Shown: positions 1-32,000 of the stretch, piece after piece
Layout of the letters: every line of letters begins with the position of its first letter
How positions within the stretch are numbered: the stretch's first letter is position 1
NCBI GenBank assembly: GCA_965224465.1
Contig: OZ245049.1
Span: 2,670,001-2,702,000 of the forward strand
Direction of reading: 5' to 3'
DNA from: Flavobacteriaceae bacterium
GTDB lineage: Bacteria > Bacteroidota > Bacteroidia > Flavobacteriales > Flavobacteriaceae
DNA: 32,000 bases
Made by a program: the position numbers and the translations under genes
The notes under the pieces: model-generated
The model's database searches: none
Told to the model about the DNA's origin: nothing
Seen by the model: only the letters and a program-made list of their open reading frames with translations

Positions 1-21
1 AGTAATAAAAGAAAACCTTGG

Positions 22-1488
22 ATGAACTGGATGCTATTCCTATCATCTTTAGTTATTGTATTCTTATTAGGATTACTAGTATCTACAATTACAGAACGCA
101 AAGTAGAGGCTAGATTTGCCTATACTCCGGTAAACAACATTAATAAATTAGAACCAAGAAACGAAGTTTGGGGAGAAAATTTCCCTCGTGAATTTCAATC
201 TTACTACAAAACAGCAGACACAACTTTTAGGTCTAAATACAACGGTAACGCTGTAATAGACATGCTAGAAGTAGATCCTAGACTGGTTGTTTTATGGGCT
301 GGTTATGGTTTTTCTAAAGATTATAATCAAGGACGTGGACATGTGTATGCCATTGACGACATCCGTAACACCTTAAGAACTGGTGGACCAAAAGGCAAAA
401 AGGACGGACCAATGCCTGCTACGTGTTGGACCTGTAAATCTCCAGATGTTCCCCGTTATATCAACGAAAACGGAACCGACAAATACTATAGTGGTAAATG
501 GGCTGGTAAAGGAGAAGAATTCGTAAACCCAATAGGATGTGCGAACTGTCATGATGAAAAAAGCATGAACTTAACCATTACTCAACCTGCATTAATTGAA
601 GCTTTTGAGCGTCAAGGAAAAGACATTACCAAAGCATCTCATAACGACATGCGTTCATTAGTATGTGCACAATGTCACGTAGAATATTACTTTAACAAAC
701 ACCTACCAGGAAAAGAAGGAATTCCTTATCTAGTATTCCCTTGGGATGAAGGACAAACTGTTGAGGACATGGAAAAATACTATGACAATATAGGCCATGT
801 AGACTGGACACATAAAATAAGTAGAGCTCCAATGTTAAAAGCACAACACCCAGGATATGAAACTTTCCAAATGGGGATTCATGGTAAACGTGGTGTTTCT
901 TGTGCAGATTGTCACATGCCTTATAAAACAGAAGGTGGACAGAAATTTACAGATCACCATATCCAATCTCCATTAAACAACGTGGCAAACTCTTGTCAGG
1001 TATGTCACCGTGAAGAAACAAAAGAATTGATTCAGAATGTATATGACAACCAAGATCGCATCATTGGAAATAGAGATCAATTGGAACGCTTGTTAGTTCG
1101 TGCACACGTTGAAGCAGGTAAATGTTGGGATTTAGGTGCTACAGAAGCACAAATGAAAGACATCTTACACGGTATTCGTAGTGGACAATGGCGTTGGGAT
1201 TACGCTGCTGCATCACATGGAGGATCTTTCCATGCTCCAGTAGAATTAGGTCGTGTAATTGGTACAGGTATTGATATAACTCAAGAAACCAGAATCAAAC
1301 TAGCAAAATTGTTGATGACATTAGGATTCAAAGGGGATGTTCCTTATCCAGATATCTCAACAAAAGAAAAAGCACAGAAATATATTGGATTGCCAATGGA
1401 AAAATTAAGAGCTGAAAAAGCAACATTCTTAAAAGAATTGGCTCCACAATGGGACGCTGCAGCTAAAGAACGCGAAAGTAAGTACTAA
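22..1488 (+). CDS. nrfA: Pentahaem cytochrome c nitrite reductase (ammonia-forming) NrfA
   Basis: 488-aa ORF with an N-terminal hydrophobic anchor. It has the CXXCK motif CWTCK, diagnostic of the NrfA active-site haem, plus four CXXCH motifs (CANCH, CAQCH, CADCH, CQVCH). Confidence 0.93.
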   Translation: MNWMLFLSSLVIVFLLGLLVSTITERKVEARFAYTPVNNINKLEPRNEVWGENFPREFQSYYKTADTTFRSKYNGNAVIDMLEVDPRLVVLWAGYGFSKDYNQGRGHVYAIDDIRNTLRTGGPKGKKDGPMPATCWTCKSPDVPRYINENGTDKYYSGKWAGKGEEFVNPIGCANCHDEKSMNLTITQPALIEAFERQGKDITKASHNDMRSLVCAQCHVEYYFNKHLPGKEGIPYLVFPWDEGQTVEDMEKYYDNIGHVDWTHKISRAPMLKAQHPGYETFQMGIHGKRGVSCADCHMPYKTEGGQKFTDHHIQSPLNNVANSCQVCHREETKELIQNVYDNQDRIIGNRDQLERLLVRAHVEAGKCWDLGATEAQMKDILHGIRSGQWRWDYAAASHGGSFHAPVELGRVIGTGIDITQETRIKLAKLLMTLGFKGDVPYPDISTKEKAQKYIGLPMEKLRAEKATFLKELAPQWDAAAKERESKY

Positions 1489-1506
1489 TTTGTACTAAAA
1501 TTTATA

Positions 1507-1546
1507 AATGGCGAATGTGTTTCACGATGCATTCGCCATTTTTTTA
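1507..1546 (+). terminator. Rho-independent terminator-like hairpin after nrfA
   Basis: Perfect inverted repeat aatggcgaatg (1507-1517) / cattcgccatt (1530-1540), followed by a T-run (to ~1545). Confidence 0.6.
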
Positions 1547-1576
1547 TTCTATTGTTTGCTACTATATTTGCCAACT

Positions 1577-2833
1577 ATGACTCACAAAACAAAACGACCT
1601 CAACATTATCTATGGGATACGCCTTGGGGCTATGCCGAATCTTTTTTAATAACCTTTGGGCTTTTAATCACAGGATTTATAATGGAAGCTAGTTTGGGAA
1701 CACAAACAGCTATTTCTTTAATCTTCCCTTACAACCTAACACTATTAATTGCCTATATATGCCTATTAATTGCCCTCTACAAATGGGCTAGTAATCATCC
1801 CATCGTACGGTGGTTAAGTAAAATACCTGCAAGTATCACTAGCATTGTTTTTGTCACTCTATTAGTGATGATTATGGGGATTATCCCGCAAATACACAGC
1901 GAAAATTACACGATAAACCTCCTAGGACTCAATCACATCACCACCAATTGGGCTTTCTTGTTAATCATCGGATTGTTCCTAACCTGCTTAGGTTTGATTT
2001 CGATCAAACGCATTGCACAATTCAGCATTGCAAACATAGGTTTTATCCTAAATCATGTTGGAATGTTCTTGGCTTTGACCGCAGGGATTTTAGGATCTGG
2101 AGACATACAACGTGCATCAATTGAACTTAAAGAAAACGTAGCCAACTACATGGCAGTTGACCAATCAGACGGCAGTCCCGTAGAATTATCTTTCGCCCTT
2201 TTATTGAAAGATTTCAAACTCGAAGAATACCCTCCTAAACTCGCTTTGATCGATAACGAAAGCGGAGAAATACTACACAATCAAGGAAAAAACTTGTATC
2301 TAATTTCCGAAGGAGAACACTACAGTTACAGCGGTTTCGAAATAGAAGTCCTCCGTTATTTACCGATGTCCTCCCCTTTTGGAAGTAGATACGTACGTGT
2401 AAACGAGCAAGGATCATCTCCCGCTGCCTTATTAAAAGTGACCAATACGCAAACAAACGAATGTATTGAAAATTGGATTTCATGTGGTAGTTTTGCTCAG
2501 CAATACAGGTCTTTAAAAATAAGCGATCAATACTCCTTAGTAATGACGATTCCTGAAGCGAAGAAATTTAGTTCTGAATTGGAAATATTAACCAAAAACG
2601 GAAAACGAATCCCTACCATTATTGAAGTAAACAAAGCACATAACCACGATTTATGGGAAATATATCAATTAGATTATAATAAAGGCATGGGAAAATGGTC
2701 TACCACCAGTGTTATAGAATTGGTAAGAGATCCATGGCTCCCTGTAATTTACACGGGAATATTTATGATGATCTTCGGTGCCTTTTATATGTTTTGGGTA
2801 GGTAATAACATCACTAAAAACGATTCACTATGA
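1577..2833 (+). CDS. ccsB: ResB/CcsB-like cytochrome c biogenesis protein (System II)
   Basis: Several TM helices flank a large soluble loop. The stop overlaps the ccsA start (ATGA at 2830-2833). The ORF-track start at 1508 lies inside the nrfA terminator hairpin, so Met-24 (1577, MTHKTKRPQ...) is preferred. Confidence 0.7.
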   Translation: MTHKTKRPQHYLWDTPWGYAESFLITFGLLITGFIMEASLGTQTAISLIFPYNLTLLIAYICLLIALYKWASNHPIVRWLSKIPASITSIVFVTLLVMIMGIIPQIHSENYTINLLGLNHITTNWAFLLIIGLFLTCLGLISIKRIAQFSIANIGFILNHVGMFLALTAGILGSGDIQRASIELKENVANYMAVDQSDGSPVELSFALLLKDFKLEEYPPKLALIDNESGEILHNQGKNLYLISEGEHYSYSGFEIEVLRYLPMSSPFGSRYVRVNEQGSSPAALLKVTNTQTNECIENWISCGSFAQQYRSLKISDQYSLVMTIPEAKKFSSELEILTKNGKRIPTIIEVNKAHNHDLWEIYQLDYNKGMGKWSTTSVIELVRDPWLPVIYTGIFMMIFGAFYMFWVGNNITKNDSL

Positions 2834-3633
2834 CTTGGATAAATTTTCCTTTATACAGCGGTATTGTTGCCGTATTTTTTCTAATAGGACTCGCTGTTTT
2901 AGGCTATTCTTATAAAAAACCGAGTACTTTTAAAATTGCCACGATTCTATTTGCAATAGGATGGGGAGTTTTAGTGCTTTTTGTAATTCAACTCTGGTTA
3001 GAATTAGAAAGACCTCCGATGCGAACTTTAGGAGAAACCCGTTTGTGGTATGCCTTATTTCTACCAATAATTGGCGGATTAACCTATTTAAGATGGCACT
3101 ATAAATGGTTTCTTGCCTATAGTGTTTTAATGGCACTACTCTTTTTAGGAATCAATTATGCAAACCCAGAAACGTATTCTAAAACACTAATGCCTGCCTT
3201 GCAAAGCCCTTGGTTTGTCCCTCATGTATTGGTCTATTTATTATCCTACGCAGTATTGGCAGCCTCCAGTATTGTTGCCATTAAAGGTTGGGTAGATCAT
3301 TACAAAAACAAATCAAATACAAGCACGCTAGCGCTCGCAGACAACTTAGTGTACATTGGCTTCGCTTTTTTAACCTTAGGGCTCTTATTTGGCGCTTTGT
3401 GGGCAAAAGAAGCCTGGGGACATTATTGGACTTGGGATCCAAAAGAAATCTGGGCATTTTTAACCTGGATGGGCTATTTAATTTATATCCATTACCGCCA
3501 TTTTCATCCACAAAAGAACAAACAAGCATTGACTATTCTTGCCTTGGCATTTGTCGTATTATTGGTGTGTTGGTTTGGGGTAAATTATTTACCTGTTGCA
3601 AAAACAAGTGTACATACATATACACAATATTAA
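2830..3633 (+). CDS. ccsA: Cytochrome c assembly protein CcsA (haem-handling WWD protein)
   Basis: Polytopic membrane protein carrying the Trp-rich WWD-type motif WAKEAWGHYWTWDPKEIWAF. It is translationally coupled to ccsB. Confidence 0.85.
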   Translation: MTWINFPLYSGIVAVFFLIGLAVLGYSYKKPSTFKIATILFAIGWGVLVLFVIQLWLELERPPMRTLGETRLWYALFLPIIGGLTYLRWHYKWFLAYSVLMALLFLGINYANPETYSKTLMPALQSPWFVPHVLVYLLSYAVLAASSIVAIKGWVDHYKNKSNTSTLALADNLVYIGFAFLTLGLLFGALWAKEAWGHYWTWDPKEIWAFLTWMGYLIYIHYRHFHPQKNKQALTILALAFVVLLVCWFGVNYLPVAKTSVHTYTQY

Positions 3634-3643
3634 ATACATAAAA

Positions 3644-3677
3644 AACACTTGAGGAACTCCCTTAAGTGTTTTTTTTA
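3644..3677. terminator. Bidirectional terminator between convergent ccsA and oxyR
   Basis: Stem aacacttgagg (3644-3654) / ccttaagtgtt (3660-3670), 10 of 11 pairs. An A-run lies 5' and a T-run 3' (to 3677). Confidence 0.65.
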
Positions 3678-3703
3678 TTAAATTCCTAAACACATACGGA
3701 AAC

Positions 3704-4627
3704 CTATAATTTTATAGCAAATTTCTTCAATCGACTGTCAATCATCTCTTCAGGGACAATCATTTTGATCGTATCAGACACTGCATTGATAAGCCGCTCC
3801 TTTATAAAATCTTTTTTAATTACAATAGAAACTTCTCTGATAGCAGGAGGATTCCGAATCTCTCTAACCTTTTTTCGTTGAGCATCACTTAACAAAGCCA
3901 AATGCAATTCTGGAATCACCGAATAGCCACCATTCCGATCTACAATTCGAATTAAAGTCTCAATACTACCCGCCTCAAAAGTTTGGTTATAAACCACCGT
4001 CCCTTTACAAAAATTAAACGTTTGATCCCGTAAACAATGCCCTTCTTCTAACACCCATAAATTATCCTTTGGCATATTATCCGCAGACAAATGGTTTGTA
4101 TCAAACAGTGATGTATCTGAAAAATAAGCTACAAATTTTTCATAATATATAGGGATTTCAAAGAAATCAGTTTGTGACAAGGGTGTTGCAGCAATAAACA
4201 TATCAATCTCATCATCCCTCAATGCTTTTATCAAACTAGCCGTATTCATTTCGGTAACTATCAAGGTAATTTGAGGATGTTTCTTTCTAAATTGATAAAT
4301 AAATTCTGGAACAATATACGAAGCTAAGGTAGGAATAACCCCCACATGCACTTCTCCAGATAAGAACGTTGTTTCTGAAATCACCAATTCACCTATCTTT
4401 TTCATCTCTTTCAAGGTAATCTTTGCCTGTTTGATTAATCGCACCCCCATTTTTGTAGGTTCTATCGGATGTTTTGAGCGATCAAAAATAGGAATCCCTA
4501 ACTCTGATTCCATTTTTTTTATCATCAAACTCAATGTAGGCTGTGAAACTCCACATTTCTGCGAGGCGCGAACAAAATGGCGGTATTTGTCCAAAGCTAC
4601 CACGTATTCCAATTGTTGTAAGGTCAT
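3704..4627 (-). CDS. oxyR: LysR-family peroxide-sensing regulator OxyR
   Basis: N-terminal LysR wHTH (MTLQQLEYVVALDKYRHFVRASQKCGVSQPTLS). The motif EEGHCLRDQTFNFC has two Cys 9 residues apart, as in E. coli OxyR C199/C208. The gene is divergent from ahpC. Confidence 0.82.
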   Translation of the reverse strand: MTLQQLEYVVALDKYRHFVRASQKCGVSQPTLSLMIKKMESELGIPIFDRSKHPIEPTKMGVRLIKQAKITLKEMKKIGELVISETTFLSGEVHVGVIPTLASYIVPEFIYQFRKKHPQITLIVTEMNTASLIKALRDDEIDMFIAATPLSQTDFFEIPIYYEKFVAYFSDTSLFDTNHLSADNMPKDNLWVLEEGHCLRDQTFNFCKGTVVYNQTFEAGSIETLIRIVDRNGGYSVIPELHLALLSDAQRKKVREIRNPPAIREVSIVIKKDFIKERLINAVSDTIKMIVPEEMIDSRLKKFAIKL

Positions 4628-4630
4628 GAT

Positions 4631-4684
4631 ATAGATTTTATAAATACAAATATAGATCTTATCTGTTTGATAAATACATATAAA
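4631..4684. promoter_or_regulatory. Candidate OxyR operator in the oxyR-ahpC divergent intergenic region
   Basis: ATAGAT occurs at 4631 and 4652 (21-bp spacing, two helical turns). ATAAATACA occurs at 4640 and 4670 (30-bp spacing). This is an AT-rich phased repeat pattern of the kind LysR/OxyR tetramers bind. Confidence 0.3.
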
Positions 4685-4736
4685 GGGCTTTACTTTGCAT
4701 CGTAGTAATAAAATAACTCATTAAAATTAAAAGAAT

Positions 4737-5300
4737 ATGTCACAAATAGGAAAACAAATTACAGATTTTAAAGCACAAGCGTTCGTAGCGAACAATTTTA
4801 AAACAATTACAAAAGAAGATGTTCTTGGAAAATGGTCCGTATTTTTCTTTTACCCAGCAGATTTCACCTTTGTATGCCCAACAGAATTAGAAGACTTAGC
4901 AAACAAGTATGCAGAATTCAAAAAAGTAGGTTGCGAAATTTATTCTGTTTCAACAGATACACATTTTGTACACAAGGCTTGGCATGACACTTCTGATACC
5001 ATTAAAAAAATTGAATATCCAATGTTAGCCGATCCAACAGGAGTTTTAGCTAGAGGATTTGATGTAATGATAGAAGAAGTAGGACTTGCAGAAAGAGGAA
5101 CATTTATTGTAAATCCAGCAGGTGAAATTGTTTCTTACGAAGTAATTGCAGGAAACGTAGGTAGAAATGCAGACGAATTATTCAGAAAGTTACAAGCCTT
5201 ACAATTTGTTGAAAAAAATCCTTCAGAAGTATGTCCTGCAAAATGGAAAGAAGGAAACGAAACCTTAAAACCAAGCATCGATTTAGTTGGGAAGATTTAA
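4737..5300 (+). CDS. ahpC: Alkyl hydroperoxide reductase subunit C (typical 2-Cys peroxiredoxin)
   Basis: Peroxidatic Cys motif DFTFVCPTEL and resolving Cys motif EVCPAKW. 187 aa. Confidence 0.95.
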   Translation: MSQIGKQITDFKAQAFVANNFKTITKEDVLGKWSVFFFYPADFTFVCPTELEDLANKYAEFKKVGCEIYSVSTDTHFVHKAWHDTSDTIKKIEYPMLADPTGVLARGFDVMIEEVGLAERGTFIVNPAGEIVSYEVIAGNVGRNADELFRKLQALQFVEKNPSEVCPAKWKEGNETLKPSIDLVGKI

Positions 5301-5319
5301 GTCTTGATTAAGGGGGGTA

Positions 5320-5480
5320 ATACCAAACACATTTCCAAGTGACGGTTTAAAAATGGAATTACATTTTTGTTTTAGATAGGCGAAAGATTTAAGGACGGCC
5401 TTGCTATCGTTCTCTTTTTCAACAACGCTAGAACGTAAAACAAACTATTTATAGCTGTTATTTTGGATTGTATTTGGCAT
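5320..5480 (-). repeat. MITE-like intergenic repeat, copy A (full length, inverted orientation)
   Basis: The reverse complement reads atgccaaatacaatccaaaataacagctataaatagtttgttttacgttctagcgttgttgaaaaagagaacgatagc...ccgtcacttggaaatgtgtttggtat. It shares the core and both termini with copies at 8411, 18601, 19811, 27335, 27446 and 31531. Confidence 0.8.
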
Positions 5481-5577
5481 AGGACCCAAGGCTGGTTACG
5501 AAAAAGAAAAGAAACATTAGGAAGCATACCTCCAACCCTTGGGCAGAGGTTGTTAAATTATTGACCCAAATTTAAAA

Positions 5578-5609
5578 GGAGGGAAAAAACACGTTCCCTC
5601 CTTTTTTTT
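5578..5609 (+). terminator. Hairpin plus T-run between ahpC and ahpF (possible attenuating terminator)
   Basis: ggagggaa (5578-5585) / ttccctcc (5594-5601), followed by T8 (5602-5609). It sits 15 bp before the ahpF start. Confidence 0.55.
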
Positions 5610-5623
5610 AACACCCATAAATT

Positions 5624-7192
5624 ATGTTAGATGCACAATTAAAATCGCAAGTGACAACGGTATTTAAAGACCTTAAACAGGACTATACCTTTCACATAAA
5701 CATTGCCACTTCTCATACAAAAAGAGAGGAATTAATAAATTTCTTAAAAGAAGTAGCCTCCTGTTCGGACAAAATTAATTATGAAATAAATTCAGGCGAA
5801 GGATTCTCTTTCTATATAGCAAAAGGAGCTGAAAAAAAGTCAAACATTATATTTAAAACAGTACCAACCGGTCATGAGTTTACCACATTACTTTTGGCAA
5901 TTCTCAACATGGATGGGATCGGGAAAAATTTACCTGACGCTATAATCATCCAACGCATTCAAGCACTGAAAGGAAAAATCACTATAAAAAGTTATATTTC
6001 ACTCAGCTGCACCAATTGCCCCGATGTAGTACAAACACTTAATCTACTAGCAATATACAACCCCAATATCACCCATGAAATCATAGATGGTGCCATCCAC
6101 CAAGAAGAAGTTGACAGCTTAAACATACAGGCAGTTCCATCTGTCTATGCCAACGGTGAATTACTACATGTAGGTCGTTCATCCCTAGGAGAACTCTTAG
6201 ACAAATTAGAAAAACAAGTAGGAAGTAATCACAACACAAGCACAGCATCCGCAACAAAGAAAGAATACGACATAATAGTTGTTGGAGGTGGTCCTGCAGG
6301 AGTGTCCTCTGCAGTTTATTCTGCGAGAAAAGGATTTTCCGTAGCAATTATAGCAGAGCAAATAGGTGGTCAGGTAACAGAAACCGTCGCTATTGAAAAC
6401 ATGATTTCGATTCCTAAAACAACAGGAAGCGAACTCGCTAGTAACTTAAAACTTCACTTAAACGATTATCCAATTACAATCTTAGAGAACAGGACTGTAG
6501 ATAAATTTGAAGTTACAGATGGAATCAAAACCATTTACACTTCCCTAGGAGAAGTATTGACAAGTCCTGCTGTAATTATAGCTACAGGAGCAAGCTGGAG
6601 AAAACTCAATGTCCCTGGAGAAAGTGATTATATCGGATCTGGAGTTGCTTTTTGTACACATTGTGACGGTCCATTTTACAAGGACAAAACAGTGGTTGTT
6701 GTAGGAGGCGGAAATTCTGGTTTGGAAGCAGCCATAGACCTATCATCGATAGCTACTAAAGTAACTGTTCTAGAATACATGGATGAAGTGAAAGGAGATG
6801 AAGTATTACAGAAAAAATTAAAAACCTTGAGTAATGTTACCGTAATTACCTCAGCTGAAACACTACAAGTAATTGGAGACGGAAATAAAGTTACTGGAGT
6901 TCAGTTCAAGCACAGAAAATCTGGTGAACTAGAAGAGCTCATTACCGACGGAATATTTGTTCAAATCGGACTCACAGCAAACAGCCAGGTATTTAAAGAA
7001 ATTGTTGAAACCAACAGGATAGGTGAAATTGAAATTGATGTACACTGCAGGACAAAAACACCAGGCATCTATGCCGCTGGAGATGTTTCCATAGTCCCTT
7101 ATAAGCAAATTATAATCGCGATGGGGGAAGGTTCAAAAGCAGCGCTTTCTGCTTTTGAAGATAAAATAAAAGAAGTTCAATTGTGTTCATAA
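5624..7192 (+). CDS. ahpF: Alkyl hydroperoxide reductase subunit F
   Basis: 522 aa. The N-terminal thioredoxin-like domain has CTNC. The FAD motif is VVGGGPAG and the redox-active site is CTHCDGPF. A second dinucleotide fold is VVGGGNSG. Confidence 0.93.
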   Translation: MLDAQLKSQVTTVFKDLKQDYTFHINIATSHTKREELINFLKEVASCSDKINYEINSGEGFSFYIAKGAEKKSNIIFKTVPTGHEFTTLLLAILNMDGIGKNLPDAIIIQRIQALKGKITIKSYISLSCTNCPDVVQTLNLLAIYNPNITHEIIDGAIHQEEVDSLNIQAVPSVYANGELLHVGRSSLGELLDKLEKQVGSNHNTSTASATKKEYDIIVVGGGPAGVSSAVYSARKGFSVAIIAEQIGGQVTETVAIENMISIPKTTGSELASNLKLHLNDYPITILENRTVDKFEVTDGIKTIYTSLGEVLTSPAVIIATGASWRKLNVPGESDYIGSGVAFCTHCDGPFYKDKTVVVVGGGNSGLEAAIDLSSIATKVTVLEYMDEVKGDEVLQKKLKTLSNVTVITSAETLQVIGDGNKVTGVQFKHRKSGELEELITDGIFVQIGLTANSQVFKEIVETNRIGEIEIDVHCRTKTPGIYAAGDVSIVPYKQIIIAMGEGSKAALSAFEDKIKEVQLCS

Positions 7193-7198
7193 TAAATC

Positions 7199-7234
7199 GC
7201 TACACTCATTTAAAATGAAGTGTAGCTTTTTTTT
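7199..7234 (+). terminator. Rho-independent terminator after ahpF
   Basis: gctacact (7199-7206) / agtgtagc (7219-7226), followed by T8. Confidence 0.65.
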
Positions 7235-7544
7235 AGCCTCATTTTATGATAGGATGATACTAAAAACCTCTATTTTTGTTAGGTGATTGATGGAGTCACG
7301 TATCCTAAGCAACTTAGCACAACACTCTTTTCCTCCTTTAAAACAAAAGGAAAAAGCAGCACCTCAATGTCTACAAGCTGTATAAGCGCTCCAAAATCAC
7401 AGTAAAAACCAAAAACAATCCCAAAGATTCTAAGCACATAGTCCTTTGGAAATACATTGGTACAGCAGCAAAAAATGTTCTATTTTAAAACGATCGATTG
7501 CAAAATAGGACGCTATAACAAGACTTAGACAGCCATTAAAAAAT

Positions 7545-8444
7545 ATGAGTTCAACAAAAAAACAAACCATCTCCTTAGTCCTTGGAAGTGGAGGCGCGAG
7601 AGGAATGGCACATGTAGGAGTTATCCGATGGCTAGAAGCCCATAATTTTGAAATTAAAGCCATTTCAGGTTGTTCTATTGGAGCGGCTATTGGAGGCGCC
7701 TATGCGATGGGGAATTTGGACCAATTTGTAGATTGGCTAGACAAATACAAACGAAGCGATATGTATTATATGATCGATTTTATGTTTGGAAAAGGAGGTT
7801 TTGTAAAAGGCGATAAAGTAATGGAAAGGATCAAAACACAAATAGGTACAGATTTGATAGAAAACCTTCCGATCAAATTTACGGCAGTCGCTGCAGACAT
7901 ATATAATGAAGAGGAAGTTTGGTTGTCTAAAGGCCCTTTATGTGAAGCTATTAGAGCCTCCATTTCATTGCCCTTATTTTTTACGCCTTACGAATTGAAT
8001 GGCATCAAACTATTGGATGGAGGCATTTTAAACCCTACACCTATAGAACCAACCTTAACCGATGGAACGGACCTTACAATTGTGGTAAATTTGGGAGGTG
8101 CTCCTGAAGTGAAAATACCCAAAAAAATTGCACAAAAAGACCCTTGGCAGCGCACCTTAGATGTCTATATCAATAAGATGAAAAAATACCGCAACAAAAC
8201 ATCTAACGAATGGAGCATGATGTACATTGCAGATCAGTCTTTTAATGCCATGCAAAATACCATCGCGCAGCAAAAAATGAAAATGTACCCACCAGACTAT
8301 GTCATCAATATCCCTAGAAACAAATGCAATACCTTGGAATTTGAAAAATCTGCAGAAATGATTGCTTATGGCTATGAAATGGCAGAGAAAATAGTAGGTA
8401 AACATAGTGTACCAATTACCATCCAAAGGGATCTCAATAAGTAG
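7545..8444 (+). CDS. Patatin-like phospholipase (RssA/NTE-like)
   Basis: Oxyanion motif GSGGARG, nucleophile elbow GCSIGA (GXSXG) and the catalytic Asp motif LLDGG. The last 11 codons and the stop lie inside repeat copy B. Confidence 0.85.
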   Translation: MSSTKKQTISLVLGSGGARGMAHVGVIRWLEAHNFEIKAISGCSIGAAIGGAYAMGNLDQFVDWLDKYKRSDMYYMIDFMFGKGGFVKGDKVMERIKTQIGTDLIENLPIKFTAVAADIYNEEEVWLSKGPLCEAIRASISLPLFFTPYELNGIKLLDGGILNPTPIEPTLTDGTDLTIVVNLGGAPEVKIPKKIAQKDPWQRTLDVYINKMKKYRNKTSNEWSMMYIADQSFNAMQNTIAQQKMKMYPPDYVINIPRNKCNTLEFEKSAEMIAYGYEMAEKIVGKHSVPITIQRDLNK

Positions 8445-8524
8445 TTTATTTTACGTTCTAGCGTTGTTAAAAAACAGAAAATAATTCCATTTCTTAACCG
8501 TCACTTAGAAGTTGTATTTGGTAT
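8411..8524 (+). repeat. MITE-like intergenic repeat, copy B (internally deleted)
   Basis: accaattaccatccaaagggatctcaataagtagtttattttacgttctagcgttgttaaaaaacag...ccgtcacttagaagttgtatttggtat. It lacks the gatagc/gctatc hairpin module. Confidence 0.75.
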
Positions 8525-11292
8525 TACATACTCAATTTTCGATAGTTGTCTAAGCGGATATTTTTTTGCATAAAATCCCGAATATCTTCCACTGTTAAGT
8601 CCTTCAAAACAGCGTCATAATCGGCAAGATTCTCTAAGGATTCTTGATCGTACAGTAGTTGGAAGATTTTCTGCTCCCATCCAGACCTGTTTTTAGAAGA
8701 GAGCCCTAATGTTTTTCTATTGATAAAACTTTTTTTAAGGGATGCAAGCAATGTTTCCGATACAGGATGTACTTTCATATCCTTTAAGGTTGATACGACA
8801 ATCTCTTCTACTTTATCTGCATTTTCAGGAGCACAGGTATAGTTTACATGAATAGCAAAAAACGGTATTGGAACAGGACGGTATTCATAACTCACATAGG
8901 GAGAATAGACCAATCCATTTTCTTCTCTAAGTTTTGACAAGAGTAGTTCACGAATTAAAGACACGGTGATTTTTAATTTAAAAGACGATTTAAACCCCAA
9001 ATCATAGGTTCCGTAAAAATACAAAGATTCCATAACTTGTTCTTGCGCTCTATTTACAACATAAACAACCGGCGCTTGCTTTTCTACCGAAAACAACTCC
9101 TTGTTCTCCTTAAATCCTTGTCCTTTAGGAAGCCCTCCAATATAGGTATCTATCAAGGGCATTAACTGGTCCACAGTAGCATCTCCAGTAATTATAAAAG
9201 TCCACCCCTTTGCTCCAGAAAACAATTTCTCATAATAATCATGCATTTTATCAATGCGCAATAATTTCAATTCTTTTGTCGTTTCAGGACCTTTTCTATC
9301 TTCAAAATACGTCCCTTTTAACACCGCTTCCTTGATAGAAAACTGACGTGCTGGTGTTGCATTTATTCGAAGGTAATCATGACTCGCATTGTATTGACTG
9401 CGAATGGATTTACGAAACTCCTTTTTATTGACGGAGATCGCTGTCATTTTTAAAAATAGGTACTTAAAAAAATCTTCTAGGTGCTTGTTCTCTGTAAAAC
9501 CATCTGTTCTTCTGTCAAACTCCGTAATATTTAAATTTAAAGCCATCATTTTATCGGCTAAATATTTTTCTAGATCGCGATCATTTAGGTTTCCTACGCC
9601 TCCTAAATCTAGATAAGCGGTTGTCGATTCATAGCACATATAGTCCTGTTTGGACAAGGAGGAAGTACCTCCAAGGGCAAAAGATTTTAAATAGATTTCA
9701 CCACTACCATCCTTAATCGGCTTTACAATTACAGTGGCTCCATTTTTATAATGCAACTCGGTAATATCTAATGATGGGTGGTATTTTTTTCCTATAAGGT
9801 TCGCGGTAAGTATAGTAGAAATTTTCAAATCTGTAAACATTTTTTCAGAAACGCTTTTCTTTTGTCGCTTAAAACGATACTTAGAACTATGTTTGTTTTT
9901 AAGAGATGTGATGACAGATTGTACGTCTTTAGACGTAAGTTGCTCTTTACTTTTTACAGTTATTTTACCATAAACAAGTATTGATTTAGCTGCCAAAAGT
10001 TCCTCCGTATAATGTAAAATAGCTGTAGCATCAATGGAAGCAATCATTTTTTTTGCAATAGCATTCTCTTGGATTGGATTTTTAGGCAATTGTATTCCTA
10101 AAAAGCAATCGATCGATTCTTGAACGATTGCAATGGATGTTTTTTCGAGGATTGAATCATCCGAATAGTGCGCTAAAAGTTCCGCTTTATAAAAATCTAA
10201 TTCTCGATCACTAAGTCCATGAGCTATTAAACGTCTAAATTCATAAAGCCCCTTCTCTAGCCCTATTTTAAGTGTCTGATCGGTTGTAAATTCAAGAATT
10301 TCATATGCGGCATCAGCTAAAAAATAAGAAGAAGAAAAACGAAGATCTCGGATTTTACGGGTGTTTTTTGTACGGATTCTATGAGTTAATAGGTCCCGAG
10401 TCAAACGTCCAATCAATCCATTTTTAGTAATGGAAGTTGTGTTTTTCTTGGGCCACATAATTGTTAATTTCGAGTTCTTTATAAGACTATCCTTCACTAT
10501 TTCCACCTTGATCCTAGTCCCTGTAAGTAGCGATTCCTGACGAGATGGTCCTACTGTTTTTTTTGAAAGACCCCCAAAAACATATTGGATATCCCTTGCC
10601 ATAACAGCAGTATCTATAGCACCCACTACAATTACAGCCGCATTATCAGTTCCGTAATGTCGGGTGTAATACGCTCGTAAACCAGATTGATTAATGGCCA
10701 TTACACTTTGTGCATTTCCTAAAGGATGACGGGCTATATAATGCGAATTATTAACCTTGAAAGAATAAATAGGTACTGCTTTTACCGCAGCCTTTTGTTC
10801 TTCTAAGACTATTTTTCGTTCCGTTTTTATGTGCGCTTGATCCAATGTGAGTTCAGCAAGGACTTCGGAAAAGAAGTGGAGCACCAAAGAAATGGTTTCC
10901 TTACTATCACTTGGAACATGTACACTGTACACCGTGTAATCATAACCTGTATAGGCATTATAATCAATTCCTAATTGCAGTCCTTTCTTATGTAACGCTT
11001 CTACAAAATCAGTATTGGGCATGTGCGTACTTCCTTTGAATGCCATGTGTTCTATAAAATGCGCATAGCCTAATTGCGTATCCGTTTCGTTTAAAGAACC
11101 TGTTTTAACAACTAAAAATAGTTGCACCCTATTTTCTGGAAGCGCATTTTCCTGTAAGAAATAGGTCAATCCATTACCTAAGGTTTCCTGAACAATTTTT
11201 TGGTTTACAACCGTTTTTTCTTGTTGAGCCGACAGCAATAAAACATGAAAAAGTACGGTGATAAAAAGGCTTATTTTTTTTATAAAGTTCAT
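8524..11292 (-). CDS. M16-family (pitrilysin/insulinase-like) zinc peptidase, two-unit, secreted
   Basis: Inverted zinc motif HFIEH (HxxEH) near the N-terminus. About 920 aa, consistent with tandem active and inactive M16 halves. A signal-like start MNFIKKISLFITVLFHVLLLSAQ (ATG at 11292) is preferred over the upstream Met at 11322. Confidence 0.85.
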   Translation of the reverse strand: MNFIKKISLFITVLFHVLLLSAQQEKTVVNQKIVQETLGNGLTYFLQENALPENRVQLFLVVKTGSLNETDTQLGYAHFIEHMAFKGSTHMPNTDFVEALHKKGLQLGIDYNAYTGYDYTVYSVHVPSDSKETISLVLHFFSEVLAELTLDQAHIKTERKIVLEEQKAAVKAVPIYSFKVNNSHYIARHPLGNAQSVMAINQSGLRAYYTRHYGTDNAAVIVVGAIDTAVMARDIQYVFGGLSKKTVGPSRQESLLTGTRIKVEIVKDSLIKNSKLTIMWPKKNTTSITKNGLIGRLTRDLLTHRIRTKNTRKIRDLRFSSSYFLADAAYEILEFTTDQTLKIGLEKGLYEFRRLIAHGLSDRELDFYKAELLAHYSDDSILEKTSIAIVQESIDCFLGIQLPKNPIQENAIAKKMIASIDATAILHYTEELLAAKSILVYGKITVKSKEQLTSKDVQSVITSLKNKHSSKYRFKRQKKSVSEKMFTDLKISTILTANLIGKKYHPSLDITELHYKNGATVIVKPIKDGSGEIYLKSFALGGTSSLSKQDYMCYESTTAYLDLGGVGNLNDRDLEKYLADKMMALNLNITEFDRRTDGFTENKHLEDFFKYLFLKMTAISVNKKEFRKSIRSQYNASHDYLRINATPARQFSIKEAVLKGTYFEDRKGPETTKELKLLRIDKMHDYYEKLFSGAKGWTFIITGDATVDQLMPLIDTYIGGLPKGQGFKENKELFSVEKQAPVVYVVNRAQEQVMESLYFYGTYDLGFKSSFKLKITVSLIRELLLSKLREENGLVYSPYVSYEYRPVPIPFFAIHVNYTCAPENADKVEEIVVSTLKDMKVHPVSETLLASLKKSFINRKTLGLSSKNRSGWEQKIFQLLYDQESLENLADYDAVLKDLTVEDIRDFMQKNIRLDNYRKLSM

Positions 11293-11357
11293 ACATAATA
11301 TTTTAGAGCAAGGAAACTCCAATAGGCAAGTGTCCTTATTAAAACATGCATCAACAA

Positions 11358-11389
11358 AGGCTCAGCATTCTTAAAAGTCTACTGAGCCT
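11358..11389 (-). terminator. Possible hairpin terminator after the PUL lipoprotein gene
   Basis: aggctcag (11358-11365) / ctgagcct (11382-11389), an 8-bp stem with a large 16-nt loop. The downstream tract on the minus strand is only moderately U-rich. Confidence 0.3.
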
Positions 11390-11458
11390 ATGGACACAAA
11401 AGAGAGGCAAACTACATCGTTTTAATTAAAACGCGACCTGTAGCTAACCGTATTTTTA

Positions 11459-12709
11459 CTAGTGTACAAAAGGAGATTGATATGTTACTGTAACCGTAGA
11501 ATATCCACTAGCATTGGAATGATCAATATTAAATATATAGGTCATTTTTCCTGTTGCTTGGTCATAGCTACTTGTTGGAGCAACCCAATTCCCATCACCC
11601 CATTCATCTTCTAAAATGGAAGAATAGATAATGTAGTTATCAGGATTTAGAGAACCTCCTTGTATGATATACTCACGCAATCCTTCATCGGTTTTAGACA
11701 TTTTAAACAATTCATCCCAAAGAGGAAACTCATATTCTAAATTGATGGCAGATAAATCTCTGTCTGGATTTTCAAGAGTCTCCGCATTCCATGGAGGAGA
11801 AAAAGCACCATTTTCATAGACAAAAGAAATGGTATTGTCAGCCTTAAAAATAAGCTTGTCCATGAGTACATTAAAGCTGTATTCGTTTGCAATCCATTTG
11901 GCAACTTTTTCTTCTCCTAACTCTTGCAATACTGCTTTACTTGCAGGGACAGCATCATTATACCAAAATTCTTTATTTTCGATGGTTTCAGCTCTAAACA
12001 CAAGGTTTAAATAATCATTCAATCCAAAAGAGTTATTCGTCATTTTAAGCATTGGTTCCTCTACGGTAGCATCCTCACTTAACGTAACAATAGTAGTCCC
12101 CGTATAAGACTTGGTAAATTCAGCTTCAAAAGGAGCTACACTTCCATTAGCTGGACTGTGTATTGTTACTCTTACAGGAATTTTCCCAATCCAAAGAGAA
12201 AGGTCTATTCCCTTTCCTTTAATTTCCTGGATCAATGCTCTTTGACCAATGCTAAGAGGTGAAATTTCTTCTTCAGCAATCATTTTAACAACCGTTTCAG
12301 ATTCCAAGGCAACAGAATTTTTTATTCCAGTAACACTTACCAAGTGTAGGGAAAAATTCTGGTTATCTGTCAATACATTCTCGCTATCATTTTTAGCATC
12401 TGCGTGTACAGTTAGCAAGCCTACCGTGGTATTTTTAAGAATTACAACCTCTTTTGTCAAGGTAAATAAACCGGTAATACCTTCTTGATTTTTCAAGTCA
12501 AAAACCAACTTGATTTCGGTATCAAAAGAACGACTCATCACAACATCATAGGCAATATCAGCAGCTTCGCCTTCTACGACTTCCGTAGCTCCTTTACTAA
12601 CTAAACTTACAGTAATATCTCCCGTAAAACCAGCGTCATTGTCTTTTTCACAAGAAAACAACAGCAAGGCAGTTGCAAAAATATAGGTAATTGTTTTTAC
12701 TATTTTCAT
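11459..12709 (-). CDS. Surface lipoprotein of unknown function, third gene of the SusC/SusD locus
   Basis: Signal peptide with lipobox (ALLLFSC-EKD). It starts 12 bp downstream of susD-like on the same strand. No catalytic motif was recognised. Confidence 0.6.
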   Translation of the reverse strand: MKIVKTITYIFATALLLFSCEKDNDAGFTGDITVSLVSKGATEVVEGEAADIAYDVVMSRSFDTEIKLVFDLKNQEGITGLFTLTKEVVILKNTTVGLLTVHADAKNDSENVLTDNQNFSLHLVSVTGIKNSVALESETVVKMIAEEEISPLSIGQRALIQEIKGKGIDLSLWIGKIPVRVTIHSPANGSVAPFEAEFTKSYTGTTIVTLSEDATVEEPMLKMTNNSFGLNDYLNLVFRAETIENKEFWYNDAVPASKAVLQELGEEKVAKWIANEYSFNVLMDKLIFKADNTISFVYENGAFSPPWNAETLENPDRDLSAINLEYEFPLWDELFKMSKTDEGLREYIIQGGSLNPDNYIIYSSILEDEWGDGNWVAPTSSYDQATGKMTYIFNIDHSNASGYSTVTVTYQSPFVH

Positions 12710-12721
12710 AATTATTTATAG

Positions 12722-14137
12722 TTATATATAGGGATTCCACCCTGGGTTTTGACGTATGTTCGTATTGTTTCTGATTTCATCTTTAGGAATAGGAAACAGC
12801 CATCTAAAATCAGATTTTTTGATGGTATTTTCCTTTGCATGCTCTTTATAATGTACTTTAGATACGTTTTTTTGATAACGTTTTAAATCAAAATACCGAA
12901 GTCCTTCTCCAAAGAATTCACGTTGTTTTTCCTTTAATATTTCCTCTAGTAAATGTGCATCATCTACTAAAATCAACGTACTGCTATTGCGCAGTTTTAA
13001 AAAATGCTGAACTGTAGCTCTCGCTGCTGAATACTGTCCCAGTCCTACCTGAGCTTCGGCTTGAATAAAATACATTTCTGCCGTCCTAAGCGCCAATATA
13101 TTCGCTCCTGGAGACAAGGTGTAATCGGTCCTGTATTTCCCTAAAAAGGAAACTTCTACAAGGGTCCCATCAATGGTTCTAAAATCACTATTCAAAAGAC
13201 TAATTCCTTTTCTATAATCCGTATCATCAAATAAAATATGCGGATTAACCATGTAATAATCCCCCAATTCACTGCTGTTAAAAATTTCGGTATAATAGCT
13301 AGAGTCTTCCTCATAAGAAAACAATATTTCCTTGTTACTACTATGTTGTTGCTCCCAAGCTGCGATGTATACGCTTCCAGAAACATCTGTTAGCGATAAG
13401 GATTGCTGGACCAATACTTCGGTTGCATAGTCTAAAGCTGCTGTATATTTTTTACAATCTAAGTTTACCTTAGAAAGCATGGCATAAGCAGCACGTTGAG
13501 AAAAGTGAAATTTAGTATGATAGTTTTCAGGAAACAATGCAACAGCTTGTAATAGCAACTTATTGATTTCCTTGTAGCAAACATCTAAATTAGATCGCTT
13601 TAGTTGCTGAGATTTAAGTGTGTTTTTTAAAATAATCCCATCCATAGAGGCATTTTCTGCCGTATAAGTAGGTGCGTACAATTGAAGTAACTCATAATAA
13701 GAGATTGCTTTTAAAGAGATTGCTTCCGCCTTGATAATGTTGTATTTACGTTGTTCTTTATCTGAATACACGGTGATATTTTCCATTGCTTGCAACAATA
13801 CATTTGCCTTCATAATGGTTGTATAATATTCCCTCCACAAAACATTGGATTCCAAAGCGAGGCTCGCAATGTTCCATTGATAGAGTCTATAATCATCAAT
13901 ATGATCTCTCAAGTGATAAGTAGGGTAGAAATCATCGGCAAGTTTTGAAAATAACAATTTATTTTTAGGAATACTTAGGTAGACCGATGCCAAGGCTTCT
14001 TCCGCTATAGGCAGATTGTCAATGGCATCCATTCCTGTAATTTGGTCTTCGACAGGAAGGTCTAATGAACAGGAATTCATAAGAAACATTGCCCCTATAC
14101 ATCCAATTATTTTTATTTTTATACGCATCGCTATCAT
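12722..14137 (-). CDS. SusD/RagB-family nutrient-binding outer-membrane lipoprotein
   Basis: Lipobox FLMNSC. The TPR-like helical composition and length (~470 aa) are typical of the family. It lies immediately downstream of a SusC-like gene (12-bp gap). Confidence 0.85.
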   Translation of the reverse strand: MIAMRIKIKIIGCIGAMFLMNSCSLDLPVEDQITGMDAIDNLPIAEEALASVYLSIPKNKLLFSKLADDFYPTYHLRDHIDDYRLYQWNIASLALESNVLWREYYTTIMKANVLLQAMENITVYSDKEQRKYNIIKAEAISLKAISYYELLQLYAPTYTAENASMDGIILKNTLKSQQLKRSNLDVCYKEINKLLLQAVALFPENYHTKFHFSQRAAYAMLSKVNLDCKKYTAALDYATEVLVQQSLSLTDVSGSVYIAAWEQQHSSNKEILFSYEEDSSYYTEIFNSSELGDYYMVNPHILFDDTDYRKGISLLNSDFRTIDGTLVEVSFLGKYRTDYTLSPGANILALRTAEMYFIQAEAQVGLGQYSAARATVQHFLKLRNSSTLILVDDAHLLEEILKEKQREFFGEGLRYFDLKRYQKNVSKVHYKEHAKENTIKKSDFRWLFPIPKDEIRNNTNIRQNPGWNPYI

Positions 14138-14149
14138 GTGATAATTCTA

Positions 14150-17100
14150 TTAAAAAGTAAGGTTGATTCCTACCGAAACAATGGGTTGTACAGCACCTAT
14201 TAAATTAGCAGATTCAGGATCTGCACCCGAGAAATTAGACAAGGTGAAAAGATTTTTTCCTTGCAGATTGATACTGCATTTTTTTAAAAACCTTAACCCT
14301 GTATCCAACTGGTATGACAGGCGGACATTATTCACACGGATATAATCTGTTTTCCCAACAGTTCTATCAGTAGCATAAGATTGATTTAAATAAATCTCCC
14401 CACTTGCTACATATAATTTTGGATACGTTTTCCCTTCGTCCCCTAGCTTAAACCAAGTATCTTTCAACTGACCTTGAACTCCATTTTTATTCGCATCATC
14501 ACCACTCCTTATGACCGTATTGTTCCGATAGACCGCTTTCCCACCAGCACTAAAATACAAGGACACACTGCATTCAAAATCTTTATAGCGCAGCTGATGA
14601 TACCAACCACCTGTAACAGGAGACGTGGAAACACCCAATACTGAAAAATCTTTTTCTTTAAGTTTATTATATATAGTGAGTTCCTTGCCATCGGGACTTA
14701 AAAACCTTGGAAGCCCATCTACTGGATGTATACCTAAAGATTTCAGACCATAGATAACAGCTACAGATTCCCCTACTTGATAATCTGGATAAGGATTCCC
14801 ACTTAAATACAAGGGAGCATCTCCATAGAGTTTTAAAACCGTATTTTTATTGTAAGATGCATTAAGAGAAGTGTTCCATCTAAAATTATCAGTACTTAAT
14901 AGCGTGCTATTTATAGTAAGTTCGAGTCCTCTATTCTCCAAAGAACCAATGTTTTTTAAAAGATCTACAAAACCATTAGAAGGAGCAATAGGCATAGTCA
15001 ATAATACATCACTAGTCACACGACGGTAAACCGACAGTCCAATGGTTGTGCTTTTTAGAAGGCTTAGGTCAACCCCTATATTTATAGACTGACTTTGCTC
15101 TGGTTTTAATTTTTCATTAAACAGGTTCATTAAATAAAACGCTCGATTCCCTGCATAGGAATTGACACCATAGGTATAGGTAGGAACGACCAAAGAAGCA
15201 TCGATCCCAGCTAAGCTAGCCGTAACCCCATAAGAAGCACGTATTTTAAATGATGTAACAAAGGCATAAGGACTCCAAAAATCTTCTGCACTCATGGTAT
15301 ACGCAACACCTGTAGCCCAAAACGAATTCCAGCGTTTATTGGCAGGTAATAAGGAAGAACCATCCTTTTTATAGCTTGCATAAAAATCGTATGTACTGTC
15401 CCAATTATAGCCGAGAGAAACCCCCATTCCTAGTTGAGCTTGACTCTGATTAGTAGCGGTAGATCGGACGCGTCTTCTTCCTTTAATGTTCTGATTGATA
15501 CCAGCAGCCGAATTCATTTTACTCGGCAATCCATACCCTGTAATTCCAACGCGATCCACCATGGATTTAAAATAATCAACATTGGCAGATAAAAACACCT
15601 GATGCTTCCCAAAATATTTTTGGTAATTGAGTCGGGTGTTGGTACTAATACTGGTATTGGTTCCTTTGTTTTTTACAACTTTTCCACGATGCGCTTCTGG
15701 CACGCCACTAGTTACTTCTGTATAGGCTGTTTTAGGCGTGATACCCAATGATTCAGAAACCATATTGTCCAATCCTATTACCGATGCTAATTTTAAATCA
15801 GGTAAAATACTCCAATAAATATTCGTGGAAATATTAAAACGTTTACTTGTGGACTTTCCTGAATATTGATGGATTAAATTAGTAAAACTAACCCGAGGAA
15901 AAGAGGTCAGTTTAACATCGCTATATGGTGTTTCGTAGGGATTTAGTTGATAGAGTAAGGTTGACGGATTCCCCAAAGAAGAACTAGGTGTTTTAGTCCG
16001 TACAAAACCACTTCCAACAGTAATCATTCCCATAACTTTTTTTGAAAACTGATGTTCAAAATTTATACGGGTAGAAAAACTTTCGGTACTATTTCCATTA
16101 AATTTACCACCTTGTTTTGAGAAATTTCCAGAAAGGTAAAATTTGGTATCATCACTTCCTCCTGTCACCGTTAAATGATGAGATTGATAGGCACTTATTT
16201 TTGTCAATTCACGAAACCAATCCGTGTCTATATTTTTTAGCGAATCCAACTTTTCGCGTCCATTTGCAATCAGAAGTGCCAAATTCGGACTGTTTTTATA
16301 ATACTTTTTAAAATAGTCTTCTGAATAATAATACCCCGGAGTATTCCTGTTTTTTGAGCGATGTTCAAAGGCTAGTTTTTCCGCTGTTCGCATCATTTTT
16401 ACCCCAGGACTGCCTCTTAAAGTAAGTCCCTGATGAAATCGATATTGAAATGTAGTCGCTCCTTTGACTCCTCTTTTTCCAGTAATTTCAATGACACCAT
16501 TTGCGGCTTTAATTCCGTACAAGGCATTGGCGGTAGCATCCTTCAATACTTTTATTTCTTCAATATCGTTAATACTGATTAAGGCAAAGGCTTCTGGACT
16601 AATCAGTTGCCCATCCAACACATATAATGGTTGGTTGGCCCTGTTGTCATAGGCTTCTTTATTGGTAGCATTCACCCCTTTTCCTTTGATTGAAAGTGTA
16701 GAAGTTCCACGAATTCTAATTTTTGGTGCTTTCCCTAATTCGCCATTATTTACAACCACTAATCCTGCAACTTGCCCTTGCAATAACTCACCGATAGACA
16801 TGCTGGCGATGTTATTTATTTTTTTTGTATCAATCGTAGCCACAGCTCCAGTTGCTTTTCGTGTATCTAAATCATTGATGTTTGCATTAAAATGCAATAC
16901 GACCGTATTTAAATCTACAGCATCTTCTTCTAAAGCAATATTCAATACGGCACTATTTACACGTATTTTACGTGTCTTAAATCCTAAATAACGAATAATT
17001 AACAGGTCTCCTTTCCGAACTCTCAATTGGTATTTCCCATGAAAATCAGACGAAGTCCCCCTGCCTGTGTTTTTTAATAATACGGTTACCCCTATTAATT

Positions 17101-17221
17101 TTTCAGCAGTTAAAGCACTTGAGATTTCCCCTTGTAAAAGGAAGATTTTGCTGTCTTGTGCATGTATAGAACATGCAGTTAAAACAACCGTAAAAAGCAG
17201 TAAAATAGATCGGATTTTCAA
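14150..17221 (-). CDS. SusC/RagA-family TonB-dependent outer-membrane transporter
   Basis: 1023 aa. It has a signal peptide, an N-terminal carboxypeptidase-regulatory-like domain (GVTVLLKNTGRGTSSDFHGKYQL) and plug-like segments. The beta-barrel ends in a terminal aromatic residue (GINLTF). Confidence 0.92.
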   Translation of the reverse strand: MKIRSILLLFTVVLTACSIHAQDSKIFLLQGEISSALTAEKLIGVTVLLKNTGRGTSSDFHGKYQLRVRKGDLLIIRYLGFKTRKIRVNSAVLNIALEEDAVDLNTVVLHFNANINDLDTRKATGAVATIDTKKINNIASMSIGELLQGQVAGLVVVNNGELGKAPKIRIRGTSTLSIKGKGVNATNKEAYDNRANQPLYVLDGQLISPEAFALISINDIEEIKVLKDATANALYGIKAANGVIEITGKRGVKGATTFQYRFHQGLTLRGSPGVKMMRTAEKLAFEHRSKNRNTPGYYYSEDYFKKYYKNSPNLALLIANGREKLDSLKNIDTDWFRELTKISAYQSHHLTVTGGSDDTKFYLSGNFSKQGGKFNGNSTESFSTRINFEHQFSKKVMGMITVGSGFVRTKTPSSSLGNPSTLLYQLNPYETPYSDVKLTSFPRVSFTNLIHQYSGKSTSKRFNISTNIYWSILPDLKLASVIGLDNMVSESLGITPKTAYTEVTSGVPEAHRGKVVKNKGTNTSISTNTRLNYQKYFGKHQVFLSANVDYFKSMVDRVGITGYGLPSKMNSAAGINQNIKGRRRVRSTATNQSQAQLGMGVSLGYNWDSTYDFYASYKKDGSSLLPANKRWNSFWATGVAYTMSAEDFWSPYAFVTSFKIRASYGVTASLAGIDASLVVPTYTYGVNSYAGNRAFYLMNLFNEKLKPEQSQSINIGVDLSLLKSTTIGLSVYRRVTSDVLLTMPIAPSNGFVDLLKNIGSLENRGLELTINSTLLSTDNFRWNTSLNASYNKNTVLKLYGDAPLYLSGNPYPDYQVGESVAVIYGLKSLGIHPVDGLPRFLSPDGKELTIYNKLKEKDFSVLGVSTSPVTGGWYHQLRYKDFECSVSLYFSAGGKAVYRNNTVIRSGDDANKNGVQGQLKDTWFKLGDEGKTYPKLYVASGEIYLNQSYATDRTVGKTDYIRVNNVRLSYQLDTGLRFLKKCSINLQGKNLFTLSNFSGADPESANLIGAVQPIVSVGINLTF

Positions 17222-17435
17222 AATAAAAGTATAAACGAAGCCGCTAATTTAGAACTATTATTAATAACGAGGCACTTCTAGTCGATTTTATTTTTAATAA
17301 GACTAAATAATATTTGGAATAAGCTTTAAATAAGCTAATTAGGTCAATACTAAAAATATGTTTTATTTTTATAAAGCACGTTAAAAACACAAGACGCTAA
17401 CAGCATACACGCAATTAAATTTTTATAAAAAAGTA

Positions 17436-18425
17436 TAGGGTTACCCTCTTAAGTCGCAATATATTTGATTGATTTATAGGCTATTGGTTTTTCTTTACAC
17501 ATTCTTTTTAGTAGGTTTTCTAAGATGTTTTCTCTAAAATTGAGTCGATTAAATCGATAGAAATACTCTTGAATGTATTGATTTATATACTCTTTCTCAC
17601 AATACGAATGAACGCCTCTTAACCAATTTTTAAAGTTTCTTATCTGAAAATGTAGCATCTTAAAATTCTCACCATTATTAGATAATATTTGTGTTAAATT
17701 TGGGAAGTTCTTTTTTAAAGGTTTATATCCTGACCAGCCATCTGTAACTATATTGGCATCAAACTTTATATGTTTCTCAAATATTGGTTTTAATGATTTG
17801 CAACTATAATCTTCTATCACCTTTGCGTATGCTCTGCCTGGTTTACCATTTCTATTTTCAATGGCAATTACAACTCTAATTTTAGTAGCTGATTTACTAC
17901 GTCCTTGCTCTCCTTTTTTTGGTGTACCTATTTCAAACTCGTCTACATGAACTTCTTTTTCTAAAGGATATTTCTCACTACTTTTCATTGCTTCTTGTAC
18001 TTTTCTTCTAAACAACCAAGCTGTCATCTGTTTAACACCGTGCCTTTCTGCTAACCAAATACTATTCGCTCCTTTCTTACTGGTAACTATATCATAAGTC
18101 ATTTCAAAGGCTTCTACAATACCAAATTTAACTTTATGAAATAGAGTGTTCGCAGTTGGAGACTCATCATATCCGCATTTTGTACAACGTCTATTATACG
18201 CTCTTTTTCCTTTTAAAAACTTTGTGTTTTTACATTTAAAACAGGAAAAACCTTCTTCCCATTTTACAGATGATAAAAAAGATAAACATAAACTCTCTTC
18301 TCCAAACTTAGTGTGAAATTCTTTACGAGATAATTCTTTTAATATTTTCATAGCTTTCTTTTTCTAAAAGTAAAAAATCCTTTCAGAAAAACAAAATATT
18401 AGTGAGATTTAAATAGGTAACCCTA
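17436..18425 (-). mobile_element. IS1595-family insertion sequence (990 bp) with intact target-site duplication
   Basis: Terminal inverted repeats tagggttacc... (17436) and ...ggtaacccta (18425). They are perfect for 10 bp, and by hand count about 19 of 26 positions match. They are flanked by the 8-bp direct repeat aaaaagta at 17428-17435 and 18426-18433. One transposase ORF lies inside. Confidence 0.85.
17449..18351 (-). CDS. IS1595-family (ISXO2-like) DDE transposase with N-terminal zinc ribbon
   Basis: N-terminal CxxC...CxxC zinc ribbon (CFKCKN...CTKCGY), then a DDE-type core (HVDEFEIG...IVTDGWSGY...). The length of 300 aa is typical. Confidence 0.88.
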   Translation of the reverse strand: MKILKELSRKEFHTKFGEESLCLSFLSSVKWEEGFSCFKCKNTKFLKGKRAYNRRCTKCGYDESPTANTLFHKVKFGIVEAFEMTYDIVTSKKGANSIWLAERHGVKQMTAWLFRRKVQEAMKSSEKYPLEKEVHVDEFEIGTPKKGEQGRSKSATKIRVVIAIENRNGKPGRAYAKVIEDYSCKSLKPIFEKHIKFDANIVTDGWSGYKPLKKNFPNLTQILSNNGENFKMLHFQIRNFKNWLRGVHSYCEKEYINQYIQEYFYRFNRLNFRENILENLLKRMCKEKPIAYKSIKYIAT

Positions 18426-18600
18426 AAAAAGTAATTATAAAAACCCTAACTCCATGTTCCTTCTCATTTTAAAATGTATCAAAAACAGGTATTGATATCT
18501 TATGGAGACACAATAGAAATTATCCCTACAGAACTAGAGAAGTTATTTTTCAGAATTCTGATCATAAAAAAAACAGTTTGGTAGCTAAGCGGATCTCTTA

Positions 18601-18749
18601 CACCAATTACAATCCAAAATAACCAATATAAGAAGTTTGTTTTACGTTCTAGCGTAGTTAAAAAACAAAACGATAGCTAAGCTATTCATTCATTTTCCGA
18701 CTAGCTATAATACCAATTATAGACCATCACTTAGAAATGTATTTGGTAT
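18601..18749 (+). repeat. MITE-like intergenic repeat, copy C (full length)
   Basis: caccaattacaatccaaaataaccaatataagaagtttgttttacgttctagcgtagttaaaaaacaaaacgatagctaagctatt...ccatcacttagaaatgtatttggtat. Confidence 0.8.
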
Positions 18750-18759
18750 AAAAACTTCA

Positions 18760-19728
18760 TTAACCCGCTAAAATAGCATCCATTAGCCAGGCAGTTTTAA
18801 GTGCAGAATCCCCCATAGAAGGGTGGATATATCCATGACCTAAAAGGTGTTTTTGCATGTTTTGAGTATGAAATAATTGAATGTTTTTAGGGTTTTCAAT
18901 AAACAATTCTTTCACAGTATCGTTGGTTTCTAATAGCAATGCCTCGTCATTAAACATAGAAAAGGAGATTTTCCCTTCTGACCCAATTAATTCGACTTTA
19001 TCTTCACGTTTCCAAGCTCCAAAATTCCACGAAGCAACTCCTAACAGACCGCTGGAATGTTTCCAAGTAGCAGTCACAGCATCTTTGGCGGAATAATTCC
19101 CCTGTTGATTGATAGCAATACCTTTTGCTGCAACTATATCGCCCAATAAATAGTCAAATAAATTCAATCCATGAGACGCCAAATCATCAAAATATCCTCC
19201 TGGTGCCGTATTTTTATTCGTACGCCAATTTACAGCTCCCTGTACATCCATAATAGGATTTGGTGTTTTTGACAACTGCCAAGATACTTGCCTTAGCGTT
19301 CCTATAGCCTTCATATCCAACCATTGTTTAACCTGTTCAAATCTAGGTAGCGAGCGTCGGTAATAGGAAACAAAAAGCGGAATATTTTTAGCCGTAAATA
19401 AAGCGCATAACTGTTTAGATTCCTCATAGTTTACAGCCATTGGTTTTTCTACACAACATATTTTTCCTGCTGCTGCCACCAAGCTTGCATAATATAAATG
19501 ACTATCTGGAGGCGTAGCAATATAAACGGCATCAATTTCTGGATGATGAATCAACGCGAGGGCATCCTCAAAAAACAAATCGATTTGGTGTCGTTTTGCA
19601 AAATCAGCTGCTTTTAAAATATCCCTACCCATAACAGCTTTTACACAAAACCCCTGTGTTTTTTGATAGGCTGGTACACTTTTAAGTTCGCATACCTTTC
19701 CAATTCCGATAACTCCCCAATTGATCAT
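18760..19728 (-). CDS. Gfo/Idh/MocA-family NAD(P)-dependent oxidoreductase
   Basis: N-terminal Rossmann start MINWGVIGIGKV, the EKP motif (CVEKPMA) typical of the family, and a C-terminal alpha/beta dimerisation-type region. Confidence 0.85.
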   Translation of the reverse strand: MINWGVIGIGKVCELKSVPAYQKTQGFCVKAVMGRDILKAADFAKRHQIDLFFEDALALIHHPEIDAVYIATPPDSHLYYASLVAAAGKICCVEKPMAVNYEESKQLCALFTAKNIPLFVSYYRRSLPRFEQVKQWLDMKAIGTLRQVSWQLSKTPNPIMDVQGAVNWRTNKNTAPGGYFDDLASHGLNLFDYLLGDIVAAKGIAINQQGNYSAKDAVTATWKHSSGLLGVASWNFGAWKREDKVELIGSEGKISFSMFNDEALLLETNDTVKELFIENPKNIQLFHTQNMQKHLLGHGYIHPSMGDSALKTAWLMDAILAG

Positions 19729-19810
19729 TTTATGTAGCGCATTTAGTTACAGAGGTAAAACTACAAAAAAAGCCTCTCAGAAAAAATCTAAGAGGCTCCT
19801 TTTTATAAAT

Positions 19811-19932
19811 ATGCCAATTACAAGCCAAAATGACCGATATAAATGGTTTATTATACGTTCTAGCGTTGTTGAAAAACAGAACGATAGCGAAAGCTATCCT
19901 TCCATCTTTCACCTAGCTATAATACCTATAAT
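19811..19932 (+). repeat. MITE-like intergenic repeat, copy D (right end missing)
   Basis: atgccaattacaagccaaaatgaccgatataaatggtttattatacgttctagcgttgttgaaaaacagaacgatagcgaaagctatcc...ctagctataata. It abuts the stop codon of the OmpA-like gene. Confidence 0.75.
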
Positions 19933-20643
19933 CTAATTCCCAGAAGACTGGTTTTTAGCATCATTTTTCATTTTACTATTCGGTAAAATAACAACGTTTA
20001 CACGTCTATTTTTAGCACGACCTACCTTGGTGGCATTGTCAAATTTAGGTTGTGTTTCTCCGTACCATTGCGTGGTAAAACGCTGTGCACCTAAACCTTT
20101 AGAACTGATAAAGTAATGAGTTACTGCATTGGCTCTTTTTTTAGATAAATTCATGTTTAATTGATCTGAACCAGCACTATCTGTATGCCCAACAACCAAT
20201 ACATTGGTGTCAGCATATTCACGAAGCACAGCTGCCAATTTATTCAATGTTTGTTGCGAAGAATAATTGATATTAGATTTCCCAGTATCAAAATAGACCC
20301 CACTTTTTTCATCAAAAGTAATCACAATTCCATCATCCACACGTTCTACAACAGCTCCTGGAATTTCATTTTCAATTTGTTGTGCTTGGTCATCCATCTT
20401 TTTACCAATCAATACACCTGCAGCACCACCAACAACACCTCCGATGATAGCTCCTAACTCAGAATTCTTTTTACTCCCAACATTGTTTCCAATAATAGCA
20501 CCCAAAATAGCACCACCAGCAACACCGATAGCACCGCCTTTTTGTTTATTATTAGCGTTTTGTAAAGAGCTACAACCTCCTAAATTAAGGGTCACTAACA
20601 GTACGAGTAATCCTAAACCTATGTTTTTAATTTTCGTTTTCAT
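19933..20643 (-). CDS. OmpA-family lipoprotein with an N-terminal glycine-zipper region
   Basis: The start MKTKIKNIGLGLLVLLVTLNLGGC (lipobox) at 20643 is preferred, because the longer ORF overlaps the upstream gene. Gly-zipper: GGAIGVAGGAILGAIIGNNVG. OmpA-like motif: VVGHTDSAGSDQLNMNLSKKRANAV. Confidence 0.85.
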   Translation of the reverse strand: MKTKIKNIGLGLLVLLVTLNLGGCSSLQNANNKQKGGAIGVAGGAILGAIIGNNVGSKKNSELGAIIGGVVGGAAGVLIGKKMDDQAQQIENEIPGAVVERVDDGIVITFDEKSGVYFDTGKSNINYSSQQTLNKLAAVLREYADTNVLVVGHTDSAGSDQLNMNLSKKRANAVTHYFISSKGLGAQRFTTQWYGETQPKFDNATKVGRAKNRRVNVVILPNSKMKNDAKNQSSGN

Positions 20644-20654
20644 AATTGTATTTA

Positions 20655-21131
20655 TTAATTTGTTTTCGTAAAATTCATGTAAATATGGAAAGGTTTCCCT
20701 TCTAAAGATATGGTCTGTCTCCATTTCATTGTTTGAGCTGTTAAGTGTTCTAACCAAACTCTATAGCCATTGTTATTCTCAGATTTATGTTTGGCATCTG
20801 TAGGTTTTAATAAAAAATCGTACAAACCAGTTTGAGCGTCCACTTCTTGTATCTTAAAGATAAAGTTTCTCGCCCCTGCGTTACAAGTACCATTCTCTAT
20901 TGTATAGATTCCTGTATTATTATTAGGGATAAATTTCCATAAACTCCCTTCAAAACATTCTTTACTAACATCGCTAAACATGGTAACATTAAATGTCCCT
21001 GACTCACTATAGGTAATACTACTAAGCTCCCATGTTCCTTTCATTATTTTTTTTGATTGTCGTATCACTTTTGTCCCTCCACAAGAAGTTAAAATTACAG
21101 ACACAAGCAATACCAGCATCATTTTTTTCAT
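20655..21131 (-). CDS. Lipocalin-like small lipoprotein
   Basis: Signal plus lipobox (VILTSC-GG). 158 aa with beta-rich composition and GTWELSS near the N-terminus, as in bacterial lipocalin-like domains. It lies 11 bp upstream of the OmpA-like gene. Confidence 0.55.
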   Translation of the reverse strand: MKKMMLVLLVSVILTSCGGTKVIRQSKKIMKGTWELSSITYSESGTFNVTMFSDVSKECFEGSLWKFIPNNNTGIYTIENGTCNAGARNFIFKIQEVDAQTGLYDFLLKPTDAKHKSENNNGYRVWLEHLTAQTMKWRQTISLEGKPFHIYMNFTKTN

Positions 21132-21415
21132 AAGTTTTATATTTAAGTTGATTTATATTAATTATTCATTTTTACCATATATCCTATAGGTAACTTTATA
21201 GCTTTACAAGTACTATACCAATAATAGTGATCTTAGATTCCACGAAACCGAAAGATATTTTGTGTAGCTGGTTTTTAATGCATTAGAGTCAATAAAAACA
21301 ATATATTTTATATTAAAAAATAAATTCTTATCATTATTTACCGTTAAAAACTTCCCCCAATACAACAAGAAAAACAACTACGGACAAATATACAATAGAT
21401 TAAAGTATTTAAAAA

Positions 21416-22813
21416 TTAACGCTTATAAAACTTAAAGCCTATACAAAGTACTCCTACTACTAATGCAATATACAACAGCGCATTTGAAGTAGTAATACCA
21501 CCGTATAAAACGATAAGAGCTCCTAAAATAGCGATAGTACTAACTCCGTATTTAACAATCTTACCCCCTTTTAACGCTCCGTTTCTAATTAATTTAAACA
21601 GCCCAGCGTATAAACTTAAATTTATTAAATACACAAAGGTTACGGGAATATTAGACAGATCAAATTTTGAAACGACAAAAACAGGCATCGTACTTGTACA
21701 ATAAAACACAACAAACATAATCGCAAATAACACCAACATAAGATAAGCGCTATTTAATGGCATCTTGGTTTTTTGATCAATCTTAAGTACATTTAAAAAG
21801 TTACGAGAAGCCCCAGAGTTCACCAACTGGTAAGGCACACGAAGCCCTCCAATTAACAGTGCATTTCCAGCTCCTAATACAGAAACAATAATACATAGTT
21901 GCATTATAATAGCCCCCAAATCTTTTCCGATTTTACGTGCAAATTCCGTGATATACGCATCTCCATGGGCAATAACGCCATCACTCCCCATATTAAAAAC
22001 AATCCCTAAATAATAAAAAACATAGATAAATAGCACTAAACTAGTTCCTGCGATTAAAGCCAAAGGCAAATTGCGTTTTGGATTGATCACCTCTCCAGAA
22101 ACTTGAGTAGCTACATACCAACCATCAAAAGTAAATGCTATGGGAATAAAGGTCGCCGAAGCCAAGACAAACAAACTAGAATTACTAGGCACCGAAGTCA
22201 ACGCATACGTTAAGGAATTGACCTCGTCCAAATCCCCTTTTATAATACTCACAATGCCGATGCCAGCAATTAAGATTAAAGGGATTACTTTTATAACAGT
22301 AGAGATTCCTTGAAACAAACCACCCAATGATGGCTTTTTAACATTGATAAAAAACAATATTAAAAAACAGAGGAAGCCTACTGTGGAATAATGAATGAAA
22401 TTAGGCGTAAACGCAATAAATTCTTTGAGAAGATTTACAATATAAATTCCGGCAACAGTGTACAACACCGCCCCCAAAACAGGATAGTAAACACACATGT
22501 AAAACCAACCCACAAAAAAAGAAGGTTTTTTACCAAATCTAAATTCGGTATATTTTAACAAGCCACCTTCCTTAGGAAGCAACTCCGCATAATAAGCAAG
22601 AGAAATCGCTCCTAGAACCACAGAGATACCAACAACGACCCATCCGATAAGTCCTGCTAAAATATTCCCTTGCGCCGCAATTAAAATATCATCTACCTTA
22701 AAAAAAATCCCAGAACCTATTACACATCCTATGACCAAACTAATAGTAGTTCCTAAACCATATTTTGGGGCTAAACTTTGACTCATTATATTACCTTGTA
22801 AATTAACCGACAA
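21416..22813 (-). CDS. APC-superfamily amino acid/polyamine permease
   Basis: About 12 predicted hydrophobic helices. The N-terminal GxG-type motif LVIGCVIGSGIF is typical of APC transporters. An alternative start is Met-10 (ATG at 22786). Confidence 0.82.
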   Translation of the reverse strand: MSVNLQGNIMSQSLAPKYGLGTTISLVIGCVIGSGIFFKVDDILIAAQGNILAGLIGWVVVGISVVLGAISLAYYAELLPKEGGLLKYTEFRFGKKPSFFVGWFYMCVYYPVLGAVLYTVAGIYIVNLLKEFIAFTPNFIHYSTVGFLCFLILFFINVKKPSLGGLFQGISTVIKVIPLILIAGIGIVSIIKGDLDEVNSLTYALTSVPSNSSLFVLASATFIPIAFTFDGWYVATQVSGEVINPKRNLPLALIAGTSLVLFIYVFYYLGIVFNMGSDGVIAHGDAYITEFARKIGKDLGAIIMQLCIIVSVLGAGNALLIGGLRVPYQLVNSGASRNFLNVLKIDQKTKMPLNSAYLMLVLFAIMFVVFYCTSTMPVFVVSKFDLSNIPVTFVYLINLSLYAGLFKLIRNGALKGGKIVKYGVSTIAILGALIVLYGGITTSNALLYIALVVGVLCIGFKFYKR

Positions 22814-23263
22814 AGATAGAAAAGGACATTAAATATTGGTATAAAAAACCAAAAATCGAACCATAAATATACGCAATCGTTATAGAAGCAGAAAAAGGCA
22901 ACATCAACACCCTCAACCTAAGGGAACAAGGCATACATCCGTCTGACTATTTTATATGATGAGGTAGAGCCATAGCCAATAAAAATAACAAGACTCCTTC
23001 AAAGAAAAATAAGAGTTTCTCCTGAAAAAGAAGGGCTATTTCACTAATATACATTTGATGTTACACTGACAGTTAGTCTTTTAGGTGTCTTTTAAAAAAA
23101 CAACGCGACTATCAACACCTAGTCTAGGTATTAAAGCAATTGGAACGCTTGGTATATTGCACTCTAAAAAATAAGTGCTTATACCAATTACAACCGACCT
23201 CAACGCTAAAAATAAAACACGCTGTATCATCGCAAATTACGCCATCAAAAAAAAACAGTCCGC

Positions 23264-23569
23264 TTATTTATATTTTTTAAAAATCTTAGCATCTGCTACA
23301 AACGTCCCAAAAGGGATGATAGAAGCCAACAAAGCCCAAAAAGTAGTTTTTAAAGACCATTTAACGCTAAACTGAACCACAAAAACAAGGAACACATACA
23401 GCATAAACAATACTCCATGAACCATTCCTACAGGGCGTGTAGGCTCTGGCATATCGAAAAGATACTTCATAGGCATGGTAATACCTAAAATCACCAAATA
23501 AGACACTCCTTCTATGAAAGCTACCAATCGTAAAAAACCAAGGCTTTTATTAAAGTCTTTTTCCATCAT
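23264..23569 (-). CDS. Small integral membrane protein (DUF3817-like)
   Basis: 101 aa with three or four hydrophobic helices. The pattern FLRLVAFIEGVSYLVIL...PVGMVHGVLFMLY resembles the DUF3817 family. Confidence 0.65.
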   Translation of the reverse strand: MMEKDFNKSLGFLRLVAFIEGVSYLVILGITMPMKYLFDMPEPTRPVGMVHGVLFMLYVFLVFVVQFSVKWSLKTTFWALLASIIPFGTFVADAKIFKKYK

Positions 23570-23656
23570 ACATCAATTAAATTTGAAGGCAAAAATACTA
23601 AAACCTTCTGAAAAACACACGGTAAACAGTGAGGAAAATAAGAACTATAAAATACA

Positions 23657-23727
23657 CCAACCAAACCGCTACTTTAGATTAAAAAACAATTCTATTTCTA
23701 AACTGTCTCTTGGGAATGTGTTGATAT
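23657..23727 (+). repeat. Right-end fragment of the MITE-like repeat (F-type variant), copy H
   Basis: ccaaccaaaccgctactttagattaaaaaacaattctatttctaaactgtctcttgggaatgtgttgatat. It shares a 29-nt perfect block (23675-23703) with 27552-27580. Confidence 0.6.
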
Positions 23728-24056
23728 AAGAGTATTTGTTGCATAAAACGTAATATAAAAAAGTCAACATCTACAAAAAATATTTCAGGACATTACCCCT
23801 AACAGAGAATCAAGTTGAAAACACTCTTTAAAAATAGAATTTCACAGCAAACAAACAACAGACTACAACTAGATGACTCCTTGACATCTACTCCTTCATA
23901 AAGACACGCTACGATACAAATATTCAATCGAAAAGGCAATCAAACAGCGAACGATCTAAAATAATCCAATCAATAAGCTGTACTATAAGGTATTACCGAT
24001 ACATCCGCTCTAACGGTTAAAACTATAATAAAAATAGTGCACATAACATTATTTTG

Positions 24057-24064
24057 TATATTTG
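24057..24064 (+). promoter_or_regulatory. Candidate Bacteroidota -7 promoter box (TAnnTTTG)
   Basis: tatatttg matches the TAnnTTTG sigma-A -7 consensus of Bacteroidota exactly and lies about 180 bp upstream of the Hcp-like start. No convincing -33 TTG was seen. Confidence 0.2.
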
Positions 24065-24242
24065 AACAATGTCTATTAACGCATATACGGTAAAAAACTA
24101 CCACTATCTATGTTCAAAAACAATGGGCATATCATAATAAACACATAGTTACTAAACAACAAGAAATGAAATGGTCAAGTATTAATTAAAAAACAGCAAT
24201 AAACTAAAGTACAACACCAATTTACACTAGAAATAAAAAAAT

Positions 24243-24950
24243 ATGAGCAGTTTTAAAGGCATTGCCAAAATAGACGGAAAAGAAAGAAATTTATTAAGAG
24301 CCGAATACACATTATACAAATTACGAGACATCACTGGAAATCCAACTACATCCACTCGCAAAACACCAATTCAATTAATGTTTGAATCAACTGGATTTGA
24401 TGACGACTTGTACTATTATATGTTTTCAGCGAATGCTAGTTTTAGCGGAGAGTTACTTTTTTATGACCGAGATGGATTAAAAACACTGTATAAAGTAGAG
24501 TTTCATAACGCTTACATTATAGGGCTTACTGAAGAATTCAACCACGAAGACAATTTACCTTTACACATTAAATTATCTATAACCTGTGGTGCCGTTAAAA
24601 TAAAAGGAGTTAAAAAATTAGAAAACTGGGTATTTAACGACCCTTTTGTAAATATTAAAGAAACGAAACTTGAAAGAAAAGAAGAACCACATTTGATTGA
24701 TTTCTATTACGTAGACACAGAAAACAACAGGGAACCCAAACTAACCTACGGAGATGAAATTTATTTAATTGTAGAAAGTCAAGGGATGATTGGAGATACG
24801 GTAGATTTAAAACTCAATGACAAAACACTAGACTTTACATACAAAGGAAACCGTCTTAAAAACGACACTATTGAAGATTACAAAATAAGAACTAACAGAG
24901 ATAAAATATCTCTTACAGTAATTGAAGAAGATAACGAAGAATTAGAATAA
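24243..24950 (+). CDS. tssD: Bacteroidota-type T6SS tube protein Hcp/TssD with a ~100-aa C-terminal extension
   Basis: Residues 1-~128 follow the Bacteroidales/Flavobacterial TssD pattern: F-x-A-x-L-x-x-x-GKE-x-x-L, Y-x-L-x-x-D-x-x-G-x-P, ESTxxD, an F-x-x-xD block, E-F-x-N-A-Y-I, then P-L-x-I-x-L-S-I and IKI-G-x-x-x-x-NW. Canonical TssD ends around there, but this ORF continues for about 100 more residues. Confidence 0.72.
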   Translation: MSSFKGIAKIDGKERNLLRAEYTLYKLRDITGNPTTSTRKTPIQLMFESTGFDDDLYYYMFSANASFSGELLFYDRDGLKTLYKVEFHNAYIIGLTEEFNHEDNLPLHIKLSITCGAVKIKGVKKLENWVFNDPFVNIKETKLERKEEPHLIDFYYVDTENNREPKLTYGDEIYLIVESQGMIGDTVDLKLNDKTLDFTYKGNRLKNDTIEDYKIRTNRDKISLTVIEEDNEELE

Positions 24951-24951
24951 A

Positions 24952-25278
24952 ATGAACGAAAATAAATTTCAAATAATATACAAAGGCAAGGTAGAAAAAG
25001 AAATTTCTATTCAACTTCAAGACATCGATCGAGAAATAAAAGAACAACAAAAAGGGACTAACTATACTCGTGTAAACGAAGAAGGCACAACTTTAATGCA
25101 GGTGAAACATGAATTTATAAATATTGGTGAAAGTTTTGCTCAAATAAAATACAATACCTCTGCTACAATAACAGAAAGAGGTACGGTTGTAGTAAGCCAG
25201 TTTAAACAAGAGATTACATCAAGAGAGAAGAAGTTTGGTACTACAAGAATTCAAACGGGAATTTTGAAGGCTCATTAA
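24952..25278 (+). CDS. Small hypothetical protein (possible effector adaptor or chaperone, or the N-terminal part of the downstream toxin)
   Basis: 108-aa ORF whose ATG lies one nucleotide after the Hcp stop. No signal peptide, no TM and no recognised motif. Its 3' end overlaps an open upstream extension of the next ORF. Confidence 0.5.
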   Translation: MNENKFQIIYKGKVEKEISIQLQDIDREIKEQQKGTNYTRVNEEGTTLMQVKHEFINIGESFAQIKYNTSATITERGTVVVSQFKQEITSREKKFGTTRIQTGILKAH

Positions 25279-25367
25279 CTGAAGCTAAACTAGCATTTCC
25301 AGATGTAGATTTTAAAGAATTAAAACAACCCGAAATAGGAAATATAGATCATAGAGAATATGATCAC

Positions 25368-26117
25368 ATGCAAATCAATCCTATCTTACAGCCTTTAACA
25401 TGGGAAACTATTAACGAATATGACGGAGAAAAACAAGGCGGACCAACAACTTGGGAGAAATGGGCAGACGCAACACAGATAGCTTTAGATGTTGTAGGAA
25501 TGATTCCTGCTGTAGGAGAAATAGCAGATTGTATTAATGGAGTTATTTCATTAGCCAGAGGTAATTATGCCGATGCAGCATTAAGTTTTGCCGCAATGAT
25601 TCCTTTTTTCGGAACTGGAGCAACTATAGCAAAACAAGTAAGAAAACTTAAAAAGATAGTTAATCTCGAAAATGCTAAAGGTGTTTACGATATAATTGTA
25701 AAAAACGGAGAAGAAATTCAAGGTGTTTACGACTTAATTATCAAAAACGCAGAAGATGCTCAAGGGTATGTTGGGCAATCTAAAAATATTTTTCAGCGCT
25801 TTACACAACATTTTAACCCTAAAAGAGGTAAATTGGCTCATAAAGTTATAGAGAATGGTTCCGTAATTCATAAAATGGCTGGATCTACCAAATTAGAACG
25901 CGAAATGTATGAACAGTTCGTGATTTTAGAAAAATATGGAGGAGACATTACTAAAAAAGGGAATAGCGAGCTTCATAAACTTTTAAACAAAGTAAATCCT
26001 GTTGGCGGTAGGTTTGATTTAAAATCAAAAACAGGACGAGAATTATTTGATGAAAAAGCATTAAAAATTGCAAAAAAATATAATTTACCAACAACATTTG
26101 ACCCTATACTATTTTAA
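25368..26117 (+). CDS. Polymorphic-toxin-type effector: pre-toxin TG (PT-TG) domain plus a GIY-YIG (URI-type) nuclease domain
   Basis: PT-TG-like segment: ALDVVGMIPAVGEIADCINGVISLARGNYADAALSFAAMIPFFGTGATIAK (two hydrophobic helices and a TG motif). C-terminal GIY-YIG pattern: GVYDL-x12-YVGQS-x6-R-x3-H ... LEREMYEQ ... LLNKVNP. Confidence 0.6.
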   Translation: MQINPILQPLTWETINEYDGEKQGGPTTWEKWADATQIALDVVGMIPAVGEIADCINGVISLARGNYADAALSFAAMIPFFGTGATIAKQVRKLKKIVNLENAKGVYDIIVKNGEEIQGVYDLIIKNAEDAQGYVGQSKNIFQRFTQHFNPKRGKLAHKVIENGSVIHKMAGSTKLEREMYEQFVILEKYGGDITKKGNSELHKLLNKVNPVGGRFDLKSKTGRELFDEKALKIAKKYNLPTTFDPILF

Positions 26118-26119
26118 CT

Positions 26120-27001
26120 ATGTACTTATCAGGCTTTAAAGACGCTCCCTATTTAATGATAAAACCAAATTCAGATTTAGATAACATTAATCCAGATTTC
26201 CTAAAAGACAAATACACGATCAGACTGTCTGGTAAATTTGATGATTTATTTTTGAAAAAATTCAACAAAATCTATAAAAATATTTCTAATTTGGATATCG
26301 GAAACCAATATGGAGATGGAGATAATTCATTTATTTATCAACTAATAAATTTAAAAGGTCTCGTTATTTCACTATATAAAGATTCAAGTTTTATTTTAGA
26401 TTGCAGTAAACTTCCAAAATCACTGTATTCATTACATTTACAAGTTTATTCAAAAAAAAACATACTTAATATTGAAGCTTTAAATAAAACAGATTTACAA
26501 CACCTAACAATTTCAGATTACGACGAAAAAGACCTGACAAAATTAAGTAGCTTAACGCATTTAAAAAGTTTAAGTTTTAAAACTGCTAAAATAAAATCAT
26601 TAAAAGGCATTGAACCATTAAGCAATCTTACATGTCTTTCTTTTGGAGGAGTAAGAAGCCTTACAGATATCTCACAAATAACAACTTTACAAAAACTAAA
26701 ATATCTAGAATTTGATATTTGTTGGAAATTAGAAGATTTCAGTCCCATAGGAAATATTAAAGAGCTGGAAGTTTTAGAACTTATGGATTGTAAAAACTTA
26801 GCTTCTATTAAATTTGTAAAGGCAACACATAAGTTGAGGCAACTATACACTTTAGGCACAACAATAATTAATGATTTTGACACAACTCCCGCTGAAAACA
26901 TTCCTATTTATTTTGGAAGTCGTGCTTCAAAAAAATACAATCAAGAATACCCCGATAAAGAAATAAAAGAAGGACAAAAATCTTGGAGTAACTATTTGTA
27001 A
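26120..27001 (+). CDS. Cytoplasmic leucine-rich-repeat protein (candidate cognate immunity protein)
   Basis: About 7 tandem LRR units of roughly 22 aa (LTHLKSLSFKTAKIKSLKGIEPLSNLTCLSFGGVRSLTDISQITTLQKLKYLEFDICWKLEDFSPIGNIKELEVLELMDCKNL). No signal peptide. The ATG is 2 nt after the toxin stop. The LRR call is firm; the immunity role is inferred. Confidence 0.65.
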   Translation: MYLSGFKDAPYLMIKPNSDLDNINPDFLKDKYTIRLSGKFDDLFLKKFNKIYKNISNLDIGNQYGDGDNSFIYQLINLKGLVISLYKDSSFILDCSKLPKSLYSLHLQVYSKKNILNIEALNKTDLQHLTISDYDEKDLTKLSSLTHLKSLSFKTAKIKSLKGIEPLSNLTCLSFGGVRSLTDISQITTLQKLKYLEFDICWKLEDFSPIGNIKELEVLELMDCKNLASIKFVKATHKLRQLYTLGTTIINDFDTTPAENIPIYFGSRASKKYNQEYPDKEIKEGQKSWSNYL

Positions 27002-27334
27002 CGAGAACAAAACATAGCTCCTAAAAACTAAAATAGAAACGGCTTATTCCTGTTTCACATACAATCATAAAAAAAAGACAATAAAACGAGAATTTATCCA
27101 TAAAATAACTCAAAACAAACAGACACTATTACACACCACAAGGCATTTGGAGAGGGAAGTTACTTCCCTCCTGACGGATATGGTTTAGAAAAAAACTCCA
27201 AATAAACAATATAAATAATTCTGGTATTCTACACTATTGGCCAGTAAAATACGCAGCATTCACTTTTATCAAAATACAACATACAATCGTTTTTTTTTGC
27301 GCTATATAAAAAACAAAACTCTCCAAACAAATAA

Positions 27335-27445
27335 CACCAATTACAATTCAAAATAACCGATATAATTAGGTTGTTTTACGTTCTAGCGTTGTTGAAAAAC
27401 AGAACGATAGCTACGGCTATCCATCCATTCCCCGCCTAACTATAA
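27335..27445 (+). repeat. MITE-like intergenic repeat, copy E (first of a head-to-tail pair, right end missing)
   Basis: caccaattacaattcaaaataaccgatataattaggttgttttacgttctagcgttgttgaaaaacagaacgatagctacggctatccatccattccccgcctaactataa. Confidence 0.8.
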
Positions 27446-27605
27446 CACCAATTAAAATTCAAAATGACAGATATAAATAGTTTATTTTACGTTCTATCGT
27501 TCTTAAAAAATAGAACGACAGCTACGGCTATCCATCCATTCCCCGCCTAACTAGATTAAAAAACAATTCTATTTCTAAACCTTCACTTGGGGATGTATTT
27601 GGCAT
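27446..27605 (+). repeat. MITE-like intergenic repeat, copy F (full length, variant right arm)
   Basis: caccaattaaaattcaaaatgacagatataaatagtttattttacgttctatcgttcttaaaaaatagaacgacagctacggctatcc...ctagattaaaaaacaattctatttctaaaccttcacttggggatgtatttggcat. Confidence 0.8.
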
Positions 27606-27701
27606 AAGAGATAAGACAAGAACAATCATGAATAAATAACCTATTAAATCAATTCATTCTTTTTAGAATCCCTAAATTTGTTTGATATAAAAACAAGACA
27701 C

Positions 27702-28978
27702 ATGGATAAATCTTCTCAAGAGTTATTAGCATTTATAGATAAAAGCAGCACTTCGTTTCACGCAGTAGATGTGATACAAAAAAAACTAGACACCTTAGAC
27801 TACGAGCAACTTATAGAAACCGAAAAGTGGCATATTTCTGCGAACTCAAAATATTATATCACGCGAGCAGACGGTTCATTATTGATGATTCATACTCCAA
27901 AAAATATCAGCAAGTCAAACCCATTTAAGATGATTGGTGCGCATACCGATTCTCCTTGTTTAAAAGTAAAAAGCAACCCTACTTCTATAAAATCGGGCTA
28001 TTGCATGCTAAACGTAGAAGTTTATGGAGGTGTTTTACTCAGCAGTTGGTTTGACAAAGACATCCAAATAGGAGGTCGTGTTTTTACTGAAAACAAGGCA
28101 GGGGAATTAAAAAGTCACCTCATCACTTTACCCTATAAATTACGCATTCCTCGCTTGGCAATACATTTAGACAGGGAGGTAAACAAAGCAGGTTTTAAAA
28201 TCAACGCGCAGGAACACGTGTTCCCTATTATGGGATTAGACACCAGCATTTCTTTTGACAAATTACTATTAAAAGAGATAACAAACAGCGATGGTCTCAC
28301 TATTTTAAGTACCGATTTGTTTTTATTTGATGCCCAAGCATCCAGTTTTGGAGGAGTCGAAAACGAATTTATTTACGCACCTCGATTGGATAATTTATCA
28401 AGTACACACGCTGCATTGGAATCGTTAAAAACACAAGATTTCCACCATGATAATTTTCAAGTAGCTGTATTTTTTCAGCATGAAGAAATTGGTTCTAAAA
28501 GTCAAAACGGAGGAGACTCCAACTTTTACAAGTGAGTTTAAATCGAATTACCAGTGCTTTGGACTGGAAAAACGAAGACTTCTCACAGTCCATGGCTAAA
28601 TCGTATTTTATTTCTGCAGACATGGCACATGCAGTACACCCGAATTATGCAGAAAAACACGATAAAAACCACCAACCACATATAAACAAAGGACTTGTAA
28701 TCAAAGCCAATGCCAATATCCGATACGCTACTGATGCGTTTTCTATTGCAAAATTCAAGCAATGGTGTCACAAAGCCGGCGTTTCCTACCAAGATTTCTG
28801 TTCTAGAAACGATGTAGGCTGTGGATCTACCATAGGCCCTATGACGGCTTCAAAACTAGGAGTAGCCACTATAGATATCGGAAATCCAATGCTTTCCATG
28901 CACAGTATTCGTGAAATGGCAGGAAGCAAAGACCACGGAGAATTAATTAAAGTTTTCAATGTTTTTTACAAGAGTTAA
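27702..28978 (+). pseudogene. apeB: M18-family aspartyl aminopeptidase, interrupted by a -1 frame break
   Basis: Two ORFs overlap by 4 nt (27678-28535 frame 0, 28532-28978 frame 2). Together they rebuild a ~430-aa M18 aminopeptidase (HTDSPCLKVK, EEIGS..., MHSIREM). The break is at a T4 run (28524-28527), and one extra T would give ...GGDSNFLQVSLNRI... The probable true start is the ATG at 27702. Confidence 0.8.
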
Positions 28979-29010
28979 GAACATCAATTATGCGGTCACC
29001 TAAAGCATAG

Positions 29011-29050
29011 AAAATGTATTTCTAAATGGAAATTTAGAAATACATTTTTA
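29011..29050. terminator. Strong bidirectional terminator between the aminopeptidase and the zinc-ribbon gene
   Basis: 17-nt perfect arms aaaatgtatttctaaat (29011-29027) / atttagaaatacatttt (29032-29048) with loop GGAA. An A-run and T-run are built into the arms. Confidence 0.75.
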
Positions 29051-29212
29051 TTAATTCTAGGTAACAAACTTAGAAACAGCAATAGCTATTGTTCCATTTT
29101 TTAACAATAAATAGGCGTAAAAAGATATAATTCTCATCGCTTACTTAGACCTATTTTCGGTACAATTAAGCAAGGTCACCTAATATGGGACTCGCTTAAA
29201 ATAACGCATATT

Positions 29213-30301
29213 TTAATCACCAAACAACAAAAACAAGCCTCCAATCACTGTAATTCCAGCCAGTACGGCAAAGAATATTTTCCAGTAAGAAACAGGATTA
29301 TCTCCTGTAATTTTACCGTTTTCTCCATTGATAAAAAAGGAATACAACTTCCCGTTATAACGATAACTGCTTCTATAAACAGGCAACAAAATATGCTTAA
29401 AACTTTCGTCCTCCAAAGTAATGGCTGCTTGGTGTATTTGTTGCGTATCACCACCTATATCTTGTCGAATCCATCGATGGGCAATCTGTTTTGCTTGTTT
29501 AAAAGAGGCTTTATGCCCTTCTTTTAAAGAAACGGTGTATTTTTCTGTAACAAATCCATTCAAAAATTGCTGATGAAATGGTTGCAGCTTTTTTAAATCC
29601 CATCCATAAATACGTTTAGGAATCTGATTTTTCCTTTCAACAGTAGCACTTACCAAAATATCATCTACAAAACCTTTAACACTTCCAGACGCAGAAGACC
29701 AGCTAGTTTTTCGCACCTGCTGCCTCTTTGTGCCTTTGGATGTTTTTACAGTTCTTGTCTCATAATAGTAATCGCCACGCATGCCCTTATAAAGAGCGCT
29801 CAAATTAGCATCAAAAGTCCAGAACGGTACATATAAACCCTGGAGTTTCTCAGGATCTAATACAGCTTTTTTTAATTTGTTAGGCACAAACCACAAGCTA
29901 TTGATCCATTTAAAAAACAGTTGACGAGATTGCGTTTTATCAATTTGAAAAGGCAAGACAGCGCCGGGCATAATCCAACCTTCTTTATGTACGTCCTCTA
30001 CCATCAAAGGCTCATTACAGTACACACAACTTAAACTTTTAAAACGTTCTTGTACATGTTGATTTGAGCCACAACTCTTGCATTTGATCAAGTCTATTTT
30101 ATCTGTAAAAGCATTGTCGCCCACCACTTTTAAATAGTGCGTTAACTCAAGTTCTTCAAAACTGGTTTTTGACTGCTCTATAAATTCTTCATAGCCACAA
30201 TACGCACATTCTAATTGCGTACTCCCTGGCTTAAAAGCAAGGGCTGCACCGCAATCGGCACAGCTCTTTTTAATTGCTGTATTTTTAATTTCGTCTTGCA
30301 T
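29213..30301 (-). CDS. Double zinc-ribbon, C-terminally membrane-anchored protein (YdjG-like)
   Basis: Two CxxC-N(14-17)-CxxC ribbons (CADCG...CAYCG and CKSCG...CVYCN). One C-terminal TM helix (YWKIFFAVLAGITVIGGLFLLFG). It lies 19 bp downstream of the SPFH gene. Confidence 0.5.
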   Translation of the reverse strand: MQDEIKNTAIKKSCADCGAALAFKPGSTQLECAYCGYEEFIEQSKTSFEELELTHYLKVVGDNAFTDKIDLIKCKSCGSNQHVQERFKSLSCVYCNEPLMVEDVHKEGWIMPGAVLPFQIDKTQSRQLFFKWINSLWFVPNKLKKAVLDPEKLQGLYVPFWTFDANLSALYKGMRGDYYYETRTVKTSKGTKRQQVRKTSWSSASGSVKGFVDDILVSATVERKNQIPKRIYGWDLKKLQPFHQQFLNGFVTEKYTVSLKEGHKASFKQAKQIAHRWIRQDIGGDTQQIHQAAITLEDESFKHILLPVYRSSYRYNGKLYSFFINGENGKITGDNPVSYWKIFFAVLAGITVIGGLFLLFGD

Positions 30302-30320
30302 ATTATTGCATCAAAAAAAA

Positions 30321-31454
30321 TTAGATTGTTGGTAATGGCGGAGGGGTATTACCTCCTAAAAATGACTTTAATTCTTCCACGTTTTTTAAAGCAGTCCAAG
30401 AGGTCATGCCTTGTTTCCATACCAATGAATCTTTATTGATTACACGAGTTGCAAACAAACTTTTAAGAACACTCATAGCAACGGGACCCGCCTGCTGGCC
30501 ATTTGCTGCATAAAAATACTGAACCGCTGTAGGTATTGGTGGAGGCATTACTGATGTAGGAGACTGAACACTTGCCTGTGCCCCTTGCATTGGGTTCATA
30601 AACTGTCCCATTTGCTGCGCCATAGCAAAGCCCATTCCCATACCCATTCCTGCACCCGCAGCACCACTTTCGTTTGCTGCAGCAACTTCAATAGCCTTTG
30701 CTGCTTTGAATTGGGTGAGTTTATTTAAATCTATTTTATTCAATCTAGAATACTCAAAAATTTCTTTTTTAAGTTCTTCTGGCATCGAAACGTTCTCTAT
30801 ATAAAACCGTTCCAATTCTATTCCTACCCTATCAAACTCTGCCTGCATTACATCTTGACATGTTTGAGACAATTCGGTGGTATTAGCAGCGTACAATTCA
30901 ATCGGAATATTCGCCTTCCCAACGGTATCCGTAAAGCGTGTTGCAATTAAACTCTTTAAGTGTTCGTTGATTTCAAAACTGGTAAAATTACCATCTGTCC
31001 CCACAACATCAACAATAAACTTTCCCGCGTCTTCTATTCTAAAACTATAAGTTCCAAAAGCTCTGATTTCCACCAGTCCATAACGTTCATCATTTAAAAT
31101 AATAGGATTTTTAGTTCCCCATTTTTCATCTGTAAACAAATGTGTATTCACAAAATACACTTCGGCTTTAAAAGGAGAATTGAAACCGTATTTCCAGCCC
31201 TTTAATGTACTTAAAACGGGAAGGTTTTGGGTTGTTATATCGTAGGTTCCTGGTTTAAAAACATCTGCCAGCTTTCCTTCGTTGATAAAAACCGCTGTCT
31301 GACCTTCTCTTACGATTAATTTGGCACCATTTTTAATTTCGTTTTGATAGCGTTCAAAACGGTGTACAATCGTGTTATCTGTAGCATCTAACCATTCTAC
31401 TATGTCAATAAATTCGTGACTTAGTTTATTTTTAATATCATCAAAAATTCCCAT
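30321..31454 (-). CDS. SPFH/Band-7 domain protein (YdjI / 'virion core protein-like' type) with a C-terminal GYF_2 domain
   Basis: The N-terminal two-thirds match the YdjI-type SPFH pattern (MGIFDxIK...VEWxD...LIVREGQxAVF...G.Y.L.T.N.P). A Gly/Met/Ala/Gln-rich linker follows. The C-terminal part reads YFYAANGQQAGPVAMSVLKSLFATRVINKDSLVWKQGMTSWTALKNVEELKSFL, a GYF_2-like motif. Confidence 0.8.
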   Translation of the reverse strand: MGIFDDIKNKLSHEFIDIVEWLDATDNTIVHRFERYQNEIKNGAKLIVREGQTAVFINEGKLADVFKPGTYDITTQNLPVLSTLKGWKYGFNSPFKAEVYFVNTHLFTDEKWGTKNPIILNDERYGLVEIRAFGTYSFRIEDAGKFIVDVVGTDGNFTSFEINEHLKSLIATRFTDTVGKANIPIELYAANTTELSQTCQDVMQAEFDRVGIELERFYIENVSMPEELKKEIFEYSRLNKIDLNKLTQFKAAKAIEVAAANESGAAGAGMGMGMGFAMAQQMGQFMNPMQGAQASVQSPTSVMPPPIPTAVQYFYAANGQQAGPVAMSVLKSLFATRVINKDSLVWKQGMTSWTALKNVEELKSFLGGNTPPPLPTI

Positions 31455-31530
31455 GTTATTTTTTTGGTTAAATATAAGAATATTTTAGAAAACAGCCCCA
31501 TAGTTCCACTTCACACGTTGAGAACTATTT

Positions 31531-31606
31531 TACCAGCAATTACAATCCAAAATGATCGATATAAATGATTTATTTTACGTTGTATCGTTGTTCAAAAACA
31601 GACCAC
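31531..31606 (+). repeat. MITE-like intergenic repeat, copy G (left half only, degenerate)
   Basis: taccagcaattacaatccaaaatgatcgatataaatgatttattttacgttgtatcgttgttcaaaaacaga... Confidence 0.55.
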
Positions 31607-31616
31607 ACTTACGCCC

Positions 31617-32000
31617 CTATATGATCAAGCGCACACCACCGAGCTCTTCAATTCTATACGGGAACTTTTCACTTGGAGAACCAATAAACATAAAATTGAT
31701 TGGAATATTCCATTGTTCAGAAAGTTCACGAATCAATGCAGGAGAAAACACCCCTTCAACAACAACAAGTTCCACATCGATCTCTGGATATTCCCTGTCT
31801 AAAAAGCCAATCTCTAATTTCAGATGTTCTGGTTGCTGTTGTCCTTTTTTAAGAACAATTGCAATTTTAATTTTTTTGGTATGTTCGTTTTTAGATACAT
31901 ACAACATCACCTTATTCAAAGACGCAATATTATCGCCTTTGGTAAAAAACACAAACTCTTGTTCATTGATATCATCGATCAATTGTTGTATTTTTTTATC
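31617..32000 (-). CDS. 3' part of a gene truncated by the window edge, possibly the C-terminal cytoplasmic domain of an APC-type permease
   Basis: The frame stays open to the window end. The tail ...FMFIGSPSEKFPYRIEELGGVRLII resembles the conserved C-terminus I associate with a long Bacteroidota permease family. That is recollection only, with no diagnostic motif. Confidence 0.4.
   Translation of the reverse strand, partial: DKKIQQLIDDINEQEFVFFTKGDNIASLNKVMLYVSKNEHTKKIKIAIVLKKGQQQPEHLKLEIGFLDREYPEIDVELVVVEGVFSPALIRELSEQWNIPINFMFIGSPSEKFPYRIEELGGVRLII

Follow-up and report, generated by a model that had tools for sequence, protein, structure and literature searches.

A three-gene Hcp-led locus of a Flavobacteriaceae bacterium is probably an auxiliary T6SSiii effector/immunity module

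A compact locus in the 32-kb stretch of Flavobacteriaceae DNA analyzed here (the window) is likely to be an auxiliary, or satellite, T6SSiii module, in which an Hcp protein with a C-terminal adaptor domain (CTD) would deliver a GIY-YIG effector and an LRR protein would confer immunity. We infer CTD-effector binding, secretion, nuclease toxicity, and immunity. An earlier note on this DNA had proposed an orphan, Hcp-led cassette of four genes, an auxiliary effector/immunity module of the Bacteroidota T6SS(iii) situated away from the core locus. The sequence score and fold of the Hcp protein and the synteny observed in Tenacibaculum caenipelagi support the auxiliary module. The positions of the four same-strand ORFs (24243-24950, 24952-25278, 25368-26117, and 26120-27001) and the gaps of 1, 89, and 2 nt between them are likewise exact, but the second and third ORFs constitute one effector gene, whose homologues are single proteins of 375-385 aa. 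Read in this way, the locus comprises three genes, not four, encoding Hcp/TssD, the effector, and the LRR protein (Table 1). As in other auxiliary effector-immunity modules, hcp heads a gene order that continues with effector and immunity genes, the module lies outside the core cluster, and synteny is conserved.

Table 1. Features of the locus and its flanks (positions are those of the window).
Feature	Position	Strand	Basis or remark
Dispersed intergenic repeat of ~160 nt, partial copy to the left of the cassette (3' 59 nt)	23675..23732	+	
Hcp/TssD gene, 235 aa	24243..24950	+	Pfam, AF2 model, Foldseek
T6SSiii-type tube-protein barrel, Hcp residues 1-130	24243-24632	+	Pfam TssD
Disordered Hcp linker, residues ~124-148			AF2: residues 124-145 with pLDDT below 50
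Hcp C-terminal beta-sandwich domain (CTD), 87 aa, residues ~149-235	24687-24947	+	CTD-only model
Effector gene, about 387 aa if repaired, split in two ORFs (24952-25278, 25368-26117)	24952..26117	+	Homologues, tblastn
Effector N-terminal region, family-specific module	24952..25330	+	12 representatives; putative binding target of the Hcp CTD
Frameshift site, 1-nt deletion	25225..25226	+	Two bases left where homologues have the Gly92 codon (AGA-G[G]A-GAA-GAA)
Pre-toxin linker module (LDVVGMIPAVGEIADCINGVISLARGNYADAALSFAAMIPFFG, internal two-fold repeat)	25476..25640	+	Common to other toxins
42-nt (14-aa) tandem duplication of the GVYD.I.KN..E.Q strand	25678..25761	+	Directly before the YVG motif
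GIY-YIG (URI) nuclease toxin domain	25720..26114	+	Pfam, conserved residues, structure
LRR protein, 293 aa, probable cognate immunity protein	26120..27001	+	LRR matches, synteny; neutralization presumed
Full copy of the dispersed intergenic repeat to the right of the cassette, with a tandem duplication of its 111-nt 5' unit	27331..27625	+	

By sequence score and predicted fold, the product of the first gene is a genuine T6SSiii Hcp/TssD. Residues 3-130 matched the Pfam TssD model PF17642 with an E-value of 2.4e-24 and 86.1 bits (cut-off 25.8), covering positions 2-128 of the 128 profile positions and leaving about 105 extra residues at the C-terminus. When the AF2 model of the full protein (pLDDT 72) was compared by Foldseek, the best match was F. 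johnsoniae Hcp1 (6bdc, TM 0.75), followed by B. fragilis Hcp (8gra and 7yw0), all three with a probability of 1.0 and TM values of 0.71-0.75. Profile search and fold comparison, the checks named in the earlier note, both confirmed its assignment of this ORF to Hcp/TssD with an additional C-terminal domain. A model of the CTD alone displayed six strands (pLDDT 84, pTM 0.71). No PDB relative of this model scored better than E 0.13, and residues 131-235 had no match in Pfam, NCBIfam, or PADLOC. Classification as an evolved Hcp (Hcp-ET) was rejected because this part of the protein has no toxin-domain match and the toxin is encoded separately downstream.

The effector homologues share 50-74% identity with the interrupted effector. 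In a tblastn search with one of them (P0002), residues 6-91 mapped to 24967-25224 and residues 93-377 to 25227-26114. Since only two bases (25225/25226) separate the two segments, one base of the Gly92 codon is missing, and in a three-frame translation ...FKQEITSR carries on as EEVWYYKNS... in the adjacent frame. The 108-aa protein that had been listed as a separate unknown is, therefore, the effector N-terminus, severed by a 1-nt deletion. No other lesion was found in the effector; both halves are open and conserved, with 73-79% identity to intact homologues, leaving a single lesion in about 1160 nt. As sequenced, the cassette cannot yield a loadable toxin, and if the frameshift is real the window copy may be inactive; its Hcp and immunity genes are intact. 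The N-terminal region of the effector follows the pattern TN..VNEEGT.L.QVKHEF.NVGES.AQ.K...VSQFKQE..SRGEEVWYYKNS.GTFEGTL..A..AFPDVDF and has only 12 representatives among 1.84 billion proteins, all of which bear the same toxin except for one truncated paralogue of 188 aa.

The segment upstream of the toxin recurs at 50-75% identity in proteins whose C-terminal toxin domain is Colicin D, AHH, HNH-EHHH, or DUF7587, and in an RHS tip. The label PT-TG previously given to it was not sustained: neither the window segment nor 8 proteins sharing it matched Pfam PT-TG (PF14449) at E<=10, a threshold at which HMMER filters may still hide very weak matches, and the 'TG' of the window copy (FGTGAT) is not conserved among homologues. 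Judged by its sequence relatives, the segment still behaves like a pre-toxin module. The toxin domain scored 27.7 bits against GIY-YIG (PF01541; cut-off 22.6), and GVY, YVG, R191, H195, E226/E229, and N254 are invariant across 14 family members and intact in the window copy, in line with the GIY-YIG-like character suggested earlier. The catalytic Tyr/Tyr/Arg/Glu/Asn set is thereby complete. Its closest solved structure is the I-TevI catalytic domain (1mk0, E 0.008). The same toxin forms the C-terminal tip of an RHS protein (P0095), as expected for a polymorphic-toxin module combined with differing trafficking parts. The 14-aa duplication is found in the window copy only. As it adjoins the GIY motif, it could reduce nuclease function. 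The catalytic core is probably unaffected, as the second copy keeps the normal YVG spacing. Among the PADLOC defense models, the GIY-YIG segment matched PDC-S14/UzuA at the level of the motif (~15-21 bits); Hcp, the second ORF, and the LRR protein had no match, and no cassette protein had a system-level match.

The fourth ORF scored 40.1 bits against LRR_14 (cut-off 40) and resembles internalins (E 4e-11; internalin A in the PDB, E 1.7e-21). No hydrophobic signal segment could be read at its N-terminus, consistent with the signal-less LRR protein described beforehand. The gene starts 2 nt downstream of the toxin, and its product is 77-79% identical to proteins at the same position in Tenacibaculum and 52% identical to the one in Aquimarina. 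At all eight loci examined an LRR gene is located downstream, after the toxin at L001, L002, L004, L005, L017, L018, and L019 and after a toxin remnant at L009; it is also retained beside toxin remnants at L005 and L019. Because the gene holds this position at every locus, even beside remnants, the LRR protein is probably the cytoplasmic immunity protein that would neutralize the GIY-YIG toxin.

Pfam scans of all substantial ORFs detected no T6SS core gene within the 32-kb window, as the earlier note had stated, and no sheath, baseplate, or phage genes near the cassette. The remaining ORFs encode NrfA/cytochrome c biogenesis proteins, LysR, AhpC/AhpF, patatin, an M16 peptidase, SusC/SusD/DUF4929, an IS1595 transposase, an oxidoreductase, OmpA, an amino-acid permease, DUF3817, an SPFH protein, and an M18 aminopeptidase. 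The gene of the latter neighbors the cassette and has likewise lost 1 nt, in a T run, so that the Pfam match falls into halves 1-284 and 289-432. The compositionally odd setting reported before was also observed: the GC content of the cassette and its flanks is 0.25-0.34, compared to about 0.36 for the window, with A at 0.41-0.46 and G at 0.11 in the flanks. A 48-nt direct repeat flanking the cassette turned out to be part of the dispersed intergenic repeat of ~160 nt, which occurs in about 8 copies in the window, has no family match in Rfam, and has a weak RNA fold (z = -1.6). Given this abundance and dispersal, the flanking repeats were rejected as island ends or as a specific insertion signature. 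The argument for horizontal acquisition drawn earlier from the odd flanks is weakened, as the flanking DNA is mostly genome-wide dispersed repeat; mobility is better supported by the mosaic nature of Hcp and by the resemblance of CTD, effector, and LRR protein between genera. Elsewhere in the source organism, other Hcp paralogues are disrupted by a mobile repeat (L016).

Cassettes of this type are physically linked to a T6SSiii apparatus in related bacteria. In Tenacibaculum caenipelagi, an Hcp-CTD, effector, and immunity cassette is positioned directly at the 3' end of the T6SSiii core cluster (ClpV, TssN, TssK, TssO, and TssR), and at L006/L007 genes for Hcp-CTD, effector, and a TPR-protein directly follow ClpV-TssN-TssK-TssO-TssO-PKD-TssR. 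A TssN (PF17555) protein, P0140, was found on a contig that by its length (5,241,564 bp) and sources matches that of the window's proteins, the only core protein seen there; on this match, absence of a T6SS from the genome, which the note had given as a refutation, is contradicted by one protein. That contig encodes at least seven further Hcp-CTD paralogues and, hence, at least eight Hcp-CTD products in all. The order Hcp, effector, LRR is kept in Tenacibaculum (L001, L004, and L005) and in Aquimarina and relatives (L002 and L019). At L017/L018, the effector follows another effector/immunity-like pair, and no Hcp gene is present within 10 kb upstream. Adjacency to Hcp is, thus, not universal, which counts against the explanation as a satellite Hcp module.

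Comparison across loci revealed the Hcp to be a mosaic. The window barrel is 78-83% identical to that of same-clade Hcps with CTDs of only 22-40% identity, while the window CTD is 57-59% identical to that of Hcps with barrels of 20-23% identity. Across 16 loci, grouping by CTD and grouping by effector give exactly the same clusters, which cut across those of the barrel. Many of these loci are orthologous sites in one genus, and they represent few independent swaps: at least two cross-clade cases, plus one barrel clade bearing four CTD types. At L006/L007 the CTDs are 98% identical and the effectors alike only over residues 1-293; at L013/L014 the CTDs are 96% identical and the effectors alike only over residues 1-192. 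As judged from these alignments, CTD type tracks the effector N-terminal region, not the toxin and not the Hcp barrel. Between L001 and L009, identity is ~90% as far as Hcp codon ~169 and returns to that level at effector codon 271, and L001 and L013 diverge at the same Hcp position, which by sequence comparison places the recombination junctions in the Hcp linker. The related genomes suggest that CTD and toxin were swapped as one. Against the explanation counts that the CTD of the Aquimarina type shares only 30-38% identity with the window CTD although the effectors share 52-54%.

Under the proposed mechanism, the Hcp would presumably be able to join the host tube, because its barrel matches the host's own Hcp family. 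The CTD would act as an effector-specific adaptor that recognizes the effector N-terminal region, and the effector would be loaded via the CTD onto or into the Hcp ring and fired into a neighboring cell, where its GIY-YIG nuclease would degrade the DNA. In the producer, the cytoplasmic LRR protein would neutralize the nuclease. The exchanged unit would consist of the Hcp CTD, the effector, and the immunity protein, recombined onto a constant barrel at the Hcp-linker junction, an arrangement resembling a polymorphic toxin system spread over two genes. More tentatively, and with slightly less than an even chance in our estimation, Flavobacteriia may possess a two-gene, Hcp-based polymorphic toxin system as a whole. 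CTD and effector N-terminal region would then form a portable lock and key that moves between genera with toxin and immunity gene by recombination in the Hcp linker, while the lineage-specific barrel remains constant and at least eight cassettes in one genome, some of them disrupted, serve as an exchangeable arsenal.

Other explanations differ in which part of this proposal they affect. The window copy might be a decaying or defensive relic, with a real deletion and an effector pseudogene, that keeps LRR immunity against kin still firing the toxin together with a spare Hcp. We regard this as a serious possibility but lean against it. The deletion at 25225/25226 interrupts the effector frame, a restart from 25368 within the gene would yield a protein without the N-terminal region, and both the toxin remnants beside intact LRR genes (L009, L005, and L019) and the disrupted Hcp paralogues (L016) are in accordance with decay. 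Against this stand the restriction to one lesion within well-conserved open halves and the 1-nt loss in the T run of the nearby M18 aminopeptidase gene, which is typical of assembly indel errors. A relic would concern the functional state of the window copy and is compatible with the identity of the module.

That the CTD is something other than a cargo adaptor appears unlikely. It might be a small effector or binding domain of an 'evolved' or specialized Hcp, a lumen plug or ring-stacking modifier marking a minor tip Hcp, or a recombination hitch-hiker. Evolved Hcps whose C-terminal extensions are functional exist in both Bacteroidales and Enterobacteria (PMC4714493, PMC13213661), a 534-aa Hcp fusion is encoded at locus L015, and a fixed recombination junction alone would link CTD and effector. 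However, the CTD is a beta-sandwich of 87 aa without similarity to toxins or enzymes, a separate large effector is always next after it, and CTD type follows the effector N-terminal region even where the toxin end was exchanged. In addition, CTDs keep 57-72% identity between genera in which barrel identity has dropped to about 20%, pointing to selection on a matched pair. A locus unrelated to T6SS is highly improbable, be it a phage tail-tube gene, its counterpart in an extracellular contractile injection system, or an anti-phage defense or toxin-antitoxin pair of GIY-YIG nuclease and LRR sensor beside an Hcp-like gene. Foldseek also matched PVC/AFP tube proteins (ranks 6-14), the L004 cassette adjoins a type I restriction-modification system, and the PDC-S14/UzuA matches at the GIY-YIG motif reach about 20 bits. 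Yet the closest matches in sequence and fold are T6SSiii Hcps, the neighborhood is devoid of sheath, baseplate, and phage genes, a cassette of this type directly adjoins a T6SSiii core cluster, PADLOC recognized no system, and both the pre-toxin module and the toxin recur in polymorphic toxins, RHS proteins among them.

Cargo selection by Hcp is under active study, and recent structures show effector N-terminal regions held inside Hcp rings. If Flavobacteriia do possess the two-gene system, an adaptor domain added to Hcp could set its effector specificity from outside the ring lumen, a mode undescribed in the literature searched. From the comparative pattern, Flavobacteriia are predicted to rely on a modular arrangement in which the domain added to Hcp matches the effector N-terminus. 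It would explain how large effectors (about 43 kDa) are recruited and how a foreign toxin/immunity cassette becomes usable by the host T6SS with the tube-forming barrel unchanged. As a rule for finding new T6SSiii effectors, the ORF after any TssD of ~235-270 aa would be the candidate in Flavobacteriia from marine or host-associated settings, among them the fish-pathogen genus Tenacibaculum. A GIY-YIG/LRR toxin-immunity pairing is added. For the window itself the message is more modest, a recognizable T6SS satellite module with an effector gene that is interrupted in the available sequence.

The locus resembles auxiliary hcp-effector-immunity modules and the GA2/GA3 cassettes of Bacteroidales T6SSiii, such as B. 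fragilis Hcp2-Hcp3 with Bte1, in which hcp is directly upstream of the cargo effector and immunity genes. Shared with these cassettes are an effector N-terminal loading region followed by a variable C-terminal toxin, Hcp-effector specificity, multiple Hcp paralogues, and a position off or at the edge of the core cluster. In B. fragilis, effector N-terminal regions bind minor Hcp rings, and variable effector cassettes adjoin hcp genes (PMC13035841, PMC13213661). These effectors bind inside rings of Hcps lacking a CTD, which counts against the CTD as adaptor. In contrast to the Bacteroidales cassettes, Hcps of the window type carry a non-toxin beta-sandwich of ~87 aa after a disordered linker, the CTD and not the lineage-specific barrel co-varies with the effector N-terminal region, and the modules lie scattered, with at least eight on one contig, instead of forming a cluster in the T6SS locus. 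The literature searched contained no account of a domain like this. With Hcp-ET the locus shares a barrel with a polymorphic C-terminal extension and a downstream immunity gene; however, this extension lacks similarity to toxins or enzymes and is too small for a typical toxin, and the toxin is a separate downstream protein. C-terminal adaptor domains of VgrG, for example transthyretin-like extensions, confer effector specificity. By analogy, the CTD is a small C-terminal appendage rich in beta structure that varies in step with the neighboring effector and presumably binds it, although it sits on Hcp and has no fold match to TTR domains.

Tox-URI (GIY-YIG) toxins and Imm-LRR immunity proteins have already been catalogued (Zhang et al. 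2012, PMC3482391), with Tox-URI1/2 accompanied by Imm9/12/14/26/39/44/51 and LRR immunity next to T5SS toxins. Hence, neither the toxin nor the immunity class is new. As in Tox-URI systems, a C-terminal GIY-YIG nuclease follows a pre-toxin module, the immunity gene is next, the toxin also occurs on RHS tips, and displaced remnants are present; the URI-LRR pairing via Hcp, in contrast, is absent from that catalogue. Finally, as in Rhs/CdiA-CT replacement, a constant trafficking part is combined with a toxin-immunity cassette exchanged at a fixed junction, and orphan toxin fragments occur beside immunity genes. Unlike in Rhs/CdiA-CT, the junction falls within the linker-coding part of the Hcp gene, and what varies is the CTD plus a whole second protein, a unit that reaches across a gene boundary.

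The four ORFs of the cassette, all co-directional and separated by gaps of 1, 89, and 2 nt, were recovered at exactly the coordinates reported in an earlier note on this DNA (see table). In profile searches, the labels of that note held for TssD, GIY-YIG, and LRR but not for PT-TG, as the Pfam model does not match the segment concerned. ORF2 on its own matched no family. The note had counted four genes, one of them encoding a separate 108-aa protein of unknown function. We found three instead. Homologues of ORF3 are nearly all 375-385 aa long, ~130 aa longer than ORF3, and their N-termini match ORF2, identifying ORF2 as the N-terminus of the effector. Two consecutive segments of the Tenacibaculum effector homologue P0002 were aligned by tblastn to the region, and three-frame translation gave ...FKQEITSR followed by EEVWYYKNSNG... 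in the adjacent frame, where the homologues read SRGEEVWYYKNS. As the homologues cross the break in a single frame while the tblastn match occupies two, the Gly92 codon lacks one base. Judged by its homologues, the predicted effector gene of ~387 aa is thus split into two halves, ORF2 and ORF3, and the effector of the window copy is frameshifted as sequenced.

Programmed frameshifting at position 25225 was rejected, since neither a slippery heptamer nor a long homopolymer occurs there and all homologues are single-frame. The 1-nt deletion, beyond which no further lesion was found in the effector gene, is either biological or an assembly error. An error is plausible because the adjoining M18 aminopeptidase gene, too, has lost 1 nt within a T run and is thereby divided into two overlapping ORFs whose Pfam matches cover positions 1-284 and 289-432 of 432. 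Taken together, the two frameshifts may reflect indel errors in the assembly or pseudogenisation in progress.

Positions of features in the window and in compared loci
Feature	Position	Strand	Basis or remark
ORF1, Hcp/TssD gene	24243-24950	+	ORF call, Pfam TssD
ORF2, N-terminal part of effector	24952-25278	+	ORF call, homologue N-termini
ORF3, remainder of effector with GIY-YIG	25368-26117	+	ORF call, Pfam GIY-YIG
ORF4, internalin-like LRR protein	26120-27001	+	ORF call, LRR profile matches
Match to P0002 residues 6-91	24967-25224		tblastn
Match to P0002 residues 93-377	25227-26114		tblastn
42-nt tandem duplication	25678-25761		
~160-nt repeat copies	5320-5477, 8411-8479, 18600-18751, 19814-19905		
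~160-nt repeat copies, further	23675-23732, 27331-27625, 31531-31602		
IS1595-family transposase	17449-18351		
Antisense 127-aa ORF	26518-26901	-	
M18 aminopeptidase	27678-28978		ORFs 27678-28535 and 28532-28978; T run near 28515-28535
362-aa ORF	29213-30301		
~160-nt repeat in Hcp gene	L016 2331-2497		
ORF between Hcp and effector	L001 9395-9949; L004 10777-11343		P0119 in L004
Toxin remnant	L009 13488-13808		
Trailing toxin remnants with extra LRR genes or fragments	L005 13910-14203; L019 12095-13425		
534-aa ORF	L015 4324-5928		downstream ORFs to 11026
Neighbouring putative effectors	L017 8495-11227		

Residues 3-130 of ORF1 gave an end-to-end match to the Pfam TssD family (PF17642; E 2.4e-24; 86.1 bits, cut-off 25.8), leaving ~105 further residues without family assignment. 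In the AlphaFold2 model (pLDDT 72), the barrel and one helix comprise residues 1-121, followed by a disordered linker (residues 124-145, pLDDT <50) and a well-predicted all-beta C-terminal domain (CTD, residues 150-227). The best Foldseek matches in the PDB were Hcps of the Bacteroidota type VI secretion system (T6SSiii), namely Flavobacterium johnsoniae Hcp1 (6bdc, TM 0.75) and Bacteroides fragilis Hcp (8gra, 7yw0), with contractile-injection-system tube proteins and proteobacterial Hcps ranking below them; the assignment of ORF1 to TssD/Hcp was thereby corroborated. Modelled alone, the CTD formed a six-strand beta-sandwich (pLDDT 84, pTM 0.71). Foldseek returned no significant neighbour for it in the PDB, the top matches being generic beta-sandwiches (best E 0.13), and Pfam, NCBIfam, and PADLOC profile searches gave no sequence family. 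With neither a structural neighbour nor a family, the CTD was not regarded as the toxin extension of an 'evolved Hcp'.

Barrel, CTD, and downstream effector were compared across 16 Hcp-led loci, many of which are orthologous and therefore represent few independent swap events. The window barrel shares 78-83% identity with the barrels of same-clade Hcps, the CTDs of which are just 22-40% identical to the window CTD. Conversely, the window CTD is 57-59% identical to that of Tenacibaculum Hcps with barrels only 20-23% identical, and these are the Hcps preceding the same GIY-YIG effector. Locus L003 combines a window-type barrel (78%) with the CTD of two other loci, L006 and L007 (71-72%), to whose effectors its own is homologous. 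Within Tenacibaculum, four unrelated CTD types, with one effector family per type, are found on barrels 96-99% identical to one another, and clusters of effectors and of CTDs coincide exactly across the 16 loci. Where near-identical CTDs accompany different toxins, the effectors are alike in their N-terminal regions only: over residues 1-293 in L006/L007 (CTDs 98% identical) and over residues 1-192 in L013/L014 (96%). The CTD therefore follows the N-terminal region of the effector rather than the toxin. When one chromosomal site was compared at the DNA level between two Tenacibaculum genomes, the break on the left fell at Hcp codon ~169, where linker and CTD meet, and that on the right within the effector, at codon 271. 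In a third genome, the break in Hcp has the same position.

Counter to a universal pairing with Hcp, the effector occurs without adjacent Hcp in L017 and L018. Neighbouring putative effectors in L017 (279 aa and a 408-aa GIY-YIG protein), also without adjacent Hcp, share the N-terminal motif MEKSF[ST]..[LM]GYKS.F, which may be an alternative targeting signal. Between Hcp and effector, L001 and L004 carry a 184-188-aa ORF, a paralogue 43% identical to effector residues 29-206 in which the toxin domain is absent. This ORF could be an accessory factor or what is left of an earlier effector. In L015, a 534-aa ORF has an Hcp-like N-terminus and may be an evolved Hcp with a long extension at its C-terminus; downstream of it lie five ORFs of ~220-247 aa plus a 147-aa ORF, a possible poly-immunity array.

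The effector consists of an N-terminal region, a pre-toxin module, and a GIY-YIG domain. When 1.84 billion representatives were scanned in full with HMMER, the N-terminal region (~125 aa) was present in only 12 proteins, all bearing the same toxin bar one truncated 188-aa paralogue. The pre-toxin module, LDVVGMIPAVGEIADCINGVISLARGNYADAALSFAAMIPFFG, recurs at 50-75% identity in an RHS tip and in proteins of other phyla with a Colicin D, AHH, HNH-EHHH, or DUF7587 toxin domain at their end. By this distribution the segment behaves as a pre-toxin linker; the name PT-TG is unconfirmed. A GIY-YIG domain in ORF3, as proposed earlier, was confirmed by a Pfam score of 27.7 bits (cut-off 22.6) and by the motif residues GVY, YVG, R191, H195, E226/E229, and N254, which are invariant across the family and intact in the window copy. 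Among solved structures, its closest relative is the catalytic domain of I-TevI, and the same toxin forms the C-terminal tip of the RHS protein P0095. A 42-nt (14-aa) tandem duplication directly before the YVG motif (copies 81% identical) repeats the first GIY-YIG strand (GVYD.I.KN..E.Q) and is absent from every aligned homologue. A reading of the locus as a defence system was dismissed, PADLOC being negative.

ORF4 encodes an internalin-like LRR protein according to profile and structure-database matches and has no N-terminal hydrophobic segment, in agreement with its earlier description as signal-less. It is 77-79% identical to the proteins at the same position in Tenacibaculum and 52% in Aquimarina, and in every examined locus the LRR gene lies 3' of the toxin gene. 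An antisense 127-aa ORF within it is most likely spurious. In L009, a toxin remnant (residues 271-377, 86% identical) directly precedes an intact LRR gene 3' of a different effector. Similar trailing fragments occur in L005 and L019, with truncated GIY-YIG remnants and extra LRR genes or fragments, likewise downstream of other effectors. Displaced orphan toxin/immunity modules of this kind are found in Rhs and CDI loci, and the retention of remnant and LRR gene together argues that the LRR protein is probably the immunity protein of the GIY-YIG toxin.

The remainder of the window is ordinary Bacteroidota chromosome. Pfam scans identified NrfA and cytochrome c biogenesis, LysR, AhpC/AhpF, a patatin, an M16 peptidase, a SusC/SusD/DUF4929 set, an IS1595 transposase, an oxidoreductase, OmpA, an amino-acid permease, DUF3817, the M18 aminopeptidase, and an SPFH protein. 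The transposase gene has the SusC/SusD locus on one side and the oxidoreductase gene on the other, and local GC falls to 0.29-0.31. A 362-aa ORF beside the SPFH/GYF protein has several N-terminal CxxC pairs and a hydrophobic C-terminus and gave no Pfam match. As noted before, the ORFs of the 32-kb window include no T6SS core gene. In L006, from Tenacibaculum caenipelagi, and in L007, from a related MAG, genes for ClpV, TssN, TssK, two TssO, a PKD protein, and TssR are directly followed by an Hcp-CTD gene, its effector gene, and a TPR protein gene. A search with this TssN identified P0140, a TssN-family protein of 305 aa (E 5e-87, full coverage). Its contig matches that of all window proteins in length, exactly 5,241,564 bp, and in its two sources, and encodes at least eight distinct Hcp-CTD products. 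One core protein thus being found, the source replicon is predicted to encode T6SSiii machinery outside the window, and the refuting condition of the note, a genome devoid of T6SS, does not apply. Together with the T6SSiii-type Hcp and the core-adjoining cassettes, this renders the reading of the locus as a satellite effector/immunity module of T6SSiii essentially correct.

Compared with the window as a whole, cassette and flanks are AT-rich, the flanks being strongly A-rich and G-poor. This composition had been taken as a sign of acquisition, but the repeats in the flanks belong to a dispersed element rather than to a specific island boundary. A 48-nt direct repeat bracketing the cassette and a tandem repeat of 2 x 111 nt are pieces of one ~160-nt repeat with ~8 full or partial intergenic copies in the window, and the 48-nt repeat was therefore rejected as att sites or target duplications. 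A structured RNA was likewise discarded, as no Rfam family matched and the predicted fold was weak (z -1.6). In L016, a metagenomic contig with an exact copy of one Hcp paralogue of the window organism and two Transposase_mut genes, a copy of the ~160-nt repeat interrupts the Hcp barrel after codon ~24 and is flanked on either side by the duplicated 6-bp sequence TTATAC. The repeat thus acts as a MITE would, and it resembles a MITE or REP-like element belonging to the window genome; such insertion accounts for the 5'-truncated Hcp gene calls starting MVLYKLKDITG (P0111, P0112, P0113). No gene remnants were found in the long non-coding flanks, and a promoter/terminator consensus scan gave nothing exceeding shuffled expectation.

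We propose that the Hcp barrel would let the protein join the host tube, while the CTD would recognise the N-terminal region of the ~43-kDa effector and recruit it. After firing, the GIY-YIG nuclease would attack target DNA, and the LRR protein would shield the producer. The unit of horizontal exchange would be CTD, effector, and immunity gene, joined to a barrel already present in the host.

The toxin and immunity classes of the cassette are already known: GIY-YIG ('URI') toxins are an established polymorphic toxin class, and LRR immunity proteins are catalogued as Imm-LRR, without a URI toxin pairing in that catalogue (PMC3482391). The literature searched, the coverage of which was incomplete so that this is absence of evidence only, contained no account of an Hcp whose C-terminal domain is not a toxin and co-varies with cargo. 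The apparently cargo-matched CTD and the recombination junction may be considered moderately novel and merit experimental follow-up. In B. fragilis, hcp genes are adjoined by variable effector cassettes, and heterohexamers of minor Hcps are bound by effector N-terminal regions (PMC13035841, PMC13213661). The B. fragilis Hcps, however, have no appended domain, whereas the window Hcp carries the CTD.

Follow-up and report, generated by a model that had tools for sequence, protein, structure and literature searches.

Nuclease toxins of the URI/GIY-YIG type and leucine-rich-repeat immunity proteins (Imm-LRR) are both described classes (PMC3482391). The immunity partners listed for the toxin class Tox-URI1 are Imm14, Imm26, Imm44 and Imm51 (Zhang et al. 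2012, PMC3482391), while Imm-LRR has been described beside T5SS toxins in other phyla (PMC3482391). PT-TG (PF14449), a module found N-terminal to toxin domains, is the subject of two further studies (Zhang et al. 2011, PMC3113570; Pandoomain 2026, PMC13483458). Regarding delivery, the minor Hcps of Bacteroidales act as recognition particles for the effectors whose genes lie downstream, with which they cosegregate, as in the case of Hcp1-Hcp2 with Bte1 (PMC13213661).

The locus analysed here brings together an Hcp gene, a nuclease toxin and a leucine-rich-repeat (LRR) protein in a window of 32,000 nt, this being the whole stretch of DNA that was analysed. The cassette is an ordinary one of the polymorphic-toxin kind, and its family is uncharacterised. 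The reading frame 25368..26117 is the 3' part of a T6SS nuclease-toxin gene of about 388 codons, which begins at 24952 and is split by a one-nucleotide deletion. The whole account, namely a split Hcp-linked GIY-YIG toxin gene with an LRR immunity partner, joins the observed gene structure, domain composition, synteny and motif conservation to predicted functions, and its probability is estimated at about 80%. The features are displayed in Table 1.

Table 1. Features of the Hcp-effector-LRR locus (positions in the window)
Position	Strand	Feature	Details
24243..24950	+	Hcp/TssD gene, 235 aa	Pfam PF17642 TssD, E=2.4e-24
24952..25224	+	Effector codons 1-91, most of the β-rich N-domain	Within 108-aa ORF 24952..25278
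25224..25226	+	Frameshift site, Gly92 codon	One base missing: GGA reads GA (TSR-G-EEVWYY)
25227..25367	+	Effector codons 93-139: last N-domain strand, short helix, linker	Frame open
25368..26117	+	ORF with ATG start, 249 aa, 27.7 kDa	3' two-thirds of the effector gene
25452..25640	+	Helical pre-toxin module, ~65 aa	Residues 29-91 of the 249-aa ORF
25680..25763	+	In-frame 42-nt tandem duplication of the first GIY-YIG strand	GVYDIIVKNGEEIQ / GVYDLIIKNAEDAQ
25722..26114	+	GIY-YIG (URI) nuclease toxin domain	Residues 119-249 of the 249-aa ORF; Pfam PF01541
26120..27001	+	Leucine-rich-repeat protein, 293 aa	Pfam LRR_14 E=2.5e-10, LRR_EndoS E=7.5e-8

An effector gene split by one base

A preliminary description of this DNA had presented the 249-aa product as a short effector. 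The ATG-started frame is indeed present on the forward strand and the protein is a toxin of the polymorphic-toxin type, but the frame covers only part of a gene: of the 69 best homologues, the majority measure 357-420 aa, against 249 aa here, and most possess an additional N-terminal domain. When the 377-aa homologue P0002 was compared with the window by tblastn, its residues 6-91 fell in frame 1 (24967..25224) and its residues 93-377 in frame 3 (25227..26114). The translation of the upstream segment shares 79% identity with P0002 residues 6-91 and aligns to the N-termini of 51 full-length homologues, and the 108-aa ORF in which it lies leaves the effector frame past 25224. The two halves of the effector are 73-79% identical to the intact homologue and no other lesions were seen by tblastn. 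The break falls on Gly92, a residue that is at least 90% conserved and nearly invariant in the family alignment. One base added at 25224-25226 gives an uninterrupted ORF of 388 aa with the top global score against P0002, and the repaired effector has a mass of 43.9 kDa. Its start lies 1 nt past the Hcp stop codon, and in the relatives the effector start is likewise abutted or overlapped by the Hcp gene.

Concerning the segment between the break and the ATG, its frame-3 translation is EEVWYYKNSNGNFEGSLTEAKLAFPDVDF, which matches the homologues, and in the full-length AF2 model residues 94-107 form a strand and residues 109-115 a helix. It is translated by no ORF here because it lies upstream of the annotated ATG. 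The apparent lack of a trafficking domain and the small size noted for the 249-aa protein are both consequences of the 1-nt frameshift, since most of the conserved N-terminal region of about 130 aa sits upstream in the other frame. The neighbouring Hcp gene, which the preliminary description had placed next to the ORF, is a genuine TssD gene, but it adjoins the true start at 24952 and not 25368. The cargo limit of the Hcp ring lumen is roughly <25 kDa. The full-length product, at 43.9 kDa, is above this limit (the truncated ORF has 27.7 kDa), and the argument that the protein is small enough for lumenal export therefore fails. The genetic tie of the toxin to the Hcp gene and to an immunity gene downstream holds.

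An autonomous 249-aa effector, made up of PT-TG and GIY-YIG, with no trafficking domain and carried inside the Hcp ring lumen, would agree with the presence of an ATG and the current annotation, with the real linkage to Hcp and with the existence of similar truncated copies in the family (P0050, 263 aa; P0053, 245 aa; P0063, 273 aa). However, the ATG at 25368 occupies a non-conserved linker position in the family alignment, 47 family-conserved residues are still encoded upstream of it, the N-domain is present in most of the 69 best homologues and a PT-TG match is absent. Moreover, P0050 (L027 5977..6822), the sole short copy whose locus was examined, is an orphan located after a full-length effector-LRR pair. 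An autonomous short effector is thus very improbable.

The missing base could be a real mutation. In that case the effector is a pseudogene whose N-domain would end after strand 6, with residues 93-139 untranslated, so that the effector would be dead and the immunity alone kept; as the Hcp and LRR immunity genes are intact, the strain would stay protected against kin firing the toxin. Decayed or split copies of the family are known elsewhere: the module of one locus (L034) contains a frameshift or a duplication, another locus (L038) is full of stop codons, and ATE84_4933/4934 are split genes. The window copy also carries the old 42-nt duplication (Tandem Repeats Finder, period 42, 2.3 copies), whose copies are identical at 34 of 42 nt and which is unique to it among 53 aligned sequences; the AF2 domain model builds strand β1 from the second copy. 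An IS1595-type transposase lies 7 kb away, and the LRR and Hcp ORFs are unbroken. On the other hand, apart from the one base, stop codons and further signs of decay are absent from the coding sequence, and an M18 aminopeptidase gene 3.3 kb away is split by a second 1-nt deletion, in a run of T, which looks more like a systematic assembly error.

If, instead, the base was lost in assembly or sequencing, the strain would encode an intact 388-aa effector. Two independent single-base deletions within 3.3 kb (GG>G and T5>T4) form, on a contig of 5.24 Mb, a typical pattern of homopolymer errors, and the gene halves, so similar to the intact homologue and free of other lesions, point the same way. 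Against this, GG>G affects a run of only 2 bases, and the other window ORFs scanned match full-length Pfam models and are unbroken. Because of the second frameshift in the M18 peptidase gene, a real pseudogene and an assembly error cannot be separated at present, and the two are about equally likely, each with a little less than an even chance.

As the two ORFs lie collinearly and could be fused by a -1 shift near 25224, programmed ribosomal frameshifting, or an effector deliberately split into two proteins, was also considered. Nevertheless, no slippery heptamer of the form X XXY YYZ is present at ACATCAAGAGAGAAGAAG, and programmed frameshifting was rejected on this ground. In addition, all intact homologues are single-frame with a Gly codon at the shift point, and a split product would lose the 47 conserved residues. 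Such an arrangement is hardly conceivable. For annotation purposes, the locus should be read as a single Hcp-effector-immunity cassette, with the "108-aa hypothetical" and the "249-aa GIY-YIG protein" as halves of one gene. A scan for sigma-70 promoters and terminators found more sites in shuffled sequences than in the real one, and an Rfam search of 23500..27800 gave no match.

The pre-toxin module and the GIY-YIG domain

The preliminary description had seen hydrophobic helices before the toxin domain and assigned them to PT-TG. The helices were recovered: two to three amphipathic helices precede the toxin domain, with Kyte-Doolittle 19-residue peaks of 1.5-1.65, and the AF2 model places them at 168-182, 190-203 and 206-216 with a pLDDT of ~80-90. 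The module consensus is LDxxQxxLDVVGLIPGxGEIADxxNGxISLARGxYxxAALSFAAMIPFxG. Hence, a helical module N-terminal to the nuclease does exist, but it is not demonstrably PT-TG. PF14449 had no match in the window protein at E<=1 or in 8 isolated module segments from several phyla at E<=10, and it was absent from the families of 21 module-bearing proteins, from the best 25 of the 44 families listed for 89 module-bearing proteins, and from the precomputed Pfam records of P0002 and three other homologues (P0043, P0045 and P0061). The TG of FFGTGATIAK is specific to the window; the homologues read GTTAT, GNAVT or GSAAT at the FFGTGAT site, where only the preceding Gly is conserved (G221 in P0002 numbering).

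The same module precedes AHH, Tox-HNH-EHHH, colicin D, Ntox15, Ntox46, LHH, WHH, GH-E and Tox-URI2 domains in other proteins, including ones with Rhs, VgrG, PAAR or HINT trafficking parts, and its carriers span Bacteroidota, Bacillota, Chloroflexota, Planctomycetota and Verrucomicrobiota. One pre-toxin part is joined to alternative C-terminal toxin domains, as in polymorphic toxin systems. An exhaustive search with the whole-protein profile gave 5586 representative proteins at E<=1e-3; among the best 150 of them, most match the module alone (profile positions ~165-245), in proteins of up to 2694 aa. In SPβ YokI, Pfam calls only LXG and Tox-SHH, and a tblastn search of plasmids with the module returned one "hypothetical protein". 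Neither Pfam nor NCBIfam has a model for the module despite its spread over several phyla, and a profile of it would flag many unannotated toxins. The module may be a linker, or it may aid the toxin across the target-cell membrane.

The ordered GIY-YIG pattern reported in the preliminary description is present, as G119-V-Y121, Y134-V-G136-Q-S, R144 and H148 (FQRFTQH), E179 (LEREMYEQ) and N207 (LLNKVNP). The Y, Y-x-G, R, H, E and N residues of the pattern are invariant or nearly so in the family: they are invariant in one alignment (A3) and conserved in a more divergent one (A4), and Y121, Y134, R144, H148, E179 and N207 are the predicted catalytic residues. The profile check was also positive, as PF01541 matched residues 124-184 of the 249-aa ORF with 27.7 bits over a curated cut-off of 22.6 (E=3.3e-6). 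The same model gave 24.0 bits on P0002 and 30-36 bits on more distant module-bearing relatives, while some close family members fell slightly under the cut-off (20-22 bits).

Among the sequences of solved structures, the family profile matched I-TevI best (1mk0, E=0.0035), followed by UvrC, and the HMMER alignment has the register YVGxxxxxxxRxxxHF as in I-TevI; a PDB sequence search with the single protein returned only chance matches to integrins. The AF2 model of the toxin domain (pLDDT 84, pTM 0.81) has the β-β-α-β-α order. Its sole fold match at a TM of ~0.6 was UvrC 1yd6 (TM 0.59-0.61, rmsd 3.4 Å), with a Foldseek E of 2.4, which is not significant, and a probability of 0.3. In the full-length AF2 model the GIY-YIG fold was not recovered, the hairpin being absent. 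The domain probably cuts nucleic acid, most likely DNA, in the cytoplasm of the target cell.

The match to I-TevI, a homing endonuclease, together with a weak NCBIfam match to grpIintron_endo (E=0.0036), could also suggest that the protein is not a toxin but an endonuclease of the homing, repair or restriction type that belongs to a mobile element, with Hcp as a chance neighbour. However, a DNA-binding part and an intron or intein context are absent, the domain is fused to a module common to Rhs, VgrG and PAAR toxins, and a covarying LRR gene comes next in every locus with downstream sequence. Furthermore, the domain is found in orphan tip/immunity arrays and also forms the C-terminal end of an Rhs protein (P0095, P0164). 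A non-toxin endonuclease is, for these reasons, extremely unlikely.

The Hcp gene, the N-domain and the LRR gene

In the Hcp, residues 3-130 form a core of the T6SSiii type, and about 105 aa at the C-terminus (24633..24947) make up an extension with no Pfam match. In 21 related loci, an Hcp with this extension is encoded just before the effector, and Hcp genes are called beside homologous effectors in the relatives. Hcp is the only T6SS core gene found in the 32,000-nt window. The N-terminal region of the repaired effector has about 130 aa, of which ~107 aa are β-rich, and is conserved; its distribution comprises Flavobacteriia and one Bacteroidales MAG only. A Foldseek search of PDB and BFVD with the full-length AF2 model found only low-probability β-barrel or β-sheet look-alikes of the N-domain (OmpA, OmpW, FMO), and a word-index search with the N-domain alone returned four fragments only. 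A fusion of Hcp and effector was sought in longer relatives (P0149-P0151) and discarded, as their extra N-termini had no TssD match. Pfam gave nothing for the toxin-less paralogue, the N-terminal extension of P0149 or the upstream genes of Flavobacterium.

The N-domain is inherited jointly with an Hcp bearing the conserved C-terminal extension. It may be recognised by its cognate Hcp, and this recognition would load the effector onto a T6SS of the Bacteroidota type (T6SSiii). As the N-domain has no detectable relative in Pfam, PDB or BFVD, this role is proposed from synteny alone. A wider proposal can be put forward, in which the helical module is a general membrane-translocation device and the N-domain and the Hcp extension are a co-evolving recognition pair, both being uncatalogued units. 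Taken jointly, these ideas are speculative and rather doubtful. If they were true, the N-domain and Hcp extension would load a 44-kDa cargo onto the T6SSiii tube, and the module would be a cytoplasm-entry device for nuclease toxins whatever the secretion system used.

The LRR gene begins 2 nt past the stop of the effector gene. In each of the 36 related loci with downstream sequence, the toxin domain is succeeded by an LRR homologue, and so, usually, are the orphan toxin tips; loci L004, L006, L021, L024, L026-L030 and L033 contain such tips accompanied by LRR genes of their own. Arrays of orphan tips and immunity genes are typical of polymorphic toxins. In the window itself, no orphan copies of the toxin tip were found by tblastn. 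The order Hcp, effector, LRR is kept in Tenacibaculum, Aquimarina and Flavobacteriaceae MAGs and recurs across Flavobacteriia, often with orphan toxin-tip/LRR pairs. No signal peptide was seen in the LRR protein by eye, and the protein is basic (pI 8.7), many nuclease inhibitors being acidic by contrast. It is predicted to be the cognate cytoplasmic immunity protein.

Comparison with known systems

The known picture of polymorphic toxins is unchanged by this cassette. For T6SS biology, it offers a family of Flavobacteriia with four separately testable parts: the extended dedicated Hcp, the conserved N-domain, the widely shared pre-toxin module and the GIY-YIG/LRR toxin-immunity pair.

Like Tox-URI1, the toxin has at its C-terminus a URI/GIY-YIG domain bearing the Y, YxG, R, E, N signature, is associated in Bacteroidota with T6SS and Rhs, has its predicted immunity gene directly downstream, and its domain also ends Rhs proteins (P0095, P0164). 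It differs in that its partner is always an LRR protein, that the Arg is followed by an invariant His (H148), a feature shared with I-TevI, and that an insert of ~13 residues separates the Glu helix from the Asn. PF15653 (Tox-URI2), the only Tox-URI model in Pfam, did not match the window protein. With I-TevI and UvrC (1mk0, 1ln0, 1yd6) the domain shares the register YVGxxxxxxxRxxxHF and ERE; its AF2 domain model has the β-β-α-β-α order and a TM of ~0.6 to 1yd6 (Foldseek E=2.4, not significant). However, the sequences match only weakly (best E=0.0035), and the present toxin has no DNA-binding domain, carries extra C-terminal helices and stands in a toxin context.

The helical module resembles PT-TG in being α-helical, in lying directly N-terminal to varied, mostly nuclease, toxin domains and in being joined to many trafficking systems. 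Its Gly, Asp and Arg within ~15 residues (GEIADxxNGxISLAR) echo the published PT-TG core. On the other hand, it has neither a PF14449 match nor a conserved TG, and it is modelled as confident helices (pLDDT ~80-90), whereas PT-TG has been reported as a low-confidence loop. The cytoplasm-entry domains of CdiA-CT (PMC9424206) are similar in that the released toxin begins with a conserved segment, interchangeable before different nucleases; they have no sequence relationship to the module, and the analogy is functional only.

Concerning the immunity gene, the pairing of an LRR protein with a GIY-YIG T6SS toxin is missing from the table of PMC3482391. As in the described Imm-LRR systems, the LRR gene comes straight after the toxin and also appears in poly-immunity-like arrays with orphan toxin tips.

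The closest counterparts in delivery are the minor-Hcp cassettes of Bacteroidales. The present cassette occurs in Flavobacteriia and not in gut Bacteroidales and is an orphan outside any T6SS cluster in the window. It has a single Hcp with a C-terminal extension of ~105 aa and not an Hcp pair, and its effector has another N-domain and a predicted nuclease toxin. In both cases, the effector gene is directly preceded by that of a specialised Hcp, and the two genes cosegregate.

A gene divided in this assembly by an apparent single-base loss

The ATG-initiated ORF of 249 aa had been presented in the preliminary description as a short effector with no recognisable N-terminal trafficking domain. 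However, the homologue search returned 99 proteins, and among the best 69 most are 357-420 aa long. The closest named homologue is P0002 of Tenacibaculum (377 aa, 74% identical); it begins with MSENKFQVIYKGKVEKE, the same as the start of the 108-aa ORF located upstream, and the frame of the 249-aa ORF read 5' of its ATG gives the homologue-like REEVWYYKNSNGNFEGSLTEAKLAFPDVDF. When P0002 was compared with the window by tblastn, its residues 6-91 matched 24967..25224 in frame 1 (79% identical) and its residues 93-377 matched 25227..26114 in frame 3 (73% identical). The break falls on the codon of Gly92, a residue whose conservation across the family is at least 90%. One base inserted at 25224-25226 gives an ORF of 388 aa (43.9 kDa), of which residues 93-139 lie outside both annotated ORFs and hence are untranslated. 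Judged by these alignments, the 249-aa ORF exists but is only part of a gene, and the upstream frame (24952..25224) encodes most of a beta-rich N-terminal part (N-domain), as in the homologues. Programmed frameshifting could join both ORFs, but it is unlikely because the sequence at the break, ACATCAAGAGAGAAGAAG, contains no slippery heptamer.

The odds that this frameshift is a real lesion or an assembly error are about even. The M18 aminopeptidase gene is also split, with halves covering positions 1-284 and 289-432 of the Pfam profile: a T-run near 28521-28525 lacks 1 nt, and one added base gives 434 aa. Two single-base losses within 3.3 kb suggest an assembly error, although the other ORFs scanned in the window align unbroken to full-length Pfam models. 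In favor of a real lesion, split or decayed copies of the family are found in other genomes (loci L034 and L038, and the genes ATE84_4933/4934).

Features of the cassette and its surroundings (window positions)
Feature	Position	Strand	Size	Remarks
IS1595-family transposase	17449..18351	-		DDE_Tnp_IS1595 + zinc ribbon; ~6 kb upstream of the cassette
AT-rich stretch	23570..24242		~670 nt	5' of the Hcp gene
Hcp gene	24243..24950	+		Bacteroidota-type; PF17642 TssD, E=2.4e-24
Hcp C-terminal extension	24633..24947	+	~105 aa	Hcp residues 131-235; no Pfam match
108-aa ORF	24952..25278	+	108 aa	Upstream of the 249-aa ORF
249-aa ORF	25368..26117	+	249 aa	ATG start
Helical pre-toxin module	25452..25640	+		Residues 29-91 of the 249-aa ORF
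Tandem repeat	25680..25763	+	42-nt unit	In frame; 34/42 nt identical
Leucine-rich-repeat (LRR) gene	26120..27001	+		Downstream of the 249-aa ORF
Tandem repeat	27331..27552		111-nt unit	Two copies, 90% identical
M18 aminopeptidase, split	27678..28535 and 28532..28978	+	285 aa and 148 aa	

The GIY-YIG domain and the helical module

The ordered GIY-YIG pattern proposed for the C-terminal part was borne out. Residues 124-184 of the 249-aa ORF match PF01541 (E=3.3e-6, 27.7 bits against a cut-off of 22.6), and Y121, Y134, G136, R144, H148, E179 and N207 (249-aa numbering) are invariant or nearly so in the family. Among PDB sequences, a profile built from the domain ranked I-TevI first (1mk0, E=0.0035; 1ln0, E=0.089) and five UvrC entries next, and the YVGxxxxxxxRxxxHF register of I-TevI is identical in the window domain. 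NCBIfam and a single-sequence PDB search of the 249-aa protein added nothing significant. The C-terminal domain is accepted as GIY-YIG on sequence grounds.

The structural evidence agrees with this assignment without settling it. The AF2 model of P0002 (53-sequence alignment; pLDDT 77.8, pTM 0.76) predicts seven long β-strands (2-107), a short helix and a strand (150-158), three helices (168-182, 190-203 and 206-216) and, beyond a linker of low confidence (220-244), the C-terminal domain; the full-length model had no significant fold match in PDB or BFVD. The window domain modeled separately (25656..26114; a more diverse 28-sequence alignment; pLDDT 84.2, pTM 0.81) shows the GIY-YIG order β(23-31) β(34-42) α(45-52) β(70-73) α(79-94). 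Its only meaningful TM-score is with the UvrC GIY-YIG structure 1yd6 (0.59-0.61, rmsd 3.4 Å, 90 columns), for which the Foldseek E value of 2.4 is not significant. The 42-nt repeat duplicates the GIY strand, the first β-strand (GVYDIIVKNGEEIQ / GVYDLIIKNAEDAQ); the second copy is modeled as β1 and the first as a low-confidence helix. This duplication is present only in the window copy (0 of 52 other aligned family sequences), and the divergence of its copies suggests an old duplication or unequal recombination between alleles.

The helical segment preceding this domain has the consensus LDxxQxxLDVVGLIPGxGEIADxxNGxISLARGxYxxAALSFAAMIPFxG. Proteins that bear it end in AHH, Tox-HNH-EHHH, colicin D, DUF7587, HNH, LHH, WHH, GH-E, Ntox15, Ntox46 or Tox-URI2, and their N-terminal parts comprise RHS repeats, PT-HINT, VgrG (Phage_GPD, Phage_base_V, DUF2345), PAAR, DUF4280 and Tox-PAAR-like. 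Since it stands before many toxin types and after varied N-terminal parts, the segment can be classed by its domain context as a pre-toxin module of polymorphic toxins, as had been proposed. Its genome matches include Aneurinibacillus, Brevibacillus, Paenibacillus, Herpetosiphonaceae, Pirellulaceae and Opitutales. An exhaustive search with the whole-protein profile matched 5586 representative proteins of up to 2694 aa at E<=1e-3, 1625 at E<=1e-10 and only 18 at E<=1e-30; among the best 150 of the 5586, most span only profile positions ~165-245.

The more specific assignment to PT-TG could not be demonstrated. PF14449 matched neither the window protein (E<=1) nor eight isolated module sequences (E<=10), and it is not among the families listed for 21 and 89 module-bearing proteins (for the 89, the best 25 of 44). 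No NCBIfam model covers the module, and the TG of FFGTGATIAK is not conserved among homologues. PT-TG has been described as an α-helical domain with a TG motif that precedes nucleases (PMC3113570), and also as having a core of 15 residues, with Gly, Asp and Arg conserved, for which a loop of low confidence is predicted (PMC13483458); these descriptions only partly overlap with the module. In Pfam, YokI of SPβ consists of LXG and Tox-SHH only. The module also shows sub-threshold likenesses to DUF4112 (E 0.004-0.2) and, once, to the diphtheria toxin T domain (E=0.047), to which no weight is given. With 19-residue Kyte-Doolittle maxima of 1.5-1.65 and internal Asp and Glu, its segments are amphipathic and of moderate hydrophobicity, a profile that does not correspond to classical transmembrane helices.

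The cassette in the window and in relatives

As noted previously, a Hcp gene is adjacent, upstream of the effector; no other T6SS genes were seen within the window, nor orphan effector copies (tblastn). Among the neighbours are a nitrite-reductase cytochrome operon, SusD/DUF4929 genes, an M16 peptidase, the IS1595 transposase and an amino-acid permease. In the AT-rich stretch 5' of the Hcp gene there is no ORF of at least 50 aa in the cassette direction beyond 23729, and this stretch presumably holds the cassette promoter; the model of the sigma-70 promoter scan is not applicable to Bacteroidota. The 111-nt repeats fall in the 677-nt gap between the LRR and peptidase genes. Each copy carries a GATAGCCGTAGCTRTC hairpin that leads into a T-rich tail on the - strand, and the region has no Rfam match.

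The genome scan gave 42 loci, with the full family only in Tenacibaculum, Tamlana, Flavobacterium, Myroides, Aquimarina, Lutibacter, Cellulophaga, MAGs of Flavobacteriaceae and a single Bacteroidales MAG. Around P0002 and the homologues P0045 and P0061 the genes again run TssD, effector, LRR, and in L004 and L005 the effector start falls within the Hcp gene. By tblastn, an LRR homologue directly follows the toxin domain in all 36 loci with downstream sequence, and usually also follows orphan 3' tips of the toxin, which span residues ~271-377 or 292-377. The Hcp extension directly precedes the effector in 21 loci, far more than the few in which the Hcp core was detected, and it may be the effector-recognition part. 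LRR pairing, orphan arrays and a dedicated Hcp partner are hallmarks of a polymorphic toxin cassette, which the locus appears to be, with a toxin-immunity pair and its own delivery partner.

Arrays of orphan tips (residues ~292-377), most with their own LRR gene next, were observed in Aquimarina longa (L004, 10087..12434), with similar ones in L006, L021, L026-L030 and L033; such arrays are a classic sign of toxin-tip displacement by recombination. In Tenacibaculum and in one isolate of the Flavobacteriaceae, a toxin-less paralogue of 184 aa separates the Hcp gene from the full effector (L001 7395..7949, L031 3389..3895, L034 4001..4519). It comprises the N-domain and a degenerate module and shares ~43-47% identity with effector residues 28-206; it may serve as an adaptor or a decoy, or may be a remnant. 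At the locus of the homologue P0043 in a Flavobacterium sp. MAG (L002, 6495..7334 and 8001..9227), other genes lie upstream with no Hcp call; these Flavobacterium loci have no Hcp extension directly upstream. P0043 and the 279-aa protein encoded upstream of it share the N-terminal motif MEKSF(S/T)..(L/M)GYKS(L/P)F, which may be an alternative loading signal. The metagenomic homologues P0149, P0150, P0151 and P0155 carry an extra 135-180 aa before the N-domain; these extensions are mutually unrelated, without Pfam or TssD match, and that of P0149 starts with a β-helix-like MSRIRIVGGKIVKTTGGNHNMY segment.

Proposed function and comparison with known systems

In its repaired frame, one gene tightly packed between the Hcp and LRR genes encodes the N-domain, the module and the GIY-YIG domain. 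Cargo that fits one Hcp ring is usually smaller than the 43.9 kDa of the repaired product, so the earlier argument that the protein is small enough for lumenal export fails for this form. The dedicated Hcp could recognise the N-domain and carry the effector on a T6SSiii, as minor Hcps of Bacteroidales recognise and carry effectors encoded downstream of them (PMC13213661). After delivery, the GIY-YIG domain (computed pI 9.4) would degrade nucleic acid, probably DNA as other GIY-YIG enzymes do, and the presumably cytoplasmic LRR protein would block the toxin inside the producer. Module and toxin domain both recur in Rhs, VgrG and PAAR toxins. The module might be a linker or an aid to entry into the target cytoplasm, the latter by analogy to the entry domains of CdiA-CT (PMC9424206) and by its position after Rhs/HINT cleavage sites.

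No paper was found in the literature on a Flavobacteriia Hcp-linked GIY-YIG effector, its N-domain or its module, and records of the family carry only automatic labels ("GIY-YIG nuclease family protein" or "hypothetical"). Classes already described in PMC3482391 include the Tox-URI1/Tox-URI2 (URI/GIY-YIG) toxin domains, T6SS delivery and Imm-LRR, and Hcp-effector cassettes are established in Bacteroidales (PMC13213661). Relative to these systems, there is some novelty in the module, absent from the searched domain libraries, and in the way the N-domain is paired with the Hcp extension.

Follow-up and report, generated by a model that had tools for sequence, protein, structure and literature searches.

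What are the short non-coding repeats that crowd the gene spacers of this Flavobacteriaceae chromosome segment, and how did they come to be there? In the window, by which we mean the whole stretch of 32,000 nucleotides analysed, 16 gene spacers measure 70 nt or more; nine of them contain a copy or fragment of a single repeat family, a tenth has a solo terminus only, and the family accounts for ~3.7% of the DNA. A preliminary description of the same DNA had called the repeats MITE-like. The name suits their small size, their lack of coding capacity, their terminal inverted repeats and their multiple copies, but neither a consistent target-site duplication nor an autonomous IS with matching ends was found to go with it. 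We read the repeats as a non-autonomous, MITE-like 'foldback' element family that is now old and decaying, and put the probability of this reading at about 0.7.

Repeat detection in the window returned a six-member direct repeat family together with six inverted matches to 5363-5484. The common core claimed in the preliminary description is real: with up to three mismatches, this 23-nt sequence has seven matches in the window against 0.00 expected from 100 shuffles. The 12-nt terminus AYRCCAAWTACA, searched with up to one mismatch, has 13 matches in the window against 2.0 expected. Copy extents were taken from an nhmmer profile built from five full-length copies, and the profile and the terminus pattern together delimit nine copies or fragments and one solo end in 32 kb (Table 1). 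All the copies listed earlier were recovered by the profile and the core pattern, with coordinates right to within a few bases, and the left end that had been suspected at 23181 turned out to be an exact match to the terminus. One diverged copy, at ~29004, was absent from the earlier list and is probably older than the others; it contains a perfect palindrome with 17-bp arms (AAAATGTATTTCTAAAT GGA ATTTAGAAATACATTTT). At the solo terminus, a right-end-like motif TTGGTATA and the exact left end TATACCAATTACA face outward within 23150-23192, with TTGGTAT at 23150-23156 and a 15-nt spacer containing a small hairpin between the two ends. Two solo termini may account for this arrangement, or else a junction or excision scar.

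Table 1. Members of the repeat family in the window, with the evidence that delimits each and its composition or surroundings
Feature	Position	Strand	Support	Composition or surroundings
Core TACGTTCTAGCGTNGTTNAAAAA (23 nt)	5415-5437	-	pattern match	
Core TACGTTCTAGCGTNGTTNAAAAA, further matches	8452, 18643, 19854, 27377, 27488, 31576	+	pattern match	
Full-length copy, 161 nt	5320-5480	-	nhmmer 5318-5485, E = 5e-51	19 nt past the ahpC stop codon (5298-5300), upstream of the conserved ahpC/ahpF terminator hairpin and T-run (~5575-5609)
Central-deletion copy	8409-8524	+	nhmmer 8410-8479 and 8472-8526	Left terminus, part of the core and right module; covers model positions 8-77 and 116-169
'Dimer-type' copy, both termini	18600-18749	+	nhmmer 18597-18751, E = 3e-41	X module, then a second unit with an internal deletion; starts 10 nt past the GFO/Idh/MocA stop codon (gene's coding strand)
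Copy without right terminus	19811-19932	+	nhmmer 19810-19924, E = 2e-30	Directly abuts the ompA stop codon (19933-19935); the conserved intrinsic terminator of ompA (19765-19803) lies on the other side
Solo left terminus ATACCAATTACA	23181-23192	+	exact pattern match	
Right-module-only fragment	23674-23727	+	nhmmer model positions 113-167, E = 3e-8; repeat family D3	
First tandem unit	27334-27444	+	nhmmer 27333-27446, E = 5e-33	X module, left terminus to CTAACTATA, without the right module
Second tandem unit, full length, both termini	27445-27605	+	nhmmer 27444-27608, E = 4e-49	~45 nt upstream of the conserved M18 promoter-like region (alignment with relatives)
Diverged copy	~29004-29173 (extent uncertain)	-	nhmmer 29013-29108, E = 4.8e-6	In the spacer where the M18 and 362-aa genes converge
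Truncated copy, left 70 nt only	31535-31604	+	nhmmer 31534-31604, E = 2e-14	12 nt past the stop codon of ORF 31617-31982 (gene's coding strand)

Nine members in 32 kb might be products of local duplication or recombination and not parts of a dispersed family. Neighbouring copies are indeed the most alike, the units at 27334 and 27445 sharing 89% identity, and the copies at 18600 and 19811 have an internal junction in common. Other genomes, however, carry copies as well, at loci of no relation to these. When 185,579 species genomes were scanned with the core, only two matched, the Flavobacteriaceae MAGs L001 and L002, each with a single full-length copy whose neighbours are unrelated housekeeping genes (an M24 aminopeptidase in one case, an amidotransferase in the other), and a mini copy occupies another unrelated locus in a third assembly, L006. 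Including the source of the window, the family is thus found in at least four assemblies. The window copies resemble the MAG copies (81-87% pairwise identity over the X module) as much as they resemble one another (77-89%). Since copies stand at unrelated loci in other Flavobacteriaceae assemblies, local duplication does not explain them, and we hold it to be extremely unlikely. No match to the core and terminus patterns was obtained among metagenome contigs and no genuine one among viral sequences, where 12 further matches were rejected because the full profile showed them to be chance matches to a 25-nt pattern only; a distant blastn search of plasmids and phages with a full copy likewise gave none.

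The dispersed-family reading also draws on sites where the element is missing. Orthologous loci were reached through homologues of the GFO/Idh/MocA gene, which carries a copy on each side in the window, and comprise six contigs at 74-79% protein identity (L004-L009) and one at 98% (L003). In the relatives, ompA is followed by an 84-nt spacer and by the GFO gene converging on the Patatin gene, and ahpF and ahpC are separated by 154 nt. The ompA-GFO spacer measures 204 nt in the window against 84 nt, element-free, in L004, L006, L007 and L009, and the ahpC-ahpF spacer measures 323 nt against 154 nt, element-free, in L004; at both places the excess in the window is the element. The 98% strain is represented by the only contig found for it, a 1,240-bp contig from Logan SRR24204450, both ends of which lie inside element cores, which indicates that the same insertions are present there and that the assembly broke at the repeats. 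Both sites are therefore polymorphic, being filled in the window and in the 98% strain and empty in the more distant relatives, and the insertions postdate the split from the 74-79% relatives and predate that from the 98% strain. The preliminary description had named local duplication as a finding that would undo its reading; with copies at unrelated loci elsewhere and none at the relatives' orthologous sites, that objection fails.

A full unit is ~160 nt long and non-coding, and copies and units span 70-165 nt. As claimed earlier, no copy encodes a protein: none contains an ORF of at least 80 aa, and overlap with genes is limited to the closing codons of the Patatin ORF and 1 nt of the M16 stop codon. 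Rfam gave no match at the gathering threshold anywhere in the window, the best hit in a permissive scan of the tandem pair had E = 0.54, and no tRNAs were found in the window. The termini are inverted repeats of each other, as had been noticed; they match over 12 nt (AYRCCAAWTACA / TGTAWTTGGYRT) and continue imperfectly to ~26 nt. The symmetry goes further than the ends, for the unit aligns from end to end with its reverse complement (p ~0 in five of six copies by pairwise alignment; ~30 bits on the opposite strand with nhmmer). The full unit thus amounts to a single long palindrome, imperfect and with GATAGC-N4-GCTATC at its centre.

The members differ in how much of this palindrome they retain, and the arrangements observed are X-Y, X-X-Y, x-Y and L-R mini forms. 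The copy at 8409 lacks model positions 78-115, and the L006 mini copy (5392-5463, 72 nt) consists of the two arms only, with inverted ends that match perfectly over 12 of 12 positions. The preliminary description had attributed such differences to the loss of whole modules; the short variants are real, but deletions of the palindrome centre and end truncations explain them best. Long palindromes readily give rise to short forms of this sort. Slippage-type deletion of the centre would have produced forms such as these two, and truncation of an end would have produced the other short variants. The head-to-tail pair at 27334-27605 calls for a similar correction. The adjacency of its two units stands, but the junction at which CTArCTATA meets AyACCAATTA is common to the pair, the 18600 copy and the 19811 copy, which suggests that all three belong to one 'dimer-type' subfamily and argues against independent adjacent insertions. 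Judged from this shared junction, the pair is more likely one member of that subfamily than two insertions.

How would such units have moved? Inverted repeats at the exact ends of the unit suggest the work of a DDE-type transposase in trans, and we propose that a transposase recognising the terminal repeats, encoded elsewhere or since lost, spread the copies. No shared direct repeat flanks the seven complete copies when 2-, 3- and 4-bp frames and shifted termini are tried, and no duplication is consistent among the eight readable ends. The A/T-rich flanks would fit a TA duplication as well as no duplication at all, and in the empty sites, known from relatives at 74-79% protein identity, divergence is too great to place single bases. 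Only the diverged copy 29004-29173 has a direct repeat on its two sides, GGTCACCTAA, which is 10 bp long and perfect (within 28994-29183). An autonomous partner IS with matching terminal repeats, which the preliminary description had proposed to look for, is absent from the window and from 10 related loci. The window does carry a complete IS1595-family insertion sequence of 990 bp (17436-18425; transposase ORF 17449-18351 on the reverse strand). It has its own 20-bp inverted repeats, TAGGGTTACCnnnTTAArTC (TAGGGTTACC...), which are unrelated to the repeat termini, and is flanked by its own target duplication, AAAAAGTA, which is perfect over 8 bp (17428-17435 and 18426-18433). The insertion is apparently recent. 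With ends and a duplication of its own, it was rejected as the partner of the repeat and is taken as an independent insertion.

The lack of a detected target duplication would also fit a REP/BIME-like or palindrome-associated element moved as single-stranded DNA by a Y1 transposase (RAYT or IS200/IS605), which leaves none, and so would the strong palindrome, the 3' intergenic positions and the modular and tandem arrangements. Such a mechanism sits poorly with a unit of ~160 nt instead of 20-40 nt, with inverted repeats at the very termini, with left ends that adjoin no conserved tetra- or pentanucleotide, and with the neighbouring ORFs scanned in the window and the fetched loci, among which no Y1 transposase was found. 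We consider it improbable, and keep to a MITE-like element mobilised through its terminal repeats.

In each of the four cases that can be resolved (ompA, ahpC, L001 and L002), the element sits past a gene's stop codon and ahead of that gene's intrinsic terminator. In L001 the gene ends at 7537 and the element occupies 7579-7745, followed by an A-tract, a hairpin and a T-tract; in L002 stop codon and left terminus overlap, and the element is followed after 53 nt by a 13-bp terminator. Copies placed between stop and terminator would have to be co-transcribed with the upstream gene. We propose that insertions survive mainly in this niche, where they would be transcribed as long hairpins.

It had been stated that every copy is intergenic. 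This is true of most, but the copy at 8409-8524 supplies the end of a gene: the ORF for a Patatin-like phospholipase (7545-8444) agrees with its relatives up to ...GKH, and the codons that follow, the final 12 of the ORF, are read from the repeat together with the TAG stop. The insertion thus replaced the native C-terminus. The last base of the same copy overlaps the stop codon of the M16 peptidase (8524-8526).

Both orientations relative to flanking genes occur, as described before, with a ratio of about 5:3 to the upstream gene. An orientation rule, by which the reverse-complemented element would follow the gene in sense, held 4:1 in the window and ~5:3 overall, which is not significant, and was dropped because L002 and L006 go the opposite way. 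Promoter donation by the tandem pair to the M18 gene was likewise rejected as unlikely, since M18 keeps, downstream of the pair, a promoter-like region (TAAATTTG) that it shares with element-free relatives; a sigma-70 promoter scan is uninformative for Bacteroidota.

The position of the copies at gene ends invites a functional reading, in which the element, transcribed in 3' UTRs or operon spacers, is a cis-acting RNA module used by the host, and either its long hairpin or, on the reverse strand, the central GATAGC hairpin with the T-rich tract after it tunes termination or mRNA stability, as has been reported of some ERIC and Correia copies. Apart from the stop-to-terminator placement in four of four cases, this reading can call on the reverse strand. 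There, several copies show the 6-bp stem GATAGC/GCTATC (GATAGC-N4-GCTATC) followed by GTTCTNTTTT, a weak terminator-like match, and arm mismatches are A.C in 44 instances against G.T in 19, so that the reverse-strand RNA pairs better, although neither the mismatch nor the terminator-like counts are independent, as the copies share ancestry. Fold z-scores are also lower on the reverse strand (-1.9 to -3.3) than on the forward strand (-0.5 to -2.65).

Several tests argue against a strong function of the element. Consensus folding showed compensatory changes in 0-1 pairs, and 1 of 20 pairs has a double change, in a set of 8 related sequences with low power; the covariation of the reverse-strand hairpin was no better than in shuffles (0.205 against 0.199, with 93% of cells paired), again in 8 related sequences with low power. 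Many copies are truncated, the orientation to the upstream gene is mixed, and genes with insertions keep their own strong terminators downstream of the element. Divergence between orthologues is also close to that of fourfold-degenerate sites: two orthologous partial copies are ~97% and 93.6% identical between the window and the 98% strain (n=2), and the fourfold-degenerate sites of the flanked gene are 96.1% identical, so the element evolves roughly neutrally. On balance, a host-used RNA module is unlikely. A more elaborate picture is of a 3'-UTR-seeking element that targets the gap between stop codon and terminator, possibly through terminator-proximal A/T-rich DNA or the hairpin itself, whose strand-biased RNA hairpin would in this lineage tune termination or mRNA decay of the upstream gene, and whose 'dimer-type' copies and direct pairs might help to shuffle cargo islands; this we offer as speculation and consider unlikely.

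The same figures bear on the age that we assign to the foldback element. No two copies are nearly identical, which means that there is no sign of recent movement. Pairwise identities of 77-89%, taken together with near-neutral evolution, mark the family as old, decayed and not demonstrably active, and it would today be a decaying relic rather than an active element.

In architecture, the family is closest to the Correia elements of Neisseria and the ERIC/IRU elements of enterobacteria, with a modularity like that of BOX. Correia elements (CREE/NEMIS) are non-coding, ~100-160 bp long, bounded by ~26-nt terminal inverted repeats and devoid of a transposase of their own; they exist in full-length and internally deleted forms, lie densely next to genes, are co-transcribed and can form long hairpins. 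The present family shares with them its size, its lack of coding capacity, the ~26-nt inverted ends, the internal-deletion forms, the high density, the capacity for long hairpins and the lack of its own transposase, and its copies, too, would be co-transcribed. The likeness is architectural only: compared by description, the two have in our judgement no recognisable sequence similarity, the TA target duplication typical of Correia was not found here, the host belongs to Bacteroidota, and no outward promoter or IHF site was identified in the present family. ERIC/IRU elements, of Enterobacteriaceae and Vibrio, are likewise palindromic, if imperfectly, from end to end; they measure slightly more than 100 nt and occupy transcribed intergenic sites, with size variants that arise by internal insertion or deletion and with no known transposase. 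They differ in sequence and in host, and ERIC is conserved across genera at many loci, whereas the present family is rare in public genomes and evolves about neutrally.

The BOX elements of Streptococcus pneumoniae are modular too, with terminal modules and a middle module that can be repeated or deleted; however, boxA, boxB and boxC do not form one whole-length palindrome with matching terminal inverted repeats, and the sequences are unrelated. REP/BIME elements, which are associated with RAYT, resemble the family in being intergenic, palindromic, often placed after stop codons and without target duplication. They are nevertheless 20-40 nt long, with a conserved 5' tetranucleotide and a Y1 transposase, in contrast to a ~160-nt unit with true terminal inverted repeats; by its size, by the absence of a leading or flanking tetranucleotide and by the absence of a Y1 gene among the ORFs scanned, the family falls outside the REP/BIME definition.

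Within the same phylum, the ~240-bp MITECca01 of Cardinium derives from the IS982-family ISCca4, with which it shares matching inverted repeats (PMC9769881). It is a MITE in a repeat-rich genome, but its parent IS is clear, whereas none was found for the present family in the window or the related loci. MITEs have also been catalogued in bulk in Bacteroidota (PMC11602168). A literature search returned no published name or description of the present family, nor its core sequence in the papers searched, and Rfam, as noted, gave no match; the preliminary description had likewise not recognised the sequence as a described family. Like MITEs, the elements are short and non-coding, carry terminal inverted repeats and show presence/absence polymorphism at orthologous sites. 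We conclude that this is an unnamed MITE-like family of an ordinary kind, at unusually high local density, and that it does not represent a novel type of system.

As this family shows, foldback MITE-like repeats can be seeded as densely in a Flavobacteriaceae chromosome as Correia elements are in Neisseria. Such repeats break short-read and metagenome assemblies, as at the ends of the L003 contig, and rewrite gene ends, as at the C-terminus and stop codon of the Patatin protein; transcripts, for example those of ahpC and ompA, would also gain long hairpins at their 3' ends. The family can further serve as a lineage marker and offers a defined set of insertions on which the effects of hairpins on termination and mRNA stability can be followed. 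To our knowledge, such effects have hardly been studied in Bacteroidota.

Two larger blocks of the window raise the question of whether the copies could also be the ends of composite cargo units, one carrying the SusC/SusD/M16 genes (8409-18749) and one the Hcp/GIY-YIG/LRR genes (23674-27605). Both blocks are absent at the corresponding positions in the relatives and both are bounded by copies in the same orientation; compared with the relatives, the window has an additional 10.3-kb SusC/SusD/DUF4929/M16 block plus the IS1595 element between the Patatin and GFO genes. Yet L010 has the SusC/SusD block at the same locus without the element or the IS, and the fragment at 23674 lacks an outer terminus. 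Elements also fill about half of the spacers in the window, so some coincidence with block boundaries is to be expected. Composite units are accordingly very unlikely.

The blocks themselves have some further features. The SusC/SusD/DUF4929/M16 island (8524-17221) is missing between GFO and Patatin in L004, L006, L007 and L009, where the 3' ends of those two genes meet or overlap; in L010 the block (5119-10008) directly follows ompA and there is no GFO gene. At 24243-27001, four genes (an Hcp/TssD-domain protein of 235 aa, a 108-aa ORF, a GIY-YIG-domain protein of 249 aa and a leucine-rich-repeat protein of 293 aa) replace the DUF4395 gene of the relatives, and this block looks like a cargo island of the type VI secretion effector/immunity type. 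The GIY-YIG-domain ORF contains two tandem 42-nt (14-codon) units, 81% identical, at 25678-25761. Downstream of the tandem pair, the M18 aminopeptidase gene (27678-28978), a single ORF of 425 aa in the relatives, is split into the overlapping ORFs 27678-28535 and 28532-28978, which cover Pfam profile positions 1-284 and 289-432; the split reflects a frameshift, so that either the gene is a pseudogene or the sequence has an error there.
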